Made by a program: the position numbers and the translations under genes
Notes under the pieces: model-generated
Databases searched by the model: none
Seen by the model: the letters and a program-made list of their open reading frames with translations, nothing else
Told to the model about the DNA's origin: nothing
Shown here: positions 1 through 64,000 of the stretch, piece by piece
Numbering within the stretch: position 1 is the stretch's first letter
Layout: each line of letters starts with the position of its first letter
NCBI GenBank assembly: GCA_965242725.1
Contig: CBDESZ010000012.1
Coordinates: forward strand, 32,001 to 96,000
Reading direction: 5' to 3'
Source of the DNA: Alkalispirochaeta sp.
GTDB taxonomy: Bacteria > Spirochaetota > Spirochaetia > DSM-27196 > Alkalispirochaetaceae
DNA: 64,000 nt

Positions 1-744
1 AACGGCAAAGAAGGCGCCGATCCGCTCCGGAGAGGTCTCCTCGCCAAAGCAATTCGCAACCTCCATGCCTCCCATATAGAGCTCCCACCGGTCGGCCCAT
101 ATCGTCCCGGGTATCGTCCGCGCCAGGGTGGGCACCGCCGCGGGATAGCGGGTCAGAAAGACCGGTTTATCCGCCGGCAGCTCCGGTTCCACCTGCGTCA
201 GGAACATTCGCTGGAAATACTCATCTTTTTCAATAATTGAACCATCCGGTTCCGTCCGGTCTTCTTCAAGGATACGGGCAAGCTCCACCCCTGCGTAGCG
301 GTCAAAGGCCTCCTCCATGGCGAGGATGAGGGGCTCCCCGGTGATGCCCAGCTCCCGCAGGAGCTCCACAGTGATCGCCAGTGAGTCGTCTCCGTCGGCG
401 TCCACGGTATAGTACTCGAGCATGGTGAACTCCGGACAGTGCTGGGGACCCACGCTCTCGGCGTTGCGAAAACTGTGGGTGATCTCATAGAGGCTCCCGC
501 TGCCGGCGGCGAGGAGTTTCTTGAGGTAATACTCCGGTGAAGGGAGCAAATAGAGGGGCACCGGCTCGGCGCCGCGATAGTCCGGCGGGAGGTAGCGCGT
601 CTCAAAGAGCTCGATATGCGCCTCGGGAATGGGACGCTGTGCCAGCTGCGGCGTCTCCGCGGCGAGGTACCCACGTTCATCAAAAAAGGCCCGTACGCTC
701 CGTACGATATCTGCGCGGCGGCGCAGCGCTTCCATATGGGTCAT
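1..744 (-). CDS. epmA: EF-P lysine aminoacylase EpmA/GenX (partial, runs off window start)
   Basis: Manual translation (not in ORF track): MTHMEALRRRADIVRSVRAFFDERGYLAAETPQL...LYLLPSPEYYLKKLLAAG...YEITHSFRNAE...HCPEFTMLEYY...RWELYMGGMEVANCFGEE; LysRS catalytic-domain motifs without anticodon domain. Confidence 0.9.
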   Translation of the reverse strand, partial: MTHMEALRRRADIVRSVRAFFDERGYLAAETPQLAQRPIPEAHIELFETRYLPPDYRGAEPVPLYLLPSPEYYLKKLLAAGSGSLYEITHSFRNAESVGPQHCPEFTMLEYYTVDADGDDSLAITVELLRELGITGEPLILAMEEAFDRYAGVELARILEEDRTEPDGSIIEKDEYFQRMFLTQVEPELPADKPVFLTRYPAAVPTLARTIPGTIWADRWELYMGGMEVANCFGEETSPERIGAFFAV

Positions 745-803
745 AGACGGAATCTATGCGGTATTGGTTGGCAGGGTAAACCCGGGAGAGTATGCTGGTA
801 TCC

Positions 804-2144
804 ATGAGCGACCAGGAAGATCGGGAATGGCAGAAACGTTTCGGCGAATCCTACATAGACTACGACCACCACGGCGAGACGCTGGAGGACCACCACCTGG
901 ACCGGCTGGAGGCGGATTTTCACCGCGACAACCACCACACCACCCGTCTTCCCGGGCGCAGGTCCACCGGTTCCATCAAGTGGGACCTCGCCTCGCCAGA
1001 CGAAATTCCCCTCTGGGTCGCGGACATGGACTTTCCCGTTCCCTCGGCGGTGACGGCGGCCCTCTCCCGGAGGCTGGAACACCCCATATTCGGGTACAGC
1101 GTCGTCCCCGACGCCTACCCCGGGGCGGTGCAGGCGTGGCAGAAGGAGCGCAACGGCTGGGACTTCCCGACCCGGGACGTGGTGGTCGTTCCCAGCGTGA
1201 TGCAGGCGATTGCCGTCGTCATAGAGGAGTTTACCACTCCCGGGGAGCGCATCGGCGTCTTCTCGCCCGTGTACTTTCCCTTTTACGACGTGGTGGAGGA
1301 GCTTGGTCGCACCGTTGTCCGCATTCCGCTGATGATCGAAGAGACGGAGGGGGCGGACCCGCGGTACCGGTTTGATACGGAGGCGCTTCAGGAGACGGTG
1401 GGGAACCTTTCCATGATCCTCCTCTGTTCGCCCCACAATCCCGGCGGGCGCGTCTGGTCCGCAGGAGAGCTGAACGCGGTCCGGAAGATCGCGGGCGAGG
1501 CGGGTGTGCGGGTGGTCAGTGATGAAATACACGGCGATCTCGTCTTTCCGGACAGCACCTTTGTTCCGTGGCTGAAGGACGGCGGTGACTCGGGAGACAT
1601 CGCCCTTTTTGCGCCCAGCAAGACCTTCAACATTCCCGGACTGCCCACGGCGGTCGCCGTCGTCCACGACGAGGAGACACGGAAGCGCCTCAGGAATGCA
1701 CTTCATGCACGGATGCACAAGATTTCCAACCTCCTGACCATGGAAGGCGCCCTTGCGGCATATCGTCACGGCGCCCCGTGGCTTGACGGACTGCGCCCCC
1801 TCTTGCGGGAGCGTTACGGCGATGTCCTCAGGCGATGTTCCGCCCTTGAAGGAGTGCGCGTCTTTGCGATGGAAGGGACCTTTATCGCGTGGATAGACCT
1901 GCGGGAGCGGTGGGGACTCCCCCGGGACGCCCGCTTTCCTGCAGCCGAAGGGCGCGGCGCCGGGAAAGGGGTATCGACGCGCTTTACCGCCCACGCCCGG
2001 ACCCACGGCGTCTGGCTCTCCGACGGCTCCCACTTCGGCGGCGAGGGTGACGGCTTCATGCGTCTCAACTTCGCCACCTCTTCAGAACTCCTTGACGAGG
2101 GACTCACGCGCTTTGAACGGAGCGTCCGTACCTTTGAGCCGTGA
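804..2144 (+). CDS. PLP-dependent PatB/MalY-family C-S lyase / aminotransferase
   Basis: SIKWD, PLWVADMDF, LCSPHNPGG, SDEIHGDL, APSKTFNIPGL (PLP lysine), FMRLNFA motifs. Confidence 0.9.
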   Translation: MSDQEDREWQKRFGESYIDYDHHGETLEDHHLDRLEADFHRDNHHTTRLPGRRSTGSIKWDLASPDEIPLWVADMDFPVPSAVTAALSRRLEHPIFGYSVVPDAYPGAVQAWQKERNGWDFPTRDVVVVPSVMQAIAVVIEEFTTPGERIGVFSPVYFPFYDVVEELGRTVVRIPLMIEETEGADPRYRFDTEALQETVGNLSMILLCSPHNPGGRVWSAGELNAVRKIAGEAGVRVVSDEIHGDLVFPDSTFVPWLKDGGDSGDIALFAPSKTFNIPGLPTAVAVVHDEETRKRLRNALHARMHKISNLLTMEGALAAYRHGAPWLDGLRPLLRERYGDVLRRCSALEGVRVFAMEGTFIAWIDLRERWGLPRDARFPAAEGRGAGKGVSTRFTAHARTHGVWLSDGSHFGGEGDGFMRLNFATSSELLDEGLTRFERSVRTFEP

Positions 2145-2169
2145 ATCCCGGACCGCCGCCGGTTCCGCG

Positions 2170-2883
2170 ATGCGGCGGGAGGTGGATGTTGCCGTTGTGA
2201 CGGCCCTCGCCGCGGAAATGCCGTCACGCCTTTCCGTCACAGGCCGCAGAGACGCGGCGGAAGGGGAGGTCGCCGTTATCCGCCTTACCGTGGATTCCCC
2301 CGGCGGGAAGGACGGGCGAGCGAAGACGGTGGCCTATACCGTCACCGGCGCGGGGAAGGTCTCTGCCGCGCTCGGCATGGAACGACTGTTGCGGACAGTA
2401 CGCCCCCGGGCAATCATCTGCGGCGGCATCGCCGGTTCCCTGCGGCTGGAGCTACCCCCGCTGACGGTAACCCTCGCGGAGAGAGTCTCTTATTACGACC
2501 GGGACGCGACGGCCGTCGGCTTTCCCCTCGGTGCGGTCGAGCCGGGGCAGCCTGCCGCGTACCACCTCCCCCGGGCACGGGAGCTTGCCGCGCTGATGGA
2601 CGTCCCGACGGTGCGGATCGCCACCGGCGACAGCGTGGTCACTCCGTCGCTGTTGGAGAACCTGCCGCCCCGGTGGCGGGAGCACCTTGAGAACGATGCG
2701 GAACTGGTGGATATGGAAAGTGCCGTGTGGGTCGAGGTTGCCCGCCGGTGGGGTGAAGAGCCGGTAATCTGCCGGACCGTCTACGATCTGGTGACCATGG
2801 CACCGGATGTGAAGAAGACGACCTTTCCTCTGGCGTGCCGCACTGCAGCGGACGCCCTCGAGCGGCTTATTGCCCTCGTTTGA
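2170..2883 (+). CDS. 5'-methylthioadenosine/S-adenosylhomocysteine nucleosidase-like (PNP_UDP family)
   Basis: TGAGKVSAA, GGIAGSL, IATGD, LVDMESA motifs. Confidence 0.75.
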   Translation: MRREVDVAVVTALAAEMPSRLSVTGRRDAAEGEVAVIRLTVDSPGGKDGRAKTVAYTVTGAGKVSAALGMERLLRTVRPRAIICGGIAGSLRLELPPLTVTLAERVSYYDRDATAVGFPLGAVEPGQPAAYHLPRARELAALMDVPTVRIATGDSVVTPSLLENLPPRWREHLENDAELVDMESAVWVEVARRWGEEPVICRTVYDLVTMAPDVKKTTFPLACRTAADALERLIALV

Positions 2884-3484
2884 TGTCGACCGCCAGCTCC
2901 CGGGCAATCTCCGGCCACAGGCCGTCGCGATACCACGACGCCATCTCCCGCAGGAGTGCGGCGTAGAGGTTGAAGTACTCCTTTGCCGCCTGTTTGTCCG
3001 TCTCTTTCCGGGACCGGAGCTCGAGGAAGTCGGGATGCGCCGACACCCACTCTTTTACGCGACCGTGGGCCGCCTCGGGCCGCTCCACCCACCGGACAAG
3101 TTCTTCTTCACCCTGGATCAGGGACACCACGGGGATGTGGTCCGTTCCCTGCGCCACGTACCACCCTTTCAGGTCGGTGAATACGCTCTGCCTGAAGATG
3201 CGAATCTCCACCCCCGCCGACTCACACAATTTGGTCACATAGGGAAGGGTGACGGCGCTGTCGCCGCACCAGTCCTCGGTGACGACGACGGCGCGAACCG
3301 GCGCAGCTTCCGCGCCGGTTCCGCGATGCGCGAGGGCATCGGCAAGAAGATCCCTCTCGGCAGGGGCAACCGCCGCGGTATCCACGAGATCGAGCACCAT
3401 GTGACGATAGTTCTTCAATGAAGAAAAATAGTCGGCAGGGAGGAGACCATCGGACCAGACAGCGTCAATGCGGGGAAAAAACAT
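2867..3484 (-). CDS. Thioredoxin-fold protein (WCGDS type)
   Basis: VVTEDWCGDS and HIPVV, WVERP motifs. Confidence 0.8.
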   Translation of the reverse strand: MFFPRIDAVWSDGLLPADYFSSLKNYRHMVLDLVDTAAVAPAERDLLADALAHRGTGAEAAPVRAVVVTEDWCGDSAVTLPYVTKLCESAGVEIRIFRQSVFTDLKGWYVAQGTDHIPVVSLIQGEEELVRWVERPEAAHGRVKEWVSAHPDFLELRSRKETDKQAAKEYFNLYAALLREMASWYRDGLWPEIARELAVDIKRGQ

Positions 3485-3487
3485 CGA

Positions 3488-4371
3488 TCAGAACCTCCAC
3501 GTCGCGCCGGCCTGGAACGCCACGTAGGGTTCGCCGTCTGCGAGGTCGTAGTAGAGATGGTCCAGATAGCCGCCGACGATACCGATGAGGGTGATACCGG
3601 GGCCGGCGTCGCCAAAGAGGTCGGGGGCGTTCCAGATACCCATGAGGGAGAGGCGCTGCCACTCCGGATCGTCAAGGTTGACGGTCATGAGGGAGTAGTC
3701 CACGCCGACAAGGACCTGGCGGGGGCCGCGGGAGCGCGGTCCCGGGGTGTCCCACAAGACGGCGACGCTGTTTCCCACCTGCCAGTCGCCGTTTTCCTGG
3801 GCCACATCACCAAGGGGTTCGTAGAACCAGCCGGAATCGTCGTTTTTCTCAGTCATTTCAACGCGGCGGAAGGTCATCTGGTCAAAGGCGACGATGCCGC
3901 CGCCTGCGATTTTCAGGCGCGGGGATATTTCCGCCATCGTTCCCGCGCGGGTATAGCGGTCAAGGTCCGCCGACGGGCCGTAGTCCGCATCGGGACCGGA
4001 AATCGGCGTGTATCCGTTGCCCAGGGCGTCAAACATCTGACGAAAGACAAAGCGGGCGCGCACATCGGCAACGGCGATGGGCTCCACGTAGAGCTCCACA
4101 CCTACGTCGTCAAAGCGGGGGTGATACGGTTAATGACCCCGATTTCAACCTTGGCGGGATCCCACAATACGCCCTCGAGATTCCGGTACATCGGAACGGC
4201 AAGGGAAAGACGGCTGGAGAGACTCAGCCCCAGAGGGTGAACGCTCGTGCCAAACTGCTCGCTGTGAACGATGGAGCGCTCCTCCCAGTCAAAGGCGGAA
4301 AGGGACGCTACCGTGCCGACTACCAGAAAACCGACCGCCAGAAGGCGCATGAATGGGCGTAGTGTTTTCAT
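3488..4371 (-). CDS. Exported / outer-membrane hypothetical protein, one frameshift near 4112
   Basis: Signal peptide MKTLRPFMRLLAVGFLVVGTVASLSA; adding one T in gcttt joins ORF 4102-4371 to 3488-4099; C-terminal ...AGATWRF beta-signal-like. Confidence 0.6.
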
Positions 4372-4528
4372 AACGCCATAACGGTACACCGGAGGTGCAA
4401 ATATGTCGAGTGAAGAGGGGCCGCGGCGGGGCGGGAAACGCGCCGCCGACGCGCGCCCCCCGTCGGGGACGCGCCCCCTCTCGGGGACGCGGCGCTCGGA
4501 CATGCTGCGGGCACCGTCCCGGCGCCGT

Positions 4529-4648
4529 CTACACGGTAAGCTCAATCGCCCGGTCCAGATTGAAACGGACAATCACAATGGTGATGAGCATAAACGCCGC
4601 CCCCAGTCCATAGAGACCGATAAGTATCGTGTTTGTATATTTTTTCAT
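4529..4648 (-). CDS. 39-aa single-TM small protein, last gene of Ytr-like operon
   Basis: MKKYTNTILIGLYGLGAAFMLITIVIVRFNLDRAIELTV*; ATGA overlap with GntR stop; AGGAGG RBS. Confidence 0.65.
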   Translation of the reverse strand: MKKYTNTILIGLYGLGAAFMLITIVIVRFNLDRAIELTV

Positions 4649-5022
4649 TCCGTTCCTCCTTTGCCGTCCTCCCACCGCCGTCGCGCCTGCGCGAACTCCT
4701 CGACGGTGTAGGGTAAATCGTCCATCAGTTCAAAGACCTCAGGCAGCACCTCCGTCTCAAGGTGGACGCGCCGGAGACGGCGCGACCGCTCCTGCGCACC
4801 GGGAGCGACAAAGTAGCCCACCCCCCGCTGATTGTAGATCAATTCCTCGTCCTGAAGGGTGCTGTAACTGCGCTGCACCGTGTTGGGGTTCACGCCCAGC
4901 TCCACCGCAAGCTCCCGAACGGCGGGGAGGCGCGCCTCTTCTCCCCACACACCCCGCAGAATCTGTATTTGAACGTACTCCACAATCTGCTGATAAATGG
5001 AACGTCCGTCGTCAAATCGCAT
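4645..5022 (-). CDS. GntR-family (YtrA subfamily) transcriptional regulator
   Basis: SIYQQI...RLPAVRELAVELGVNPNTVQRSY...RGVGYFV; short C-terminus; located in an ABC operon. Confidence 0.9.
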   Translation of the reverse strand: MRFDDGRSIYQQIVEYVQIQILRGVWGEEARLPAVRELAVELGVNPNTVQRSYSTLQDEELIYNQRGVGYFVAPGAQERSRRLRRVHLETEVLPEVFELMDDLPYTVEEFAQARRRWEDGKGGTE

Positions 5023-5023
5023 A

Positions 5024-5835
5024 TCACGCCTCCGTTTCCCGAAGTCTGAGCACGGCGAGACTCCAGAAGATCAGGACAATGGCAATAGAGGCGGTGGTCT
5101 GAAGTGCTTCCGGATTCTGCAGGTACCACGGCGCGATCTCCTGCCACAAATATCCGTCCATATCCTCAAACATCAAGGGTCCTTCAAATTCGCCGAGACG
5201 ACGGGCACCGCTGTGGGGTACCTCTCCGGTGATATACCGATTAAAAATAATCCGGACCGACAGAACGGCAAGAAATACATAGCTCGCAATCCACAACACC
5301 ACCGACAGGAGCGTCTTGGCGACGGTGTTGCGCCTGAAGTAGACGGCACCGAAAAAGAAGATGCTGTGAACGGGGAGGTAATCCACAAAGGTCTCCCCGG
5401 TAATGATGATCCACCGACCACCGGAAAGCGCATCGGCAATGACCTGCCCCACCGACGTTCCGCCGCCGAGGATCAGGTAGACAACGACACCGAGAACGGT
5501 GGCGATGAGAAAAGCCAGCGTCGCCGCCAGCCACACAACGATGGTGGAAACGATGAGCTTCGCCCCCACCTTCTCCAGATCGTCGCAGGCCGCAACAGGT
5601 ATTCGATCCGCATACCCGGCGTGCGGAGTTCGGAAAAGACCCGGGAGGTAAAAAGGACGCCGAGCAGTATCATGACCGGACCGTACAGGGGCCAGAGGTT
5701 GATCACCTCCAGACCGCCCACCCAGCTGAGCATGCCGAAGAGGAGAATCGTTCCTGCCACCGCTCCGGCGCTGACGGCGATCATTCTGAGCTGCTGATAG
5801 ACTTCGTGTCTGAGAACGTGAATAAACCGTGTCAT
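5024..5835 (-). CDS. ABC-2-type permease, frameshifted near 5570
   Basis: Multiple TM segments split across ORFs 5473-6087 and 5024-5848; LLRPAT..EK motif at junction; ATGA overlap with ATPase. Confidence 0.75.
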
Positions 5836-6698
5836 GCCACACCTCCACAGAGCGCGGAAATATCCGCGGGATGGTCGATGGCCGCCTGGAAAAGGGAGTT
5901 CCACATCCATGTCGCCGGTAAGGTGTTCACCCGTACCGCCCCCGTTCTGCCGCGGCACGATCGCCACGGAGCTGCCCAGCCGCGTATCCATCGCCAGTGC
6001 ACCGGCTTCCATCGCATCGGCGGGGGAATCAAAACGGCGCATTTCAAGCGCCTTGACGATCGTGGCCATGTCGGCGGAGAAGACCACCGCCCCTGGTCGA
6101 GAACGACGATGGGATCGATGAGATTCTCCACGTCACGCACCTGATGGGTGGAAATAATGACCGCCCGCCGGTCGCCCGATGCTTCCGCGATGAGGCGACG
6201 GAAGACCTGCTTGGAGGGAATGTCGAGGACCGTTTGTCGGCTCGTCCAGGATGACCAGCTCCGCCATGCCCGCCAGGGCAAAGGAGAGGAGCACCTTCTT
6301 TTGCTGCCCGAAGGAAAGTTCCGTCAGCTTGTCGTTCCCGGTGATCTCAAACCGCTGGAGGTAGCGCTCCATGAGCTCATGGTCAAAGCGGGGATAGTAC
6401 GCGGCGTGATAGGCGACGTAGTCCCGCAGGGGAATGGGAGGGACCTCAAACTGCTCCGGAACGTAGGCGATCCGGGAGAGGACGGCGGGATCGCGCCGCG
6501 GGGCGGGTTTGCCAAAGAGATCCGCCACGCCCCCCTGGGCAAAGAGGAGGCCCGAGGCGATCTTGAGGAGGGAGGTCTTCCCCGCGCCGTTCTTCCCCAG
6601 CAGGCCGATCACCCCGCCGGGTTCGACGGAAAATGAGAGGTCCTCAAAAAGGGGCCTCCCCTTCGGTAGGCAAAGCTGATATTCCGCATATGCACCAT
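5832..6698 (-). CDS. ABC transporter ATP-binding protein (YtrB-like), several frameshifts
   Basis: Walker A GKNGAGKT, signature LSFGQQKK, Walker B LILDEPTNG, ISTHQV in a second frame. Confidence 0.85.
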
Positions 6699-6715
6699 AT
6701 GTGTATCCTTTCATT

Positions 6716-6772
6716 AGTGTGTTAGTACCTTAGTACACTGATATAATAATCATACGACGCACCGCCTGTCAA
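6716..6772 (-). promoter_or_regulatory. sigma70 promoter plus YtrA-type operator
   Basis: TTGACA (6772-6767) N18 TATTAT (6748-6743); palindrome AGTGTGTTAGTACCTTAGTACACT (6716-6739) fits GTnnTA-N6-TAnnAC. Confidence 0.7.
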
Positions 6773-6848
6773 GAAAAGAGTAAAAAAAAGTCGGGGCTTT
6801 AAAACAAGGGTGTCCTGGGGGCGATCGTTCCGACCATTGATGCCTCAA

Positions 6849-6936
6849 CGGCACTGACGCATAATTTGATTCGTGGTAATGAAGGAGATACTATTTTACT
6901 TCCGGCAGTTCTCTGTTGAAACTCAGGGGAATTTCA
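6849..6936. repeat. Left copy of degenerate direct repeat bounding the Rhs island
   Basis: ggtaatgaaggagatactattttacttcc...ttgaaactcaggggaatttca matches 26940-27047. Confidence 0.8.
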
Positions 6937-7157
6937 GATTACGACGATTGCGTCGGGTCAAATACGCATCCAGATCTGTGCGAACACGTATTCTCCCGGT
7001 CTCGGCATTGTCTTTCCGGAACAAATCTCCGTCAAACGTTCTTGAGCAATTTGGACCCATATACTCGAGCTGCATCATTCCGACCCGTCCAATCCAGATA
7101 CGAAAGGATCCACCCAACTCATAGCGCCGGCGACCTGATCGAGGACGCAGATTTTTC

Positions 7158-8062
7158 CTACTGCCACCCTGATTTTGGGTCCCATACGTGAGGATGATCC
7201 GGATCGGGCACCCATAGGGCGTTGGAGAACTCCGATATCCGTTCTATCACCTCTGAGAGTTCAAGTCTTGAGTGTTCGTTCCGCAGTTTGCGCACGAAAG
7301 CTTTCCATTGCGTTTGCTTGACGTAGTCTTGGGAAACCTGTTCGGTAAATACGACGGGTGTCTCGGTTGGCAGAGCGGTCTTGCGGCGCGCGAAAGTCTG
7401 ACGGACGGCTTCCGAGACGTCCTCGAATCCAAGAGTGAAGGACCGGCTGATCATGTATAAATCGTAGAAGTCCTTCATTCTGCTGGTGAGCAGACTAAGT
7501 GCGATGATCGCCTCGAGCTTCTCGGCGATCACGGTTTCGATCGGGTAGGACTCGATATTCGGCCCGTCCAACTCAAGCAGGGATGGTATCGTTGTGCTGA
7601 TCGGGCGTGGATAAATGGAGTCCCCGATCCCATGTCAATCTGCAATACCACCCGAGCTTTGCCGATGTGCGCCCGGATCTTCGCTCTCTGTCCCTGGTAG
7701 GCGTTGTGTTCGCGAATGTCCTGGATTGAGATGGAGTCCAGATCGAATTCAACGGCGTCCGTGGGATAGGAGATGGAACATATATTTCTGAGATTCCTGG
7801 ATGAATTGAGCGTCGGCGTCGCCGGTCTTCAGAAATCGATATCCTTGGTCGTCCGATACGTCTGATCTTCAAGTGTAATGGAGAGGAGGTACGCTCCTTT
7901 CAAGAGGTAGGTGTCTCGGTACGACGACCTTCCGAGTCTGAATAGGAATCGTTCGCCGACATAGCGAATGAGCAGAGACTGATAGTCTTCCCTGTTGGCT
8001 CGACTGTGATTGAGCAATCGAGCCAGGACCGACGCCGAGTGATTCGTTTCAAAGGCGTTCAT
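7158..8062 (-). CDS. AbiEii-type nucleotidyltransferase toxin (type IV TA), multiple frameshifts
   Basis: ASVLARLLN, ERFLFRL, LKGAYL, RTTKDIDF, YPIETVIAEKLEAI, SRMKDFYDL across three frames; ATGA overlap with antitoxin. Confidence 0.85.
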
Positions 8063-8676
8063 ACAATGCTTTCCATGTAGGGCCTCATGATTTCGCGAAC
8101 CCTGCACACCTCGGCAAAGTGGATAAGATCGTCGATCGAGGAACGTTTGGCCCGGATGACATCTTTCAGGGCTTCGATTGCGACATCCAGACCGATTTTA
8201 TTGCGGTACTTGAAGCAATCGGCGACGGTCTTCGGGATAGAGTAAACGGCTACTTCTACACCGTCTATGGTGCGACGCTCTATGCCGTCGCTATAGGCAT
8301 CGCCTGAGAATCTCACAATTTGAATGGGATATTCCTGTACCCTGGGCATACGAGCTCTTCGTGGGATCGCGAGCCAGACCTCAGAGGGATTCTGCATTCC
8401 GATCTCATGGAATGAAAGGGCTGATAGGAGGCAGACGATACCGTGGTCAACGAGCTTGCTTGCTTCTATCAGCGAGTGGTATGCACCCGGGGTGTAGTCG
8501 ACCAACGTATAGAGTCCCCGGGCGGTACGCAGTATCTCACCGCCCCGCACCATACGGGTGAGTGTCTTGGAGTCTATCCCTTCCGCTGTGATTTCTCTGG
8601 AACTCATCATCGGAGAGTGCTGCAGCAGTTCCCGAACTCTTGACCGTTCCGCCTTCATGCCGTAAATTGTGCTCAT
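8059..8676 (-). CDS. AbiEi-type antitoxin / transcriptional regulator (type IV TA)
   Basis: LTRMVRGGEILRTARGLY wHTH; GIVCLLSALSFHEI; VYSIPKTVADCFKYRNKIGLDVAIEAL. Confidence 0.9.
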   Translation of the reverse strand: MSTIYGMKAERSRVRELLQHSPMMSSREITAEGIDSKTLTRMVRGGEILRTARGLYTLVDYTPGAYHSLIEASKLVDHGIVCLLSALSFHEIGMQNPSEVWLAIPRRARMPRVQEYPIQIVRFSGDAYSDGIERRTIDGVEVAVYSIPKTVADCFKYRNKIGLDVAIEALKDVIRAKRSSIDDLIHFAEVCRVREIMRPYMESIV

Positions 8677-8733
8677 ATATCGACAAATGTCAACGTTTAG
8701 CGGCATATGTGAATCACGAACAACATCGGGCAG

Positions 8734-9288
8734 CTACGAATACGTGTACGTATTCTGATTCGAATTTCCATAGGAAAACGGGATATTGACGGTAAAATCA
8801 TCGCCGTCACCGGGCTGGTCGTAATAGACCAGGTGACCTGCCGCGTCCCAGCGGTAGAGATGGCTCTTCCCGGCGCTGTCGGTGACGACCACCTCTCTGC
8901 TGTCAGGAGACCAGTCGTAGGTGGTGCTCCGTTCACCCGTCGGCTTCACCGCTATCAGCCGCCCGGCGGCGGCATAGGTCATTTCCGTCCCGCCCGTGGC
9001 GGGGCTGTCGATGACCGACAGATTGCCCCACTGGTCGTAGCCCAGGCTGGTCGTTTCTCCCGCTCCATTGGCGACGTGACGGGGGAGGCCCAACGGACCG
9101 TATCCGGCATAGTACCGGGTGCGTTCATCCGGGTCGGCGGCGGCGGTGAGATTCCCGCGCTCGTCATAGGTGTAGACCCACGCACCGGAAATCCCGTCGA
9201 TCTGGACGCGCCGCAGCTGGTTGTACGCCTCACCCCACTCATAGCGCCGGGTCACCTGGTCGGGGCCGGTGGAGCGGTCCTGGATCAT
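8734..9288 (-). pseudogene. Orphan Rhs core fragment without toxin domain
   Basis: Near-identical to internal YD repeats of 21214-25506; truncated after YYDQPG. Confidence 0.8.
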
Positions 9289-9349
9289 GAATATCGAACT
9301 TGCGTTCTGTCACGATTTTTCACCGTGCCGAGAGAACTACCCGGATCGA
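9281..9349. repeat. Conserved ~70-bp element at 5' end of orphan Rhs module (copy 1)
   Basis: tggatcatgaatatcgaacttgcgttctgtcacgatttttcaccgtgccgagagaactacccggatcg; also at 14398 and 18131. Confidence 0.85.
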
Positions 9350-9572
9350 CCGGTGTTTCTTTGTAGGTTCAAACAGACCCACAGTGCCGGTTTCGCGAAC
9401 CGGTTCCAATCGCGCATGTTTCTCTCTCATCAACCGCGAATAAGGAACAAAGGTAACCCCGTCAGGTGTTTAATTTGGCGCCGGGTGGTATTTTCTGCGC
9501 CCGGCACAATCTTTATCTCAACGCGGATTTGGGAACAGAACGAAATCAACGAATAAATTCGTTGATACCCCA

Positions 9573-10048
9573 CTACGTTCCCATGAAAATTCGGATAGTG
9601 TCTATTTTGTTGTCGGAATCAAATGTGAGCTTCAACTCCAAAACATCGAAATCTTCGTTGAAATAGTAGAATGCCCCTTTAAACACCGTATCGGGTTGTC
9701 CGAGTAGTCGGAGAACATCGCCTCGGGGACTACCAATTGTAAGTCCATTGATTACGGAATATCGATCTGACAAAAGAGAAATCCCGTATATCCTGTTCTT
9801 ACCGTCCTCGGATTCGGTATTTGATGTAGAAATTGCTACGTTGTCATATCGATACACTCGAAGTGTAATACTACCGTAATCCCGAATTTCGTAATCCGTC
9901 ATTCCTAGAACGTCTATTGCTCTTGAGAACTCATCTCCTAACACAATTTTGAGTTATCTATACAAATGTAGAAATCATCTATTTCAAAATCCGCGTACAG
10001 AAATGTGCTGCCCAGCAAAAGGAGTGTGCCAAAAATAAATCTTTTCAT
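9573..10048 (-). CDS. Putative exported immunity protein for M23 toxin (frameshift near 9947)
   Basis: Signal peptide MKRFIFGTLLLLGSTFLYA; adding one A in an A-run joins it to ORF 9573-9944; low GC; immediately after the CT. Confidence 0.65.
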
Positions 10049-10059
10049 TGCGATACCTC

Positions 10060-11663
10060 TCATTCTTGTTTTGGAAGCAGTGTCTCAGGGTCTATTGGAC
10101 GACCATCCTTTCGAATTTCGAAATGTAGATGGGGATCGGTATCTTTCCTCGTTCCCGTTGTTCCAAGAAAATCCCCCTGCCGGACTTGATCGCCGGCTTC
10201 TACGGCATGAGTGTCCATGTGTACATATCGTTGCTCATATCCATCGTCATCCTGGATTATCAAATAGGAGCTACGACTCGCTGATCTCGAGTACTCCAAG
10301 TCTGCAACAGTAACCCTTCCTCCACCGGACGCATAAACTGGAGTTCCCATTGTTGCTCTCAAATCAATTCCATCATGCCGTGCCGGTATAGCATCGTCTC
10401 TCATTCCGAAGGGCGATGTAACATGGTTTTCTTTCAACGGCCATTCGAATCTTGGTTCGTTAACCTCCCCATTCCCCGGCACCGCCAGGGCTTCGGGCTC
10501 TCTTCCAACCCCCACAAATCCACAAAGTTCACCGGATCTCCGCCCACGTAGGCGTACCAGTTCCAGCCGTCCTGTATGGGATCTCTGCTCAGGAACTTGC
10601 CGTCTCCGCATCGTACCACCGGGCACCGAAGTAGGTAAGACCCGTCGCCTGGTCGTAAAGGTGGCCGGTGAACCCCACGCTGTTGTAGGGCTCAAAGATG
10701 CCGGCCATGGCCCTCCCGTAGGCGTCCCAGGCGTAGCGGGCGACCGGTTCGCCGTGGCGGTCGGTGATCGCCACGGGACTGCCCAGCCGGTCGGTGTGGT
10801 AGTACATCACCCCGCCTTTGGTATGCAGAAAGCCCTCCGGGCCCGGCTCTCGTCTGCCGTGAAAGCCGTACATCTTCACCGCCACGAGACGCCCCGCGAC
10901 GTGGAAGTACTCCTTGTATGGATTCGCCTCCTCGCCCTCGCTCACATCGTACTCCGCAAGGAGGGTCCGCTCGTGCCAGAGGTAGGCGCTGCGATCGGTA
11001 CTGCGTGGCGTCATTCGTTCATCGGTGGTTTCAATGCGTGATACCATTCGTCCAAAGGCGTCATAGCCGTAGCGTACGGTAACGCCTTCGGCCGTGCGCG
11101 CTTCAATGAGTTCGCCCCGGCTGTTCCAGCTCAAGGTTGTCGTGCCGTCGGGGGTTCGTTTCTCCCGGACCTCCCCGGCGCGGGTGTACTTGTAGTCGAT
11201 AGACCCCGCTTCCACCAGGCGGTTAAGACCTTCGTAGGTGAATTGGTCCCAGGAGCCGTCGCGGGTGCGGCGCTCGATGTTGGCCGCATCGTCGTAGTCC
11301 CAGGTCTCACGTTCCACGAGGGGTGGGAAGGTTACCTCGCTGTCCCACGCTTCACCGCCGGGATCCCCGAGGCCGGGCGGTCCCTGATCATCCGCTCTCC
11401 CCTGCCCGGGATGGGTCGCCTCAGGAACACCGGTGTAAATGGCACCGTACCCAACCGCGTGACCCGGCGGAAACTGTCCGTTCTGCCAGGAGCGGATGTT
11501 TGCTGTGAGCTCACTTGGGTATGAGATGTCGTCAAGCCGTCCCGCCTCGTCGTAATCATAACTCCAGCGATACTGGGCTTCCCGCATTTCCTTGAGTCGC
11601 TGGTCGGGGTAGTAGGCAAAGCTGCGCTCCAGAAGGGTGCCGGTTGGGCCGTTCCAGCTATAG
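10060..11663 (-). pseudogene. Orphan Rhs module with C-terminal M23 metallopeptidase toxin (frameshifts near 10600 and 10500)
   Basis: Rhs core end (ARWYD, DPVNFVDLWG); CT VTSPFGMR...HDGIDL...YVHM...PHLHFEIR..G.PIDP = M23 HxxxD/HxH. Confidence 0.85.
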
Positions 11664-11684
11664 CCTTAACCGGGCGAGATAATT

Positions 11685-12011
11685 TCAATCGTTGGGCGGA
11701 TTCCTGATCGCTTTCTTAACAACCATGCCTATACTCGCAACGGTTACGCCGGTTGCAATTATTACTGATACAACCATCATGAAAACATCCGTTGATATAT
11801 GTTGGACTCTTTCGACGTATATGCTCCAGACGGTCACTATCGCGAACATTAACAGTAGGGAGTATCCAATCAGATTTTTCATTTTACTAATCAATTTTCT
11901 CTGAATCTGTGAATCGGTTGCTTCGAGGCGACGCCTAACAAACGGCAAACTGAAACGACCAAGAATACCGATAAAGAGTACGTATCCGATAAGAAAATAC
12001 TCCACTTTCAC
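11685..12011 (-). CDS. Putative membrane immunity protein (3 TM)
   Basis: Low GC, hydrophobic, directly downstream of CT ending 12042. Confidence 0.65.
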   Translation of the reverse strand: MKVEYFLIGYVLFIGILGRFSLPFVRRRLEATDSQIQRKLISKMKNLIGYSLLLMFAIVTVWSIYVERVQHISTDVFMMVVSVIIATGVTVASIGMVVKKAIRNPPND

Positions 12012-12041
12012 ATCAATTCTCCCTTCGTGAAAAAGAACAGA

Positions 12042-14405
12042 CTATTCATTCATCCGCCGAATTGTCCGGTCAGCAAATTTGCGAATTGTCTCAACGGTGA
12101 TATCGATCCGATTGATCGTTTTATCAATATTTCCATGTCTCGCGAGGTCTGATCCGACGCTGAATGTCACCAGACCACCAATCGCGATTGGAACATTTCC
12201 CGAAATCACACCCGCTGTCGTCAAAGTCGCTCCCAAAGTCATGGCGTTCGCGCCGGCGACGCGCTCCCACCCAGTCGGCGTGTCTGGTGGCGGCGAATAT
12301 GCCGCGTGTTGCTCCATCTCCCGAGCATCCTGGTATGGATTCCTTACAGTTCCACTCGTCGGCATCGCCGCAGAATTGCTCGGTGGTGTTGCGTATACTC
12401 CTCTGGCAACCTGTATACGTCCCGGCCCTGGTTCATAGGCGATGGTATTCCCCGGCACCGCCAGGGCCTCGGGCTCTCTTTCCAACCCCCACAAATCCAC
12501 GAAGTTCGCCGGATCACCGCCCACGTAGGCGTACCAATTCCAGCCGTCCTGTATGGGGTCTCTGCTCAGGAACTTGCCCGTCTCCGCATCGTACCACCGG
12601 GCACCGAAGTAGGTAAGACCGGTCGCCTGGTCGTAGAGGTGACCGGTGAAGCCTACGCTGTTGTAGGGCTCAAAGATGCCGGCCATGGCCCTCCCGTAGG
12701 CGTCCCAGGCGTAGCGGGCGACCGGTTCGCCGTGGCGGTCGGTGATCGCCACGGGACTGCCCAGCCGGTCGGTGTGGTAGTACATCACCCCGCCTTTGGT
12801 ATGCAGAAAGCCCTCCGGGCCCGGCTCTCGTCTGCCGTGAAAGCCGTACATCTTCACTGCAATGAGGCGCCCGGCAACGTGGAAGTATTCCTTGTACGGA
12901 TTCGCCTCCCCGCCCTCGCTCACATCGTATTCCGATAGGAGGGTCCGCTCGTGCCAGAGGTAGGCGCTGCGATCGGTGCTGCGTGGGGTCATTCGTTCTT
13001 CGGTGGTTTCAACGCGTGATACCATTCGTCCAAAGGCGTCATAACCGTAGCGTACGGTAACGCCTTCGGCCGTGCGCGCTTCGATCAGCTCTCCCCGGCT
13101 GTTCCAGCTCAAGGTTGTCGTGCCGTCGGGGGTTCGTTTCTCCCGGACCTCCCCGGCGCGGGTGTACTTGTAGTCGATGGACCCCGCTTCCACCAGGCGG
13201 TTGAGGACTTCGTAGTCAAACTGATCCCACGAACCGTCGCGGGTGCGGCGCTCGATGTTGGCCGCATCGTCGTACTTCCAGGTCTCACGTTCCACGAGGG
13301 GCGGAAAGGTAATTTCGTTGTCCCACGCCTCGCCGCCACCGGTGTTGCCACGGCCGGGTGGTCCCTGGCCATTCGGCCCACCCTGCCCGGGATGGGTCGT
13401 CTCAGGAACGCCGGTGTAAATGGCACCATACCCAACCGCGTGACCCGGCGGAAACTGTCCGTTCTGCCAGGAGCGGATGTTTGCTGTGAGCTCACTTGGG
13501 TATGAGATGTCGTCAAGCCGTCCCGCCTCGTCGTAATCATAACTCCAGCGGTACTGGGCTTCCCGCATCTCCTTGAGTCGCTGGTCCGGGTAGTAGGCAA
13601 AGCTGCGCTCCAGAAGGGTTCCGGTTGGGCCGTTCCAGCTATAGGTTTTCAGGAGATTGTCGGGATCGTAAGTGAGGTGGGCGGCCGTGCCGTTTGCGTA
13701 GTCCAGCCGCGTCATGCGTCCGCGATCGTCCCAATCCAGGACGGCGCCGATGCCGTGGGGTGCGCTGAATCGTTCGGTCCAGCCCGCCGGGTTGCGCTCG
13801 TAGGTGACCACCTCTCCCTCGGGAGTTGTCATGGTCGCAAGGTTTCCGAGCTCGTCGTAACCGTAGAGGATCCGTTTCCCGATATCCTCATAGGTTACCG
13901 CCGAGAGACGTCCCGCTTCGTTGTACGCAAAGCGCTCCCGCATGTCAGGATCGTCCGCTACCATCAGGCGCCCCGCCGCGTCGTAATCAAAGCTCACCGT
14001 CTCGTCGGGATAGACCACCGATTCTAAGAGTCCCCGGCTGTTCCGGCGGTAGACCACCGTGCCCGCCACGGAATCACGCTTCTCTTTCACCCGGCCGGCC
14101 TCGTCATAGACATACTCCACCCGTCGCTCCGCGTCGACCATGCTCTCCAGGAGGCCCGAGCCGTTGTAGTTCCACTGGAAGACGCGGTTCTCCGGGCCGG
14201 TCATGCGGCGCACATATCCCCGGGGGTCGTACTCCAGATACTCCGAGACGATACCCCCCGGCTCCTCTACCCGATCCAATCTGCCGGCGCTGTCGTAGTG
14301 GTAGTTCGTGGTGCCCTCGGGACCCGCGATGCGTTCAATCCTCCCCGCCGGATCATAGACGTACTCCCGGCTCCCTTTCTGTCGTGGATTAGTAAAATGG
14401 ATCAT
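12042..14405 (-). CDS. Orphan Rhs module (N-truncated) with hydrophobic, possibly pore-forming CT
   Basis: YD repeats, Rhs core, DPANFVDLWG, CT with Gly/Ala-rich hydrophobic stretch. Confidence 0.85.
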   Translation of the reverse strand: MIHFTNPRQKGSREYVYDPAGRIERIAGPEGTTNYHYDSAGRLDRVEEPGGIVSEYLEYDPRGYVRRMTGPENRVFQWNYNGSGLLESMVDAERRVEYVYDEAGRVKEKRDSVAGTVVYRRNSRGLLESVVYPDETVSFDYDAAGRLMVADDPDMRERFAYNEAGRLSAVTYEDIGKRILYGYDELGNLATMTTPEGEVVTYERNPAGWTERFSAPHGIGAVLDWDDRGRMTRLDYANGTAAHLTYDPDNLLKTYSWNGPTGTLLERSFAYYPDQRLKEMREAQYRWSYDYDEAGRLDDISYPSELTANIRSWQNGQFPPGHAVGYGAIYTGVPETTHPGQGGPNGQGPPGRGNTGGGEAWDNEITFPPLVERETWKYDDAANIERRTRDGSWDQFDYEVLNRLVEAGSIDYKYTRAGEVREKRTPDGTTTLSWNSRGELIEARTAEGVTVRYGYDAFGRMVSRVETTEERMTPRSTDRSAYLWHERTLLSEYDVSEGGEANPYKEYFHVAGRLIAVKMYGFHGRREPGPEGFLHTKGGVMYYHTDRLGSPVAITDRHGEPVARYAWDAYGRAMAGIFEPYNSVGFTGHLYDQATGLTYFGARWYDAETGKFLSRDPIQDGWNWYAYVGGDPANFVDLWGLEREPEALAVPGNTIAYEPGPGRIQVARGVYATPPSNSAAMPTSGTVRNPYQDAREMEQHAAYSPPPDTPTGWERVAGANAMTLGATLTTAGVISGNVPIAIGGLVTFSVGSDLARHGNIDKTINRIDITVETIRKFADRTIRRMNE

Positions 14406-14465
14406 GAATATTGAACTTGCGTTCTGCGAAGTTCATCACCATGCCGCATGCGTTACCCGGATCGA
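14398..14465. repeat. Conserved ~70-bp element at 5' end of orphan Rhs module (copy 2, diverged)
   Basis: tggatcatgaatattgaacttgcgttctg...tcaccatgccg...tacccggatcga. Confidence 0.8.
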
Positions 14466-14613
14466 TGGAAGTGTTCATCAAGCGATCTCTTCGGGCGGAG
14501 GAAAGTGAAGCGGTCGGCGCACATTTTCATAGGTCCATGCAGCGAAAGTCAGCCTATTATTTATCTATGACGATGAAGGCAAGCCGGTTGATAGGCAACA
14601 CCAAGACTCCCTC

Positions 14614-15003
14614 TCACAATACTGGAAGCATAAACACAGCCGCTGTGACCAGTACTCCGGAAAGGGCGCCTATCAGCCTTCCGGGACGTTGCAGTCCGTC
14701 AGCATTACTCTCCTTCTCTGCAGAACTTGGCTGACTAAAAACAACTGCATGCCCGACCAACGCAAAGAGAAGCCACAAACGTGCGCTTTCCCCTTGCTGG
14801 TCTCCGAGAACTGCACTTCCGGATAAATAGCCGATTGTGCTCATTCCAAAATAGTTTATCAGTTGAAGCACAAACTGGCCTGCACGCCCTTGTCTCCAAA
14901 ACGAGACCTTGGTCTGGACAAAAAGAGTGACAGTCGTGACAAACGGAATCGCCACTAATTCTGCCACGAATGCTACAAGTATTCCAACGATAATAATTAG
15001 CAC
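14614..15003 (-). CDS. Putative membrane immunity protein (4 TM)
   Basis: AGGAGG RBS + GTG; hydrophobic; low GC; downstream of CT ending 15148. Confidence 0.65.
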   Translation of the reverse strand: MLIIIVGILVAFVAELVAIPFVTTVTLFVQTKVSFWRQGRAGQFVLQLINYFGMSTIGYLSGSAVLGDQQGESARLWLLFALVGHAVVFSQPSSAEKESNADGLQRPGRLIGALSGVLVTAAVFMLPVL

Positions 15004-15147
15004 TCACACCTCCTGAATTTCCCTCTAACTCACTGCCGACCCACTACCTTCATCCAGCCAAATCCACTGATCGCGTTCTTCTTCTTCAGAATTCCTTAAC
15101 CACGAGAACCTACCAAGGAAATTGAACATGCGCACCCGTTTGCATCA

Positions 15148-18138
15148 CTAGTCACCACCCAATACTTGCTTCACTACTGGAACGATCACTTCTTTTGCCA
15201 TGTTGATGATTTTTCCGATGAATTCGCCAGCTTCGCGTCCCAGCTGAGACGCGTCATCTGGCGGGGCTTCTGGTGGTGACTCCGCTCCGGTAGGCTTCAC
15301 CGCGTCGGCGGCTCCGATCACGACGTTTACCCTGTAACGAATCTGGGCCGCAGGATCTGGCGTAGCCAGCATGCGACCATGCTCCAGGATTTTGTTTCGC
15401 ACACGAACGACAGTGTCCGCTATGCGACCAATCAGGCCTTTAGACTCAGCGTCATTTCCATCCCCTTTCGTCGCTTCCAACCCCCACAAATCCACAAAGT
15501 TCACTGGGTCACCGCCCACGTAGGCGTACCAGTTCCAGCCGTCCTGAATGGGATCTCTGCTCAGGAACTTGCCCGTGTCCGCATCGTACCACCGGGCTCC
15601 AAAGTAGGTAAGACCCGTTGCCTGGTCGTAAAGGTGGCCGGTGAAGCCCACGCTGTTGTAGGGCTCAAAGATGCCGGCCATGGCCCTCCCGTAGGCGTCC
15701 CAGGCGTAGCGGGCGACCGGTTCGCCGTGGCGGTCGGTGATCGCTATGGGGCTGCCCAACCGGTCGGTGTGGTAGTACATCACCCCGCCTTTGGTGTGGA
15801 GAAATCCCTCCGGGCCCGGCTCTCGTCTGCCGTGAAAGCCGTACATCTTTACCGCAATGAGGCGCCCGGCAACGTGGAAGTACTCCTTGTACGGATTCGC
15901 CTCCCCGCCCTCGCTCACATCGTATTCCGCTAACAGGGTCCGCTCGTGCCAGAGGTAGGCGCTGCGATCGGTGCTGCGTGGGGTCATTCGTTCTTCGGTG
16001 GTTTCCACCCGGGATACCATTCGTCCAAAGGCGTCATAACCGTAGCGTACGGTGACCCCGTCGGCGGTGCGCGCTTCGATCAGCTCTCCCCGGCTGTTCC
16101 AGCTCAAGGTTGTCGTGCCGCCGGGGGTACGCTTCTCCCGGACCTCCCCGGCACGGGTGTATTCGTAGTCGATGGATCCCGCGTCCACCAGGCGGTTGAG
16201 GCCTTCGTATTCAAACTGATCCCACGAGCCGTCGCGGGTACGGCGCTCGATGTTGGCCGCGTCGTCGTAGTCCCAGGTCTCATGTTCCACGAGGGGCGGA
16301 AAGGTTACCTCCCTGTCCCACGCCTCGCCGCCGGGATCCCCCAGGCCGGGCGGTCCCTGATCATCCGCTCTCCCCTGCCCGGGATGGGTCGCCTCAGGAA
16401 CACCGCTGTAGATGGCACCATACCCAATCGCGTGTCCCGGCGGAAACTGTCCGTCCTGCCAGGAGCGGATGTTTGCCGTGAGTTCACGCGGGTATGACGC
16501 TTCCTCGAGCCGTCCCGCCTCGTCGTAGCGGTAACTCCAGCGGTACTGGGCTTCCCGCATCTCCTTGAGTCGCTGGTCGGGGTAGTAGGCAAAGCTGCGC
16601 TCCAGAAGAGTTCCGGTTGGGCCGTTCCAGCTATAGGTTTTGAGGAGGTTGTCGGGATCGTAAGTGAGATGGGCGGCCGTGCCGTTTGCGTAGTCCAGCT
16701 GCGTCAGGCGGCCGCGATCGTCCCAGTCCAGGACGGCGCCGATGCCATGGGGTGCGCTCAACCGTTCGGTCCTGCCCGCCGGATCACGCTCGTAGGTGAC
16801 CACCTCTCCTTCGGGGGTTGTCATGGTCGCGAGGTTTCCGAGCTCGTCGTAGCCGTAGAGGATCCGTTTCCCGATATCCTCGTAGGTAACCGCAGAAAGG
16901 CGGCCCGCCTCGTTGTACGCAAAGCGCTCCCGCATGTCCGGATCGTCCGCTACAGTCAGGCGGCCCGCCGCGTCGTAGGCAAAGCTCACCGTCTCATCGG
17001 GATAGACCACCGATTCCAGAAGCCCCCGGCTGTTCCGGCGGTAGACCACCGTGCCCGCCACGGAATCACGTTTCTCTTTCACCCGGCCGGCCTCGTCATA
17101 GACATACTCCACCCGCCGCTCCGCATCGACCATGCTCGCCACGAGGCCCGAACCATTGTAGTTCCACTGGAAAACGCGGTTCTCAGGACCTACCATGCGG
17201 CGCACAAATCCCCGGGGGTCGTACTCCAGGTACTCCGAGACGATACCGCCCGGCTCCTCCACCCGATCCAATCTCCCGGCATTGTCGTAGTGGTAGTTTG
17301 TGGTTCCCTCCGGTCCAGCGGCGCGTTCAATCCTCCCCGCCAGGTCGTAGACGTACTCCCGGATCCCCCGGCCGGGGATGGTTTCGGTGCGGATCTGTCC
17401 GTTGGGGTGGTAGGTATACTCCCACACACCCGCCTCCGGCGGATTGTAGGCGGTCACATCTCCGGCAAGGTTGACCGTCCATTCGTAATGCGCCTCCGTG
17501 GCGTCGGTGTAGAACTCCAGGTGCCCCAGGGGGTTGTAGCTCCAGGAGTGGGCGCCGCTGCCCGGCTGGTCGTAGTAGACCAGGTTGCCCGCCGCGTCCC
17601 AGCGGTAGAGATGGGTCTCCCCGGCGCTGTCGGTGACGACCACTTCCCTGCTGTCGGGTGACCAGTCGTAGGTGGTACTCCGCTCTCCCGTCGGCTTCTC
17701 CGCGATCAGCCTCCCCGCGGCGTCATAGGTCATTTCCGTCCTGCCCGTGGCGGGGCTGTCGATAACCGACAGATTGCCCCACTGGTCGTAGCCCAGGCTC
17801 GTCGTTTCTCCCTCGCCATTGGCAACGCTGCGGGGGAGTCCCAACGGACCGTACCCGGAATAGTACCGGGTGCGTTCATCCGGATCGGCGGCGGCGGTGA
17901 GATTTCCGCGCTCGTCATAGGAGTAGACCCATGCACCGGAGATCCCGTCGATCTGGACGCGCCGCAGCTGGTTGTACTCATCACCCCATTCATATTGCCG
18001 GCTCACCTGGTCGGGGCCGGTGGAGCGCACCACGTTCTTTCGTTCATCATACACAAAGGTCCATCGGCGCCCCGTCTCATCGATCACGGCGGTGCGGTTG
18101 TAGCGATTGCCCGGGTCGGTGTATCGGTCCTGGATCAT
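15148..18138 (-). CDS. Orphan Rhs module (996 aa, N-truncated) with unknown helical CT
   Basis: YD repeats nearly identical to main Rhs; DPVNFVDLWG; unique ~110-aa CT. Confidence 0.85.
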   Translation of the reverse strand: MIQDRYTDPGNRYNRTAVIDETGRRWTFVYDERKNVVRSTGPDQVSRQYEWGDEYNQLRRVQIDGISGAWVYSYDERGNLTAAADPDERTRYYSGYGPLGLPRSVANGEGETTSLGYDQWGNLSVIDSPATGRTEMTYDAAGRLIAEKPTGERSTTYDWSPDSREVVVTDSAGETHLYRWDAAGNLVYYDQPGSGAHSWSYNPLGHLEFYTDATEAHYEWTVNLAGDVTAYNPPEAGVWEYTYHPNGQIRTETIPGRGIREYVYDLAGRIERAAGPEGTTNYHYDNAGRLDRVEEPGGIVSEYLEYDPRGFVRRMVGPENRVFQWNYNGSGLVASMVDAERRVEYVYDEAGRVKEKRDSVAGTVVYRRNSRGLLESVVYPDETVSFAYDAAGRLTVADDPDMRERFAYNEAGRLSAVTYEDIGKRILYGYDELGNLATMTTPEGEVVTYERDPAGRTERLSAPHGIGAVLDWDDRGRLTQLDYANGTAAHLTYDPDNLLKTYSWNGPTGTLLERSFAYYPDQRLKEMREAQYRWSYRYDEAGRLEEASYPRELTANIRSWQDGQFPPGHAIGYGAIYSGVPEATHPGQGRADDQGPPGLGDPGGEAWDREVTFPPLVEHETWDYDDAANIERRTRDGSWDQFEYEGLNRLVDAGSIDYEYTRAGEVREKRTPGGTTTLSWNSRGELIEARTADGVTVRYGYDAFGRMVSRVETTEERMTPRSTDRSAYLWHERTLLAEYDVSEGGEANPYKEYFHVAGRLIAVKMYGFHGRREPGPEGFLHTKGGVMYYHTDRLGSPIAITDRHGEPVARYAWDAYGRAMAGIFEPYNSVGFTGHLYDQATGLTYFGARWYDADTGKFLSRDPIQDGWNWYAYVGGDPVNFVDLWGLEATKGDGNDAESKGLIGRIADTVVRVRNKILEHGRMLATPDPAAQIRYRVNVVIGAADAVKPTGAESPPEAPPDDASQLGREAGEFIGKIINMAKEVIVPVVKQVLGGD

Positions 18139-18198
18139 GAATATCGAACGTGCGTTCTGTCACGATTTTTCACCGTGCCGAGAGCGCTACCCGGATCG
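18131..18198. repeat. Conserved ~70-bp element at 5' end of orphan Rhs module (copy 3)
   Basis: Nearly identical to 9281-9349. Confidence 0.85.
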
Positions 18199-18376
18199 GT
18201 GGGCGTGTCGGTTAGATTTTATTTTTCACCGAAAGCCCCCTATACCTAAGCGAACCTATCAGATCGCCTGCGTGCATCTTTGAGGCCGTAAGTAATGGGC
18301 TCAGTGTGAAAACGGTTACTCCTTGACTTTTCGCCCGTTTGCCCTGGACTATTTTGGACGAGAAAAATTATTGCAA

Positions 18377-18625
18377 TCAGTAAGCGAAAAAAGAGACTAT
18401 TACCACAAGTCCTGCAATTCCGTATAACGCCCAAAATAAAAGTCCTTCCCACGGAATTCTACGCTTTTCCCTACAAATCCTGAAGTAGTTACCTAGAGCA
18501 CTACTACCCAAATGAGTTCTTAACCAACGTCGGTCAAATGTCATATATTGCGCTAAGAACGGCAAAATCCTAAAGTAATAAAGAAGTAGAGCACCCGCAA
18601 TTGATACAATCAATATCCACAACAT
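18377..18625 (-). CDS. Putative membrane immunity protein (2 TM)
   Basis: ATG one base after CT stop (TAG-T-ATG); hydrophobic; low GC. Confidence 0.65.
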   Translation of the reverse strand: MLWILIVSIAGALLLYYFRILPFLAQYMTFDRRWLRTHLGSSALGNYFRICREKRRIPWEGLLFWALYGIAGLVVIVSFFAY

Positions 18626-18626
18626 A

Positions 18627-20547
18627 CTATCGTAAAGTCCTTGCATTGCGTGTATATGAGCCACCGCTATATCGTACGCGCGAGGCTGCTTCGCCGGCAG
18701 CGCGAAAACCAGGGTTGTCCACTGTATATGTCAGGGACGCCGATACTGAAACGGGTAATAACGACGATCCTCCACTCGAATTCGCTGTCAATTGTGAGGA
18801 TCGCCCCGTAGACGTTCTTGTCCCACTCAACGTCACTTGCGGTGTTACCGTAATTGGAGCTCCGAAAGTTGCACTCCCACTAATTGAAGCGCCATACATA
18901 TCATGCATCGTCGCACCCGGATAATTCGAAACACGCCTTCCAAAATCGATACCTATATCTGTTTCTACAATAGCAGAAACTTCAAATAGCCGTTTGGTTT
19001 CGACCGGCACACCACCCTGGTACTCTGTAGCTGTGCTTGTAGCAACTCCCAAACCAATCCCTGCATAAGTCTCTATATACCTAGAGTCCACTGATACTCC
19101 TGTAAAATCCGGTTCCGGCGGTTTCCCATTCCCCGGCACCGCCAGGGCCTCGGGCTCTCTTTCCAACCCCCACATATCCACGAAGTTCACCGGGTCACCG
19201 CCCACGTAGGCATACCAGTTCCAGCCGTCCTGTATGGGATCTCTACTCAGGAACTTGCCCGTCTCCGCATCGTACCACCGGGCTCCAAAGTAGGTAAGAC
19301 CCGTCGCCTGGTCGTAGAGGTGGCCGGTGAAGCCTACGCTGTTGTAGGGCTCAAAGATGCCGGCCATCGCCCTCCCGTAGGCGTCCCAGGCGTAGCGGGC
19401 GACCGGTTCGCCGTGGCGGTCGGTGATCGCCACGGGGCTGCCCAGCCGGTCGAGGTGGTAGTACATCACCCCGCCCTTGGTGTGGAGAAATCCCTCCGGG
19501 CCTGGCTCCCGTCTGCCGTGAAAGCCATGCATCTTCACCGCAATGAGGCGCCCGGCAACGTGGAAGTACTCTTTGTACGGACTCGCCTCCCCGCCCTCGC
19601 TCACATCGTATTCCGCAAGGAGGGTCCGCTCGTGCCAGAGGTAGGCGCTGCGCTCGGCGGTCGGGGGGATCTCGCCGTCGGCGGGTGTGGCTGTGCGGCT
19701 CACCATTCGCCCAAAGGCGTCATAACCGTAGCGTACGGTGACCCCGTCTGCCGTACTCGCTTCGATCAGCTCTCCCCGGCTGTTCCAGCTCAAGGTTGTC
19801 GTGCCGTCGGGGGAGCGCTTCTCCCGGACCTCACCCGCACGGGTGTACTCGTAGTCGATGGACCCCGCTGCCACCAGGCGGTTGAGCCCTTCGTAGGTAA
19901 ACTCATCCCACGAGCCGTCGCGGGTGCGGCCCTCGATGTTGGCCGCATCGTCGTAGTCCCAGGTCTCACGTTCCACCAACGGAGGGAAGGTAATTTCGTT
20001 GTCCCACGCCTCGCCTCGTCCCACGTTCTCCGCTCTCCCCTGTCCCGGGTGTGTCGTCTCGGGAACGCCGGTGTAAATGGCACCGTATCGCGTGTCCCGG
20101 GGGAAACTGTCCGTTCTGCCACGATCTGATGTTCCCGGTGAGCTCGCTTGGATATGAGGCGTCATCAAGCCGTCCCGCCTCGTCGTAATCATAACTCCAG
20201 CGATACTGGGCTTCCCGCATCTCTTTGAGTCGCTGGTCGGGGTAGTAGGCAAAGCTGCGCTCCAGAAGGGTTCCGGTTGTGCCGTTCCAGCTATAGTTTT
20301 TCAGAAGATTGTCGGGATCGTAAGTGATATGAGCGGCCGTCCCGTTTGCGTAGTCCAACCGTGAGAGGCGCCCGCGATCATCCCAATCCAGGACCGCGCC
20401 GATACCGTGGGGTGCGCTGAACCGTTCGGTCCGTCCCGCCGGGTCGCGCTCGTAGGTGACCACCTCTCCTTCGGGGGTTGTCATGGTCGAGAGGTTTCCG
20501 AGCTCGTCGTTGCCGTAGAGGATCCGTTTCCCGATATCCTCGTAGGT
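18627..20547 (-). pseudogene. Orphan Rhs module with Ser/Thr/Gly-rich beta-strand CT (frameshift near 20088)
   Basis: Core split between ORFs 19966-20592 and 18627-20252; DPVNFVDMWG; unique CT. Confidence 0.8.
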
Positions 20548-20765
20548 TGCCGTAGTGACACGTTCCTCAAATTCCACCGATACTGTGCCCACCCCCCAGG
20601 AGAAAGCGCCGTCTGCTTTTGACCAGCGTCGTCATCCTAGCTCACGTACCGGATACCAGATCGTCGACCCAATGACACGGACTGCTTCGACGGCCGAGAA
20701 ATCGAGGCGATTACCAGTCTTGTTATCCGCAGTACAATTCAACCGAATTTCAGTCAGATTCCCCA

Positions 20766-21149
20766 TTACTGCATTTCCTCCAGAGAATACCCTGAGCTGC
20801 GGTCCTTGGTACTCATCGATATTTTCACTAACGCGTCTGCAAGGTGGGATATTTCGATCACTTCAAGTACGACAAAAAAAGCTGTTAGGAAAGATAGTCC
20901 GGCGCCGACCATTCGGAGCGATAGGGACCCGTCAAACCAGATCGCGCCAAGTGGGCGGGATAGAGTGATGACCAGAAAAACTACAACACCCGCAACCAAT
21001 AGCCTCTTGGCTTTTCGTAATCGCCTATTGAGTTCTTCGATGTTCGATATTTTTGATATTACATTCTTTCCGACGACTATTGCCTGAATACCGGTCCCTA
21101 AAAAGGACAACCCGAATATTGCAAGGATTATCAGCATAATTTCTTTCAT
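20766..21149 (-). CDS. Putative membrane immunity protein for the full-length Rhs (3 TM)
   Basis: GGAGG RBS; MKEIMLIILAIFGLSFLG...; directly downstream of main Rhs CT; low GC. Confidence 0.7.
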   Translation of the reverse strand: MKEIMLIILAIFGLSFLGTGIQAIVVGKNVISKISNIEELNRRLRKAKRLLVAGVVVFLVITLSRPLGAIWFDGSLSLRMVGAGLSFLTAFFVVLEVIEISHLADALVKISMSTKDRSSGYSLEEMQ

Positions 21150-21213
21150 GGTACCTCCAATATTTTTCCGGTTCGCAATTTCGGCTGGAGCCGAGGCCAC
21201 TGATATATATCTT

Positions 21214-24200
21214 TCACCATTGTTGAATCCGGTCGATCAAGGCGTTCACTGCGCGACGGGTGCGATCAAGGCCACTCCCCTCCGCGAGATCGTAGCCCAA
21301 ATATGCCGTACCCGCTGCCGCTACAAGAAAGGGTGCGGCCGCTCCGGCACCAGATGCTGCGGCAGCAGCATATGAAGCACCGGCTAATACGCCAGCCTTA
21401 ACGACGCTCGTCGCTAACGCGGAACCGACGGAAGCAAACGTACCCGCAGCTCCAAATGCTGCGGTAGCCGCTTCGATTTCGATTTTTGACGCTTCTCGTG
21501 GTTGATTCTGTTCAGCCGCAAGTGTTTCCATCTGACGCACATCAGCATACGGATTTCTCTCTATGCTATTCCCCGGCACCGCCAGGGCCTCGGGCTCTCT
21601 TTCCAACCCCCACATATCCACGAAGTTCACCGGGTCACCGCCCACGTAGGCATACCAGTTCCAGCCGTCCTGTATGGGATCTCTACTCAGGAACTTGCCC
21701 GTCTCCGCATCGTACCACCGGGCTCCAAAGTAGGTAAGACCCGTCGCCTGGTCGTAGAGGTGGCCGGTGAAGCCTACGCTGTTGTAGGGCTCAAAGATGC
21801 CGGCCATCGCCCTCCCGTAGGCGTCCCAGGCGTAGCGGGCGACCGGTTCGCCGTGGCGGTCGGTGATCGCCACGGGGCTGCCCAGCCGGTCGAGGTGGTA
21901 GTACATCACCCCGCCCTTGGTGTGAAGAAAACCGTCAGGGCCCGGCTCCCGTCTGCCGTGAAAGCCGTACATCTTCACCGCAATGAGGCGCCCGGCAACG
22001 TGGAAGTACTCTTTGTACGGACTCGCCTCCCCGCCCTCGCTCACATCGTATTCCGCAAGGAGGGTCCGCTCGTGCCAGAGGTAGGCGCTGCGCTCGGCGG
22101 TCGGGGGGATCTCGCCGTCGGCGGGTGTGGCTGTGCGGCTCACCATTCGTCCAAAGGCGTCATACCCGTAGCGTACGGTTACGCCGTCGGCGGTGCGCGC
22201 TTCAACCAGCTCTCCCCGGCTGTTCCAGCCCAAGGTTGTCGTACCGTCGGGGGAGCGCTTCTCTTTGACCTCCCCGGCCCGGGTGTATTCGTACTCAATC
22301 ATCCCCGCTTTCACCAGACGGTTGAGCCCTTCGTAGGTGAACTGGTCCCACGAACCGTCGCGGGTGCGGCGCTCGATGTTGGCCGCGTCGTCGTACTTCC
22401 AGGTCTCACGTTCCACCAACGGCGGGAAGGTAATTTCGTTGTCCCGCGCCTCGCCGCCGGGATCCCCGAGGCCGGGCGGTCCCTGATCATCCGCTCTCCC
22501 CTGCCCGGGATGGGTCGCCTCAGGAACACCGGTGTAAATGGCACCATACCCAACCGCGTGTCCCGGCGGAAACTGTCCGTCCTGCCACGATCTGATGTTC
22601 CCGGTGAGCTCGCTTGGATATGAGGCGTCATCGAGCCGTCCCGCCTCGTCGTAGTCATAACTCCAGCGATACTGGGCTTCCCGCATCTCTTTGAGTCGTT
22701 GGTCGGGGTAGTAGGCAAAGCTGCGGTCCAGAAGGGTTCCGGCCGGTCCGTTCCAGCTATAGGTTTTCAGGAGGTTGTCGGGATCGTAGGTAAGGTGGGC
22801 GCTTGTCCCGTTTGCGTAGTCCAGCCGCGTCAGGCGACCGCGATCATCCCAGTCCAGAACGGCGCCGATGCCGTGGGGTGCGCTGAACCGTTCGGGCCGG
22901 CCCGCCGGATCACGCTCGTAGGTGATCACCTCTCCTTCGGGGGTTGTCATGGTCGCGAGGTTTCCGAGCTCGTCGTAGCCGTAGAGGATCCGTTTCCCGA
23001 TATCCTCATAGGTAACCGCAGAAAGGCGGCCCGCCTCGTTGTACGCAAAGCGCTCCCGCATGTCCGGATCGTCCGCAACGGTCAGGCGGCCCGCCGCATC
23101 GTAGGCAAAGCTCACCGTCTCATCGGGATAGACCACCGATTCCAGAAGCCCCCGGCTGTTCCGGCGGTAGACCACCGTGCCCGCCACGGAATCACGTTTC
23201 TCTTTCACCCGGCCGGCCTCGTCATAGACATACTCCACCCGCCGCTCCGCATCGACCATGCTCGCCACGAGGCCCGAGCCGTTGTAGTTCCACTGGAAGA
23301 CGCGGTTCTCAGGATCGGTCATGCGGCGCACATATCCCCGGGGATCGTACTCCAGATACTCCGAGACGATGCCGCCCGGCTCCTCCACCCGATCCAATCT
23401 GCCGGCGCTGTCGTAGTGGTAGTTCGTGGTGCCCTCGGGGCCCGCGACTCGTTCAATCCTCCCCGCCGGGTCGTAGACGTACTCCCGGCTCCCCCGTCCG
23501 GGGATGGTCTCGGTACGGATCTGTCCGTTGGGGTGGTAGGTATACTGCCACACACCCGCCTCCGGCGGATTGTAAGCGGTCACATCTCCGGCAAGGTTGA
23601 CCGTCCATTCGTAATGCGCTTCCGTCGCGTCGGTGTAGAACTCCAGGTGCCCCAGGGGGTTGTAGCTCCAGGAGTGGGCGCCGCTGCCCGGTTGATCGTA
23701 GTAGACCAGGTGACCTGCCGCGTCCCAGCGATAGAGATGGGTCTCCCCGGCGCTGTCGGTGACGGCCACCTCTCTGCTGTCGGGCGACCAGTCGTAGGTG
23801 GTGCTCCGTTCACCCGTCGGCCTCACCGCAATCAGCCGCCCGGCAGCGTCATAGGTCATTACCGTCCTGCCCGTGGCGGGACTGTCGATAACCGACAGAT
23901 TGCCCCACTGGTCGTAGCCCAGGCTGGTCGTTTCTCCCTCGCCATTGGCGACTGTGTGGGGGAGGCCCAACGGACCGTATCCTGCATAGTACCGGGTGCG
24001 TTCGTCCGGGTCGGCGGCGGCGGTGAGATTCCCGCGCTCGTCATAGGAGTAGACCCACGCACCGGAGATCCCGTCGATCTGGACGCGCCGCAGCTGGTTG
24101 TACTCCTCACCCCACTCATATTGCCGGCTCACCTGGTCGGGGCCGGTGGAGCGCACCACGTTCTTTCGTTCATCATACACAAAGGTCCATCGGCGCCCGG

Positions 24201-25506
24201 TCTCAGCGATCACGGCGGTGCGGTTGTAGCGATTGCCCGGGTCGGTGTATTCGTACCGTACCGGTGGGCGTCCGACAATCCCCTTTGACTTCAAACGTCC
24301 CAGCTCGTCGTAGACATATTGCCAGTCGGTTCCCCGGGGATCGGTGAACACGGTCCTTCGCTCATTGGGACTGAAATCGTAGGTGAACCGGTTGTACTGG
24401 CGGCCGTCGACATGGACCGTCACCAGACGGTCTTCCCCATCGTATGCGTACTGATAGACCTGTCCGGAGGGAGCCACCAACCGGTCAATCCTCCCCTCCT
24501 GATCGTAGAAATACTCCCGCACCTCGTCCTTCAGGCCGACCACCCGTTGAAGCCTTCCCAGCCCGTCATAGATGTAACGCACGTCCATGCCCAGGGGAGC
24601 GCCGACTCTAACGAGTTTGTCTCCCGTGTATTCAAAGATGTAATTCCTGCCGACGGCATCCTCGATTCGCGCAATACGACCTTCACCGTCATAGGTAAAT
24701 GACAACCCGTGTCCCGTCCGGTCCACAATCGACAGAAGGCGCCCTGCGGTGACCTCGTTCTCTTTCCAGCGTGCCCAGTACCCGGCGTAGGTGTACTCGA
24801 CGCCCTCTTTTGTCCGCTCGGTAAACGTTCCGTCAGGGTTACGAACAATTGTATTGGTGTTGAGCTCACTCCCTACCCACGCTCCGGCGGAGAGATCGGT
24901 ATCGATGAGGGGATCACCGCCGAATCCGTTTACGGGGATGTGCGGATTTGCTTCAAACATGTAGACGCTTGTCCACCCCTCTCCGTTGGTGACCTCAAGG
25001 GCGTAGTCCCACTTCATCGTGAGCCGTCGCTCAAAAGAGTGGCGCCACTTGGGACCCAGATCACCGCCGCCCTCCAGTTTGGTCGTATAGACGCGTTCCA
25101 GCGTAAAGGGATAACCGGGTCCGGGAATCTTTATGTCGGTGTAGTGGGCGATAAAATCACCGGTGTACGGGTATACGGGATCACCGGCAATCTCCGCACC
25201 CTCCGGCGCAGACGCACCGGTAGGAGGGGTGTCCGATTCAGCCGGCTCTTCCGGTGGATCACCCCGACGAAGCTCTTCCTTGGTAGGTGGGGGAGGATCG
25301 TCGCCACCTTCATCATCACAATTACCCCAGTAGGTACAATCTCGTTTATCTGGATCAATTTCGCTATAATTTGGATCTGCCGCAAGGGGCGCTATAACCA
25401 CAGAAATGGTTGCGAACGTGACAAAAGACCAGACCATCTGTCTCCGTCTTCTGTATCTGATAGACCTCGATTCGGTATTTTGTGAGGCAAAAAATCGAAA
25501 ATTCAT
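21214..25506 (-). CDS. Full-length Rhs/YD-repeat polymorphic toxin with N-terminal signal peptide
   Basis: RRRR + hydrophobic h-region + PLAA; GDPVYPYTGDF (DUF6531-like); YD repeats; Rhs core YFGARWYD...DPVNFVDMWG; Ala/Gly-rich hydrophobic CT. Confidence 0.92.
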   Translation of the reverse strand: MNFRFFASQNTESRSIRYRRRRQMVWSFVTFATISVVIAPLAADPNYSEIDPDKRDCTYWGNCDDEGGDDPPPPTKEELRRGDPPEEPAESDTPPTGASAPEGAEIAGDPVYPYTGDFIAHYTDIKIPGPGYPFTLERVYTTKLEGGGDLGPKWRHSFERRLTMKWDYALEVTNGEGWTSVYMFEANPHIPVNGFGGDPLIDTDLSAGAWVGSELNTNTIVRNPDGTFTERTKEGVEYTYAGYWARWKENEVTAGRLLSIVDRTGHGLSFTYDGEGRIARIEDAVGRNYIFEYTGDKLVRVGAPLGMDVRYIYDGLGRLQRVVGLKDEVREYFYDQEGRIDRLVAPSGQVYQYAYDGEDRLVTVHVDGRQYNRFTYDFSPNERRTVFTDPRGTDWQYVYDELGRLKSKGIVGRPPVRYEYTDPGNRYNRTAVIAETGRRWTFVYDERKNVVRSTGPDQVSRQYEWGEEYNQLRRVQIDGISGAWVYSYDERGNLTAAADPDERTRYYAGYGPLGLPHTVANGEGETTSLGYDQWGNLSVIDSPATGRTVMTYDAAGRLIAVRPTGERSTTYDWSPDSREVAVTDSAGETHLYRWDAAGHLVYYDQPGSGAHSWSYNPLGHLEFYTDATEAHYEWTVNLAGDVTAYNPPEAGVWQYTYHPNGQIRTETIPGRGSREYVYDPAGRIERVAGPEGTTNYHYDSAGRLDRVEEPGGIVSEYLEYDPRGYVRRMTDPENRVFQWNYNGSGLVASMVDAERRVEYVYDEAGRVKEKRDSVAGTVVYRRNSRGLLESVVYPDETVSFAYDAAGRLTVADDPDMRERFAYNEAGRLSAVTYEDIGKRILYGYDELGNLATMTTPEGEVITYERDPAGRPERFSAPHGIGAVLDWDDRGRLTRLDYANGTSAHLTYDPDNLLKTYSWNGPAGTLLDRSFAYYPDQRLKEMREAQYRWSYDYDEAGRLDDASYPSELTGNIRSWQDGQFPPGHAVGYGAIYTGVPEATHPGQGRADDQGPPGLGDPGGEARDNEITFPPLVERETWKYDDAANIERRTRDGSWDQFTYEGLNRLVKAGMIEYEYTRAGEVKEKRSPDGTTTLGWNSRGELVEARTADGVTVRYGYDAFGRMVSRTATPADGEIPPTAERSAYLWHERTLLAEYDVSEGGEASPYKEYFHVAGRLIAVKMYGFHGRREPGPDGFLHTKGGVMYYHLDRLGSPVAITDRHGEPVARYAWDAYGRAMAGIFEPYNSVGFTGHLYDQATGLTYFGARWYDAETGKFLSRDPIQDGWNWYAYVGGDPVNFVDMWGLEREPEALAVPGNSIERNPYADVRQMETLAAEQNQPREASKIEIEAATAAFGAAGTFASVGSALATSVVKAGVLAGASYAAAAASGAGAAAPFLVAAAGTAYLGYDLAEGSGLDRTRRAVNALIDRIQQW

Positions 25507-26879
25507 TCTCCCCCTCCAATCAAATACGGTGTCACGATGACAAACAGATCCGTCTCCAGGGTGCTGGTACGGTAGTTGGTAAAGAGCACCCCCAACAGGG
25601 GGATGTCGCCCAGGATGGGAATTCTGCCGCGATGACGGATCTCCCGTTTTTCCACCAGGCCGCCGATGACGATGGCCGTCCCCGATGCCACCCTGACCGT
25701 CGTCTCTACCTGGCGGCTGCTCGTTGTGGGATAGCCTTCCTTGGTTGTGCCGGTAATGGTGGTGACGTCGGTTACGATCTCTGTGGTGATCTCTCCGCCG
25801 CCGTTGTGGCGGGGGAGAATGGACAGCTCGATACCGCCGACAATGTCCTGCTTGGTCTGATAGGTCTGATCGCCCGAGGACTGAGTGACGATGATGGGAA
25901 AGCGCTCCTCCGTCTTCATGACCGCCGGAATGCCGTCGATCGTCGATACCCGGGGATTGGCGAGGATCTGCGCCTCCCCTTCCCCTTTCAGCATGTGCAG
26001 CGTTGCCCGCACCTCCACCGGAGAGCGCAGAAAGGTCTGCAGCGGCAGGGCGATCGCCTGGCCGTAATTGCTCTCCTCCTCCAGACCGATCGTGATGGAG
26101 TCACTCACTTCCAGCCCGAGCCGCGACGCGGCGTCGGTGTTGAGCTCCACCACCTGGGCGTCTATGAGTATCTGGTCCCCCGGGCGGTCCAGCCGGTCGA
26201 TGAGGTCACGGATATCCAGATAGCGCTCCATCCGCCGGTCAAGAATCAGTTGATTCCGCCGGGGCGCCACCTGTATCGCCCGGTCACCCCGGTCCACCAG
26301 CCGCCGCAGGATCGACGCGATCCCCTCGGCGTCACCGTACTGCAGCGTTACCGTGGCGTATCCGCCGTCGGCCTCTTCCGGAGGCACCCGGTCCTCGCCG
26401 GCCATATCCGCCGTCTGAAAGCGCATTGTCAGGATGCGTGCATCCGGTGATACCGAAACTACCTGAAAGGCCGGTTGGGTCAGCTCGATTTCCACAAACA
26501 GATCGCCCTTCGGCGGATCCCGGAAGAGCCGCGTCAGCACATCCGGCTCGTCCAGCTCCTCCGGAACGACCGTCACCGCACGGATCAGGGAGCTGCTTCC
26601 CTCGATCACGACGCCGTCGGGACCGGTCCGACCTGCACGGAGAAGAACGGTCATTTGCCGCTGTTCATCACCCCACCGTGTCTCGATTCCTTCCAGACGC
26701 TCACCGCTGATGCGTACCACGTTGTCCACGTATCGGATCGTCGAGATCACCGGACCATGGCGGAGACTCGGCCCGGTCTCGGCAAATACTCCCGCGGGAA
26801 GAACGAACAGGGAGAAAACGAACGAAAGGAGTATCAGACTCCTGGGGTATGGTGAGAAATGTATGCCACGAAGTATCAC
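25503..26879 (-). CDS. Secretin (GspD/PilQ-family outer-membrane channel), stand-alone
   Basis: Signal peptide; N3-like LQYGDAEGIASIL...RNQLIL...LIDRLDRP; secretin domain QILIDAQVVEL, ILANPRVSTIDG, IVIGGL, IPILGDIPLLGVLF, DLFVIVTPYLI. Confidence 0.9.
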   Translation of the reverse strand: MILRGIHFSPYPRSLILLSFVFSLFVLPAGVFAETGPSLRHGPVISTIRYVDNVVRISGERLEGIETRWGDEQRQMTVLLRAGRTGPDGVVIEGSSSLIRAVTVVPEELDEPDVLTRLFRDPPKGDLFVEIELTQPAFQVVSVSPDARILTMRFQTADMAGEDRVPPEEADGGYATVTLQYGDAEGIASILRRLVDRGDRAIQVAPRRNQLILDRRMERYLDIRDLIDRLDRPGDQILIDAQVVELNTDAASRLGLEVSDSITIGLEEESNYGQAIALPLQTFLRSPVEVRATLHMLKGEGEAQILANPRVSTIDGIPAVMKTEERFPIIVTQSSGDQTYQTKQDIVGGIELSILPRHNGGGEITTEIVTDVTTITGTTKEGYPTTSSRQVETTVRVASGTAIVIGGLVEKREIRHRGRIPILGDIPLLGVLFTNYRTSTLETDLFVIVTPYLIGGGE

Positions 26880-26939
26880 AGTATTCCTACTTTCTGGTCT
26901 CCCGCCTCTCAGGCGGAAACCATCCGGTTGAGTACACGC

Positions 26940-27047
26940 CGGTACGTCCCATTACTGTGACTTTTGGTTATGAAGGAGATACTATCTCACTTCCTGCGGG
27001 TAATCCTGTTTTTCGACAGGATTCTTTTGAAACTCAGGGGAATATCA
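26940..27047. repeat. Right copy of degenerate direct repeat bounding the Rhs island
   Basis: ggttatgaaggagatactatctcacttcc...ttgaaactcaggggaatatca; has an extra internal hairpin at 27002-27023. Confidence 0.8.
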
Positions 27048-27087
27048 AACCATGGCCTTTGCGATAAAATGTCGTTATCCTGCCCCC

Positions 27088-27618
27088 ATGGATGCAAAAG
27101 TCGAAGTGAGCACAAACGAGACCGACTACCGTCATATGGAACGCTATCGCGTTCGCTATGACGACCTCGATACATTCCGCCACGTCAACAACAAAGCCTT
27201 TCTTAGCTACATCGAGGACGCCCGGGTGCGATACCTGCGGGACGCGGCGGCACTCCCCCTCGACGCGGAAACGCAGGTGAGCATGGTGATCGTCCATGCC
27301 TCCATAGACTACCGCGCCCAGGTCTTCCCCTTTGAGGAGGTCACCGTTCACACGCGGGCGGCGCGGATCGGAGAGAAGAGCGTCGCCCTGAACCACTTGA
27401 TTATTGCGGAGGCTATGGCACCGGATGACAGGGAGGCCGAATCCCCGGAACGCACCGGGGCAGCTCATCGCCCCGGACGGTCGGGCCGCCGGGTTGCCGC
27501 GACAAGCACCTCCGTCCTGGCGACTATAGACCTCACCACGGGTCGTTCCCGGGCCAACCTTCCGGAAATGGTGAGGGCGATTGAGGCGTGGGAGTCACAA
27601 GCCGGCGCCGGAGACTGA
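27088..27618 (+). CDS. Acyl-CoA thioesterase (YbgC/4HBT family)
   Basis: RVRYDDLDTFRHVNNKAFLSYIEDAR motif. Confidence 0.9.
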   Translation: MDAKVEVSTNETDYRHMERYRVRYDDLDTFRHVNNKAFLSYIEDARVRYLRDAAALPLDAETQVSMVIVHASIDYRAQVFPFEEVTVHTRAARIGEKSVALNHLIIAEAMAPDDREAESPERTGAAHRPGRSGRRVAATSTSVLATIDLTTGRSRANLPEMVRAIEAWESQAGAGD

Positions 27619-27675
27619 CAGACGGCCTCACTCAACGACATCGGGAAGCGGCACTCGGCGATCGATCGTAGCAAT

Positions 27676-27706
27676 AAAAAAAGGACGGCCATTCGGGCCG
27701 CCCTTT
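27676..27706 (-). terminator. Rho-independent terminator (possibly bidirectional)
   Basis: On minus strand AAGGGCGGCC-loop-GGCCGTCCTT followed by T-run, between convergent genes. Confidence 0.7.
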
Positions 27707-27773
27707 CCGATGTTGGTACATCTTATTGTTACATCTATTTTGTCACGCCCGTCCGCCGGACGCTAATTTTTAA

Positions 27774-28790
27774 TTAGAGCTGGAAGCGCGCTCCCACCGT
27801 ACCGCCAAGGGCACCGGAGTTGACATTATACATCACTCCCAGGTCGATCTTGAAGACCGTCAGATTGAGTTGGGCACCACCGAAGATCCGAAAGACGATG
27901 GGCTGCACTTCCGACTCCAGCACGACGCCGTCGTCGCTGATGTCCACACCCGCAGCGGATCCGATGTCGTCGGCGGACAGACCGTCGCCGTTTGAGTCAG
28001 CACCGCCGGTAACGGTCACATCGGTACTGAGTCCCGTGGTGGTCGTCGCCGTTCCCACCGAGGCGCCCACACCAAAGTGGGGCTCTACGATGAGAAATCC
28101 CTTACTCACCTGCGCCTTGAAGTCAAAGACGCTGGCCTCCCAGCCGAAGTCCAGATTGGGATCGGACATTACCAGGGTGTATGTCTGGCTGTTGTAATCG
28201 ACGCTGCCGATTTCCGTGTCACCAAGCCCCATGGGGGTGGAAATGAGCCCGCTCAGGTAATTGTATCCCACACCGACGGAGAGCTTGGGCAGGATCGGTC
28301 CGTCCAGGACGGCGTAGCGCACGTCAAAGCCGACATTTGTGTACTCAACATCGACGTCGCCCAGGGAGATCCCGGGAAGCACGCCGACCTTCACGCCCAC
28401 GTCAAAGGGAATGATGAATCCGCCGACCCGGGCGTCCACGGCGTAGCCCGGCATGGGCAGCCCGACACCGGAGATCTCGTCGATCCCGCCCGAGGCGTCC
28501 ACACCGAGTTCATCGACGAGGTCCGTAAAGACCGACGCGGGAATGGTGGTGACCCCCGTGGTCACGCCGACGCCGAAGTGCGGCGGAATTCCCAGAAGCT
28601 GGCCGATATATGCGTCCGACCAGTTCAGCCCGATGGTGGAGTTCATGGGCAGGGACGTGGCAAACTCCTCGGAAAAGGTCTCAAAACTGTCCTTGAATGT
28701 ATCCAGCGAAAACGTTTCCTGTGCCGTAAGAGGCGCGGCCCCAACCAGCACCGTCACGGCGATCATAATCAATATCTTTTTCACGTTCAT
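27774..28790 (-). CDS. Exported, probable outer-membrane beta-barrel protein
   Basis: Signal peptide MNVKKILIMIAVTVLVGAAPLTA; alternating beta-strand pattern; C-terminal GARFQL. Confidence 0.65.
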   Translation of the reverse strand: MNVKKILIMIAVTVLVGAAPLTAQETFSLDTFKDSFETFSEEFATSLPMNSTIGLNWSDAYIGQLLGIPPHFGVGVTTGVTTIPASVFTDLVDELGVDASGGIDEISGVGLPMPGYAVDARVGGFIIPFDVGVKVGVLPGISLGDVDVEYTNVGFDVRYAVLDGPILPKLSVGVGYNYLSGLISTPMGLGDTEIGSVDYNSQTYTLVMSDPNLDFGWEASVFDFKAQVSKGFLIVEPHFGVGASVGTATTTTGLSTDVTVTGGADSNGDGLSADDIGSAAGVDISDDGVVLESEVQPIVFRIFGGAQLNLTVFKIDLGVMYNVNSGALGGTVGARFQL

Positions 28791-29146
28791 CCTCCTCAAG
28801 CCTGAATGTACGACCCATTTTAGCACATTGTCACTATTTTTCCCGTTCTTGATTGAAAGAACCATCCGGTTCTGCCCGGTTCCGGACCGGTAGAGGCGGG
28901 AGGTACCTGAATCGGGAGGAGGGGGCGGGCGGCGCATGAGGGTTGTGCGCCGCCCGCCCCCCGCCCGTCACGGTGAACACGCTTCAACCCCCGCCGGTGA
29001 TAGGTTATACTTGAGGGTGAAGAAGGAGCCGCGGTGAGGCTTCGCCTTCGATATAAAATAGTTTCGCTGCCGCGCTGCGGTACCGGAAATAACAAAAATA
29101 TTCGGCCGGCGCCGTCTATTTTCGTAATCAATTGGAGAAAGTTGTG

Positions 29147-30175
29147 ATGGCAAAAATGTATACCCTGGGCAGGACGGATGTGAAGGTGACGCCCATCGGC
29201 CTCGGATGCTGGCAGTTTTCCCGGAGCAGGGGACTGGCGGGGCGCTACTGGCCGTCCATTGACCAGGAGACGGTGCGGGATATCGTGAAGGCGACGCTGG
29301 CGGGCGGGATCAACTGGTTTGACACCGCCGAGGTCTACGGGAACGGCGCGTCCGAGCGCTCTCTGGCGGAGGCGCTGCGTGCACTGGGCGTGGAGCACGA
29401 CCGGTACGTCCTTGCGGACAAGTGGTTTCCCGCCTTCCGCTTTGCCGGCTCCATTCACCGCACCTTTCCCGACCGTCAGCGCTCCCTGGACGGCATTTCC
29501 ATCGATCTGTACCAGATCCACCAGCCTTTCAGCTTTTCTTCGGTGGAACAGCAGGTGGCTCGCATGGGCGAGCTGGTCCGGCAGGGCCGCATTCGCGCCG
29601 TGGGGGTGAGCAATTTCAATGTGGAACGCATGCGCAAAGCCTACGCCCGCCTCACGGTGGAAGGACTACCCCTCGCAACCAACCAGATGCGCTACAGCCT
29701 CCTGGACCGGGAGATCGAGCGGGACGGCGTCCTGCAGGCCGCCCGAGAGCTGGGGGTTTCGATCATCGCCTATTCCCCTCTGGCGCAGGGCCTTTTGACG
29801 GGCAAGTTTCACGGTGACGTGGCCGGGCAGGCTGCGAGCGAGAGAAGCGACGGCGCCGGGGATAGCGGGGAGGCCGCGCCTGCGGCGCGCCCTTCGGCAC
29901 CGCGGAAGTGGCTCAAGCGCTTCAAGCGGGGGGGCCTGGAAGCGACGGCACCCCTCATCGCGGAGCTGCGCACCGTCGCTGAACGCCACGGCGCCACGCC
30001 GGCGCAGGTCGCCCTCGCATGGGTTATCCACCGTCATGGAGAGCGAATCGTCGCCATTCCCGGCGCCTCGTCGGTCTCACAGGCGGTTTCCAACGCCGCG
30101 GCCCTCAAGGTGACCTTGACGGCGGAAGAGCTGGACACCCTCGGAGACGCGGGACTGGAGGCGGAGAAGCGCTGA
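29147..30175 (+). CDS. Aldo/keto reductase
   Basis: IGLGCWQ, FDTAEVYG, DLYQIH, GVSNF, NQMRYSLL, AYSPLAQGLLTGK, IPGA. Confidence 0.95.
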   Translation: MAKMYTLGRTDVKVTPIGLGCWQFSRSRGLAGRYWPSIDQETVRDIVKATLAGGINWFDTAEVYGNGASERSLAEALRALGVEHDRYVLADKWFPAFRFAGSIHRTFPDRQRSLDGISIDLYQIHQPFSFSSVEQQVARMGELVRQGRIRAVGVSNFNVERMRKAYARLTVEGLPLATNQMRYSLLDREIERDGVLQAARELGVSIIAYSPLAQGLLTGKFHGDVAGQAASERSDGAGDSGEAAPAARPSAPRKWLKRFKRGGLEATAPLIAELRTVAERHGATPAQVALAWVIHRHGERIVAIPGASSVSQAVSNAAALKVTLTAEELDTLGDAGLEAEKR

Positions 30176-30289
30176 AAGGGCTCGAGTAGGTCCGCTGCGC
30201 CGGACTCATTGCGCAGGCGGTACCGCGGATGAGCTCGGTCCGTTCGCCCTCCGACCAGGAAAGATAATCCTCGTAGCTTGACCCTTCCG

Positions 30290-30883
30290 TCAGAGATCCT
30301 CCGGCCGCACCGTCAGGCGCAGTCCGGCAAAAATCGATACCTCCGCGCCTTGACGGAGGTCCGCAACGGCCGGAAGACCGTACTGTCCGTCGTCCTTGAG
30401 GGTGTAGATAAAGACTTCGAAGGTGTCGGGATTGATGATCCAGTACTCCCCCACCTGCCGCATTTCGTAGAGTTTCCGTTTTTCAGTCTGGTCTTTCATC
30501 GCCGTCGCCGGAGAGAGCACCTCAATGATGAAATCAGGAGCACCACGCACTCCTTCCTTTACCAGTTTTGCCGGATCACACACGACAAATGCGTCCGGCT
30601 GGACCACCGTTTCCACATCGTCGATCGCCTCGTCTCCTCCGGTCAGAAAGACGTCCACGGGAGCGATGTGGGGTCGGCACGGTTTCCCCGTAAAAAATCG
30701 ATCCAGTTGGGCGGCGATCTGCATTAAAAAGGATTGATGTATCCGTCGCGGAGCAGGACTCATATTGTAGGCGACGCCGTCTATCAACTCCCAGCGCTCG
30801 TCCGCCGGCCACTCTCGGTAATCGCCGTATGTGTACCGCCCGGACCGTTGGACGGGATTTGTTCCGGGAACAACCTCACTCAT
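30290..30883 (-). CDS. Uma2-family endonuclease
   Basis: ELIDG, SPAP..H, VQPD, GAPDFIIEVLSP, EYWIINP. Confidence 0.9.
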   Translation of the reverse strand: MSEVVPGTNPVQRSGRYTYGDYREWPADERWELIDGVAYNMSPAPRRIHQSFLMQIAAQLDRFFTGKPCRPHIAPVDVFLTGGDEAIDDVETVVQPDAFVVCDPAKLVKEGVRGAPDFIIEVLSPATAMKDQTEKRKLYEMRQVGEYWIINPDTFEVFIYTLKDDGQYGLPAVADLRQGAEVSIFAGLRLTVRPEDL

Positions 30884-31034
30884 ACGGATATTGTACACCC
30901 TCTGATCCGTTTCGTCCCGCGCACAACGCACTGCTTCTCCCGAGCGACACAAGGGAGGTCCTGCCCGCAATCGACGTGACCGGTGCATGGGCAGCCATGT
31001 TTTCTGTATACTCGACGGAAAGGGAGTAAAAAAC

Positions 31035-31463
31035 ATGGCCAGAAGAAAAGCGACATCCACCGGATCACCGGGAAGTCCGGCAGGCATCCTCCAGCTCGTC
31101 ACGGGGGTCTATCTCGTCATGCTGGGCATCTCCGAACTCATCGCCTACAACTCCGAGATCAACTCGCTGATAAGATCGGTGTCCCGGGCCTTCGGCGGCG
31201 GAGGGGACGTCATGACCATTGTCGTCGCCGTCCTGGAGATCCTCGCCGGTCTCTTCCTGCTGTGGGCGCTGGTCGGCAGCGTGCCGGCGCGGACCGTATT
31301 TCTCGGCGCGAAGGTGATCGCCCTCCTCTGGATCGTCCGGGTTGTGATCGTCCTCGTCTTGAACGACCCCTTGGAGCCCACCGGACTCGTCTGGGTAACC
31401 GAGCTCTGCGGCGCCCTCATCCCGGGACTCGGGATCTGGGTCGTGGCCAATCGGTATCGGTGA
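31035..31463 (+). CDS. Hypothetical membrane protein (4 TM)
   Basis: GGGAG RBS; four hydrophobic segments. Confidence 0.7.
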   Translation: MARRKATSTGSPGSPAGILQLVTGVYLVMLGISELIAYNSEINSLIRSVSRAFGGGGDVMTIVVAVLEILAGLFLLWALVGSVPARTVFLGAKVIALLWIVRVVIVLVLNDPLEPTGLVWVTELCGALIPGLGIWVVANRYR

Positions 31464-31552
31464 CCGTGCGGGGCGGGGATAATACTTCCGCCATCCACAA
31501 TAACATTCGCAACAAAGCGAGGTGCTCTTTTTCGCGCTGGTAATTCCTACCG

Positions 31553-34500
31553 GTGCATACAACGATCGACACGATAGATATTGCGACGTTCCTCTCCGAC
31601 CCGGCGATGTACTACCGGTCGGTACACTACCATAAGGCGGGTCGGGTGCGGGCAATGTCCCTCACCGAGGCCGGGGTCGTCGCCGAGGTACGAGGTTCCG
31701 GCGGTCGCATGTATACGGTCGGTATCGCCTGTACCAACGGTCGGGTGGAAGCGCGCTGCACCTGCCCGTATCCGCGCAGGTGCAAACATATCGGTGCGGT
31801 GCTCCTGGAGCTCCAACAGAGAGACCCTTCGCCGCGCCCCGGGACCGCACGAGAAGTCGCGTTACCGGTTACCCTCATCGATCGACGGGAGCGCGCCCTC
31901 ACTGCGGGAAAACGGGTTCTCGCTGTCGTCCTCGCCGCCACGTCGTCTGGTTACCCGGGAGTCGAGATCGAACTGTACGTCACCGCGATGACACAATACA
32001 TCCGGAAGGACGGTACGGGGGGGCGCACTCTCAAAATGGCGTCCCGACATCGCCTGTTATGCCGGCACCCCGGAAGAGATTGCACTGCTGTCGATCCTGA
32101 ACCGCCGGGTACGGCACAGAATCCCTTTTGAAAGGATCCTCCCGGGCCAACTGCGGCAACGGAAACGGCTCCCCTTGTGGATAAAACGAAATTCCCTGCT
32201 CATTCCGGTGTCCGTTCACCGCGCCCGGGCAGTGGATCTCTTTTTCTATCCCGTTGTGTACCGCGGCGGACGCGTGCTTTTCACCACAGAAGTGGTGATT
32301 ACGACGGACACTGACCAAACAATCACCTTCGATCCTCTCCATGACGTCAAAGGGACCGGCAACAAAGGTAACCGGTTTACCATTTCCACTTGCGCACTGC
32401 CGACGACGTCTATCCCGGACATGTGGTACGGCCGTATAGGAGACTCTACGCTGTTTGTCCATACCACTACCGGCGCGGTCCTATTCATCGAAGATTCCGC
32501 CGCCATGCACAGCCTCCACCGTATGGGATATGCCTCAGGGCACACCCTCACCCGCGCGGAAATCGGAAAACTCTCGGCCGTCGCGACGGCGGATGCACAA
32601 CGTGGTGATTTACATCCGAGTAACGACCGCGAGGGACGGACACCCGTGACGATCCATCGTCCCCCCGGCAAGGCGTATATCAACATCGGATCGACAAGGC
32701 CCGTCGTGGAAATAACAACCGACGGCGGCGTCACCGTGACAACCCGTACGGTACCGTCGGAACCGCCGGCCCCTCCGTTTCCGGAGGATGACATTCTCAT
32801 TCTTGACGTGGTCTCTCCCGCCAGGGAGGCCACCCTTCGCCGCCGGACACGCACGCAATGTCTGGAACTTCTCCGTCCGTTTCGTCCGCATCTGGATGAG
32901 GACGACCACATCGTCTGCGCCGCGGCGGTCGTCGATATCGTCGAGGTACTCGCGCAACCGATACTCGACGCAGGCGGTGAGATCCAGGTGGAGGGAACTC
33001 CTTTTCGGAGTGCTTCGTTTTCAGCGTCCCTTCGCGTCGTCTCCGCGGGAGAGGATTGGTTTGATCTTCGCCTCATGGTGTCGGTAGACGGGAGGGAAGC
33101 CGAGATCGACCCGGAACGTGCCATCGCCCGCACCGCCGACGGTGAAATGATCCTCGTCAGGGACATCGCCGGGCTGAACCGACTCAGACAACGGCTCAGG
33201 AAGCGCCTTAATTTGAATGTCGACGGCACCGCCCGCATCACCGCAGGCGATCTGTCCGCAATAGAAGAGATTACCGACCTCCTCACAATCGGCTCCTCCG
33301 GGATTGAATCCCGGGCTGCAGCAATGATTCGCCAAACGAGGGAACGCCGTAAAGGATGGCTCCGCCTCGCCGGACAGCTGGATCACCTCGACCGGAGTGA
33401 GCCGCCGGGGTTCGGCACGACACTCCGGCCATATCAGCGATACGGCTATGCGTGGCTCACGGCAAGCCTCGACGCAGGCCTTGCCCCGCTCCTCGCCGAC
33501 GAGATGGGACTGGGAAAGACGGTACAAACCCTCGCGGTATTGCAGGAACGGGTTCACTCCGGGCAGATCACGTCTGCCCTCATCGTGGCGCCGACGACAA
33601 CGCTTGAAAACTGGCGGCACGAAGCAACCGTCTTTGCCCCCGCCGGGACGCCCTATCTCTACCACGGCAGGAACAGGTCCCTCCCGAAGGAAGCCCCTTG
33701 TTTAATGATCACCAGTTACCAGACGCTGCGGATGGATATCAACCTTGTGTGCGAGGTTACATGGGATATCGTCGTCTTTGATGAAATCCAGATGATCAAG
33801 AACGCCCTCACCAGGACGTATCAGGCGGCAAAAAAGGTGACCGCGACCCATCGAATCGCCCTGAGCGGTACCCCTGTAGAGAACACCTCTCTGGAACTCC
33901 ACGCAATCCTTGACCTCCTCAATCCGGGAATTCTCGGTACTCGTGCGGCCTTTATCCGCCGATTCGGCATACCCATCGAGGCGGAGGAAAGTCCCGAAGC
34001 GCGCCGTCACCTGCGGGAACTTCTCCGGCCTCTCATCCTTCGTCGACGAAAAGACGAAGTGGCCCGGGATCTTCCGCCCCGGGACGAGATTCCCCGCTAC
34101 GTCACCCTCCCGCCGGCGCAACGTCGTATCTACGATCGTATCCGCGACCAGTACCGTACACGGGTCATCACCGCGCTCCAGTCGGAGTCACCCCAGAAGA
34201 GTTTCTTTCTCATTCTTGAGGGCCTGACCCGGTTGCGCCAGGCCGCGGTCGACCATCGTCTCGTCCCGCCCGCAACGACGGCCGACGGGACTGACCGGCG
34301 CAGCCGCTCCGCCGCTTCGGCAACGGTCCGGGCAGCAGTCCCGGCGAAGATTGCCGCACTGGACGACCTGGTCCCCCGCATCGTTGGGGAGGGCCATCGG
34401 ATCCTGATCTTCTCGCAGTTTGTGCGGCTTCTGTCGATGCTCACCACCTGGGCGCAGGAACGCGGTCTGTCGTACTGCTATCTCGACGGTTCAATGAATC

Positions 34501-34853
34501 CGCGACAACGACGCACCGAGACGGAACGCTTTCAGCATCCGGCCGGACCACCCCTCTTTTTCATCAGCCTTCGCGCCGGAGGAACGGGCATCAACCTGAC
34601 CGGCGCGGACTACGTGATCCTCATGGATCCATGGTGGAACCCTGCGGTGGAAAACCAGGCGATCGACCGCACTCACCGGATCGGCCAATCCCGTCCCGTC
34701 ACCGCATACCGCCTCATATCCGCCGATACCGTTGAAGAAAAGATTGCCGCCGTCCAGGAACGGAAACGCCGTCTTGCCGCGGATATCATACCGGACGAGC
34801 GGACCATCCTCTCGACGTTGTCGACGGAAGAGTTACTGGACCTCTTTTCGTAG
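31553..34853 (+). CDS. SWIM zinc-finger SNF2-family helicase, frameshifted near 32050-32250
   Basis: CTCPYPRRCKH SWIM; LRPYQ, LADEMGLGKT, DEIQ, LSGTPVEN, DPWWNP, QAIDRTHRIGQ. Confidence 0.9.
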
Positions 34854-34899
34854 CACGAAAACGCACCGTTCCGGAGCCGTTCGAGAAAGAGGTACACCG

Positions 34900-34928
34900 T
34901 TGACACACCCTCCCTGGATTAGTAAGTT
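34900..34928 (+). promoter_or_regulatory. sigma70 promoter of thi operon
   Basis: TTGACA-N17-TAAGTT just upstream of the riboswitch. Confidence 0.6.
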
Positions 34929-34934
34929 TTCCCT

Positions 34935-35010
34935 ATCGGGGTGCTTTTCGTTGCGAAAGGCTGAGATCACACCCGCAGACCTGATCCGGGTAATGCCGGC
35001 GGAGGGAACC
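34935..35010 (+). ncRNA. TPP riboswitch
   Basis: GGGGTGC...CTGAGA...ACCCG...ACCTGATCCGGGTAATGCCGGCGGAGGGAA upstream of thiamine ABC transporter. Confidence 0.95.
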
Positions 35011-35078
35011 TGCCCGGCTTGTTTCAAGCCACACTCAGTCTCGTAACCACCTCGGAAATAAAATTCCGGGAGGTTTTT

Positions 35079-36146
35079 ATGTTTATTTCACTACACAGGC
35101 TCAGCCGCACGCTCCTCATGGCGTTGCTGACAGCCGCAGTCTTCTCTCTTTTTCTTTCCTGTACCGAACGCGAGGCGTCACAGGACGCCCGGCCCGAGGA
35201 ACCGGCGGAGCCGTCCGACCGGGTGGTCATCTACACCTACGACGCCTTTCCCGAGTCCCTGGAGGAGGCGATCTCCGCCCACATGGAGGGGGAATACGGG
35301 GTCTCCGTCACCACCGAGCGCCTTCAGGACACGGGAGGCCTCTACAATGAGCTCATTCTCACCCGGGACGAGGAAGTCGCGGATGTGGTGATCGGGCTGG
35401 ACAACACCTACATCGGCAAATCCCTTGAAGCGGAGCTCTTTCAGCCCTATCGTCCCGCGGAGCTTGAAGCGGTACGGGAAGAGCTTCTCCTCGATCCGAC
35501 CAACCACCTCACCCCCTTCGACTACGGTAACGTCGTCCTGAATTACGACAGCGAGGCCGTCGCAAATCCGCCGGAGACGTGGGAAGAGCTTCTTGACCCG
35601 GCCTATCGGGAGTCCATCGTCCTCATGAACCCCGCCACCTCGTCACCGGGGCGCAACTTCCTTCTCCTTACCATCGATCAGTTCGGCGAGGACGGATATC
35701 TCGACTACTGGGAAGAACTGAAACCCAACATTCTCACCATTACCGCGGGGTGGTCAGAGGGATACGGCCTGTACACCCAGGGCGAGGCGCCCATCGTCCT
35801 CTCCTACGAGACGAGCCCCGCCTACCACATCGCTTATGAGGATACCCACCGATACAAGAACCTCATCCTCGACGGGGTGGGTTACGCCCAGATTGAGGTA
35901 ATGGGAATCCTCGCGGACGCGCCCAATCCGGAAAACGCACGGCTGGTGGTAGACTACATTCTGTCGGAGGATTTTCAGAGTCAAATCGCCCTCAACCAGT
36001 TCATGTTTCCCGTCCGGGAAGACATTGAACTTCCCGAGGCATTTACCGCCCTCGACCGACCGGCAACGTCGGTATTCATTGAAACCGACCGGGTGGACGA
36101 GAACTTTGAGCGGTGGCTCAATGACTGGGAAGCGGTGATGCGGTGA
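35079..36146 (+). CDS. thiB: Thiamine ABC transporter substrate-binding lipoprotein
   Basis: Lipobox FLSC; IYTYDAF, ADVVIGLDN, PFDYG, SSPG, GWSEGY, VLSYETSPAYH; TPP riboswitch. Confidence 0.9.
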   Translation: MFISLHRLSRTLLMALLTAAVFSLFLSCTEREASQDARPEEPAEPSDRVVIYTYDAFPESLEEAISAHMEGEYGVSVTTERLQDTGGLYNELILTRDEEVADVVIGLDNTYIGKSLEAELFQPYRPAELEAVREELLLDPTNHLTPFDYGNVVLNYDSEAVANPPETWEELLDPAYRESIVLMNPATSSPGRNFLLLTIDQFGEDGYLDYWEELKPNILTITAGWSEGYGLYTQGEAPIVLSYETSPAYHIAYEDTHRYKNLILDGVGYAQIEVMGILADAPNPENARLVVDYILSEDFQSQIALNQFMFPVREDIELPEAFTALDRPATSVFIETDRVDENFERWLNDWEAVMR

Positions 36147-37795
36147 CCTTCCAACGGACGGGATCGATTCCGACGGCGCGGATGGCCCTCTTCGGGGGGC
36201 TTTCTCTCTTCTTTCTTCTCTTTTTCCTCGCGCCGGTGGGATCGGTCTTCCAGCGCGCCGTCACGACGACTGCGGGTGAGTTCTGGCCGGCGGTGACAGA
36301 AATTTTCACCTCCTCACGGACGTGGTCCGTGGTGACCTTCACCGTCGGCCAGGCGACGCTCTCGGCAGTCGTTGCCGTCGTCGTCGCCCTCCCCGGGGCA
36401 TATCTCGTCGCCCACTACACCTTTCCGGGGCGGCGAATCGTCTATTCCCTCTCCCTCCTGCCCTTTGTTCTGCCCAGTATCATCGTCGTCGTGGCAATGA
36501 TCGGATTTTACGGCAAGAGCGGTCTCATCAACCGCATCCTGGGAACGGACTACAATCTGGTATACAACTTCCGTGGCATCATCCTTGCCCACGTCTATTA
36601 CAACTTCTCTCTGGCCATACGCACCATATCCACAGCGTGGACCGGAATCGACAAACGGTTCCGGGAGAGCGCCGAAAGTCTCGGCGACTCGACGGCGGGA
36701 ATCTTCTTTCGCGTCACCCTGCCTCTCCTGCTGCCGGCAATCTTTACGAGTTTCATCCTCGTATTCATCTACTCCTTCCTCAGCTTCGGCGTCGTCCTCG
36801 TCTTCGGCGGGATATCCTATGCCACCTTTGAGGTCGCCATTTACCGGGAGATGTTCATAAATCTCGACATCACCGCCGCGGCGGTCTACGCCTTTCTGCA
36901 GCTGCTCTTTTCCGGCCTCTTTATCGCAGCGAGCAGCAAATCGATCCACTGGACGCGCTCCGGCGCGGTGGATGTGAAAGACAAACTCCCGCCCCTGCGC
37001 CACGCATCCTCCGCGATTCGCATCGTCATGGGCTCATACATCGTCGTCCTGCTCCTCTTTGTTCTCGGCCCCATCACCACGATGATCTACCGCGCCTTCT
37101 CCACACCGGAGGGAATAATAAGCCTGGAGAACTTCCGGCAGCTCTTTATTCCCGGCGCGGGCGAGCGCAACGTGGAAAGCATCATGCGAAGCACCGTCGG
37201 CGGCGTCGTCCTGAGAAGTTTCCTTATCGCCGGGGCGTCGGGCACGCTGACCTTCGGCGTCGCCGCGGCTGCGGCGCTGAGCCTCCGCCGCCGCAGCCGC
37301 GCCTGGATGGACAGCGCCCTTCAAGTGCCCATCGCCATTTCTCTCGTCTCGGTGGGACTGGGGCTGCGGCTCCTGTGGCTGGATATTCTCCCCCCCATTT
37401 TCCTCATCGTCATAGGCCAGTTCTTTGTCGCCTTTCCCCTGGTCTTTCGCATCGTCCGGTCCGGCGTCGAGGAACTCAGCGAGCGGGTTGTAAACGCGGC
37501 GGAGATCCTCGGAGCGCGACGGTTTCGCGTCCTCAGGGATATCGAGATTCCCCTCCTGCGACGTACCTTTCTCAACGCCTACGCCTATTCCCTGGCATTG
37601 CCATTTGCCGACCTCACCGTGGTGATGGCCGTCGGACGCGGCAGGGTGGCAACCTTTCCCGTGGCAATCTATCGTCTCATCGGTTTCCGCAGCTTTGATC
37701 TGGCGCTGGCGATGGCGGTCCTCTACATCGCCGTCTGCTTTGCCCTCTTCTGGATCATCGACACAACCTCACTCCCGAGGAGCATGAAAACATGA
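36143..37795 (+). CDS. thiP: Thiamine ABC transporter permease
   Basis: Fused double TMD, ILAHVYYN, ESAESLG / NAAEILGA EAA loops. Confidence 0.85.
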   Translation: MTFQRTGSIPTARMALFGGLSLFFLLFFLAPVGSVFQRAVTTTAGEFWPAVTEIFTSSRTWSVVTFTVGQATLSAVVAVVVALPGAYLVAHYTFPGRRIVYSLSLLPFVLPSIIVVVAMIGFYGKSGLINRILGTDYNLVYNFRGIILAHVYYNFSLAIRTISTAWTGIDKRFRESAESLGDSTAGIFFRVTLPLLLPAIFTSFILVFIYSFLSFGVVLVFGGISYATFEVAIYREMFINLDITAAAVYAFLQLLFSGLFIAASSKSIHWTRSGAVDVKDKLPPLRHASSAIRIVMGSYIVVLLLFVLGPITTMIYRAFSTPEGIISLENFRQLFIPGAGERNVESIMRSTVGGVVLRSFLIAGASGTLTFGVAAAAALSLRRRSRAWMDSALQVPIAISLVSVGLGLRLLWLDILPPIFLIVIGQFFVAFPLVFRIVRSGVEELSERVVNAAEILGARRFRVLRDIEIPLLRRTFLNAYAYSLALPFADLTVVMAVGRGRVATFPVAIYRLIGFRSFDLALAMAVLYIAVCFALFWIIDTTSLPRSMKT

Positions 37796-38796
37796 TCACC
37801 TTTCAGCAGGTTAAAAAGTCCTATCCCGAATTTGACATGGCCATCGATTTCTCTATTCAGGAGGGTGAACTCGTTTCGATTCTCGGGCCGAGCGGAAGCG
37901 GAAAAACGACCACCCTGCGCCTCATCGCCGGATTTGAGACACCTGACGGCGGTCGAATCATGATCAACGACCGGGACGTCACCGGCCTCTCACCGGCACA
38001 GCGGCATATCGGCTACGTCTTTCAGGACTACACCCTCTTTCCCCATATGTCGGTCGCCGACAATGTGGGTTACGGACTGAAAATCCGGCGTCGCCCGGCA
38101 CCACAGGTCCGTGCCAAGGTGAGGCACCTCCTGGAGCTCGTAGACCTGCCGGGCTATGAGGAGCGGGACGTCGCCACCCTCTCCGGCGGAGAGCGCCAGC
38201 GGGTGGCCATCGCGCGGGCCCTGGCGGTGGATCCGGTACTTCTCCTGCTGGATGAACCGTTTTCTTCCATAGATGAGGTCCTCCGCCGGGATCTCCGGGA
38301 TGAGATCGTCCGCCTGCAAAAGCAGCTGGGCATTACCGTCGTCTTTGTCACCCACAGCCGGCAGGAGGCACTGGCCATCTCCGACCGTGTGGCGGTCCTC
38401 AACAGCGGCACGATCATTCAATACGATACGGTGGAAGAGCTCTATCGCGCTCCCCGTGACGCATTTGTGGCGTCCTTTGTGGGAGAGGCCAACTTTGTCC
38501 CTCCCCGGGACGGGAAGTCGGGATCGGTTGTCCTGCGCCCGGAACAGATACGACTCATCGCCCCCGGCGACGGCGATCCGCCTGCGGACTTTGTCGTCCG
38601 CAACACGATTATAGATACCCATCAGTTTCTCGGCGCCGTTCACCGTTACGGCTGCGGCACCGAATCCTCCCCCGGCAAGGGCGGGTATATCGTGACTGAT
38701 CCACGGCGATTCCCGGTGGGAACGCACGTTCGACTGGCATATAATCCCGATGAGGGACATTTTCTTGGACAAGGAGCGCATGATGGCAACCTATGA
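37792..38796 (+). CDS. thiQ: Thiamine ABC transporter ATP-binding protein
   Basis: GPSGSGKTT, LSGGERQR, LLLDEP, VTH; operon context. Confidence 0.85.
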   Translation: MITFQQVKKSYPEFDMAIDFSIQEGELVSILGPSGSGKTTTLRLIAGFETPDGGRIMINDRDVTGLSPAQRHIGYVFQDYTLFPHMSVADNVGYGLKIRRRPAPQVRAKVRHLLELVDLPGYEERDVATLSGGERQRVAIARALAVDPVLLLLDEPFSSIDEVLRRDLRDEIVRLQKQLGITVVFVTHSRQEALAISDRVAVLNSGTIIQYDTVEELYRAPRDAFVASFVGEANFVPPRDGKSGSVVLRPEQIRLIAPGDGDPPADFVVRNTIIDTHQFLGAVHRYGCGTESSPGKGGYIVTDPRRFPVGTHVRLAYNPDEGHFLGQGAHDGNL

Positions 38797-39328
38797 GTTT
38801 TACGCCCCCTTTGCCCACATTCCGGGACGGTACGAACTGGCGCGGATTCATTCCACGACCCACGGATCCTTTGATACGTGGATCATCATCGAGTCCACCA
38901 CTGATCAACCCGTTACCGTCTACGTGAATGAAGAAAAGGGGCTGCGCTTCATGACTGAACGCTATCCCGAAAGTACCGCCATTCTCGTTCCGCCTGAATG
39001 CCTCGTCATAGAGAGTGACGGCTGGTCGCGAACCGTTACCGGCAACCTCATCCCGCCGGATTCGGTATCAGCCGCCGCCGGGCCCATCGCGGAGGGCCAC
39101 CTTGTATTCACGCAAGTAGGCAAGACGAGCCCGACAGCCGTTCCCTACGGTGGTGAAGACTTTGCCGTATGGGGCAGTCGATTCACCTGTTCCGGCGTCG
39201 ACATGGAAGTCCCCGCCCGGGTGCATGGAGAACTGGTCTTTGCCGACGGCACCTCCGAGCGTTTCGGCGGCGCCGCAGGCATCATTACCCTGGGGTCGTA
39301 CGGGATGATTGAGGAGCGGCATGCCTGA
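38780..39328 (+). CDS. Hypothetical protein
   Basis: AAGGAG RBS, overlaps end of thiQ, 182-aa ORF. Confidence 0.6.
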   Translation: MMATYEFYAPFAHIPGRYELARIHSTTHGSFDTWIIIESTTDQPVTVYVNEEKGLRFMTERYPESTAILVPPECLVIESDGWSRTVTGNLIPPDSVSAAAGPIAEGHLVFTQVGKTSPTAVPYGGEDFAVWGSRFTCSGVDMEVPARVHGELVFADGTSERFGGAAGIITLGSYGMIEERHA

Positions 39329-39448
39329 GCGCGACGGGGATTGACCGAGAATTCCCAATCCAATAAGTTAAGACGGTCCGGTTGGTCGACAGAGGCGCTC
39401 GCCGCCTCGTTACCATTCGCCTCGCGAGAAGAGGCATAGCCGGTACAT

Positions 39449-39522
39449 GCCCCGGTAGCTCAGCAGGATAGAGCAACTGCCTCCTAAGCAGTAGGTCACC
39501 CGTTCGAATCGGGTCCGGGGTA
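39449..39522 (+). tRNA. tRNA-Arg (anticodon CCT)
   Basis: Cloverleaf GCCCCGG/CCGGGGT, D-arm GCTC/GAGC, anticodon arm ACTGC-CTCCTAA-GCAGT, T-arm ACCCG-TTCGAAT-CGGGT; no encoded CCA. Confidence 0.97.
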
Positions 39523-39523
39523 A
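39479..39523 (+). repeat. attL core (3' part of tRNA-Arg)
   Basis: gcctcctaagcagtaggtcacccgttcgaatcgggtccggggtaa. Confidence 0.95.
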
Positions 39524-39674
39524 TTTATAAACCATTTTAATATAACGATTTATTAACACGGTACTAAGCGCCTTCGGGCGTTTTTTTATTATCTGTTGCA
39601 GAAACGGTTGCAACTTTTTATTGTGACTATTAGACATTTATGTTATATTCAATATGAGAGGTTAAAAATTAAGG

Positions 39675-41017
39675 ATGAGAGGCGCAAAACTACCGTATCC
39701 GGAACCATATAAATCTGAAGCAACTGGGGGTAAATTTCATTTCATGTTCCGAGATCCCCGAACGGGAAAACGACGAAAAAAGTCTACGGGGAAGACGAGT
39801 AAAACCGAGGCAATCAAGTTCATCAAAGCCTACATTGATGAACTGTCACGGAATACTAACGAAGATGGAGAGAAGCCCTTCAGGGAGTACGCTGCATGTT
39901 TCTTTATCGACGGCGAGTGTCCACGGCAGCAGCGCATGAGAAACGCCCGGAAATCTTTCGGTGCTCGTCATATGCGGGATATGCGGCAAAATTTGGAAAG
40001 GGTCATTGGTCGCCCTGCCAATGGTAGAAAAAAAGCCCGCAAATCTTTACCCTTTGCCGATCTAAAACTGTCAATGATTACCCGTTCCGACATATATGAC
40101 CTGCAAGATAAGCTGTCCCGGTCTCCCGGTGGACGAAGCGGACAATTAGCTTTTCAAGCGGTAAAAACCGTACTAAGCGAGGCAACCGAACGCGGCGTTA
40201 TAGAACGCTCTCCGGCAGACGGAATCGGCGCGTATAAACGGCCTGAAGCGGGAAGCGGGGAGAAAGGCGAGGAGAAAAGACGCGCCGCTTTCAATTATGA
40301 GGAGTACTCATTCCTATGGCAAAATCGAAACACAATTGCAAAACCATCGGCCAATGGTATCGGATGGGGGCGTATAGTTGACGGTGCCGATGACGATCCC
40401 CGGCACGTCATGACGCTATCGCTTCTATTGGCTCTAGGCGTCCGTGTTTCTGAATTGCGCGCCTTACGATGGCGACATGTAAACCTTGAAACCGGAACGA
40501 TAGACATCGTGGAAGCATTCAAGGGCGGTAACGCGGGCGACGCTATAGGCTTGCCGAAATGGGGAAAGACCCGCCCCGGTCTCAAAATACCAGTACCATT
40601 GATAGGTGACCTTAAGACCTACAGGCAACATATGGAAACAAGAGACACCTCACTTGTTCGCCCTGACACTTTCATTATTTGCAATCCTGAAGGCGGCCCA
40701 GTCGGGGAAACTTTCGTACAGAAAACGTGGAAAACGATTAAGAAAAACACCGGTGATTCAATCGGCTGGACTGACCGATGGTTAACACCTCATTCCTGCC
40801 GACACACTTTGAACACACTTCTATTAATCAATGAAGCACCGCCGTTGCAGATTCAAACTTTTCTTGGATGGGAGAGCGCCGCCGGAAAAGCGCTAGCTGA
40901 AATGCAACGTGGTTATATGGTCATCTTGAAATGGCCGGAACGGCGAAAGTTGCGGAAGCAATTGCCGAAATACTGGAACTTTCAGAAGCGGAAAACGTAA
41001 TCACGATGACACGATAG
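39675..41017 (+). CDS. Tyrosine integrase (probable 2-nt frameshift near 40917)
   Basis: N-terminal arm-binding region; GVRVSE, LPKW, HSCRH, LGW, RGY; alternative frame continues YGHLEMAGTAKVAEAIAEIL to stop at 41017. Confidence 0.92.
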
Positions 41018-41055
41018 ATTTATAGCAAGTTGGCCCGTTTTTTGCTTCCATGTTG

Positions 41056-41084
41056 TTGACATTTGTTTTTATGTATGATAAATT
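41056..41084 (+). promoter_or_regulatory. sigma70 promoter upstream of excisionase
   Basis: TTGACA-N17-TAAATT. Confidence 0.55.
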
Positions 41085-41168
41085 AAATATTGTAACAAAT
41101 TTCTCAAATCAAACCGGTTAGTTCAGATATTGTTGAGGAAGGCTGAAGACCACCACAGAGGGGGTCGT

Positions 41169-41351
41169 ATGTCCAAACTCTACAACTACAATGAAGCCGC
41201 TGAATATCTCGGTATCAGTCCGTCCACACTTCGCAAATGGGTATGTAGCGGTAAAATCGCTTGCACCAAACTGGGCACCGGTCCCAAAGCTCCCGTCCGA
41301 TTCACTGAGGAACAACTTAAAGCGGTCTTGTCGGTTTATGCTGCTATTTAG
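41169..41351 (+). CDS. Excisionase / AlpA-like HTH DNA-binding protein
   Basis: LYNYNEAAEYLGISPSTLRKWVCSGKI...VRF; GAGGGGG RBS. Confidence 0.88.
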   Translation: MSKLYNYNEAAEYLGISPSTLRKWVCSGKIACTKLGTGPKAPVRFTEEQLKAVLSVYAAI

Positions 41352-41566
41352 CATAAGCTACCGATAAGAGAAAAATTTCTCCATATTGTATAATACATAA
41401 ATCGTCGAATTTACCGGCGTGCTAGTGACGGCGCAATGCTATTATTAGTGGTTTCTGTTTAATTTTTACGTGTATATGCCCTTGGTAAAGGTGTATCCAA
41501 ATGAATAAACAGACCTAATTAATAGCCTATCTGTACTAGCAATCTATTACCTATAGAGGCTAGTAA

Positions 41567-42188
41567 ATGTATCAATCAAATCAATCCACCAATCAACAAG
41601 TATTACCAATAGCAAAGGACACCTTTGAATCTATGGTAATCCCCGTTCCTTTCATCACTATTAGCAGACCATCATACTGGCATGATGACATGGATATAAC
41701 TCTTCCACAATATTCTATCCAAATCGAAACGAATGCTTTTCGGAAAAACCCGGATAGGTCAACAATCCACTATCACCGCCGTCTTTTCAGTTGAGCATCA
41801 CTCCCGCCACGGGATAGCAACTACGAATGAACACGTACATGCTTTGGTTACAATCGATTCCCCGGAATATTCCGACATCTTTTCGTTTACACTTTGGGAA
41901 CTGTTAGGCATGGACAAGAAGAAAGACCGTATCGATACCTTTCAAACAGACAACTATCCTTCAACTCGTAATGATTGGATTACTAACCGTCCCGTTACTT
42001 TTTCAATCGGTAACAGACAGATTAACTTCCCTCTCAAACCACAAATTTACAATCAACTAGATAACGATTTTCAATTAGCTAATCCATCAGACTATCAAGT
42101 AATCATGCACTATTCCGGCAAATCGGAAAGTCTGGAAAGGCGTTTCAACCTTGAACCTCTTTCATACTCCGGGTATTGGCAGGTATAA
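41567..42188 (+). CDS. Putative HUH rolling-circle replication initiator (frameshift in A-run ~41744-41748)
   Basis: Joined frames give motif I FITIS, motif II EHVHALV, motif III YSGK in canonical order. Confidence 0.55.
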
Positions 42189-42215
42189 TATGTTAGTTTT
42201 GTATCTGGTTTGGCT

Positions 42216-42845
42216 ATGAATGAAGCGCACGATAACTGGTTAAAATTCCTTAACCCGGAAGAACTCTATAAGAACTTTCTTCTATCATCTTTATTTATTA
42301 CTACGCATAACCTGTTAAAATCTTCGATAGTCGGAAGAATCCGATCTTTTTATAATTGCAGGTTTGACAGTACTGGTTGGCACACCGGAATTGACTACGA
42401 ACAAAAAGTATTGAGTCTCGACGACAAGAAAGACGTACTGCGTTCTTCCATAAATTGGTTGTTCGATATGCAAATCATCGATGAACTTGATAAGGAAACA
42501 ATTGAGAAGGCCAGACGTCATAGAAATGACTTAGCACACGAAATGCTAAAATATCTTTCTGATGTCAAACATGAAATCGACATCGAATTACTTCAATCGA
42601 TGCGTGACCTAATAGACAAGATTGAACGATGGTTCATCTTTGAAGTAGAAATACCCACGGAACCGGATATGACGGCGGAGGAGTTTAATTCTATAAATTG
42701 GGATGAAGTACGATCAATGACTATGCTTACACTCGATTACGTTCAATTAGCCATATTCGGAGATATTGAGACTACTTCCCGCATGTATGAACAATTGAAA
42801 GACACGTTAACGAAACGAAATACAAACGCTGAATCCACAGATTGA
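42216..42845 (+). CDS. HEPN-like cargo protein
   Basis: All-alpha character with RNDLAH (R-x4-H) motif. Confidence 0.55.
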   Translation: MNEAHDNWLKFLNPEELYKNFLLSSLFITTHNLLKSSIVGRIRSFYNCRFDSTGWHTGIDYEQKVLSLDDKKDVLRSSINWLFDMQIIDELDKETIEKARRHRNDLAHEMLKYLSDVKHEIDIELLQSMRDLIDKIERWFIFEVEIPTEPDMTAEEFNSINWDEVRSMTMLTLDYVQLAIFGDIETTSRMYEQLKDTLTKRNTNAESTD

Positions 42846-42885
42846 AATTGTCGTATTTCGGATACCCAGTTACCGGAATAATATC

Positions 42886-43002
42886 CTACTTCTTTTTCTT
42901 CTTCGGTTTGTCCGTCTCTGTAACTGTCGTTTTCGGGTGCTTTTTCGCAGTCCCTTTTTTAACGTACTGTCCAGTTATTGCGGATCGTTCTTTTTTCGCC
43001 AT
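42886..43002 (-). CDS. 38-aa highly basic peptide
   Basis: MAKKERSAITGQYVKKGTAKKHPKTTVTETDKPKKKKK*; GGGAGGG RBS. Confidence 0.65.
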   Translation of the reverse strand: MAKKERSAITGQYVKKGTAKKHPKTTVTETDKPKKKKK

Positions 43003-43185
43003 AAGTCTACCCTCCCATTGGATACTTAATGTCTGTATAGTACGCTAACAACCTGTATAGTTTTATGCAATAGACTACTAGAAAATATTTTTAAAAAAAA
43101 AACGATCACGTTATGAGTACTTTTCATTTCTGTATTGTAGCGAGGTCAAAAGAGATCCTTTTCCCTTTTCGTGTAGAATTCGGCA

Positions 43186-43527
43186 ATGAATCACACCTTC
43201 ATTCAAAACGCCCTTAAAGAGTACATAGAAAACACTCCCGCCCTGACCTACACCTTCACCAACCTGAAAACACGGAGCTTCAAAGCCAGAAATCCCCGCA
43301 CAAGACTAACCGGTGAGATCCGGCTAACCGGGAACGATCTTGACCGCTTTTTCCGCAAGGGACAAATGTTTAAGAGATCCGGCTTCATTGTTTTCATCAC
43401 TTCGATAGGAAAACAGGGAAATACTTTCGTTGTCAAATACAGATGCGACCTACCCGCGATATCGGAGAGCGCTATACCTTCACCGGCAGACACCTATACA
43501 TACCGTGTTCCGTTATTTGAGAGATAG
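43186..43527 (+). CDS. Hypothetical protein (satellite)
   Basis: 113-aa ORF, tightly spaced with next two. Confidence 0.55.
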   Translation: MNHTFIQNALKEYIENTPALTYTFTNLKTRSFKARNPRTRLTGEIRLTGNDLDRFFRKGQMFKRSGFIVFITSIGKQGNTFVVKYRCDLPAISESAIPSPADTYTYRVPLFER

Positions 43528-43534
43528 ATAATCT

Positions 43535-43735
43535 ATGGAGAATTACACAATCCAAAAAGGCCATAATGGGAAGCATAGAATCATCCTGCACGTTCCCATA
43601 GAAGAAACGAAAGACCGGGTACAACAATTACTTAATACCATGAGAGACGAATTCAAGGATTATCGAATTCAAATGTACAGTACCGTAGTAATAGACCGGG
43701 AATTCATCACAAATATCGACGTATGGAATAATTGA
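43535..43735 (+). CDS. Hypothetical protein (satellite)
   Basis: 66-aa ORF starting 7 nt after previous stop. Confidence 0.5.
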   Translation: MENYTIQKGHNGKHRIILHVPIEETKDRVQQLLNTMRDEFKDYRIQMYSTVVIDREFITNIDVWNN

Positions 43736-43765
43736 GTAATTCCGTAAACTTAAAAGGAAAAGACA

Positions 43766-43990
43766 ATGGAAGAATTACGAATTCAGAACCTTAAAGGAAC
43801 ACTATCGGGAGCCGCAAAAAGAACCGTACACGATGAACAAAAGATACCTATCAGGGAGCTGGAAACAGTCACGGTAGGGCGTGCAATCATCGTGCTACAT
43901 GAAGACAAAGCGGTAGACGGTTTTATTGTTATTGACGGGGAATTAAATCCATTGGTAGCAGGCAAGAAACCGGAAGATTACTTAGATTGA
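43766..43990 (+). CDS. Hypothetical protein (satellite)
   Basis: AAGGA RBS, 74-aa ORF. Confidence 0.55.
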   Translation: MEELRIQNLKGTLSGAAKRTVHDEQKIPIRELETVTVGRAIIVLHEDKAVDGFIVIDGELNPLVAGKKPEDYLD

Positions 43991-44244
43991 ATCAATGCAG
44001 AAAAGCCCCTTTCCGCTAGCCTAGTCCCTCGCAACTCTGACCGACCGCTACCGAGGGTATTTTATCGGTCCCCGACCGACAAACTACCCTAATGTATCAC
44101 AATTGTATATATATACAGTAATTATGTATAAATATGCAATATTAAATTGAACACGATTCCGGGACAACACCATACCCATATTGTACACCACACTGCTCCC
44201 TCCCGCTACCCCTCAAATTCTCCCCTGAATTCTTCCATATTTAT

Positions 44245-44272
44245 ATACTCGATAAGACTAATTATGTTATAT
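44245..44272. other. dif-like recombination site overlapping promoter of second recombinase
   Basis: ATACTCGATAA-GACTAA-TTATGTTATAT; 11-6-11 layout, right arm 10/11 identical to XerD arm TTATGTTAAAT. Confidence 0.45.
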
Positions 44273-44282
44273 ATGGTATAAT

Positions 44283-45116
44283 ATGAGTATGGAAAACAAA
44301 GAGATCACGACGACTAAAAACCATTTTGACCTTGAGACCATCCCGGCAATGTATCGGAGTGAAGCCCGTAAATTTATACAATATGTTGAGGAACACGGAT
44401 TCACGGTGGAGACCTATCAAGACTTTATAGAGAGTCTCCGGGATGACTACAAAGCCCGGACGGTCAACAAGCATATTGCCGCCTGCCGGTCTGTAATCCG
44501 CTCCATGTTCGACGATCCGAGTATAACGGACCTTCAGAAGTATCGGCTACAAAAAGCGCTTGAAACCGTCTCATACGTCAAACTTGCTCCCAGTGAAAAA
44601 CAGGTGACGGGTACCCTCTCCCCTGAAGAAGTGGAAACACTTGTGACTAGATCCCCTGCCCGTACTGCCCTTATCATTCGATTTCTGGCCGTAACAGGGT
44701 GCCGGGTATCGGAATTGACGGGAATTCGCCTCAATAAATGCAAGACGGATGGTCAGAAAGCGGTGATTCAGGTGATAGGCAAAGGAAACAAAGCAAGAAC
44801 AATCCGAATACACCTGAATCTCTATACTAAGATCCGCAAAGCGTTCCCCGGAGAGATCTTTCTTTTTGAATCGAAAAGCGGAAACGCCCTTAATACCCGA
44901 AATATTTACAAGGAAATTGTAAGACTTTCCCTGAAGCATTTGGAGGGAAAGAGGGTTACCCCTCATGACTTCCGGCACTATTTCGCCACTCAAAAAGGCG
45001 TTGAGACGGGCAATTGGAAAGGCGTATCTGAGTATTTAGGCCACGCCTCGACACAAACCACGATGGATATGTATGTTCATACGTCACTGTCAGACGCCGA
45101 TTTAGGCATAGCCTGA
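44283..45116 (+). CDS. Second tyrosine recombinase (Xer-like, no arm-binding domain)
   Basis: TGCRVSE, GKGNKAR, PHDFRHYFAT, LGHAS, MYVH; true start may be 44289 (leaderless after TGnTATAAT). Confidence 0.92.
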   Translation: MSMENKEITTTKNHFDLETIPAMYRSEARKFIQYVEEHGFTVETYQDFIESLRDDYKARTVNKHIAACRSVIRSMFDDPSITDLQKYRLQKALETVSYVKLAPSEKQVTGTLSPEEVETLVTRSPARTALIIRFLAVTGCRVSELTGIRLNKCKTDGQKAVIQVIGKGNKARTIRIHLNLYTKIRKAFPGEIFLFESKSGNALNTRNIYKEIVRLSLKHLEGKRVTPHDFRHYFATQKGVETGNWKGVSEYLGHASTQTTMDMYVHTSLSDADLGIA

Positions 45117-45495
45117 ATCTATACCCCCTCAGAATCCCCTCAGAACGTCACAGCGCCGTTCTAAGCCCGTCTAATGGTTTAGTGGTACTTCATAGTCATT
45201 TAGTGCCCGGAAACGGGCTTACAAGCTAAACTGAGCGGTGTATCTTTCGGACAAGGTTACTCGATGCGCTGAATTCGCTTTCCTAGCTAGGCCGCAAAAA
45301 ATCTTGTAATAAATTTTTTAGAATTTTTTACCGATAAGTAATTTTTTATCTAATATGGTAAAATTCACTTACTCTTTGGAAAGCGGTGGCGGGATGACCA
45401 CACGGAATAGGTCAAGGGGTTAAGTGCCATTAGTTTCCGCCTGTTCTGGAATATGCCCGCCACCAAATTCTTACAACGGAACGGACACGGAGAAT

Positions 45496-45924
45496 ATGGG
45501 CAGACCTAAAAGCGAATTTCTACAATCCAACGCCAGTACTCAAATTTCGATCAGTCGGGTAACCGCTTCCCATGAAGACGATACCGATGACGATATCTTT
45601 GACACTCCCATATCCCCTGAAGAGGAACAACGCGCCCTTGAGACCGTCCGCAAAAGAGATTACCGCCTACGGAAGAGAATATCCCAGCCCCAGAAAAATG
45701 AAAGCACCTTGAATGATTCCATGCTGGCCGTCTTCCAGCGTCACGCAATAGAGCTTGCAAACACTGAAGTAATGGCGTCAAAGGATATCCGTACCCTGAA
45801 CGGTCTCTATGATTCTATTTCCCGTGAATCCCGATTGTGGGAGGAGTTATATCAGCAACGAACGGAAATTAAGGAAATCGTGCAGCAACTCCGGGAGCTG
45901 GAAAAAAGCGTAAAGAGGATCTAA
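45496..45924 (+). CDS. Hypothetical protein, possible small-terminase-like / DNA-binding
   Basis: GGAG RBS; N-terminal MGRPK; helical/coiled-coil C-terminus; upstream of head genes. Confidence 0.4.
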   Translation: MGRPKSEFLQSNASTQISISRVTASHEDDTDDDIFDTPISPEEEQRALETVRKRDYRLRKRISQPQKNESTLNDSMLAVFQRHAIELANTEVMASKDIRTLNGLYDSISRESRLWEELYQQRTEIKEIVQQLRELEKSVKRI

Positions 45925-45928
45925 CAAC

Positions 45929-46216
45929 ATGGCTAGTACGCAATCAATAAAAAATAGAATCGAGAAACTAACAGAGGCGGACAAATCATGGTCCGATAGC
46001 GTGGAATTCCGCCCGCAATCAATGGGCCTACGGGTATGGCTCCTCCATCCTGACGGGTCTCGAGACCGTATCGTCATGAACGTGCCCGGAGATCCGCCCA
46101 GCGTAGAAAGCAGACATACAGGGAAGCGTCTCCCTATCGAACAATGGGACAGACTTTCAACGCTAGCAAAATCACAATGGATTAAGACGGGAACATACAG
46201 GCAGGACCGGAAATAA
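45929..46216 (+). CDS. Hypothetical protein (satellite head module)
   Basis: 95-aa ORF starting 4 nt after previous stop. Confidence 0.55.
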   Translation: MASTQSIKNRIEKLTEADKSWSDSVEFRPQSMGLRVWLLHPDGSRDRIVMNVPGDPPSVESRHTGKRLPIEQWDRLSTLAKSQWIKTGTYRQDRK

Positions 46217-46295
46217 ATAAAGGAAACAACCGCCCTGAGAGGCGGAAACAAAGCGGCAGAACCGCAAATCTAAACAGACCCCGGAGGGTACATAC

Positions 46296-46802
46296 ATGGA
46301 CACGAACGAAATCAGAGATTTCTTGAAAAACGATCCGGACGGTCAAGCGCTTTTTGCAGAGCTTACCGACGGATTGAAGGGAAATAGGGACCGGATTTTG
46401 ACCGAAAAAAAGAGTCTACAGGAACAGCTTAATGACCTTTCCGGTCAATTGGAAACCATTACGGACCAATTGAACAGGGAACGTCAACGATCAAATGAAC
46501 TGACAGCCCAGAAGGCAATAAACAGCGAATTTGACCGCTACAATGTGCCCCGTGATGTCCGCCCTATCCTTGAGAAACACTTTTCAGGTCTGGAAGGCCT
46601 TCAGATTGACGACAGCGGGACTGTCAACGTTGGTGAGACTGCCCTTTCTGAATACATGGATTCTTTTTTCATGTCGGAAGCCGGGAAGAGATTCACCACG
46701 GTACGAAGTGCGGGGTCTGGAAGCTCCGGTTCATACGGCACAACCCCAAATTCTGAAGAACAGAATTTCAGGGAAGCGCTCTCAAAATCACTTAGAAATT
46801 AA
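46296..46802 (+). CDS. Putative capsid scaffolding protein
   Basis: GGAGGG RBS; coiled coil, Gly/Ser-rich SAGSGSSG near C-terminus; directly upstream of capsid gene. Confidence 0.7.
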   Translation: MDTNEIRDFLKNDPDGQALFAELTDGLKGNRDRILTEKKSLQEQLNDLSGQLETITDQLNRERQRSNELTAQKAINSEFDRYNVPRDVRPILEKHFSGLEGLQIDDSGTVNVGETALSEYMDSFFMSEAGKRFTTVRSAGSGSSGSYGTTPNSEEQNFREALSKSLRN

Positions 46803-46813
46803 AGGATATTTAT

Positions 46814-47656
46814 ATGGCATTATCAGCAGCAATACCAACGATTGTCGGTGAGGCAATCCTTGAATCACTCCGGGAAAATCTCGTTTATGGAAGTCTTTTC
46901 AATGAAGACTACATCGGAGACGTGAAACCGGGCAACGCGGTCAAGATCCCCAGTATCGGGTCTGTCACAATCGGAAACTATACGGCGTACACCGACATGG
47001 ACGATGAAGCGGTTTCTGACAGTTCCCAGACTCTTAGTATCGATCAACAAAAGTATTTTTCCATCGTTATGGACGACGTAGACGCGGCAATGTCAAAGCC
47101 TCGCGTCATGGCGGCTTATGCGCGTGAAGCAAGTCACCAAATGCAGGCGACGATTGACAGCTATTTAGCCGGTGTACTCGCGGCAGGCGGTACGATTACG
47201 ACCGACCTGGGAGACGACACCACGCCGCTTGAGATCAACAGCGCAAATGTCGGAAGTACTCTCCGCCTGATTGCGCGTAAGCTCGATGACGCAAAGGTAC
47301 CCCGCGCCGGTCGTTTCGTGGTCGTTCCGCCTTGGATGGTAGAGGATCTTGTGTCCGCAAATATCACGGATAGCACCAACAACGTGGACGCTATCAGTAA
47401 CGCGATGGTTGCCCGTTATGGCGGTTTTGACGTGCTCATGAGTCATCAGGTGCCGAATACCGAAAGCGCAAAGTATAAGATTGTGGCCGGTACTAATCTC
47501 AGTGCTACTATGGCGCTGGCAATCGATCAGACTGAACTGATCCGGCACCCTACCCAGTTTGCCGACAAGTTGCGTGGTCTCGCGGTCTATGGCTCAAAGG
47601 TAACACGGGCGGCAGCTCTCGCGGTTGCTACCTGTAACGAGGCTGCGGAAGCGTAG
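46814..47656 (+). CDS. Major capsid protein (HK97 fold, P22-coat/N4-gp56-like)
   Basis: IPTIVGEAILESL, YIGDVKPGNAVKIPSIG, LSIDQQKYFSIVMDDVD, LDDAKVPRAGRFVVVPP, FADKLRGLAVYGSKV. Confidence 0.85.
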   Translation: MALSAAIPTIVGEAILESLRENLVYGSLFNEDYIGDVKPGNAVKIPSIGSVTIGNYTAYTDMDDEAVSDSSQTLSIDQQKYFSIVMDDVDAAMSKPRVMAAYAREASHQMQATIDSYLAGVLAAGGTITTDLGDDTTPLEINSANVGSTLRLIARKLDDAKVPRAGRFVVVPPWMVEDLVSANITDSTNNVDAISNAMVARYGGFDVLMSHQVPNTESAKYKIVAGTNLSATMALAIDQTELIRHPTQFADKLRGLAVYGSKVTRAAALAVATCNEAAEA

Positions 47657-47707
47657 TTAAACTAGTTCCCATTACCGCCCCCTGACCGGGAGCGGGAACT
47701 CCGTTCT

Positions 47708-47740
47708 ACCGCCCAGTGTCCAAGCGCTGGGCGGTTTTTT
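47708..47740 (+). terminator. Rho-independent terminator after capsid gene
   Basis: ACCGCCCAGTG-loop-CGCTGGGCGGT followed by T-run. Confidence 0.8.
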
Positions 47741-47928
47741 GTAACTGAATTCTGCGACTACTTGCAACCATGGTTGCAAAATGGTTGCAACTTCCCCGTA
47801 CTAATAAAAAAACAAAGAAGAACATAGAAGAACATAGATATTCAATAATTATCTACTATGTAACGGTTTATATCCTAACAATAAACAGATAGGAACATTG
47901 CGGAAAATATCGGAAAACGCCGATAAAC

Positions 47929-47973
47929 GCCTCCTAAGCAGTAGGTCACCCGTTCGAATCGGGTCCGGGGTAA
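47929..47973 (+). repeat. attR core (duplicate of tRNA-Arg 3' part)
   Basis: Identical to 39479-39523. Confidence 0.95.
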
Positions 47974-48019
47974 AGCGAACGCTCCGCGTTCGCTGACTCG
48001 AGAGAGAATGACTGACGTC

Positions 48020-48145
48020 TACTGAAAGCGCGACAGGCGAATCGAAAGATTCGCCGATAGCGCATTCGCGTTTTCCGACTCGTTGGGAAACGCTTACCTA
48101 TACTGAACGCGCGACAGGCGAAAGCGAAGCTTTTGCCGATAGCGC
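48020..48145. repeat. Two ~44-bp structured direct repeats
   Basis: tactgaa.gcgcgacaggcgaa...gccgatagcgc at 48020-48063 and 48101-48145. Confidence 0.7.
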
Positions 48146-48286
48146 CGCCAAACCCAAACAAACGACAGATGCCCGAGTTGGTGAACCGTGGGCGATTCAG
48201 GAGGTGGCGATAGACGGGGAACCACACCTCACTCTCCTCCTACACGCCAGGTGCGGAGCAACGGACCCGCTTTCAGCAGAGACCGC

Positions 48287-48766
48287 TCACCGCAGCTTGT
48301 GGAGTTCCTCAACCGCGGAGCGGGGGGAGAGAACGGGAACGGGGGAGATGCCGGTATAGTCGTCGGTATTGTCCGTAATAATTGCGCTCACGTGATGACA
48401 TCCCGCCGCGGCTACGACGTTCGCATCGTGTATCCTCTTGCCCTTCAGAGAGTGAGTCTCCACCAGAGCGATGAGTTCATCATGTATCTCTGCACTCTCC
48501 GGCAGAAGATGGGTCCGCGTACGGAACGCCCGAATGTTCCGTACGGCGTCACTCGTATCGAGACCGAGACCGTCTGCCTCCACCGGTCTGGTTGCCACCA
48601 CAAGATACTCCCGCAGGATCTGTCCGATCGTCACGAGGTGTACTCCCGCCCGGGCCGGGAGTCGAAACAGTTCGGTACACAGGGCGTGACTATTGCGAGA
48701 CCGATCCTTGGCGGCGAGCAGGACATTGGGATCGAGAAGGAGCGTATTACCGCGCGTCATTGTCAT
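48287..48766 (-). CDS. vapC: PIN-domain toxin (VapC)
   Basis: LLLDPNVL, QILREY, IHDANVVA, IITDN.DD acidic PIN residues. Confidence 0.88.
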   Translation of the reverse strand: MTMTRGNTLLLDPNVLLAAKDRSRNSHALCTELFRLPARAGVHLVTIGQILREYLVVATRPVEADGLGLDTSDAVRNIRAFRTRTHLLPESAEIHDELIALVETHSLKGKRIHDANVVAAAGCHHVSAIITDNTDDYTGISPVPVLSPRSAVEELHKLR

Positions 48767-48977
48767 ATATCTCCTGGCGAGACCACGGATCGTTCCGGCG
48801 GGTGCGCGTCATGACAAGAAGAAGGGGCTCGTCCATGTCGGGGGTCGGTGCATACCGCGATGCCTCTTCCAGAATTGCCTTAAACTCCCCTTGCACCGAA
48901 CGATGATGAGCCCGGGCAAGTCGCTGCAGGTCTTCCAACACTCGTTCATCGACATCACGTATGTGTAGCGATTTCAT
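48747..48977 (-). CDS. FitA-like ribbon-helix-helix antitoxin
   Basis: LHIRDVDERVLEDLQRLARAHHRSVQGE; overlaps PIN gene. Confidence 0.85.
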   Translation of the reverse strand: MKSLHIRDVDERVLEDLQRLARAHHRSVQGEFKAILEEASRYAPTPDMDEPLLLVMTRTRRNDPWSRQEIYDNDAR

Positions 48978-49111
48978 ACTGGTTTCATATTGCTACCATC
49001 AGAAATCTGTCAACGCGGACCTGAGGCGCGTCGACGCCTGCTCGAATCATTTCAAATAAATGGTATGAGTTCCCGAAATTTGCTACCCTTCTCCAATCAA
49101 GGGAGGCGACT

Positions 49112-49447
49112 ATGGCGACGGCGAAACTGCTCTGGACGACGGACAACAAAGATACCGCGTTGAATATGCTGTGTCTTTACGGACATAACGCAAAGCTGCA
49201 GGGGTGGATGGACGAGGTTGAGATTCTCGTCTGGGGTGCTTCCCAGAATCTGATTGCCCGAGATACGGAAGTTCAGGCAAAAGTAAAGGCAATGATAAAC
49301 GACGGTGTAAAGATCACCGCCTGTAAAAAGTGCGCCGAGAATATGGGTGTCGAGCAGGAGCTATCCTCATGCAGTATCGAGGTCTATTACACCGGAAAGC
49401 TGTTGAGCGAATGGATTAAATCCGGGGAGAGCATCATCACGGTTTAG
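49112..49447 (+). CDS. DsrE-family protein
   Basis: ILVWGAS, ACKKCAENMGV; GGGAGG RBS. Confidence 0.85.
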   Translation: MATAKLLWTTDNKDTALNMLCLYGHNAKLQGWMDEVEILVWGASQNLIARDTEVQAKVKAMINDGVKITACKKCAENMGVEQELSSCSIEVYYTGKLLSEWIKSGESIITV

Positions 49448-49544
49448 CAAAAAGCATATTCCTTCGGAATCTGTGTTATGCGATCCGGGCTCACGTTGCA
49501 TGTGCGCTCCATTCGATCTATGTTGATATGGAAGGGGGTATGCA

Positions 49545-50225
49545 GTGTTACGAGGACATGTATACAAGTTGACGGTCGGTGTCGTTCTGCTTTCCTTTAT
49601 CCTTCTTACCGTTTCATGCGCAACTTCACCGAAAACTCAATGGGTCGATCCCGACTATGACGGCGGGCCGGTCAGGAAGATCGTCGTCATCGGCATGTTT
49701 CGAAACCTCGCCAGCAGAACCGCCTTTGAGCGCGAAATCGTCGATCTCATAAATGCCAGGTCCGGAACACGGGCGGTTTCGAGCCTGGAATTCATGGCGC
49801 CGAACACGAAGTATGAATATGCCGCCATGGAATCCCGGTTCAGGGAAATGGGAATCGACGGGATCCTTATTATACGGACCCGATCAATTGACAACACCGC
49901 CGAGTTCATTCCCGGGGCAACCTATACCGTCCGGGAAGCGGTTCCGTACTACCAGTACCAGAATCCGTACTATTACCGATATTACGTTTACACCTATACG
50001 ACCATTCGAGAACCCGGGTACTACATGCATACGGCAATCGTCAGCACTGAAAGCACCCTTTTTCTGAATGGGAACGACAGGATGATCTGGACGATGGAAA
50101 TGAATACGACACAGAAGTACAGAACGATCGACGGTATCACCAATCCAGGACATGAAGCGCCGTTATCGGCGACGGCAATATTGAACGGTCTCAGGAAGAA
50201 CAGGCTGTTACTGCCCCGAGGCTGA
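49545..50225 (+). CDS. Hypothetical lipoprotein
   Basis: Lipobox LTVSC; Tyr-rich segment. Confidence 0.7.
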   Translation: MLRGHVYKLTVGVVLLSFILLTVSCATSPKTQWVDPDYDGGPVRKIVVIGMFRNLASRTAFEREIVDLINARSGTRAVSSLEFMAPNTKYEYAAMESRFREMGIDGILIIRTRSIDNTAEFIPGATYTVREAVPYYQYQNPYYYRYYVYTYTTIREPGYYMHTAIVSTESTLFLNGNDRMIWTMEMNTTQKYRTIDGITNPGHEAPLSATAILNGLRKNRLLLPRG

Positions 50226-50323
50226 ACGTACCGTAAGGTGCGACGGCGGGACGGGCTTTCCACACTGTAGCCGGTACATCCGACCCGGTGATCGGTGTAG
50301 AATACGCAGAATAAGGAGGCACC

Positions 50324-50527
50324 ATGATTCGTTTTATTTTCGGGATTCTTCTGGGAATTCTTATCATCATTTTTGCCGCGCAAAATACCGAGATCGTACA
50401 ATACACCTTCCTGGTCTGGACGCTCACCGCGCCTCGTGCCCTGGTTGTGATCGGCGTCTTCCTGCTCGGCCTGGTGAGCGGTTGGCTGGCGACCGGGATG
50501 CGTGTGCTCCTCCGTCGCAGCCATTAA
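50324..50527 (+). CDS. LapA/DUF1049-family small membrane protein
   Basis: IFAAQNTEIVQYTFLVW; AAGGAGG RBS. Confidence 0.8.
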   Translation: MIRFIFGILLGILIIIFAAQNTEIVQYTFLVWTLTAPRALVVIGVFLLGLVSGWLATGMRVLLRRSH

Positions 50528-50573
50528 CCTCCCCGGCACCCGTATCCCCGGTCACCGAGTCGGCATCGTTCAG

Positions 50574-51455
50574 TCACATTTTTGAAGCGTGTTTCATGAC
50601 GAGATATCCATACAGCCGTCGGGGAGTCATTCGGCCGATCAGGACGATGAGCCGGTTGGTCCAACCGGGAATGTATACGGGATTGCTCGTGCCGCGTCGG
50701 CGCGCGAGGTGGCGGAGAGATCGGCGGACAACCTCCTCCGCTGCCATCCATCGGACGATACCGCGATTACGACGTGCCTCCGCAGTCCATCCGAGTCGAT
50801 CATGAAACTCTGTGTGGGTGAATCCCGGACAGAGAGCCTGTATGTGCACACCCTTCTGGGACATTTCCGGCTGAAGGGCCAGGGCAAGCTCCACGAGAAA
50901 CCGCTTGGATGCGGTGTACATCGCCTGTTCCGGAGCGGGAAGAAACGCCGCAATCGACGAGACGAGAATAATCGACGGCGGCAACGGAGCGAAACCGAGT
51001 TTCGCTTCCGATCGGGGATCCTCACTACGGGACGCGCCGGATACGATCCGGGGAAATGCGGCGGAAATGAACTCAACAGCCGATTGCATGTGCACGTCTC
51101 CCATACCGACAACGTCGTCGGTAGAACTTTCCAGGAAGGAAGCAGGTAAGCCGTAACCGGCGTTGTGGATGAGTATTTCCAGATCGTCCCGCCCTGACAA
51201 TTTATTTCTCAACGCCTCACGGACGTTCCGTTCGCGCAAGTCTCCGATGACCGTTTCCACGTGCGGCCTCTCCGGAATGTCGTCACTTCCCCGAGCCGCG
51301 GCGATGAGTGCCGAAGTGTCTCCGGCGAGGTCCGCCAACGTATCACGCCGCCTCCCCGAGATAATTAAACGGTACCCGAGACGGGCCAGGGCGATCGCGT
51401 AAGCCTTCCCGAGTCCGCTGGTCGCACCGGTTATACACGCTGAGGCGCTTCTCAC
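50574..51455 (-). CDS. Short-chain dehydrogenase/reductase
   Basis: ITGATSGLG, HNAG, VSS, YTASK, CPGFTHTEF. Confidence 0.92.
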   Translation of the reverse strand: MRSASACITGATSGLGKAYAIALARLGYRLIISGRRRDTLADLAGDTSALIAAARGSDDIPERPHVETVIGDLRERNVREALRNKLSGRDDLEILIHNAGYGLPASFLESSTDDVVGMGDVHMQSAVEFISAAFPRIVSGASRSEDPRSEAKLGFAPLPPSIILVSSIAAFLPAPEQAMYTASKRFLVELALALQPEMSQKGVHIQALCPGFTHTEFHDRLGWTAEARRNRGIVRWMAAEEVVRRSLRHLARRRGTSNPVYIPGWTNRLIVLIGRMTPRRLYGYLVMKHASKM

Positions 51456-52426
51456 GAGGTGATCTCCACGCAGTCACGTCCTTTCGCTTTTGCCCGGTAG
51501 AGAGCACTATCGGCGGCGGATATCAGATGTTTGGCGGTCGCGCCGTGGTCCGGCCAGACTGCGATTCCCTGACTGGTCGTAATAGGTGCAATTACGGCGC
51601 CGTCCGGGGCGGAAAACGGCCGGGACGCAAGGGCCGAACGGAGTTTTGCGCAAAGCCGTCTCGCCTTTGCCGCGGATGTCCGGGGTAAGACGATGATGAA
51701 TTCATCACCGCCGTACCGCACCAGGATGTCCCCATCCCTGAATGTTTCGCGCATGATGTTGGATACGTGAACGATGATTTTGTCACCCACATGTGGTCCG
51801 TATTGTCCGTTCAGGGCGGTGAAGTTATCCAGATCCAGCATAATAACGGTGAGAGGTGCGTCGGTGGTACGCAGGGGATTCACTTTTTCCGTAAGAATTT
51901 CATCAAGATATCTGCGGTTGTACATACCGGTAAGCTCATCGGTAAAGGCGCGGCTTCGCGCGGTTTCGCCCCATTCAACCATCTCCGAGAGTAGCGCGCC
52001 GGTATTTTCCAATCGTCCCACTATTTTTTCAAGGATTGCCTGCATGATCGCGATGGCGGCGCGGGGCCGAATGTGGATGAGTGTGTGAAAATCGGACTCG
52101 TGAAGTTGCAGGACCTCCGCATCTTCGATGGCACGACACGTCGCGGAACGAGGCGCGTGTTCAAAGACGGACATTTCACCGAGAAAGTCTCCCGGCCCGA
52201 GTGTCGCAACGGTCAATTCGCCTCCCCCTTCCGTGGAGATAATGACGCCGATCGTCCCTGTTCTGACGACGTACAATGAGTCACCGGCGTCACCCTGGGC
52301 AAACAGGGTTGCTCCTTTCTCCAAATTGCGAGGCGTAAGGAGTCGCGCCGCGTATCGTCTCTCGTCCAGCGACAGCGACGAGAATATGGAAACCTCCTCG
52401 AGAAATGGGGCCAGTGTATCTATCAC
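51452..52426 (-). CDS. cNMP-binding diguanylate cyclase
   Basis: cNMP domain GDFLGEMS...PRSAT; TDELTGMYNRR, DLDNF, RYGGDEF intact. Confidence 0.92.
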   Translation of the reverse strand: MIDTLAPFLEEVSIFSSLSLDERRYAARLLTPRNLEKGATLFAQGDAGDSLYVVRTGTIGVIISTEGGGELTVATLGPGDFLGEMSVFEHAPRSATCRAIEDAEVLQLHESDFHTLIHIRPRAAIAIMQAILEKIVGRLENTGALLSEMVEWGETARSRAFTDELTGMYNRRYLDEILTEKVNPLRTTDAPLTVIMLDLDNFTALNGQYGPHVGDKIIVHVSNIMRETFRDGDILVRYGGDEFIIVLPRTSAAKARRLCAKLRSALASRPFSAPDGAVIAPITTSQGIAVWPDHGATAKHLISAADSALYRAKAKGRDCVEITS

Positions 52427-53487
52427 GATTGAGAACTCCCGTCGTAGAGAGCATCGCCGGGTCCTTCGCGAGCCTCCGTGATCCGATGTACGGCAATATC
52501 AAAAAGGTGTGCCCCGGGACTCTCACCGGTCCGTATGGTCTTGCGCCGGTCATGGCGGCGAGGAATGCCCTCATCAGCTGTGGAACGACCTCCCCTCTCT
52601 AAATCCTCCGGCGCGGCGGCAATGGCAATACTGACGGTGATCCGTAGTGACCGATCCTCGGTCAGCGGGAATAGGTCGATTTTTCTGATCCGGGATTGCA
52701 GTTTCCTGGCAAGTTTCCTTGCCTTTTCCCGGCCGAGCCCCGGTAGCAGGGCGACGAGTTCGTTTCCTCGAGTGCGCACAGGTATGCCGATTGATTGGAT
52801 GTCCTCCCGAAATACGTGTGCGACCAGCTGCAATACCGCGTCACCGACGCCGTGGCCGTATCGATCATTCAAATCCTTAAACCGGTCGGGTTTACAGACA
52901 AGTACCGCCGACCGTTTTTTTTCAGCGGCGGCAAAGGAACCGAGGGCGTCTTTCAGGTAGGTGGAATTGTATAAACCGGTCAGTTTATCGGTATAGACTT
53001 GTCGGCGTATTTCCGTGACGAGGGAGCTCTTCTTCCCGAGGAGTTCATTGGCGGTGCGAATCCGCCCGGCCACGTAGGCGATAAGCTTGGAAAGAATACC
53101 GGCAAACTGTTCGGGGTTTTCGTGGACGAGAGAGGCAAAGGTTGTCGATCGATTCGGGATGGTGAGAAGGGTGCCCGCCGTCGCGGCAACGGCTTCGGCG
53201 GAGCGGGTCGACCTCCGAAGAACGTCCATTTCGCCGAACGGTTCTCCCGGAACATACCGGGCGACATCCCGACTGCGGTGCTTGTCCTGGCGCTGGCGTA
53301 TGACAACTTCGCCGGAGGCAACGAAGAGAAAGACCTCTGCGGGATCTCCCTCCTGAAATATCGTTTGACCTTCCTCGATCGATTCAATTGCGGAGTTCGC
53401 AGCCAAAAGGGCAATTTCAGCTTCGCTCAGATTTTGAAAAATCGGACATGCACCGATCAACGTATGAAGCGGGTTATTCTGATCCAT
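52423..53487 (-). CDS. cNMP-binding protein with degenerate GGDEF domain
   Basis: cNMP domain FGEMD..RSA; TDKLTGLYN; KPDRFK and RTRGNEL in place of DxDxFK and RxGGDEF. Confidence 0.85.
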   Translation of the reverse strand: MDQNNPLHTLIGACPIFQNLSEAEIALLAANSAIESIEEGQTIFQEGDPAEVFLFVASGEVVIRQRQDKHRSRDVARYVPGEPFGEMDVLRRSTRSAEAVAATAGTLLTIPNRSTTFASLVHENPEQFAGILSKLIAYVAGRIRTANELLGKKSSLVTEIRRQVYTDKLTGLYNSTYLKDALGSFAAAEKKRSAVLVCKPDRFKDLNDRYGHGVGDAVLQLVAHVFREDIQSIGIPVRTRGNELVALLPGLGREKARKLARKLQSRIRKIDLFPLTEDRSLRITVSIAIAAAPEDLERGGRSTADEGIPRRHDRRKTIRTGESPGAHLFDIAVHRITEAREGPGDALYDGSSQS

Positions 53488-53735
53488 ATTTCGTGCCGAT
53501 ACCCTCTCCCATTGTAGCTGAATGAGAGCGGTTGTACACCCTAAACATGAATCGGTTCACCCTAATCTTTACGGGCAATGGGCGATACTCTAAGAACGAA
53601 TACGGAAACGTCTGCAGGCATTTCTACCGGGCGCTCCATCGTCGTAAGAGGACCACCCGGAACGAAACACAGCCGCACAACAGCACAATCCGGAAGCCGA
53701 GGACAACTATCTGTATACCGCCGTTCTCTCATGGA

Positions 53736-56700
53736 TCATTGATGCTCGTAGGCGCCGATGTCAACCTCTGTCCCAACCACCCTCGGATTGCCTGCGAGAT
53801 CGACAGGAGTTCGTTCGTCGGTATTTCCGTCACCGTCGAGATCTGCGAAATCGTCGATCACGAGCAAGGTATATCCGGCGTCGATTGCCGGAGACATGCT
53901 TTGCGGCGTGAGATCACCGTAGTCGTCGTCGGCGGTACCCCAGGTGCCGTCGGCACCGGCGTTCGGGACGATGGCAACTTGGGGATCAGCGACCACATTA
54001 CCTGAAAGCGCAACCGCTCCCGACAGCTCCGATGCGGAGATCGAATAGTTGATCGCATTGGCGGTTGCATCGTCACCCTTTGCGAAGAGGCTATTACTTA
54101 TCCCATTGCTGGAGGAGATAATATAAAGTTCGGTGCCGGTGGTCTGATCATTGTCTGAAAGGGATACACCGGCAATGAGAACCTGTCCCATCCCCGAGCT
54201 GGCTCCGACGGCACCGCCCGAGGAGGTGACGCTCCGATTTCCTACAAATACGCTTTCACCTACCACGAGGGTCCCCGCCTCTCCCTGGATTGCGCCTCCT
54301 TCATCCTCGGCAACGTTGCCGTAGAGCCGGGAATTGACCACTTGAACCGTGGCGTTTGTGTTGCCGATATGGATCGCTCCTCCCTGATCGGCCGCAACGT
54401 TGCGTTGGAAGAGAGATTCGGCGATGACAAGGGTACCATCCACATCGATTGCACCGCCGTCGGCGGTCTGGTCGGTACCGTCGGCACGATTGGCGATAAA
54501 TTCGGCTCCGGAAATTGCGCCGGTGGTGCCGTTCTGCATATGTATCGCACCTCCGCCGTACACCCCCGCATACGTTCCCGTGGTCACCCGACCGGCAACA
54601 TTTTCACGGAAGAGCGTGGGCGTACCGTCGGCGGCAGCCGTGATGTCGATTCGACCTCCATTCACAACGACGATCGCGCCGCCCCAGGTGTCGCTTGCGT
54701 TGTTTTCAAAGGCACCGCCGAGGACGATAAGGTTTCCGCCGCTTACCTGAACGGCACCGCCGCCACGGCCGTACGTTCCGGTGGATGTGAGCGTCTCGTT
54801 CTGGGTAAACGTCACCTTCTCAATAGTGACCTCGGCTCCATCACTCACATAGAGGGCGCCGCCGGGACGCGGCTCGCTCCCCTGACGCCCCTGACCGTTA
54901 TGAAGCGTGAGATTGCGCAGGGTAAACCGTACGTCGGGTTCTACGGTGAAGTGGCGTCCCGCGTCGCTGGCGTCAAGGACGATCGTATGTTCCTCACCGT
55001 CGATTGTCAGTTCCTTTTCTATTGAGAACCACGTGGGCGCATCCGGCAGCGTCGCCGGTGCGGATATCGTCATGTTTGACGCAAAGATAATCCGCTCACC
55101 CGGTGCGGCGGCGGCAATAGCCTCGGCGAGGCTGCCGGGACCGTCTGCACCGGAGCTGGTGACCTCAGTCGTTCCGTCCGAGAAAGTAACCTCGACAATC
55201 GTACTACTGCGAAAGCCCGGTGCTACAACGATGGCACGGAACCTGTGTTCGGTGAATGCGGCGATCGGTATCGGCCCGGTATAAGGCGTCTTCGATGCGT
55301 CCGGATCGGTACCGTCCTCAGTATAGTATATCGAACCGCCGTCGGGGCTGGTAATGACAAGATTGAACGGCTGGTCGTAGACACCGCCGGGAACGCTGAA
55401 GACCGGTGGTGCGGCGACCAGCGCCGTGCTTTCATAGGCGCCTATATCGACTGCACTGCCGAAAATGCGATCATTACCGGCGGCGTCCAACGGCACCGAC
55501 TCATCACGGTCGCCGTCACCGTCGATGTCGAGTATATCCGACGGATAGACGCCGATATCGCCCGCACCGATCGCCGGCGATGCATCCTGCAATGAGAGAT
55601 CGCCGGTGTCGTCGGCGGTACCCCAGATGCCGTCGCTACCCTCCGTCGGCACGGCGACGACGAGGGGGTCGGCGGCGATGTTGCCGGTACCGCGGGAGGT
55701 GTAGTCGGTGCTGCTTACGACGTTATTGAGCGTAACCGTGCCGTCCGGCTCGTCGCCTATGAGCACCGTGTTTGAGAGTGGGATCGTTGAAGAGGACATT
55801 TCGATTTCCGCTACTCCCGCGTTTACGCCGTTCCGGGCAAAGGTATTGCCGGTGACGAGCGCCTGCCCGCCGACACGAATCGCCTCGCCGGAGTCCGTTG
55901 CGCTGTTTCCGATAAATACGGAGGAGACGACGGCGTGCTCACGCGGGTAGGAGAAGCTTTCCGGAAGATCGATCGCCCCGCCGCCCGCGGATGCGGCGTT
56001 ACCGATAAACCTGCTTGCGTAGACGCGCAATGTGGCGATGTCGCTTCCCTGGACGGCACCCCCGGAAGAGGCCGCGTCGTTTCGGTTAAACGTCGTCGAG
56101 ATGATGTCGACAACTCCCGTGAATCGAATCGCGCCGCCCGGACCGATATTCGACCCGTTCCGTTCAAAGAGGGAGCCGCGGATCACCGTAAAGCCTGAGT
56201 TGCTGTAAACGGCACCGCCGCCTGGAGAGACGCCCCCTACCGCAGGGGGCCCGGTGCGGTTGTCGCGAAACGTAGAGTTAACAATTTCAAGGCGACCGAG
56301 TCCGAAGGAGGTAAAAATCGCTCCCCCGCTTACGGGACTTGAATTTTGGGTAAAGGTGCCGTTTGTAACGTTGACCCATGGCGCATTCACCGCACCACCA
56401 CTTCCCCGCTCTCCCACAGCCTCATTGGAGTCAAATACCACTGACTCGAGTACAACGCCAGTCCGGGTACCCTCCGCCCAAATAGCGCCTCCATCACTTC
56501 CCCGACCGTTACGGAGTGTCATGTTTCGAAGGGTGAGTGTGGGACTGTCGTTGCCGAGGTCGGGTACACGGAAATGTCGGCCAAAGGTACCCGCATCGAG
56601 GACAACCGTGTTTTCGCCGCCGTCGATGGTGAGATCATGGTCAATGGTGAACCAGCTCTCTCCGATGGTGTCGTCCGCCGTGATCGTGAAATCTCCGTCA

Positions 56701-58328
56701 AAAGCGATGGTATCCTCCGGCTGCGAGCGCTCAATAAACCAACTGAGACTACCTATACCGCTGAGGGCGTCCGTTTCAACCGCGGTGGGAAGAACGAGAG
56801 TGAACATCGCCTCGGCCGGCACGCTGTTAGCGCGCAGCGGAACGGTGGCGATCGCTCGGACCGTCGTCGTTCCCGCCGTGGTAATCACAAAGGGTGCCGT
56901 GTACTCCGTAGAAAGTACCGTCGGGTTCGTGCCGTCAAGGGTGTAGTAGATCACGGCGTTCTGCTCGGCCGACGAGAGAGTCACGGTGACGCTGTCCGTC
57001 TGGAACGTTCCGCCGTCGGGGGTAATCGTCGGAGCGGGCATTTGCGTACCCATCACCACCTCGTCTTGGTATTCAAAGGGTCCCATATCGATCTGATCGC
57101 CGAAGAGACGGGGATTTCCCGCCGCATCGAGGGGGAACGGCTCTGAGGTGTCGCCGTCACCGTCGAGGTCCGCAAGGTCCAGCGGAAGCAGGCCCGCGTC
57201 GCCGGTGTTGATCGCGGGGGAAGTCTCCTGCAGGCCGAAGTCGCCGAAAGTCGCATCGGAATCGTCCCAGCTGCCGTCGCTTCCAACTGAGGGCATCTCG
57301 ACGAGGTCCACCGGAGAAAAGAGGTTGCCGTCGCCGGGCAGCGCGGTGCCGCCGGCACCGTCGGGATCACGAATTGTGTTGGATGCGACGGCGACCGTCG
57401 ACAACCAGTCGTCGCGAATCAGGATGGAGTTGGATATGGAGTCCGCGGCGGAGGCGAGTTCAATGATCGCCGCCGTGCCGCTGCCGTTTCGGGCGAAGGC
57501 GCTGTTGGCTATCGTCATCGTCCCGCCGCCGCTCACGACGATGTGGTCGGAACTTTCGCCGTCGGCATTACCCACCATGATCGTTCCAGCGATAATCGTG
57601 GTCCCGGATGACCCGGCGGTGGAAATCACCGCTGCATCCGCGTCAGCGTTGTTGCGGTAGAAGCGGCTGTTGTAGAGGGCAAGCGTCCCGGTGCCGCTCC
57701 ACGCGACGGCGCCGCCGGCGTCGAATGCGTAGTTACTTTCAAAGCGGGAATCGACAAGGATCGCATCTCCGGCGCCGCCGACGGCGCCGCCGAAACTGCC
57801 GGTGTTGCCGACAAAGGCGACGCTCTCGGTACGGAGATTGCTGTCTGCGTCGATAAGAATGGAGCCGCCGTTCTCGGTTGTCGTCCCTTCCCCGACACGT
57901 CCGTCGACGAGGGTGATGTTACGGACGGTGAGGGTCGCACCGTTTGTAACGTGAAAGTGACGTCCCCGCCGGCCGGCGTTGAGGGTGATTCCGTGCTCAC
58001 CGCCGTCGATCGTGATCGATCGGTCGATGGGAAACCACGTCGGCGTGGTGGTCAGCGGGTCCGGTGAGAGAATCGTATAGTCGCCGTCAAAGACGATGGT
58101 GGAACCGTCGGGAATGGAATCGTCGGCAAGCAGTTCCGAGAGGCTGCCCGGGCCCGTCGGTTCGGCAGTAGTTACCGTAAAGGTGTTGGTGACGGGGGCG
58201 GGACCGCCTCCATCCTCGCTGTCGCTTCCGCCTCCGCCACCGCCGGCACTGAAGGGATTGGGACATCCGGAAAGCACAACCACCAGCGTGGCGATGAAAG
58301 CCTGCAAAAATAACCTTCTCCGTCGCAT
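53736..58328 (-). CDS. Large surface lipoprotein with three beta-helix (GGAI/FxxN) modules and two chitobiase-C-like Ig linkers
   Basis: Lipobox VLSGC; repeated GGAI/FxxN; IYYTxDG motifs; each module ends SPAI.AG...DLDGDG...GN.R..G..D.G.(F/Y)E. Confidence 0.8.
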   Translation of the reverse strand: MRRRRLFLQAFIATLVVVLSGCPNPFSAGGGGGGSDSEDGGGPAPVTNTFTVTTAEPTGPGSLSELLADDSIPDGSTIVFDGDYTILSPDPLTTTPTWFPIDRSITIDGGEHGITLNAGRRGRHFHVTNGATLTVRNITLVDGRVGEGTTTENGGSILIDADSNLRTESVAFVGNTGSFGGAVGGAGDAILVDSRFESNYAFDAGGAVAWSGTGTLALYNSRFYRNNADADAAVISTAGSSGTTIIAGTIMVGNADGESSDHIVVSGGGTMTIANSAFARNGSGTAAIIELASAADSISNSILIRDDWLSTVAVASNTIRDPDGAGGTALPGDGNLFSPVDLVEMPSVGSDGSWDDSDATFGDFGLQETSPAINTGDAGLLPLDLADLDGDGDTSEPFPLDAAGNPRLFGDQIDMGPFEYQDEVVMGTQMPAPTITPDGGTFQTDSVTVTLSSAEQNAVIYYTLDGTNPTVLSTEYTAPFVITTAGTTTVRAIATVPLRANSVPAEAMFTLVLPTAVETDALSGIGSLSWFIERSQPEDTIAFDGDFTITADDTIGESWFTIDHDLTIDGGENTVVLDAGTFGRHFRVPDLGNDSPTLTLRNMTLRNGRGSDGGAIWAEGTRTGVVLESVVFDSNEAVGERGSGGAVNAPWVNVTNGTFTQNSSPVSGGAIFTSFGLGRLEIVNSTFRDNRTGPPAVGGVSPGGGAVYSNSGFTVIRGSLFERNGSNIGPGGAIRFTGVVDIISTTFNRNDAASSGGAVQGSDIATLRVYASRFIGNAASAGGGAIDLPESFSYPREHAVVSSVFIGNSATDSGEAIRVGGQALVTGNTFARNGVNAGVAEIEMSSSTIPLSNTVLIGDEPDGTVTLNNVVSSTDYTSRGTGNIAADPLVVAVPTEGSDGIWGTADDTGDLSLQDASPAIGAGDIGVYPSDILDIDGDGDRDESVPLDAAGNDRIFGSAVDIGAYESTALVAAPPVFSVPGGVYDQPFNLVITSPDGGSIYYTEDGTDPDASKTPYTGPIPIAAFTEHRFRAIVVAPGFRSSTIVEVTFSDGTTEVTSSGADGPGSLAEAIAAAAPGERIIFASNMTISAPATLPDAPTWFSIEKELTIDGEEHTIVLDASDAGRHFTVEPDVRFTLRNLTLHNGQGRQGSEPRPGGALYVSDGAEVTIEKVTFTQNETLTSTGTYGRGGGAVQVSGGNLIVLGGAFENNASDTWGGAIVVVNGGRIDITAAADGTPTLFRENVAGRVTTGTYAGVYGGGAIHMQNGTTGAISGAEFIANRADGTDQTADGGAIDVDGTLVIAESLFQRNVAADQGGAIHIGNTNATVQVVNSRLYGNVAEDEGGAIQGEAGTLVVGESVFVGNRSVTSSGGAVGASSGMGQVLIAGVSLSDNDQTTGTELYIISSSNGISNSLFAKGDDATANAINYSISASELSGAVALSGNVVADPQVAIVPNAGADGTWGTADDDYGDLTPQSMSPAIDAGYTLLVIDDFADLDGDGNTDERTPVDLAGNPRVVGTEVDIGAYEHQ

Positions 58329-58585
58329 ATGCCTACCTCCTCGTCTACCGTTCAAGAGTATAGTCCGCCGTCTATGGGATCGACTGAGATTTTAGAGGTT
58401 CATCGGTGTGATTGTTACTAATTTCACCATCCATTCCATTACCACCGGTTGAGATTTACATCTCAATCGGTCGCGACCTGTCGATATCCAACGTCCCTTC
58501 CGTCGTTGCCGGTCTAAATTCCTTTTAATTTCAGTAAAGATTGAACCGATACCGGGTGCGAGGTATATTCGACGCTGTCGGCACT

Positions 58586-60160
58586 ATGGCATTGGGTCTA
58601 GGTGATAGAGGCTTATCGTTACTATTTCTATCTCTCCTGTTTGCGTCGATCGGAACGGAGAACATTAACGCACAGTCCGGAGTATTGGATCTCAGAACAT
58701 ACGATTTCGACACACGAGGGCTCGCCGAGCTAAACGGTGACTGGCTCATTTTCTGGCGACAACTTCGCGATCCGACGGAACTCCAGGATGTTTCACTCAC
58801 CCATCTGCGCGCTCGATCCGACGGTACCATTACCCTTCCCCACACATGGAATACATGGGAATACAAAGGTGAACGGGTCGGCGGCGTGGGATACGCCACC
58901 TTTATAGCTGACGTCCTCCTGCCTGCGGATCTCGACCGTCCGTCTCTGTGGATTCCCAACGCCTCTACGGCGTATACACTCTGGGCCGACGGTAGTCTCA
59001 TCGCTCAAAGCGGTACACCCGGCGCGAGTCGGGCGGAATCACAGCCGCACTACGTCATGAATACCGCCGACTTTCTCGTCTCGGAGGGCCGTGCGCGTTT
59101 GCTTCTCCATGTCTCCAACTTCCATCACCGACGTGGTGGTATGTGGAAGTCGATTAAAATCGGCACAACCTCACAGATTGCACTTCTGGACACTCAAGAA
59201 ACCACCTACGATCTTCTGTTACTGGGAAGCTTTCTCGCCATGGGACTCTTCAATTTCTTCCTGTATTTCAGTAAAAAAAATGAAGAGGGCGGTCCCGCCC
59301 GGGGCGTTGCGGTGCCCCTGCTCCTAGGGACGGCCTTCTTTTCCCTGGTAATACGGGTCATGGTAACCGGTCAGATTCTCGTGACACGGCTCATCCCCGC
59401 ATTTCCCTGGAGCCTGCAGCTGCGTCTGGAATACCTCTCCGCCATGGTCGTACTCCTCACCTTTGCCTGGATATGCGATCGAACATACCCCGGTGTCGTA
59501 CCAAGATGGGTGATTTTGTTTATAACCGCATTTGTCGCGGTAAACGCCGCCATCGCCCTGTTCTTTCCGGTCATCGTATATTCACGAGTCGTGACGAGCT
59601 ACAATGTAATAAAAAGTATCACCCTCCTGGGGATGACGGTGCGATATACGATCTGGGCAACAAGAGGTCACAAGGAGGCGTGGGTCGTAGTGGGAGCGAT
59701 ATTGATTTTCTTTCTCATTACCTTTGGAGAGATGCTCCACTACCGTGAAGTGATTCTCTCCCGCGATTTTGCCCCGGTCGGCTTTATTGTTACCGCGCTC
59801 ACAAGTGGACAGGACAATCAGACACTTCTCTATCTCGCATCAACTCTGGGGACCCTTGGTGCGATGCTCGTCATTTTCAACCTTTTCGTGCTCAAAGTCT
59901 CCCTCGTGTTTCTGAAAACCGAGGCCCGTCTTACGCCGCTGGATGCATCCCACCTTCATGAGAGTCACGGAATAACCTCCCGGGAGCTAGAAATCCTGCA
60001 GCTGGTGGCAATGGGCAAAAGCAATAAGGAGATAGCCGGAGAACTCTATATCTCCGAGGGAACTGTTAAAAACCATCTTTACCGTATCATGCGTAAACTC
60101 GATGTGGGCAATCGCACGGAAATCGCCGTTCGCCTCATGAACTATCAGTTCTCCGATTAG
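58586..60160 (+). CDS. 7TM-DISM-type membrane sensor fused to LuxR HTH
   Basis: GVLDLR..ELNGDW, GYATF, SNFHHRRGG extracellular domain; multiple TMs; ITSRELEIL...SNKEIA..LYISEGTVKNHL. Confidence 0.85.
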   Translation: MALGLGDRGLSLLFLSLLFASIGTENINAQSGVLDLRTYDFDTRGLAELNGDWLIFWRQLRDPTELQDVSLTHLRARSDGTITLPHTWNTWEYKGERVGGVGYATFIADVLLPADLDRPSLWIPNASTAYTLWADGSLIAQSGTPGASRAESQPHYVMNTADFLVSEGRARLLLHVSNFHHRRGGMWKSIKIGTTSQIALLDTQETTYDLLLLGSFLAMGLFNFFLYFSKKNEEGGPARGVAVPLLLGTAFFSLVIRVMVTGQILVTRLIPAFPWSLQLRLEYLSAMVVLLTFAWICDRTYPGVVPRWVILFITAFVAVNAAIALFFPVIVYSRVVTSYNVIKSITLLGMTVRYTIWATRGHKEAWVVVGAILIFFLITFGEMLHYREVILSRDFAPVGFIVTALTSGQDNQTLLYLASTLGTLGAMLVIFNLFVLKVSLVFLKTEARLTPLDASHLHESHGITSRELEILQLVAMGKSNKEIAGELYISEGTVKNHLYRIMRKLDVGNRTEIAVRLMNYQFSD

Positions 60161-60290
60161 GTGTGCGATTTCATTAGTCGGGATCGATCTTTTCGCCCTT
60201 TCGGTGACCGATATCCTTCAACTCGCCGGTGGTGCCGTTTATTTCCCCGGTGCCGCCGGCAAACCGTATATTCACAACTGGAATGAGTCT

Positions 60291-61142
60291 ATGACGATGA
60301 AACCGGTTCGCGTCCTCCTTTTCGGTTGGACGGTCCTATTGTTGACATCGGGATGTATCACGCCCGCACAACTGCGTCAGGCTGCTACGGAACCGATACA
60401 TCTCGTGGCGGTACTACAGACCGGCCCTGATGAGCTGTCCGGTCCGGAGCGACGCCGCCTCATTGATGCGGAGCTTGCTTCGGAAGGTGCCGAATTGACC
60501 CCGCTTGTCATTTATCGTGTTCCCGGCAACGACCTGAACTTCCGGGTCGACCTTGCGTCGTTGGGATCACGGATAGAGGAACTGTACGAATTGTCCTTCC
60601 GCGAAGAGCTCGGTGCGCGCCTCGTTCCGGCGGAAGAAACCGCCTCACTACCAGGAATTCGTTCCGTCACAACCACAGACCGTTTTAAGTCGTTTGTCGC
60701 GGCTCAAAGATCGGGCACATATCTTTTGGTCCGGTTGGCGATCGAACCGGACCTTACGTATCCACGGGTCTCGAGTGAAATACGGCTGGAAGACGATCAA
60801 CCGATTACATTCAAGGCATCGGAAAACGTGCCCCGGATCGTCCGGATTTATCTTTCATCCCGACTTGACCTCCGTACACCGGAACATCCTTCCCGCAACA
60901 TACTGCGGTTCAGATTCAACCGGAAGTACACGCGTACCGGCACTCCCGGTTACCGAACGGAGATTCTCCGAGCTGCGGAAGCGTTCATTGTATCGGAACC
61001 GCCCGGTCCGGTGGTCGTGTTTGTAAATGGAGGCAGTTACCTCACCACCGTGCAACAGGATGCTGTAGCCCAAGATCTCATGGCGGCAGCAACCCTTCTC
61101 GGAAGTACCGCCGCCCAGCGGTTTACCCATAGGGTAGATTAA
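60291..61142 (+). CDS. Hypothetical lipoprotein
   Basis: Lipobox LTSGC. Confidence 0.65.
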   Translation: MTMKPVRVLLFGWTVLLLTSGCITPAQLRQAATEPIHLVAVLQTGPDELSGPERRRLIDAELASEGAELTPLVIYRVPGNDLNFRVDLASLGSRIEELYELSFREELGARLVPAEETASLPGIRSVTTTDRFKSFVAAQRSGTYLLVRLAIEPDLTYPRVSSEIRLEDDQPITFKASENVPRIVRIYLSSRLDLRTPEHPSRNILRFRFNRKYTRTGTPGYRTEILRAAEAFIVSEPPGPVVVFVNGGSYLTTVQQDAVAQDLMAAATLLGSTAAQRFTHRVD

Positions 61143-61201
61143 GTTTACCTCTCTCTCGGAACCCGGGTACGTCAAAAAGGGTGAAAGCGACGATCCCCGA
61201 T

Positions 61202-63310
61202 TTACTCCGTCTTGAAACGGTCAACCTCTTCGGTGAGCGCCTGTATACTTGACCGGTTTTTGACTGCGATTTCATCGACATTCAGTACGGCATCATTAAT
61301 CTCGCCGGCCCCGGCGGCCATCTCATTCATTGCGTTTGAAAGCTCAGCCGTCAACCGGGTGAGGCGTTCCATTTCGCCGCGAATTTCGGTTGTACCGGTG
61401 TGCATCTCCACTGATCCATCCCGAACCTGGCTGGTGATATCGTTGATCTCCCGTATCGCCGAGAGGACCTCCCCGCCGGCACTGTTCTGTTCGTCCATGG
61501 CATTCTTAATGTGCGTCTCCTGGTCGTGGACGGTTTTCGTAAGCTCAAAAGAGCGCTCGAGAAAGGTCTGTGCTTCGTCGGTGGATGCATACACCGTATC
61601 AATGAGCCTTTTCAGTGCCTCGAGGGAGGTGGTTATGTTCTTCGCCTGTTGTCCCGATTCCTCGGCGAGTTTACCGATTTCCGAGGCTACCACGGCAAAT
61701 CCCTTTCCAAACTCGCCGGCGTGAGCCGCTTCTATGGCGGCGTTCATGGAAAGCAGGTTCGTCTGGGAGGAGACGTCGTGAATGACCGAGCTGGCTTCTA
61801 GGAGCGTATCGGAACTCCGGGCGATTTCCTGCATCAGCGTCGCTACCTCATCCATCTTTGTCCTGCCCTGTTGTGAAACATCAGAAAGCTCTCTCACGGA
61901 GAGTTCATTCTTCTCGAGGATTCGGGAGACGGAGTTTATATTGGCGACCATTTCTTCGATAGACGACGATGACTGAACGACATTTGTAGCCTGGGTATCG
62001 ATAAGGTTTCGCAATCCCTCCACGTTTTTCAGCACCGTCTCGATGGAAGACTGCATCTCCGTAACACCTGAGGCCTGATTTGTTACCTGGGACTTCACCA
62101 TTTGGATATTCGCCGTAATCTGATTCACGGCACTCGCTGTTTCGGTCATATTTGCAGACAGATCGGAGCTTATCTCTCCCATCGACCGCGCCTGCGTCTT
62201 GATTTCCATGACGAGGGCCCCGATTTTCCCTATCAGGCGGTTGAAATATGTCGCCAGCTCTCCGATTTCGTCGTGACTCGAGATTTCGATAGTCCGCGTC
62301 AAGTCGCCTTCGCCCTGGGATATCTCGTCCATGATGGAAACAACCGTCTTGAGAGGCCGGAAGGACCACCGCATTATGTAAAAGGCACTCAACAGGACAA
62401 TTGTTGCCAGAAGAAGGGCAGTCCCGATGGAGAAAATCAAGCCCATTCGGAGCTGCCCCGCCATGCCAGTCCGGTCCGCTATCGCCAGCACATGACCGAT
62501 CTCCTGGCCGGTATAATCCCGTAACGGTATGGTGTGTACAAAGGTGATACGTCCTTCCGACCGGTCTGACATCGTCTCTGCGTCATACGCTTCCGTCACC
62601 GATCGGGCTTCATCGGAACTGAAGGTGTAGTATACAAGCTCGCCCCGGACAACATCGGTCGGCTGGGTATCAAATCGGCGTGCCTGTTGGAAAATCGCAT
62701 CTTTGATCGCGACGGCGTATTCTATCCCATAGACGCTTTCCAGCTCGCCCAGGGCGGCACCGATTGATCCTCCGAACTCCACAGTACCCAGATGTCGATC
62801 GTTTTGACGAAGAGGATAGACGACGCGTGTACCCGGTCCCCCCCGGCCAACCTCCAATCCGACGACGGGGCTGCTCTGCCGGTTGGCGTCAACGACGGTC
62901 TTTCGGAATGAGGAGAGGTCATCACCAAAATTTGACGGAGCATGCATTCGGAGAAAACTGGTGGCCGGAGGCAAGTGAAACTGGAACTGGGCGATACCGT
63001 ATGTTGCCGACAGATTTTCCCAGTATGCCTGGAGGCGGTTTTGAAGCTCCTGCCGTTCTCCCGCGGCGAATAGCTCAACAACCTCGGGATTTGCGGCGAG
63101 GGTCTGGACCGCCAGGGACAAGTAGGAGAGGTCCCTCTCTATAGACTGATAGAGGGACTGCTCGACTTGTGTAAAAAGTTCCTCATTGGCCTCATCGATC
63201 GCGGAGCGGAACTCCAACAGCTGTTGCAGAACATTTGCCCCGGTGAGCAACGACACACCGACAAAAAGCAGGAGCAATACCCGGGCTTTCATGCCCAATT
63301 TGATCCCCAT
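61202..63310 (-). CDS. Methyl-accepting chemotaxis protein (Cache sensor, HAMP)
   Basis: TM-Cache (SFLRMH..FGDDLS.FR)-[41 protein letters not shown]. Confidence 0.95.
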
Positions 63311-63487
63311 GACAACACCTTATTCAATTCTTTTATTCCACAATACGTCCGTTACATTCTGATTGCAATACTATTTATTGAGTTTTTTGAGACATCCTAT
63401 TGCCCGAAACGGTCACACTCGGACGATTCGCGGTCAAATAGGTCCATGAAAAAGTTTGATTTCCTGACTAATTCACACTACTTTTAG

Positions 63488-63515
63488 TTTGTCGGTCGGT
63501 CGGTCGGCCGACAAA
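63488..63515. promoter_or_regulatory. Palindrome upstream of acyl-CoA ligase, possible TetR-type operator
   Basis: TTTGTCGG-(TCGG)3-CCGACAAA. Confidence 0.35.
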
Positions 63516-63541
63516 AAAAGCGCCATGAAGGAGGCCGAAGA

Positions 63542-64000
63542 ATGACTCGGACGCTCCCGGCCCGATTTCTGCGGGCCCTTGAAACGTATCAGTACTCCGA
63601 TTTCCTCAATTTCCCCGATCATGAGATGGGGTGGATCAACGTCTCCGTTGCCCGGACGCGGGAACGGGTACGAAATCTCGCCCTGGGACTCGCCGATCTC
63701 GGCGTCGCCCGGGGAGAGCGGGTGGGTCTCATTTCCCCGCCCAGCCCTGAGTGGATAATCACCGACATGGCGATTCAGTCTATCGGCGCGGTGACGGTAC
63801 CGATCTTTAAAAAGATCTCACCCGAGAGCTTCCGCCATGAGGTTACCGACTCGGGTATGCGCTACCTCTTTATCGGGTATCCCGACGAAATTCCTCTGGC
63901 GGTACAACACGGTCAGGGTCTTGCGGAGCTGATCACCTTCGGCTGCTGTACCGATAATGAACGCTTTACCGAAATCAATAAGCGTGGTGAAGAGATTGCC
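63542..64000 (+). CDS. Long-chain fatty-acid-CoA ligase (partial, runs off window end)
   Basis: Manual translation: MTRTLPARF...LALGLADLGVARGERVGLIS..PEWIITDMAIQSIGAVTVPIF; AAGGAGG RBS. Confidence 0.85.
   Translation, partial: MTRTLPARFLRALETYQYSDFLNFPDHEMGWINVSVARTRERVRNLALGLADLGVARGERVGLISPPSPEWIITDMAIQSIGAVTVPIFKKISPESFRHEVTDSGMRYLFIGYPDEIPLAVQHGQGLAELITFGCCTDNERFTEINKRGEEIA

Follow-up and report, generated by a model that had tools for sequence, protein, structure and literature searches.

We describe a short secretin gene that directly precedes, and overlaps, the gene for a large Rhs toxin with a predicted signal peptide in the spirochaete Alkalispirochaeta sp. The arrangement suggests that Sec exports the toxin and that a dedicated secretin pore, working without a motor, then lets it out, a reading to which we assign a probability of about 0.5. 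Because the secretin lies directly ahead of signal-peptide toxin genes in a number of unrelated bacteria and no motor genes were found in the present genome, the pair likely represents an undescribed minimal toxin export route. A search of the openly available literature, by titles and the beginnings of abstracts, found no description of such a pair. The window analysed is a 64,000-nucleotide stretch of DNA; features located below between positions 8734 and 27023 all lie on its reverse strand.

The secretin, the Rhs toxin and the surrounding island

The secretin gene (25503..26879) encodes 458 amino acids. As in the secretin superfamily, a barrel (PF00263, residues 297-454, E 1.8e-35) follows a single N3 domain, which appears as a weak Secretin_N match at residues 175-236. 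Ahead of these are a signal peptide (about residues 1-34) and an AMIN-like beta domain (about 44-156). The chain stops 4 residues past the last barrel strand and so lacks an S-domain, and no N0/STN match was found in it or in any core-clade protein scanned. The protein scores below all NCBIfam cut-offs (GspD, 136 bits versus 351; PilQ, 114 bits versus 284). In the structure model, which is of a monomer only (pLDDT 63, pTM 0.37), the AMIN-like region is all-beta. Its identity as AMIN, a domain expected at the N-terminus of a type IV pilus PilQ, is weakly indicated: the atlas value was 0.86 and the hhalign probability 0.7%, Pfam gave weak matches (E 0.005-0.04) in three homologue scans and none in the window's own secretin, and neither hhalign nor a PDB profile found anything for the domain.

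The Rhs gene (21214..25506) is intact and encodes 1430 amino acids, including DUF6531, RHS repeats and an Rhs-associated core (residues 1228-1301). The junction of the two genes reads GGAGAATGAATTTT; therefore, the ATGA overlap at 25503-25506 claimed in the original prediction is real. Also as predicted, the N-terminus carries a basic segment (RRRR), a hydrophobic stretch (best 15-residue hydropathy 2.17, from residue 28) and a PLAA site followed by D, which together form a predicted Sec signal peptide (residues 1-43, 25378..25506). A close relative in genome G008 retains both the long n-region and the overlap. Between the signal peptide and DUF6531 is an acidic, proline-rich leader (residues 44-107, 25186..25377), recognized by its composition, with a D+E fraction of 0.30 compared with 0.15 in the cage. 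This fraction is 0.24-0.50 in all eight clade Rhs proteins measured, and 0.31 in the Rhs proteins of G030 and G761, outside the clade. Because kinship and salt-adapted proteomes confound such comparisons, we treat the leader as a lead only.

After the sequence DPVNFVDMWG (residues 1291-1300), the protein ends in a variable tip (21214..21603) that contains a long Ala/Gly-rich hydrophobic stretch and matches no Pfam family; the tip may be a membrane-damaging toxin. A small hydrophobic protein (20766..21149), also without a family match, is by its position and sequence likely to be the cognate immunity protein. Four orphan modules follow. The first (18377..20592) comprises a frameshifted remnant of an Rhs gene (18627-20592), whose tip is a different one, and a small membrane protein (18377-18664), and the second (14614..18138) an N-terminally truncated Rhs (15148-18138) and a membrane protein (14614-15003). 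In the third (11685..14405), a truncated Rhs with a hydrophobic tip (12042-14405) accompanies a membrane protein (11685-12011); in the fourth (9573..11587), the Rhs remnant is broken into pieces, carries a peptidase M23 tip (10060-10695) and accompanies a small soluble protein (9573-9944). The array ends in an internal Rhs fragment (8734..9288), which adjoins an AbiEi/AbiEii pair (7158-8706). YD repeats, the Rhs-associated core, a variable tip, a putative immunity gene and orphan modules are the features of an Rhs/YD polymorphic toxin.

Distribution and ancestry of secretin-Rhs pairs

In the tree, the secretin falls into a small clade (support 99/96) with members in Spirochaetia and Bacillota. 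A tree test rejected the union of this clade with spirochaete T2SS secretins (p-AU 1.2e-5), and the clade is separate from the sampled Bacillota pilus secretins; nor was a complete system found in the genome. The grouping with ordinary PilQ or GspD of a complete system, which would have spoken against the original prediction, thus did not appear. RHS repeats or DUF6531 are encoded next to the secretin, or after one accessory gene, in 12 of 14 clade loci. At locus L042, a signal peptide and acidic leader are all that precede the contig end, and at L041 the contig ends at the secretin stop. The order of secretin followed by Rhs recurs at a second locus of the same genome and at 10 loci of other genomes or metagenomes, and is therefore not due to chance; the ATGA overlap is present in five clade loci. 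Two loci of G840, retrieved after the pattern was fixed, both fit. Among 19 Bacillota secretin loci outside the clade, examined as a control, 13 are pilus or T2SS clusters, three have Ig-like genes, one is unclear and two have Rhs.

The pairing is thus not peculiar to one genome or to one phylum. Rhs-linked secretins also occur on two Deinococcus plasmids and in a second Bacillota clade; a single origin of all Rhs-linked secretins is supported at only 78/87. The proposal of a two-gene system stands as regards the recurring pair, but four Bacillota loci have a third, accessory gene between secretin and Rhs. This gene is not a universal part, because it has no homologue in the present genome. 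No relative was found in viral contigs. No secretin-Rhs fusion was present among four matches of 875-2495 amino acids (7999 candidates scored), which is weak evidence.

The second secretin copy in the genome is 94% identical to the first and is coupled likewise to another Rhs. The two barrels are 99% identical, and the two Rhs partners are only about 28% identical. The duplicated DNA (93% identity over 1521 nt, window positions 25503-27023) includes a non-coding stretch upstream of the secretin (26880..27023) and ends at the ATGA junction; in other words, upstream DNA and secretin were duplicated with the boundary exactly at the Rhs start. A promoter and terminator scan gave signals at chance level, and among sequencing runs no RNA data set holding the sequence was listed. 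The barrels show dN/dS of 0.032 at dS 0.22, and the secretin is under purifying selection. An Rhs core-end tree was set aside, because it was poorly resolved and the pattern behind it failed to capture 9 of 42 rows, the window's Rhs among them; we used the accompanying BLAST table. In this table, the nearest relatives of the C4 Rhs, after its G002 counterpart, are Rhs proteins encoded beside spirochaete T2SS operons.

Counting against the proposed route, the majority of signal-peptide Rhs genes stand apart from any secretin. A secretin lies within 1.5 kb at only 4 of 60 DUF6531 loci, and among hand-picked stretches none was seen in 14 of the 20 longer ones from spirochaetes and in 16 of the 20 from Bacillota. 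In favor of the route, 15 of the 32 Spirochaetales genomes that have a secretin encode DUF6531, compared with 3 of the 29 that lack one; in two of these three, a long secretin is present in truncated or split form.

Proposed export route and alternatives

We propose that the Rhs protein crosses the inner membrane by Sec. The original prediction had allowed either Sec or Tat; we favor Sec and reject Tat, because TatC was not found in the genome (assembly 92% complete) and the partner Rhs proteins lack twin arginines. The secretin would form a gated ring in the outer membrane, of 12-15 subunits if it follows its superfamily, and the AMIN-like domain would probably anchor this ring to peptidoglycan. 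The Rhs would enter the ring, possibly led by its acidic leader, and be released or displayed outside, with folding of the beta-cage there as a possible driving force. The cage would later cleave off its own tip, which would attack the envelope of neighboring bacteria, while the downstream gene would protect the producer and the orphan modules could swap in new tips. A broader version, in which a secretin stripped of machine-docking domains exports Rhs proteins of 150-330 kDa with no inner-membrane motor, as one invention from which every lone secretin linked to Rhs in Spirochaetota, Bacillota and Deinococcota descends, is tentative and falls somewhat short of even odds.

Unlikely, but consistent with all neighborhood data, is that the secretin is dedicated to Rhs while the cage stays periplasmic and docks under the pore, such that only the cleaved tip exits, in the manner of a Tc cocoon and TcA. 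No large folded cage would then have to pass a motor-less gate, and the cleavage-type motif of the Rhs is intact. In PMC10550240, a closed N-module of about 45 A is described as too narrow for a 55 A substrate, which also favors export of the tip only. However, a 99%-identical barrel serves cages that are about 28% alike, which is hard to reconcile with a precise docking face, and membrane-acting and M23 tips freed in the producer's own periplasm would presumably burden immunity.

It is similarly improbable that the secretin serves as an alternative, substrate-specific pore driven by a borrowed T2SS or pilus motor, one either missing from the 92% complete assembly or too divergent to recognize. 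The N0 domain, on which the platform usually docks, was not detected in the secretin, and the tree parts the clade from the spirochaete T2SS type. As the original prediction states of T2SS, pilus and T6SS genes, no T2SS, pilus or VgrG gene was found in the island; this result extends to the genome, in which GspE/PilB, GspF, pilin, prepilin peptidase, Zot and VgrG were not found. Searches of this genome (G000) with four motor-related Pfam families and with tblastn, using 42 ORF queries from relatives' T2SS operons, gave zero motor matches, although in G008, where a T2SS-like operon is present, Pfam overlooked GspF. Neither G283, with one secretin match, nor G312 had a motor over the cut-off. 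Borrowing is favored by carriers that also encode T2SS or pilus parts (G002, G008, G056, G431 and G597), by spirochaete signal-peptide Rhs genes near T2SS operons (6 of 20 stretches, and one more in G026) and by the model of Denise 2019, in which gspD is a possible loner.

Less probable still, the secretin could be a receiver or tether that anchors Rhs from outside or admits toxin or kin signals, with Rhs exiting by vesicles or lysis. Secretins can be entry receptors, for example for phage (PMC8101328), and G032 (94% complete) has a signal-peptide Rhs and no secretin that we could find. Against this, translational coupling is to the full-length toxin gene and not to immunity genes, and secretins and full-length Rhs genes occur one to one, with no secretin ahead of the truncated C16 locus. 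If the secretin were carried along by a mobile toxin island and played no part in Rhs biology, this would fit its patchy spread (4 of 401 genomes in Spirochaetia and 2 of 95 in the class to which G429 belongs) and the decay of some loci (the Rhs is split at C4 and G283, and the secretin is interrupted in G431). This reading is very improbable given purifying selection, the duplication boundary at the Rhs start, and a linkage that persists between phyla and through exchanges of Rhs, with barrel identity of 47-50%.

Comparison with known systems

The proposed motor-less route is best read as working like MafAB or two-partner secretion. MafAB islands carry immunity genes and orphan cassettes. In Neisseria, MafA, a co-encoded oligomeric outer-membrane protein, moves the polymorphic toxin MafB out (PMC7738311). 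The present island resembles this arrangement in its co-encoded predicted outer-membrane protein, putative immunity gene and orphan cassettes, but neither is MafA a secretin nor MafB an Rhs cage, and MafA and MafB-N domains gave no family match here. In CdiBA (type Vb), genes for transporter, giant toxin and immunity occur in that order, and a Sec step precedes a dedicated pore that needs no ATP. The gene order is shared here, as, we propose, are the two steps. CdiBA uses an Omp85 barrel carrying POTRA domains as its transporter, and its cargo has a TPS domain and beta-helix; the pair differs from two-partner secretion in that Omp85/POTRA and TPS were absent from its family matches, as was a beta-helix cargo.

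Compared with GspD and PilQ (PDB 5wq7, 6ve2 and 6w6m), the secretin shares N3, the barrel, an IPxLGDIPxLG loop and the invariant G349, located in a strand matching GspD TVGTKL, but it lacks N0-N2 and the S-domain, scores below cut-offs, forms its own clade and has no motor or pilin genes found with it. A pilMNOP context, PilB/PilT and N0, expected of a type IV pilus PilQ, were not found. Spirochaete T2SS operons beside Rhs (L172-L175, L188 and L190) likewise combine a secretin with a Sec-signal DUF6531 Rhs, but their secretins are of 720-900 amino acids, form a separate clade and accompany ATPase, GspF and pilin. The pIV protein of filamentous phage (PDB 7ofh) is likewise a short secretin, and its export system has very few parts; it differs in that it works with the pI/Zot ATPase, for which no Zot match was found here, and in that its cargo is the virion. 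A T6SS Rhs effector is not indicated: VgrG was not found, and, as predicted, PAAR, WXG and TPS families had no match in the Rhs, which has no adaptor region. The WapA or 'T2SS/Sec-dependent' Rhs class, as tabulated in Zhang 2012 (PMC3482391), shares a signal peptide, RHS repeats, variable tip and immunity, but no signature neighbor gene is tabulated for it; the word secretin was not found in the 300,000 characters of text searched.

Secretin use by Rhs appears to be wider than the lone pair, because other spirochaete Rhs genes adjoin ordinary T2SS operons, and the spirochaete T2SS is a likely Rhs exporter. To our knowledge, every characterized secretin acts together with a motor in the inner membrane (T2SS, pili, T3SS and phage pI). 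If the proposal is correct, a lone secretin exporting a giant protein would directly test the need of a piston for gate opening, in a two-gene system that could be rebuilt in a laboratory strain. The pair may also answer how signal-peptide Rhs proteins of two-membrane bacteria, a class without a marker gene in the 2012 survey, cross the outer membrane.

The coupled pair and its second copy

The genes for a secretin (458 aa; positions 25503-26879, reverse strand) and an Rhs protein (1430 aa; 21214-25506, reverse strand) overlap by the four nucleotides ATGA, which hold the stop of the former and the start of the latter. The Rhs protein begins with a segment that, by sequence reading and hydropathy, resembles a signal peptide, followed by an acidic leader, DUF6531, YD repeats, the Rhs core and a hydrophobic tip that starts after DPVNFVDMWG. 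The gene is followed by one for a small membrane protein and by four orphan modules (truncated or remnant Rhs genes with small proteins); the modules share 89-92% DNA identity with the main gene and differ in their tips, one of which is a peptidase M23. By sequence, the arrangement is that of a standard polymorphic toxin array, with putative toxins and immunity proteins. An AbiEi/AbiEii type IV toxin-antitoxin pair (7158-8706) lies at its end, with AbiEii apparently in pieces. Elsewhere in the window are a low-GC stretch (39675-50225; 38-51%) with several ORFs lacking a Pfam match and two phage integrase genes (39675-41000 and 44283-45116), and a tandem pair of cNMP-binding GGDEF proteins (51452-53487), upstream of which is a 1539-aa Fn3/pectate-lyase-like surface protein (53736-58355).

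The assembly of this genome, G000 (4.34 Mb, 34 contigs, 92% complete), contains two secretin matches: that of the window and one on contig C4. The C4 secretin is 94% identical to the window secretin and is ATGA-coupled to another signal-peptide Rhs, which is broken across two reading frames and is only about 28% (27-29%) identical to the window Rhs. DNA common to both loci extends from 144 nt 5' of the secretin up to the Rhs start, where it ends. The secretin barrels are 99% identical, and dN/dS over the N3 and barrel region is 0.032. The window Rhs is nearer to the Rhs proteins of another genome, G840 (42%), than to that of C4. Secretin and Rhs partners are thus not congruent, and the secretin is therefore a head module with which various Rhs cages can be combined. 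DUF6531 has two matches in G000, and a third Rhs locus, on contig C16, has neither an Rhs N-terminus nor a secretin.

A rare secretin clade with Rhs neighbors

Thirteen proteins score at E 1e-94 or better, after which scores fall to 1e-28. Searched with a profile, 1.84 billion representatives yielded about ten clusters above background. Source names of family members are Spirochaetia (also that of close homologues and related loci), Limnochorda, Limnochordales, Syntrophothermus and Bacillota. The secretin occurs in 4 of 401 Spirochaetia genomes, and in 4 of 301 genomes (E below 1e-100) in the phylum of G429, another carrier. Also among the profile hits are many giant secretins, 3000-5500 aa long, in each of which 13-25 stretches matched (for example, P0138, P0146 and P0158). 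In this family, the signal peptide is followed by an all-beta domain of variable sequence, a single N3 and the barrel, with no C-terminal S-domain. On weak evidence, the beta domain is probably AMIN-like; two further comparisons for AMIN identity were negative. N0/STN was not detected in the scanned members of the core clade (the secretin's own clade of Spirochaetia and Bacillota); N0 is where the inner-membrane platform usually docks.

RHS repeats or DUF6531 lie downstream of the secretin at 12 of the 14 core-clade loci examined (window, C4, G002, G008, G056, G283, G312, G429, G430, G431, G597, two in G840, and L046). At the G429 locus, a signal peptide and acidic leader precede the contig end, and in G312 the contig stops at the secretin stop. 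Five loci have the ATGA overlap. In four Bacillota loci (G430, G431, G597 and one of G840), an exported accessory gene of 330-365 aa is inserted; it is broken in G431 and has no homologue in G000. The two best plasmid matches by E-value are both from Deinococcus (L047:1284-13106 and L048:1-12777), where Rhs is divergent from an operon encoding an Ig-like protein, an S8 protease and the secretin, the first two lying between secretin and Rhs. The protease may process Rhs.

Of 19 Bacillota secretin loci taken as controls, 13 belong to pilus/T2SS clusters, three adjoin Ig-like genes, two adjoin Rhs (a second Rhs-linked type) and one is unclear. Coordinate crossing added three more loci of this second type (G712, G472 and G527) and, in G585, a long secretin 5' of an Rhs. 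Directly 5' of a signal-peptide Rhs at L198:3130-12135 is a secretin of 1099 aa that carries three STN and three N domains and belongs to neither Rhs-linked clade. Short STN-type, motor-less secretins also occur amid exported Ig/Fn3-like and unknown proteins (L095:3867-9450, L108:4821-10198, L110:7939-14014 and L218:5254-9726). One of these is from a spirochaete; the three from Bacillota form their own clade (98/95).

A quick tree used all 83 rows, and a careful tree used 38, leaving out long and near-duplicate rows. In the latter, support is 99/96 for the core clade, 88/94 for its union with the Deinococcus pair, and 100/100 for the second Bacillota group, a separate Rhs-linked clade. Together these 17 rows, including one from G687 with no Rhs seen beside it, are set apart from the rest by a branch with support of 78/87, a value by which their common grouping is neither shown nor rejected. 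A grouping of the core clade with the T2SS secretins of spirochaetes was rejected (p-AU 1.2e-5).

Known systems and a proposed export route

The pair underlying the original prediction is real and conserved, and apparently undescribed so far: no description was found among the open-access papers searched. The working mode would resemble those of MafAB (PMC7738311) and CdiBA, although the pair is a member of neither; the window protein is a secretin, yet fails GspD, PilQ and pIV system tests. In the portions available, Zhang 2012 (PMC3482391) assigns Rhs proteins with signal peptides to a default T2SS/Sec class and gives no neighbor gene, Denise 2019 (PMC6668835) reports T2SS in Spirochaetes and handles gspD as a possible loner, and PMC8636562, PMC8765631 and PMC12419801 hold nothing further on the pair.

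In the most likely reading, with a probability of roughly one half (0.52), Rhs would be exported by Sec, pass through a dedicated secretin ring, be released or displayed, and be cleaved before attacking a neighbor's envelope. Tips seen at the locus are hydrophobic or M23, and immunity candidates are mostly membrane proteins, which suits needle-free delivery from outside. Rhs cages are about 60-65 Å wide, and a cage could plausibly pass in folded form only through an opened gate; Rhs might instead be threaded and fold outside, as in two-partner secretion. T2SS cargo and pseudopilus measure 55-60 Å (available text of PMC10550240).

Release of the tip only is a doubtful alternative. Hardly behind it is a borrowed motor (T2SS or pilus inner-membrane machinery). 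Some core-clade carriers also encode motors, so borrowing is conceivable for them. No motor genes were seen at the 14 core-clade loci, where many contigs are short, and T2SSE, T2SSF, pilin N-methyl, prepilin peptidase, VgrG, Zot and TatC were not found in the 92% complete G000; tblastn of this genome with 42 ORFs from relatives' T2SS/pilus operons matched only the two secretins, besides one match at E 0.005. A role as receptor or tether is improbable, and that of a mere passenger highly so.

Apparent secretin use among spirochaete Rhs proteins

Signal-peptide Rhs genes greatly outnumber this secretin: DUF6531 occurs in 32 of the order's 99 genomes, and a secretin lies within 1.5 kb of only 4 of 60 DUF6531 loci. 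On longer spirochaete stretches, Rhs adjoins a full T2SS operon in 6 of 20 cases, and the other 14 have no such genes. Signal-peptide Rhs proteins of about 2000 aa adjoin full spirochaete T2SS operons at L172, L173, L174, L175, L188, L190 and L222, which suggests that Rhs may be a cargo of this system. Of 32 genomes that have a secretin, 15 carry DUF6531, as do 3 of the 29 that lack one (Fisher p 0.002, an overstatement since kin are not independent). A second secretin search, of those three genomes and three controls only, found a long secretin in two of the three, one cut by the end of the contig that also carries Rhs and the other split; G032 still had none. Given the genome-level association and the T2SS-adjacent Rhs genes, secretin use seems to be general among spirochaete Rhs proteins, usually within T2SS, and the core clade would be a stripped-down route among them.

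Follow-up and report, generated by a model that had tools for sequence, protein, structure and literature searches.

The PICI definition of SatelliteFinder extends to variants that encode a capsid and lack a recognised primase (PMC10085698), and Mycobacterium islands with an integrase and a capsid gene have been catalogued as candidate PICIs (PMC10654092). Twilight HK97 mini-genomes, which are about 8.75 kb long (Aguilar et al. 2026, PMC13669383), encode an integrase, sometimes an excisionase, a Rep, and a scaffold and capsid protein as their sole structural genes, with no terminase, portal or tail. For DNA packaging in portal- and terminase-less HK97 elements of less than 11.6 kb, that study offers either a satellite lifestyle or Rep-driven packaging of single-stranded DNA, and tailed-phage heads of T=3 or smaller have not yet been imaged (PMC7762592). 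Here we describe a spirochaete element, found in a 64-kb stretch of DNA (the window), which is probably a PICI-like phage satellite; it would build a small head of its own and take portal, terminase and tail from a helper siphophage. An earlier sequence-only reading held that its gene combination fits none of the known satellite types; that claim did not survive comparison with PMC10085698, PMC10654092 and PMC13669383, which describe comparable gene sets, and the gene set itself is already known from the twilight mini-genomes and the Mycobacterium candidate PICIs.

Like the twilight mini-genomes, the element is under 11.6 kb and carries an HK97 capsid and a scaffold, with no portal, terminase or tail gene detected. 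The main twilight group comes from the human gut and has capsids matching encapsulin profiles, whereas capsids of the spirochaete lineage match P22_CoatProtein and Phage_capsid profiles; unlike the twilight genomes, members of this lineage lie integrated between att sites in spirochaete genomes, and a plasmid-like form also belongs to it. The string 'Spirochaet' has no match in the text and four supplements of PMC13669383, and the two lineages are set apart here by capsid profile, host and mode of occurrence. With PICIs (PMC10085698; type B var03) and the phiRv1/phiRv2-like Mycobacterium candidates (PMC10654092), the element shares a tRNA-targeting tyrosine integrase at a specific att site, an HTH/Xis protein, a capsid gene, a length of about 9 kb, small genes before the capsid gene and the absence of portal, tail, holin and head-tail genes (by Pfam, PHROGs and profiles). 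It differs from them in having a free scaffold gene, a capsid related to those of siphophages with SPP1-type portals, and no recognised TerS or Stl/AlpA; instead of a primase-replicase, for which no primase or helicase match was obtained, it has an HUH-like gene (the relative G315 has a Prim-Pol). PMC10085698 makes no mention of spirochaete hosts.

The cf-PICIs (EcCIEDL933) also encode their own capsid protein and (10.1101/2022.09.08.507074) additionally the portal, TerL, protease and head-tail connectors by which they are recognised, together with HNH and TerS, none of which was detected in the window element. None of its ORFs matches P4-like satellite genes (Psu, Delta, Sid, Ash, alpha primase-helicase) in Pfam or PHROGs. 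PICI-like tycheposons, as presented in the accessible part of 10.1101/2020.12.28.424599, are likewise tRNA-integrated, can exchange their integrase and replication modules and carry either an MCP or a TerS, but their hosts are cyanobacteria, their integrase clade as described is different and no scaffold is mentioned there. EPIPs of Mycolicibacterium (PMC12822802) and VEIMEs (PMC9618062) are comparable as small helper-dependent elements; EPIPs list a scaffold as well as a major capsid protein and, unlike the window element, add TerS, head-tail adaptors and a tape measure protein, whereas VEIMEs encode no major capsid protein. A literature search found no report of phage satellites in spirochaetes.

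Integration site and gene content

The element is bounded by a direct repeat whose two copies are 100% identical and spaced 8,450 bp apart (Table 1), as the sequence-only reading had claimed. The repeat is the 3' part of the single tRNA that ARAGORN found within the window, and no further copy exists in the rest of the window's genome; in G013 a related integrase (30%) adjoins the same tRNA, tRNA-Arg(CCT). The element has a GC content of 0.448, compared with 0.577 genome-wide. A GTTGCA(A) motif, a candidate integrase arm site, also clusters at the other end of the element (47762-47792), and 4/5 window matches to GGTTGCAA fall at the element's two ends, with a genome rate of 0.02 per kb. No empty syntenic att site was found among 13 genus loci within 1.5 kb of the tRNA; G006 and G008 are syntenic upstream of it, and the 1.5 kb downstream gave no match. 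Reads cover the element at the same depth as its flanks and no circle junction is listed, a weak test of excision or amplification with contigs at 2-6x.

Table 1. Features of the element, in window coordinates.
Feature	Position	Strand	Evidence
tRNA-Arg(CCT), integration target	39448..39523	+	ARAGORN
attL core, 45 nt	39479..39523	+	100% direct repeat
Two GTTGCA(A) repeats, candidate arm site for the integrase	39595..39614	.	GGTTGCAA; function inferred
Tyrosine integrase, 446 aa	39675..41017	+	PF00589 E 1e-15; R-K-H-R-W-Y motifs
Excisionase-like HTH protein, 60 aa	41169..41351	+	PF12728 E 4e-11; TIGR01764 over cut-off
HUH-endonuclease-like protein of 206 aa, probably a rolling-circle initiator	41567..42188	+	motifs; homologue model
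HEPN-like cargo, 209 aa, RNDLAH motif	42216..42845	+	weak Pfam HEPN matches, E 0.025-0.06
Three small ORFs of 113, 66 and 74 aa, without family	43186..43990	+	no match
Xer-like tyrosine recombinase, 277 aa	44283..45116	+	PF00589 E 3e-22
Helical protein, 142 aa, small-terminase candidate by position only	45496..45924	+	occupies family's DUF8136 slot
95-aa protein, no family	45929..46216	+	relatives carry small ORF at same place
Head scaffolding protein, 168 aa	46296..46802	+	phrog_206 E 4e-5
HK97-fold major capsid protein, 280 aa	46814..47656	+	phrog_267 E 5e-54
Terminator-like hairpin after capsid gene, 12-bp stem and T-run	about 47708..47745	+	hairpin scan
attR core, 45 nt	47929..47973	+	100% direct repeat

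All 12 called genes lie on the + strand, and the earlier assignments of int, xis, second recombinase, scaffold and capsid are upheld by Pfam and PHROG matches, with integrase, excisionase and second tyrosine recombinase all past Pfam cut-offs. The terminator that had been placed just before attR is a hairpin at 47708-47735, 51 nt past the capsid stop and 193 nt ahead of attR; the location stands, but the scan gave 8 sites of this kind where shuffles gave 10.1, so only the hairpin's position is informative. The 7 relatives that were folded likewise have hairpins 3' of the capsid gene. A search for regulators (AlpA, MerR, Stl) returned the HTH_17 excisionase-like protein as sole candidate (MerR_1 22.5 against a cut-off of 21.6 bits), and no separate repressor gene was found in the element. 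The HEPN-like protein, which gave no match in PADLOC, is possibly an abortive-infection RNase, judging by its motif; the three small ORFs that follow it are unmatched in Pfam, PHROGs, NCBIfam, PADLOC and the fetched loci.

As it stands in the window, and unremarked in the sequence-only reading, the integrase ORF stops at 41000, just past the catalytic Tyr, owing to two extra bases, and the HUH-like gene is broken across two frames by one extra base. These two frameshifts, together with a 5,910-bp relative at tmRNA (G332) that has decayed to a capsid fragment and insertion sequences, speak for the remnant of a full prophage that has lost most of its late genes. Against this, the frameshifts are missing from contigs of three short-read runs of one sample, possibly the source sample: bases 40910, 40913 and 43093 are absent in 3/3 runs and base 41703 in the 2/2 runs covering that position (run X4, which covers next to none of the element, was not counted as evidence). 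Both genes are therefore probably intact and the frameshifts only apparent. Removal of the extra bases gives an integrase ORF of 446 aa and an HUH-like ORF of 206 aa, and two natural homologues, 200-203 aa long, read through the HUH-gene junction.

A family of small elements with a common scaffold-capsid end

A search for related elements, as the sequence-only reading had proposed, recovered three bounded relatives of 6.5-8.0 kb: G011 (6,533 bp, with a 50-nt repeat at tRNA-Asp), G133 (7,994 bp, with a 67-nt repeat at 85% at tRNA-Leu) and the ParA-bearing G315:C150 (6,872 bp, with a 127-nt terminal repeat, read as a circle). The window element and all three have in common a terminal block in which two small ORFs precede scaffold, capsid and hairpin; integrases are swapped between the bounded relatives and the scaffold-capsid end is kept. 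At the DNA level, the window aligns to G011, G133 and G315 in the capsid gene only. Three family proteins, P0009, P0028 and P0102, are on record under named spirochaetes, and a single-protein viral scan found nothing. The family is a separate, host-linked spirochaete lineage, new here.

The capsid model (pLDDT 79) has the phage Che8 capsid as its best Foldseek match (E 5e-16). Encapsulins occupy ranks 4-8 of the fold search, as would be expected if the element carried, as cargo, a compartment of the encapsulin type in which the 'scaffold' took the role of cargo protein. That explanation is highly improbable: none of 36 capsid family members has the encapsulin Pfam domain that marks the encapsulin-enriched twilight group, their matches being P22_CoatProtein and Phage_capsid_2/4 instead; the closest annotated capsid relatives are siphophage capsids; and there is no adjacent enzyme cargo. 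The protein encoded ahead of the capsid is a homologue of phage scaffolds, aligning by hhalign at 95% to scaffolds of relatives, which in turn match a phage scaffold cluster at 99.6%.

In the capsid tree, 10 satellite-context capsids fall on one side of a branch (SH-aLRT 94) from 32 phage-context rows. Comparison of the capsid with 6 relatives gave dN of 0.21-0.36 with saturated dS; the capsids of the family are under strong purifying selection. This selection, the separation from phage capsids and the recurrence of the end block at three tRNAs and on a circle all argue against a prophage remnant, a reading that is largely refuted and that we regard as exceedingly improbable. Homologues confined to full-length prophages, the outcome that would have told against a compact satellite, were looked for; the close capsid homologues are not in full prophages and instead sit in other small bounded elements, which supports the sequence-only reading of a compact satellite-like element over a decayed prophage.

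No TerL, portal or tail gene was detected in the window element, and TerL, portal, MuF, decoration and tail profiles matched 0/13 close-clade regions (6/13 under 3.2 kb) and 3/3 phage controls. An alternative is a satellite without a shell of its own, whose capsid protein co-assembles with or poisons the helper capsid like Ccm in SaPIbov5; lone capsid homologues act in this way in some PICIs (PMC6092414; 10.1101/2022.09.08.507074), and the element has no decoration or head-completion gene. We consider this unlikely, since a dedicated scaffold lies ahead of the capsid gene in 8/9 other satellite-context tree loci (L103 has none), and the nearest phage capsids, at about 43% identity full length (L104) or 56% over a C-terminal fragment (L095), appear rather distant for co-assembly.

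Replication modules and the probable type of helper

The HUH-like reading of the replication gene holds with moderate confidence. Its ITIS, HVH and YxxK motifs are conserved in 3/3 sequences (window and two homologues), and a homologue model (pLDDT 74) has SIRV1 ORF119 as its best match (Z 7.4, rmsd 3.4, 112 aligned), a top score that lies under Z 8, with the next at 5.8. From motifs and model, motif I, HUH, YxxK and a ferredoxin-like fold, the features of the HUH endonuclease superfamily, appear to be present. Foldseek gave no match at E 0.001 or better, and no Pfam or NCBIfam family scored over cut-off. No relatives were found by word search, in viral contigs, in plasmids or in 400 other class genomes; a full scan recovered two, and P0091 was discarded as a repeat artefact. 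No replication origin was found among the folded intergenic regions of the element.

An HUH-like gene and a capsid in one element, with genes on one strand and no packaging genes, would suit a host-linked, integrated, helper-independent mini-virus in which the HUH protein threads single-stranded circles into a portal-less HK97 shell of T=3 or smaller that needs no helper head proteins, rolling-circle synthesis being coupled to packaging; PMC13669383 proposes such threading for twilight genomes. Sister elements with capsids 40-73% identical run on other replicons, however: G011 and G133 have an HTH_36-type initiator, and G315 combines a Prim-Pol and ParA. That replicons can be exchanged speaks against Rep-coupled packaging of single-stranded DNA, and the HUH protein, found in 1/401 genomes of the class (that of the window), is not linked to the capsid. 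The element has no recognised gene for entry or lysis, and we judge such a mini-virus very unlikely. The occurrence of one capsid lineage with three unrelated replicons favours a satellite. The second recombinase, likely a dimer resolvase by its similarity to the recombinase that neighbours capsid and ParA genes in L101 (33%) and to the sole recombinase of the circular relative (32%), is, like the HUH gene, an exchangeable module and not a defining feature.

Distant capsids (30-40%) sit within TerL-SPP1 portal-MuF-scaffold-capsid-tail modules, and a phage with such a module is therefore the probable helper type. A contig with MuF-scaffold-capsid-decoration occurs in G448, of the same order as the window. 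A point against the satellite reading is that no helper was detected in the window's genome (91.8% complete): it has no PF03237 or PF04466 match, 653 phage proteins matched in it only the element's own capsid, and PF04466 is absent from 4/5 host genomes tested. A terminase in G315 was rejected as the helper's, as it belongs to another island whose head module is different.

In the relatives, the first small gene ahead of the scaffold encodes DUF8136; the Atlas model of this protein superposes on a Terminase_2 cluster with TM 0.72 over 73 residues. A predicted four-copy complex scored 0.47 against 0.00 for the best control, with contacts agreeing at 97% and pLDDT of at least 74; the score mark is reached by 20/30 solved pairs and 1/23 single chains, four copies lie outside the tool's calibration, and one of three runs gave 0.21. 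These models suggest DUF8136 as a candidate small-terminase family. For the 142-aa protein in the same slot of the window element (Atlas best 0.78), homology to DUF8136 was rejected: forced alignment A3 was suggestive, independent profiles were unmatched (0.9 bits, below many shuffles) and its self-match was circular. The protein matched neither DUF8136 profiles nor phage TerS clusters, and no small terminase was found in the element by Pfam, PHROGs or TerS clusters. The small proteins were also unmatched against helper-type TerS clusters and by PDB sequence search, and a 'protein B' family for the second small ORF was dropped, its leave-one-out scores not exceeding shuffles (10-73 of 200).

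If the element is a satellite with its own head, Int and Xis would excise an 8,450-bp circle upon helper infection, the HUH-like protein would initiate rolling-circle replication, and the Xer-like enzyme would resolve multimers. Scaffold and capsid protein would form a head around the helper's portal, for which a length of 6.5-8.5 kb would suit T=3, or T=4 if loosely filled, and the small helical protein upstream of the scaffold may guide the helper's large terminase to element DNA. Helper tails would complete the particle, and the HEPN-like gene possibly adds anti-phage defence. Such a satellite would extend phage satellites to spirochaetes, and the family provides both integrated and circular members for the question of how DNA is packaged in portal-less HK97 elements.

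Boundaries and reading frames of the element

A perfect 45-nt repeat (45/45), copied from the 3' part of tRNA-Arg(CCT), encloses 8,450 bp with a GC content of 0.448 vs 0.577 for the genome, and 100% of the genes inside lie on the plus strand. Both the att duplication and the one-strand series of integrase, excisionase, HUH-like, cargo, second recombinase, scaffold and capsid genes described in the sequence-only reading were thus found as claimed. A hairpin and T-run 3' of the capsid gene close the series, and GTTGCAA motifs cluster at both ends, a placement that makes them candidate integrase arm sites. The element is real and probably intact. While the window's integrase is frame-shifted past the catalytic Tyr and its HUH-like gene has a split reading frame, both apparent interruptions probably stem from errors in the assembly. 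One base each at 40910, 40913 and 43093 was missing from the short-read contigs of all three runs, and one at 41703 from those of both runs covering it (one sample at 2-6x depth, possibly the source sample). Removal of the extra bases yields ORFs of 446 aa (integrase) and 206 aa (HUH-like), and, independently of the reads, two natural homologues of the HUH-like protein (203 and 200 aa) align over the frame junction. Position 43093, the fourth one-base mismatch, lies in a T/A run; more such errors may occur elsewhere in the assembly.

Outside attR, low GC persists to ~50 kb and, with the PIN/FitA pair there, perhaps marks an island that entered this tRNA earlier. The neighboring ~81-nt repeat had no further genomic copy by blastn. 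The tRNA-Arg copies in another genome, G006, suggest repeated integrations at this site.

Features of the window, relatives of the element and other satellite-like loci
Feature or locus	Position or size	Site	Content
attL repeat	39479-39523	tRNA-Arg(CCT)	
attR repeat	47929-47973	tRNA-Arg(CCT)	
Gene order (+)			tyrosine integrase, excisionase, HUH-like, HEPN-like, 3 small ORFs, Xer-like recombinase, 142-aa ORF, 95-aa ORF, scaffold, capsid
~81-nt repeat, 2 copies	48012-48145	outside attR	internal hairpins
Toxin-antitoxin pair	48287-48977 (-)	downstream of attR	PIN-domain toxin, FitA-like antitoxin
tRNA 3'-end copies	G006:C59:15044-18544	downstream of tRNA-Arg	24 nt, n=4
G011 element	6,533 bp	tRNA-Asp	50-nt repeat; integrase, excisionase, HTH_36-type initiator
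G133 element	7,994 bp	tRNA-Leu	67-nt repeat, 85%; HTH_36-type initiator, KAP NTPase
G315:C150	6,999-nt contig		127-nt terminal repeat; Prim-Pol, ParA, Xer-like recombinase
G110	contig end		initiator-scaffold-capsid block
Decayed relative, G332	L092:9004-14941	tmRNA	28-nt repeat; capsid fragment, excisionase, insertion sequences, lipoprotein-like cargo
L101 (metagenome)			capsid, Xer, ParA
L103 (metagenome)		tRNA-Lys	integrase, excisionase, capsid; scaffold absent
L100 (metagenome)			capsid, methyltransferase
L095	1-2450		capsid (56% over C-terminal part), decoration gene, then directly opposite-strand integrase
PICI-like islands, other classes of phylum	L133:5594-9921; L134:7786-10300; L135:2600-7300		DUF8136-like gene; window-type capsid absent
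G315:C117	L156:2018-14188		integrase, excisionase, TerS-like ORF, Terminase_3, defence-like cargo, then portal-, protease-, capsid-like ORFs

The capsid family and the prophage alternative

The 280-aa capsid protein matches phrog_267, and its model adopts the HK97 fold (pLDDT 79), with phage Che8 as top fold match (E 5e-16) and encapsulins at ranks 4-8. Among 36 family members, Pfam matches were to P22_CoatProtein (15), Phage_capsid_2 (15) and Phage_capsid_4 (14), and none was to encapsulin families. The window's scaffold matched the relatives' scaffolds by profile (95%), and these a phage scaffold cluster (99.6%). Capsid dN against six relatives was 0.21-0.36, with dS saturated. Capsid-profile matches occurred in 6/401 class and 3/99 order genomes, own genome included, and close homologues are on record under Alkalispirochaeta and Marispirochaeta, which is why a spirochaete host is assumed. 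Further metagenome family loci are short contigs. G315:C150 is interpreted as circular (6,872 bp) and has no second copy in its genome, and the G133 KAP NTPase matches PADLOC PDC-S20. Since the nearest matches of the window's Xer-like recombinase are those of L101 and G315, by sequence it looks like a plasmid-type resolvase. L095 may be a satellite retaining its decoration gene.

The reading of the element as satellite-like and compact rather than as a decayed prophage was supported. Profile searches for TerL, portal (four clusters), MuF, decoration and tail (two clusters) proteins matched 0/13 close-clade regions (six of them <3.2 kb) vs 3/3 phage controls, and a single capsid branch (SH-aLRT 94, quick search, midpoint root) split 10 satellite-context rows, three of them labeled from contigs of ~2 kb or less, from 32 phage rows. 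The tree held 71 of 171 distinct rows, leaving out non-satellite rows at least 70% identical to a kept row, most fragments <200 aa, and L080, L105, L106, P0009, P0028 and P0058. Of the 109 capsid relatives on viral contigs, the 80 best showed 30-40% identity, and those on long enough contigs lay in TerL-portal-MuF-scaffold-capsid-decoration-tail modules or in ~9.7-kb elements like L050/L056.

These ~9.7-kb elements (also L012, L021, L028, L094, L110 and L113; terminal repeats 107 and 77 nt) carry a TerS-like ORF, TerL, SPP1-type portal, MuF, scaffold, related capsid, decoration-like and other small ORFs, plus either a primase or an ATPase, and lack a tape-measure cluster; they resemble cf-PICIs in plan but differ in head type. 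In L156, labeled by eye except for TerL and integrase, no tail genes were seen in 20 kb.

The HUH-like protein and a candidate packaging gene

The domain and family profile libraries yielded no family for the HUH-like protein, and Foldseek no significant match. HUH identity of the 206-aa protein is nevertheless likely, because ITIS, HVH and YxxK motifs, which we take as the HUH pattern, are kept in HUH order in 3/3 sequences, and because the model of its homologue P0089 (pLDDT 74, three-row alignment) best matched SIRV1 ORF119, presumably an HUH Rep (Z 7.4, rmsd 3.4, 112 aligned). Viral Rep nucleases followed at Z 5.8 and 5.0 amid unrelated ferredoxin-like folds. Of the proposed HUH-like Rep, the HUH part therefore stands as likely, while a replication-initiator role is suggested by gene position.

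Relatives encode a 60-105-aa helical protein upstream of scaffold (DUF8136 in 9/24 matches), and a DUF8136-like gene also turns up elsewhere in the phylum, in further PICI-like islands; in L133 an unassigned 311-aa ORF precedes it. An Atlas model of the protein matched a Terminase_2 cluster at TM 0.72, below the tool's naming bar. Four-copy association was predicted at 0.47 vs 0.00 for the best control (one run 0.21), with contacts agreeing at 97% and pLDDT of at least 74; the association mark was reached by 20/30 solved pairs and 1/23 single chains. The models are compatible with a putative small-terminase-like oligomer. The window's 142-aa protein, in the same position, did not match the DUF8136 family.

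Proposed helper, predicted head size and placement among satellites

We propose that the element would excise from tRNA-Arg and replicate, that its own head would assemble on a helper portal, and that helper TerL would package its DNA and helper tails complete the particles. As helper we envisage a siphophage whose portal is of the SPP1 type, as in phages with related capsids; most top annotated phage capsid matches come from genomes of 35-52 kb. No helper-type phage was found in the window's assembly, and one head module of this type was present in G448, a genome of the same order. Scaling from T4/T7 genome-size ratios gives a T3/T7 of 0.18-0.22, i.e. 7-9 kb for a 40-kb helper, and PMC7762592 puts the expected genome of a T=3 head at 11.8 kb (8.1-17.1). 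The family size of 6.5-8.5 kb therefore points, as a prediction, to a head no larger than T=3 or to DNA packaged as concatemers.

The earlier view that the gene combination fits none of the known satellites was not supported by comparison. PMC13669383 describes 8.75-kb gut mini-genomes with the same gene logic, leaving satellite vs ssDNA packaging undecided, and the PICI definition of PMC10085698 includes a primase-less variant with TerS before capsid. Searches for spirochaete satellites or DUF8136 returned nothing relevant in coverage mostly outside subscription journals, and neither lineage nor host group appeared in the literature searched; supplements of 10.1101/2020.12.28.424599 and 10.1101/2022.09.08.507074 may list more hosts. 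The element would work like a PICI; it lacks the primase and its TerS is a candidate by position rather than a demonstrated one, and it is therefore not classed as a canonical PICI or cf-PICI. We regard it as a variant of the PICI-like capsid-encoding satellites.
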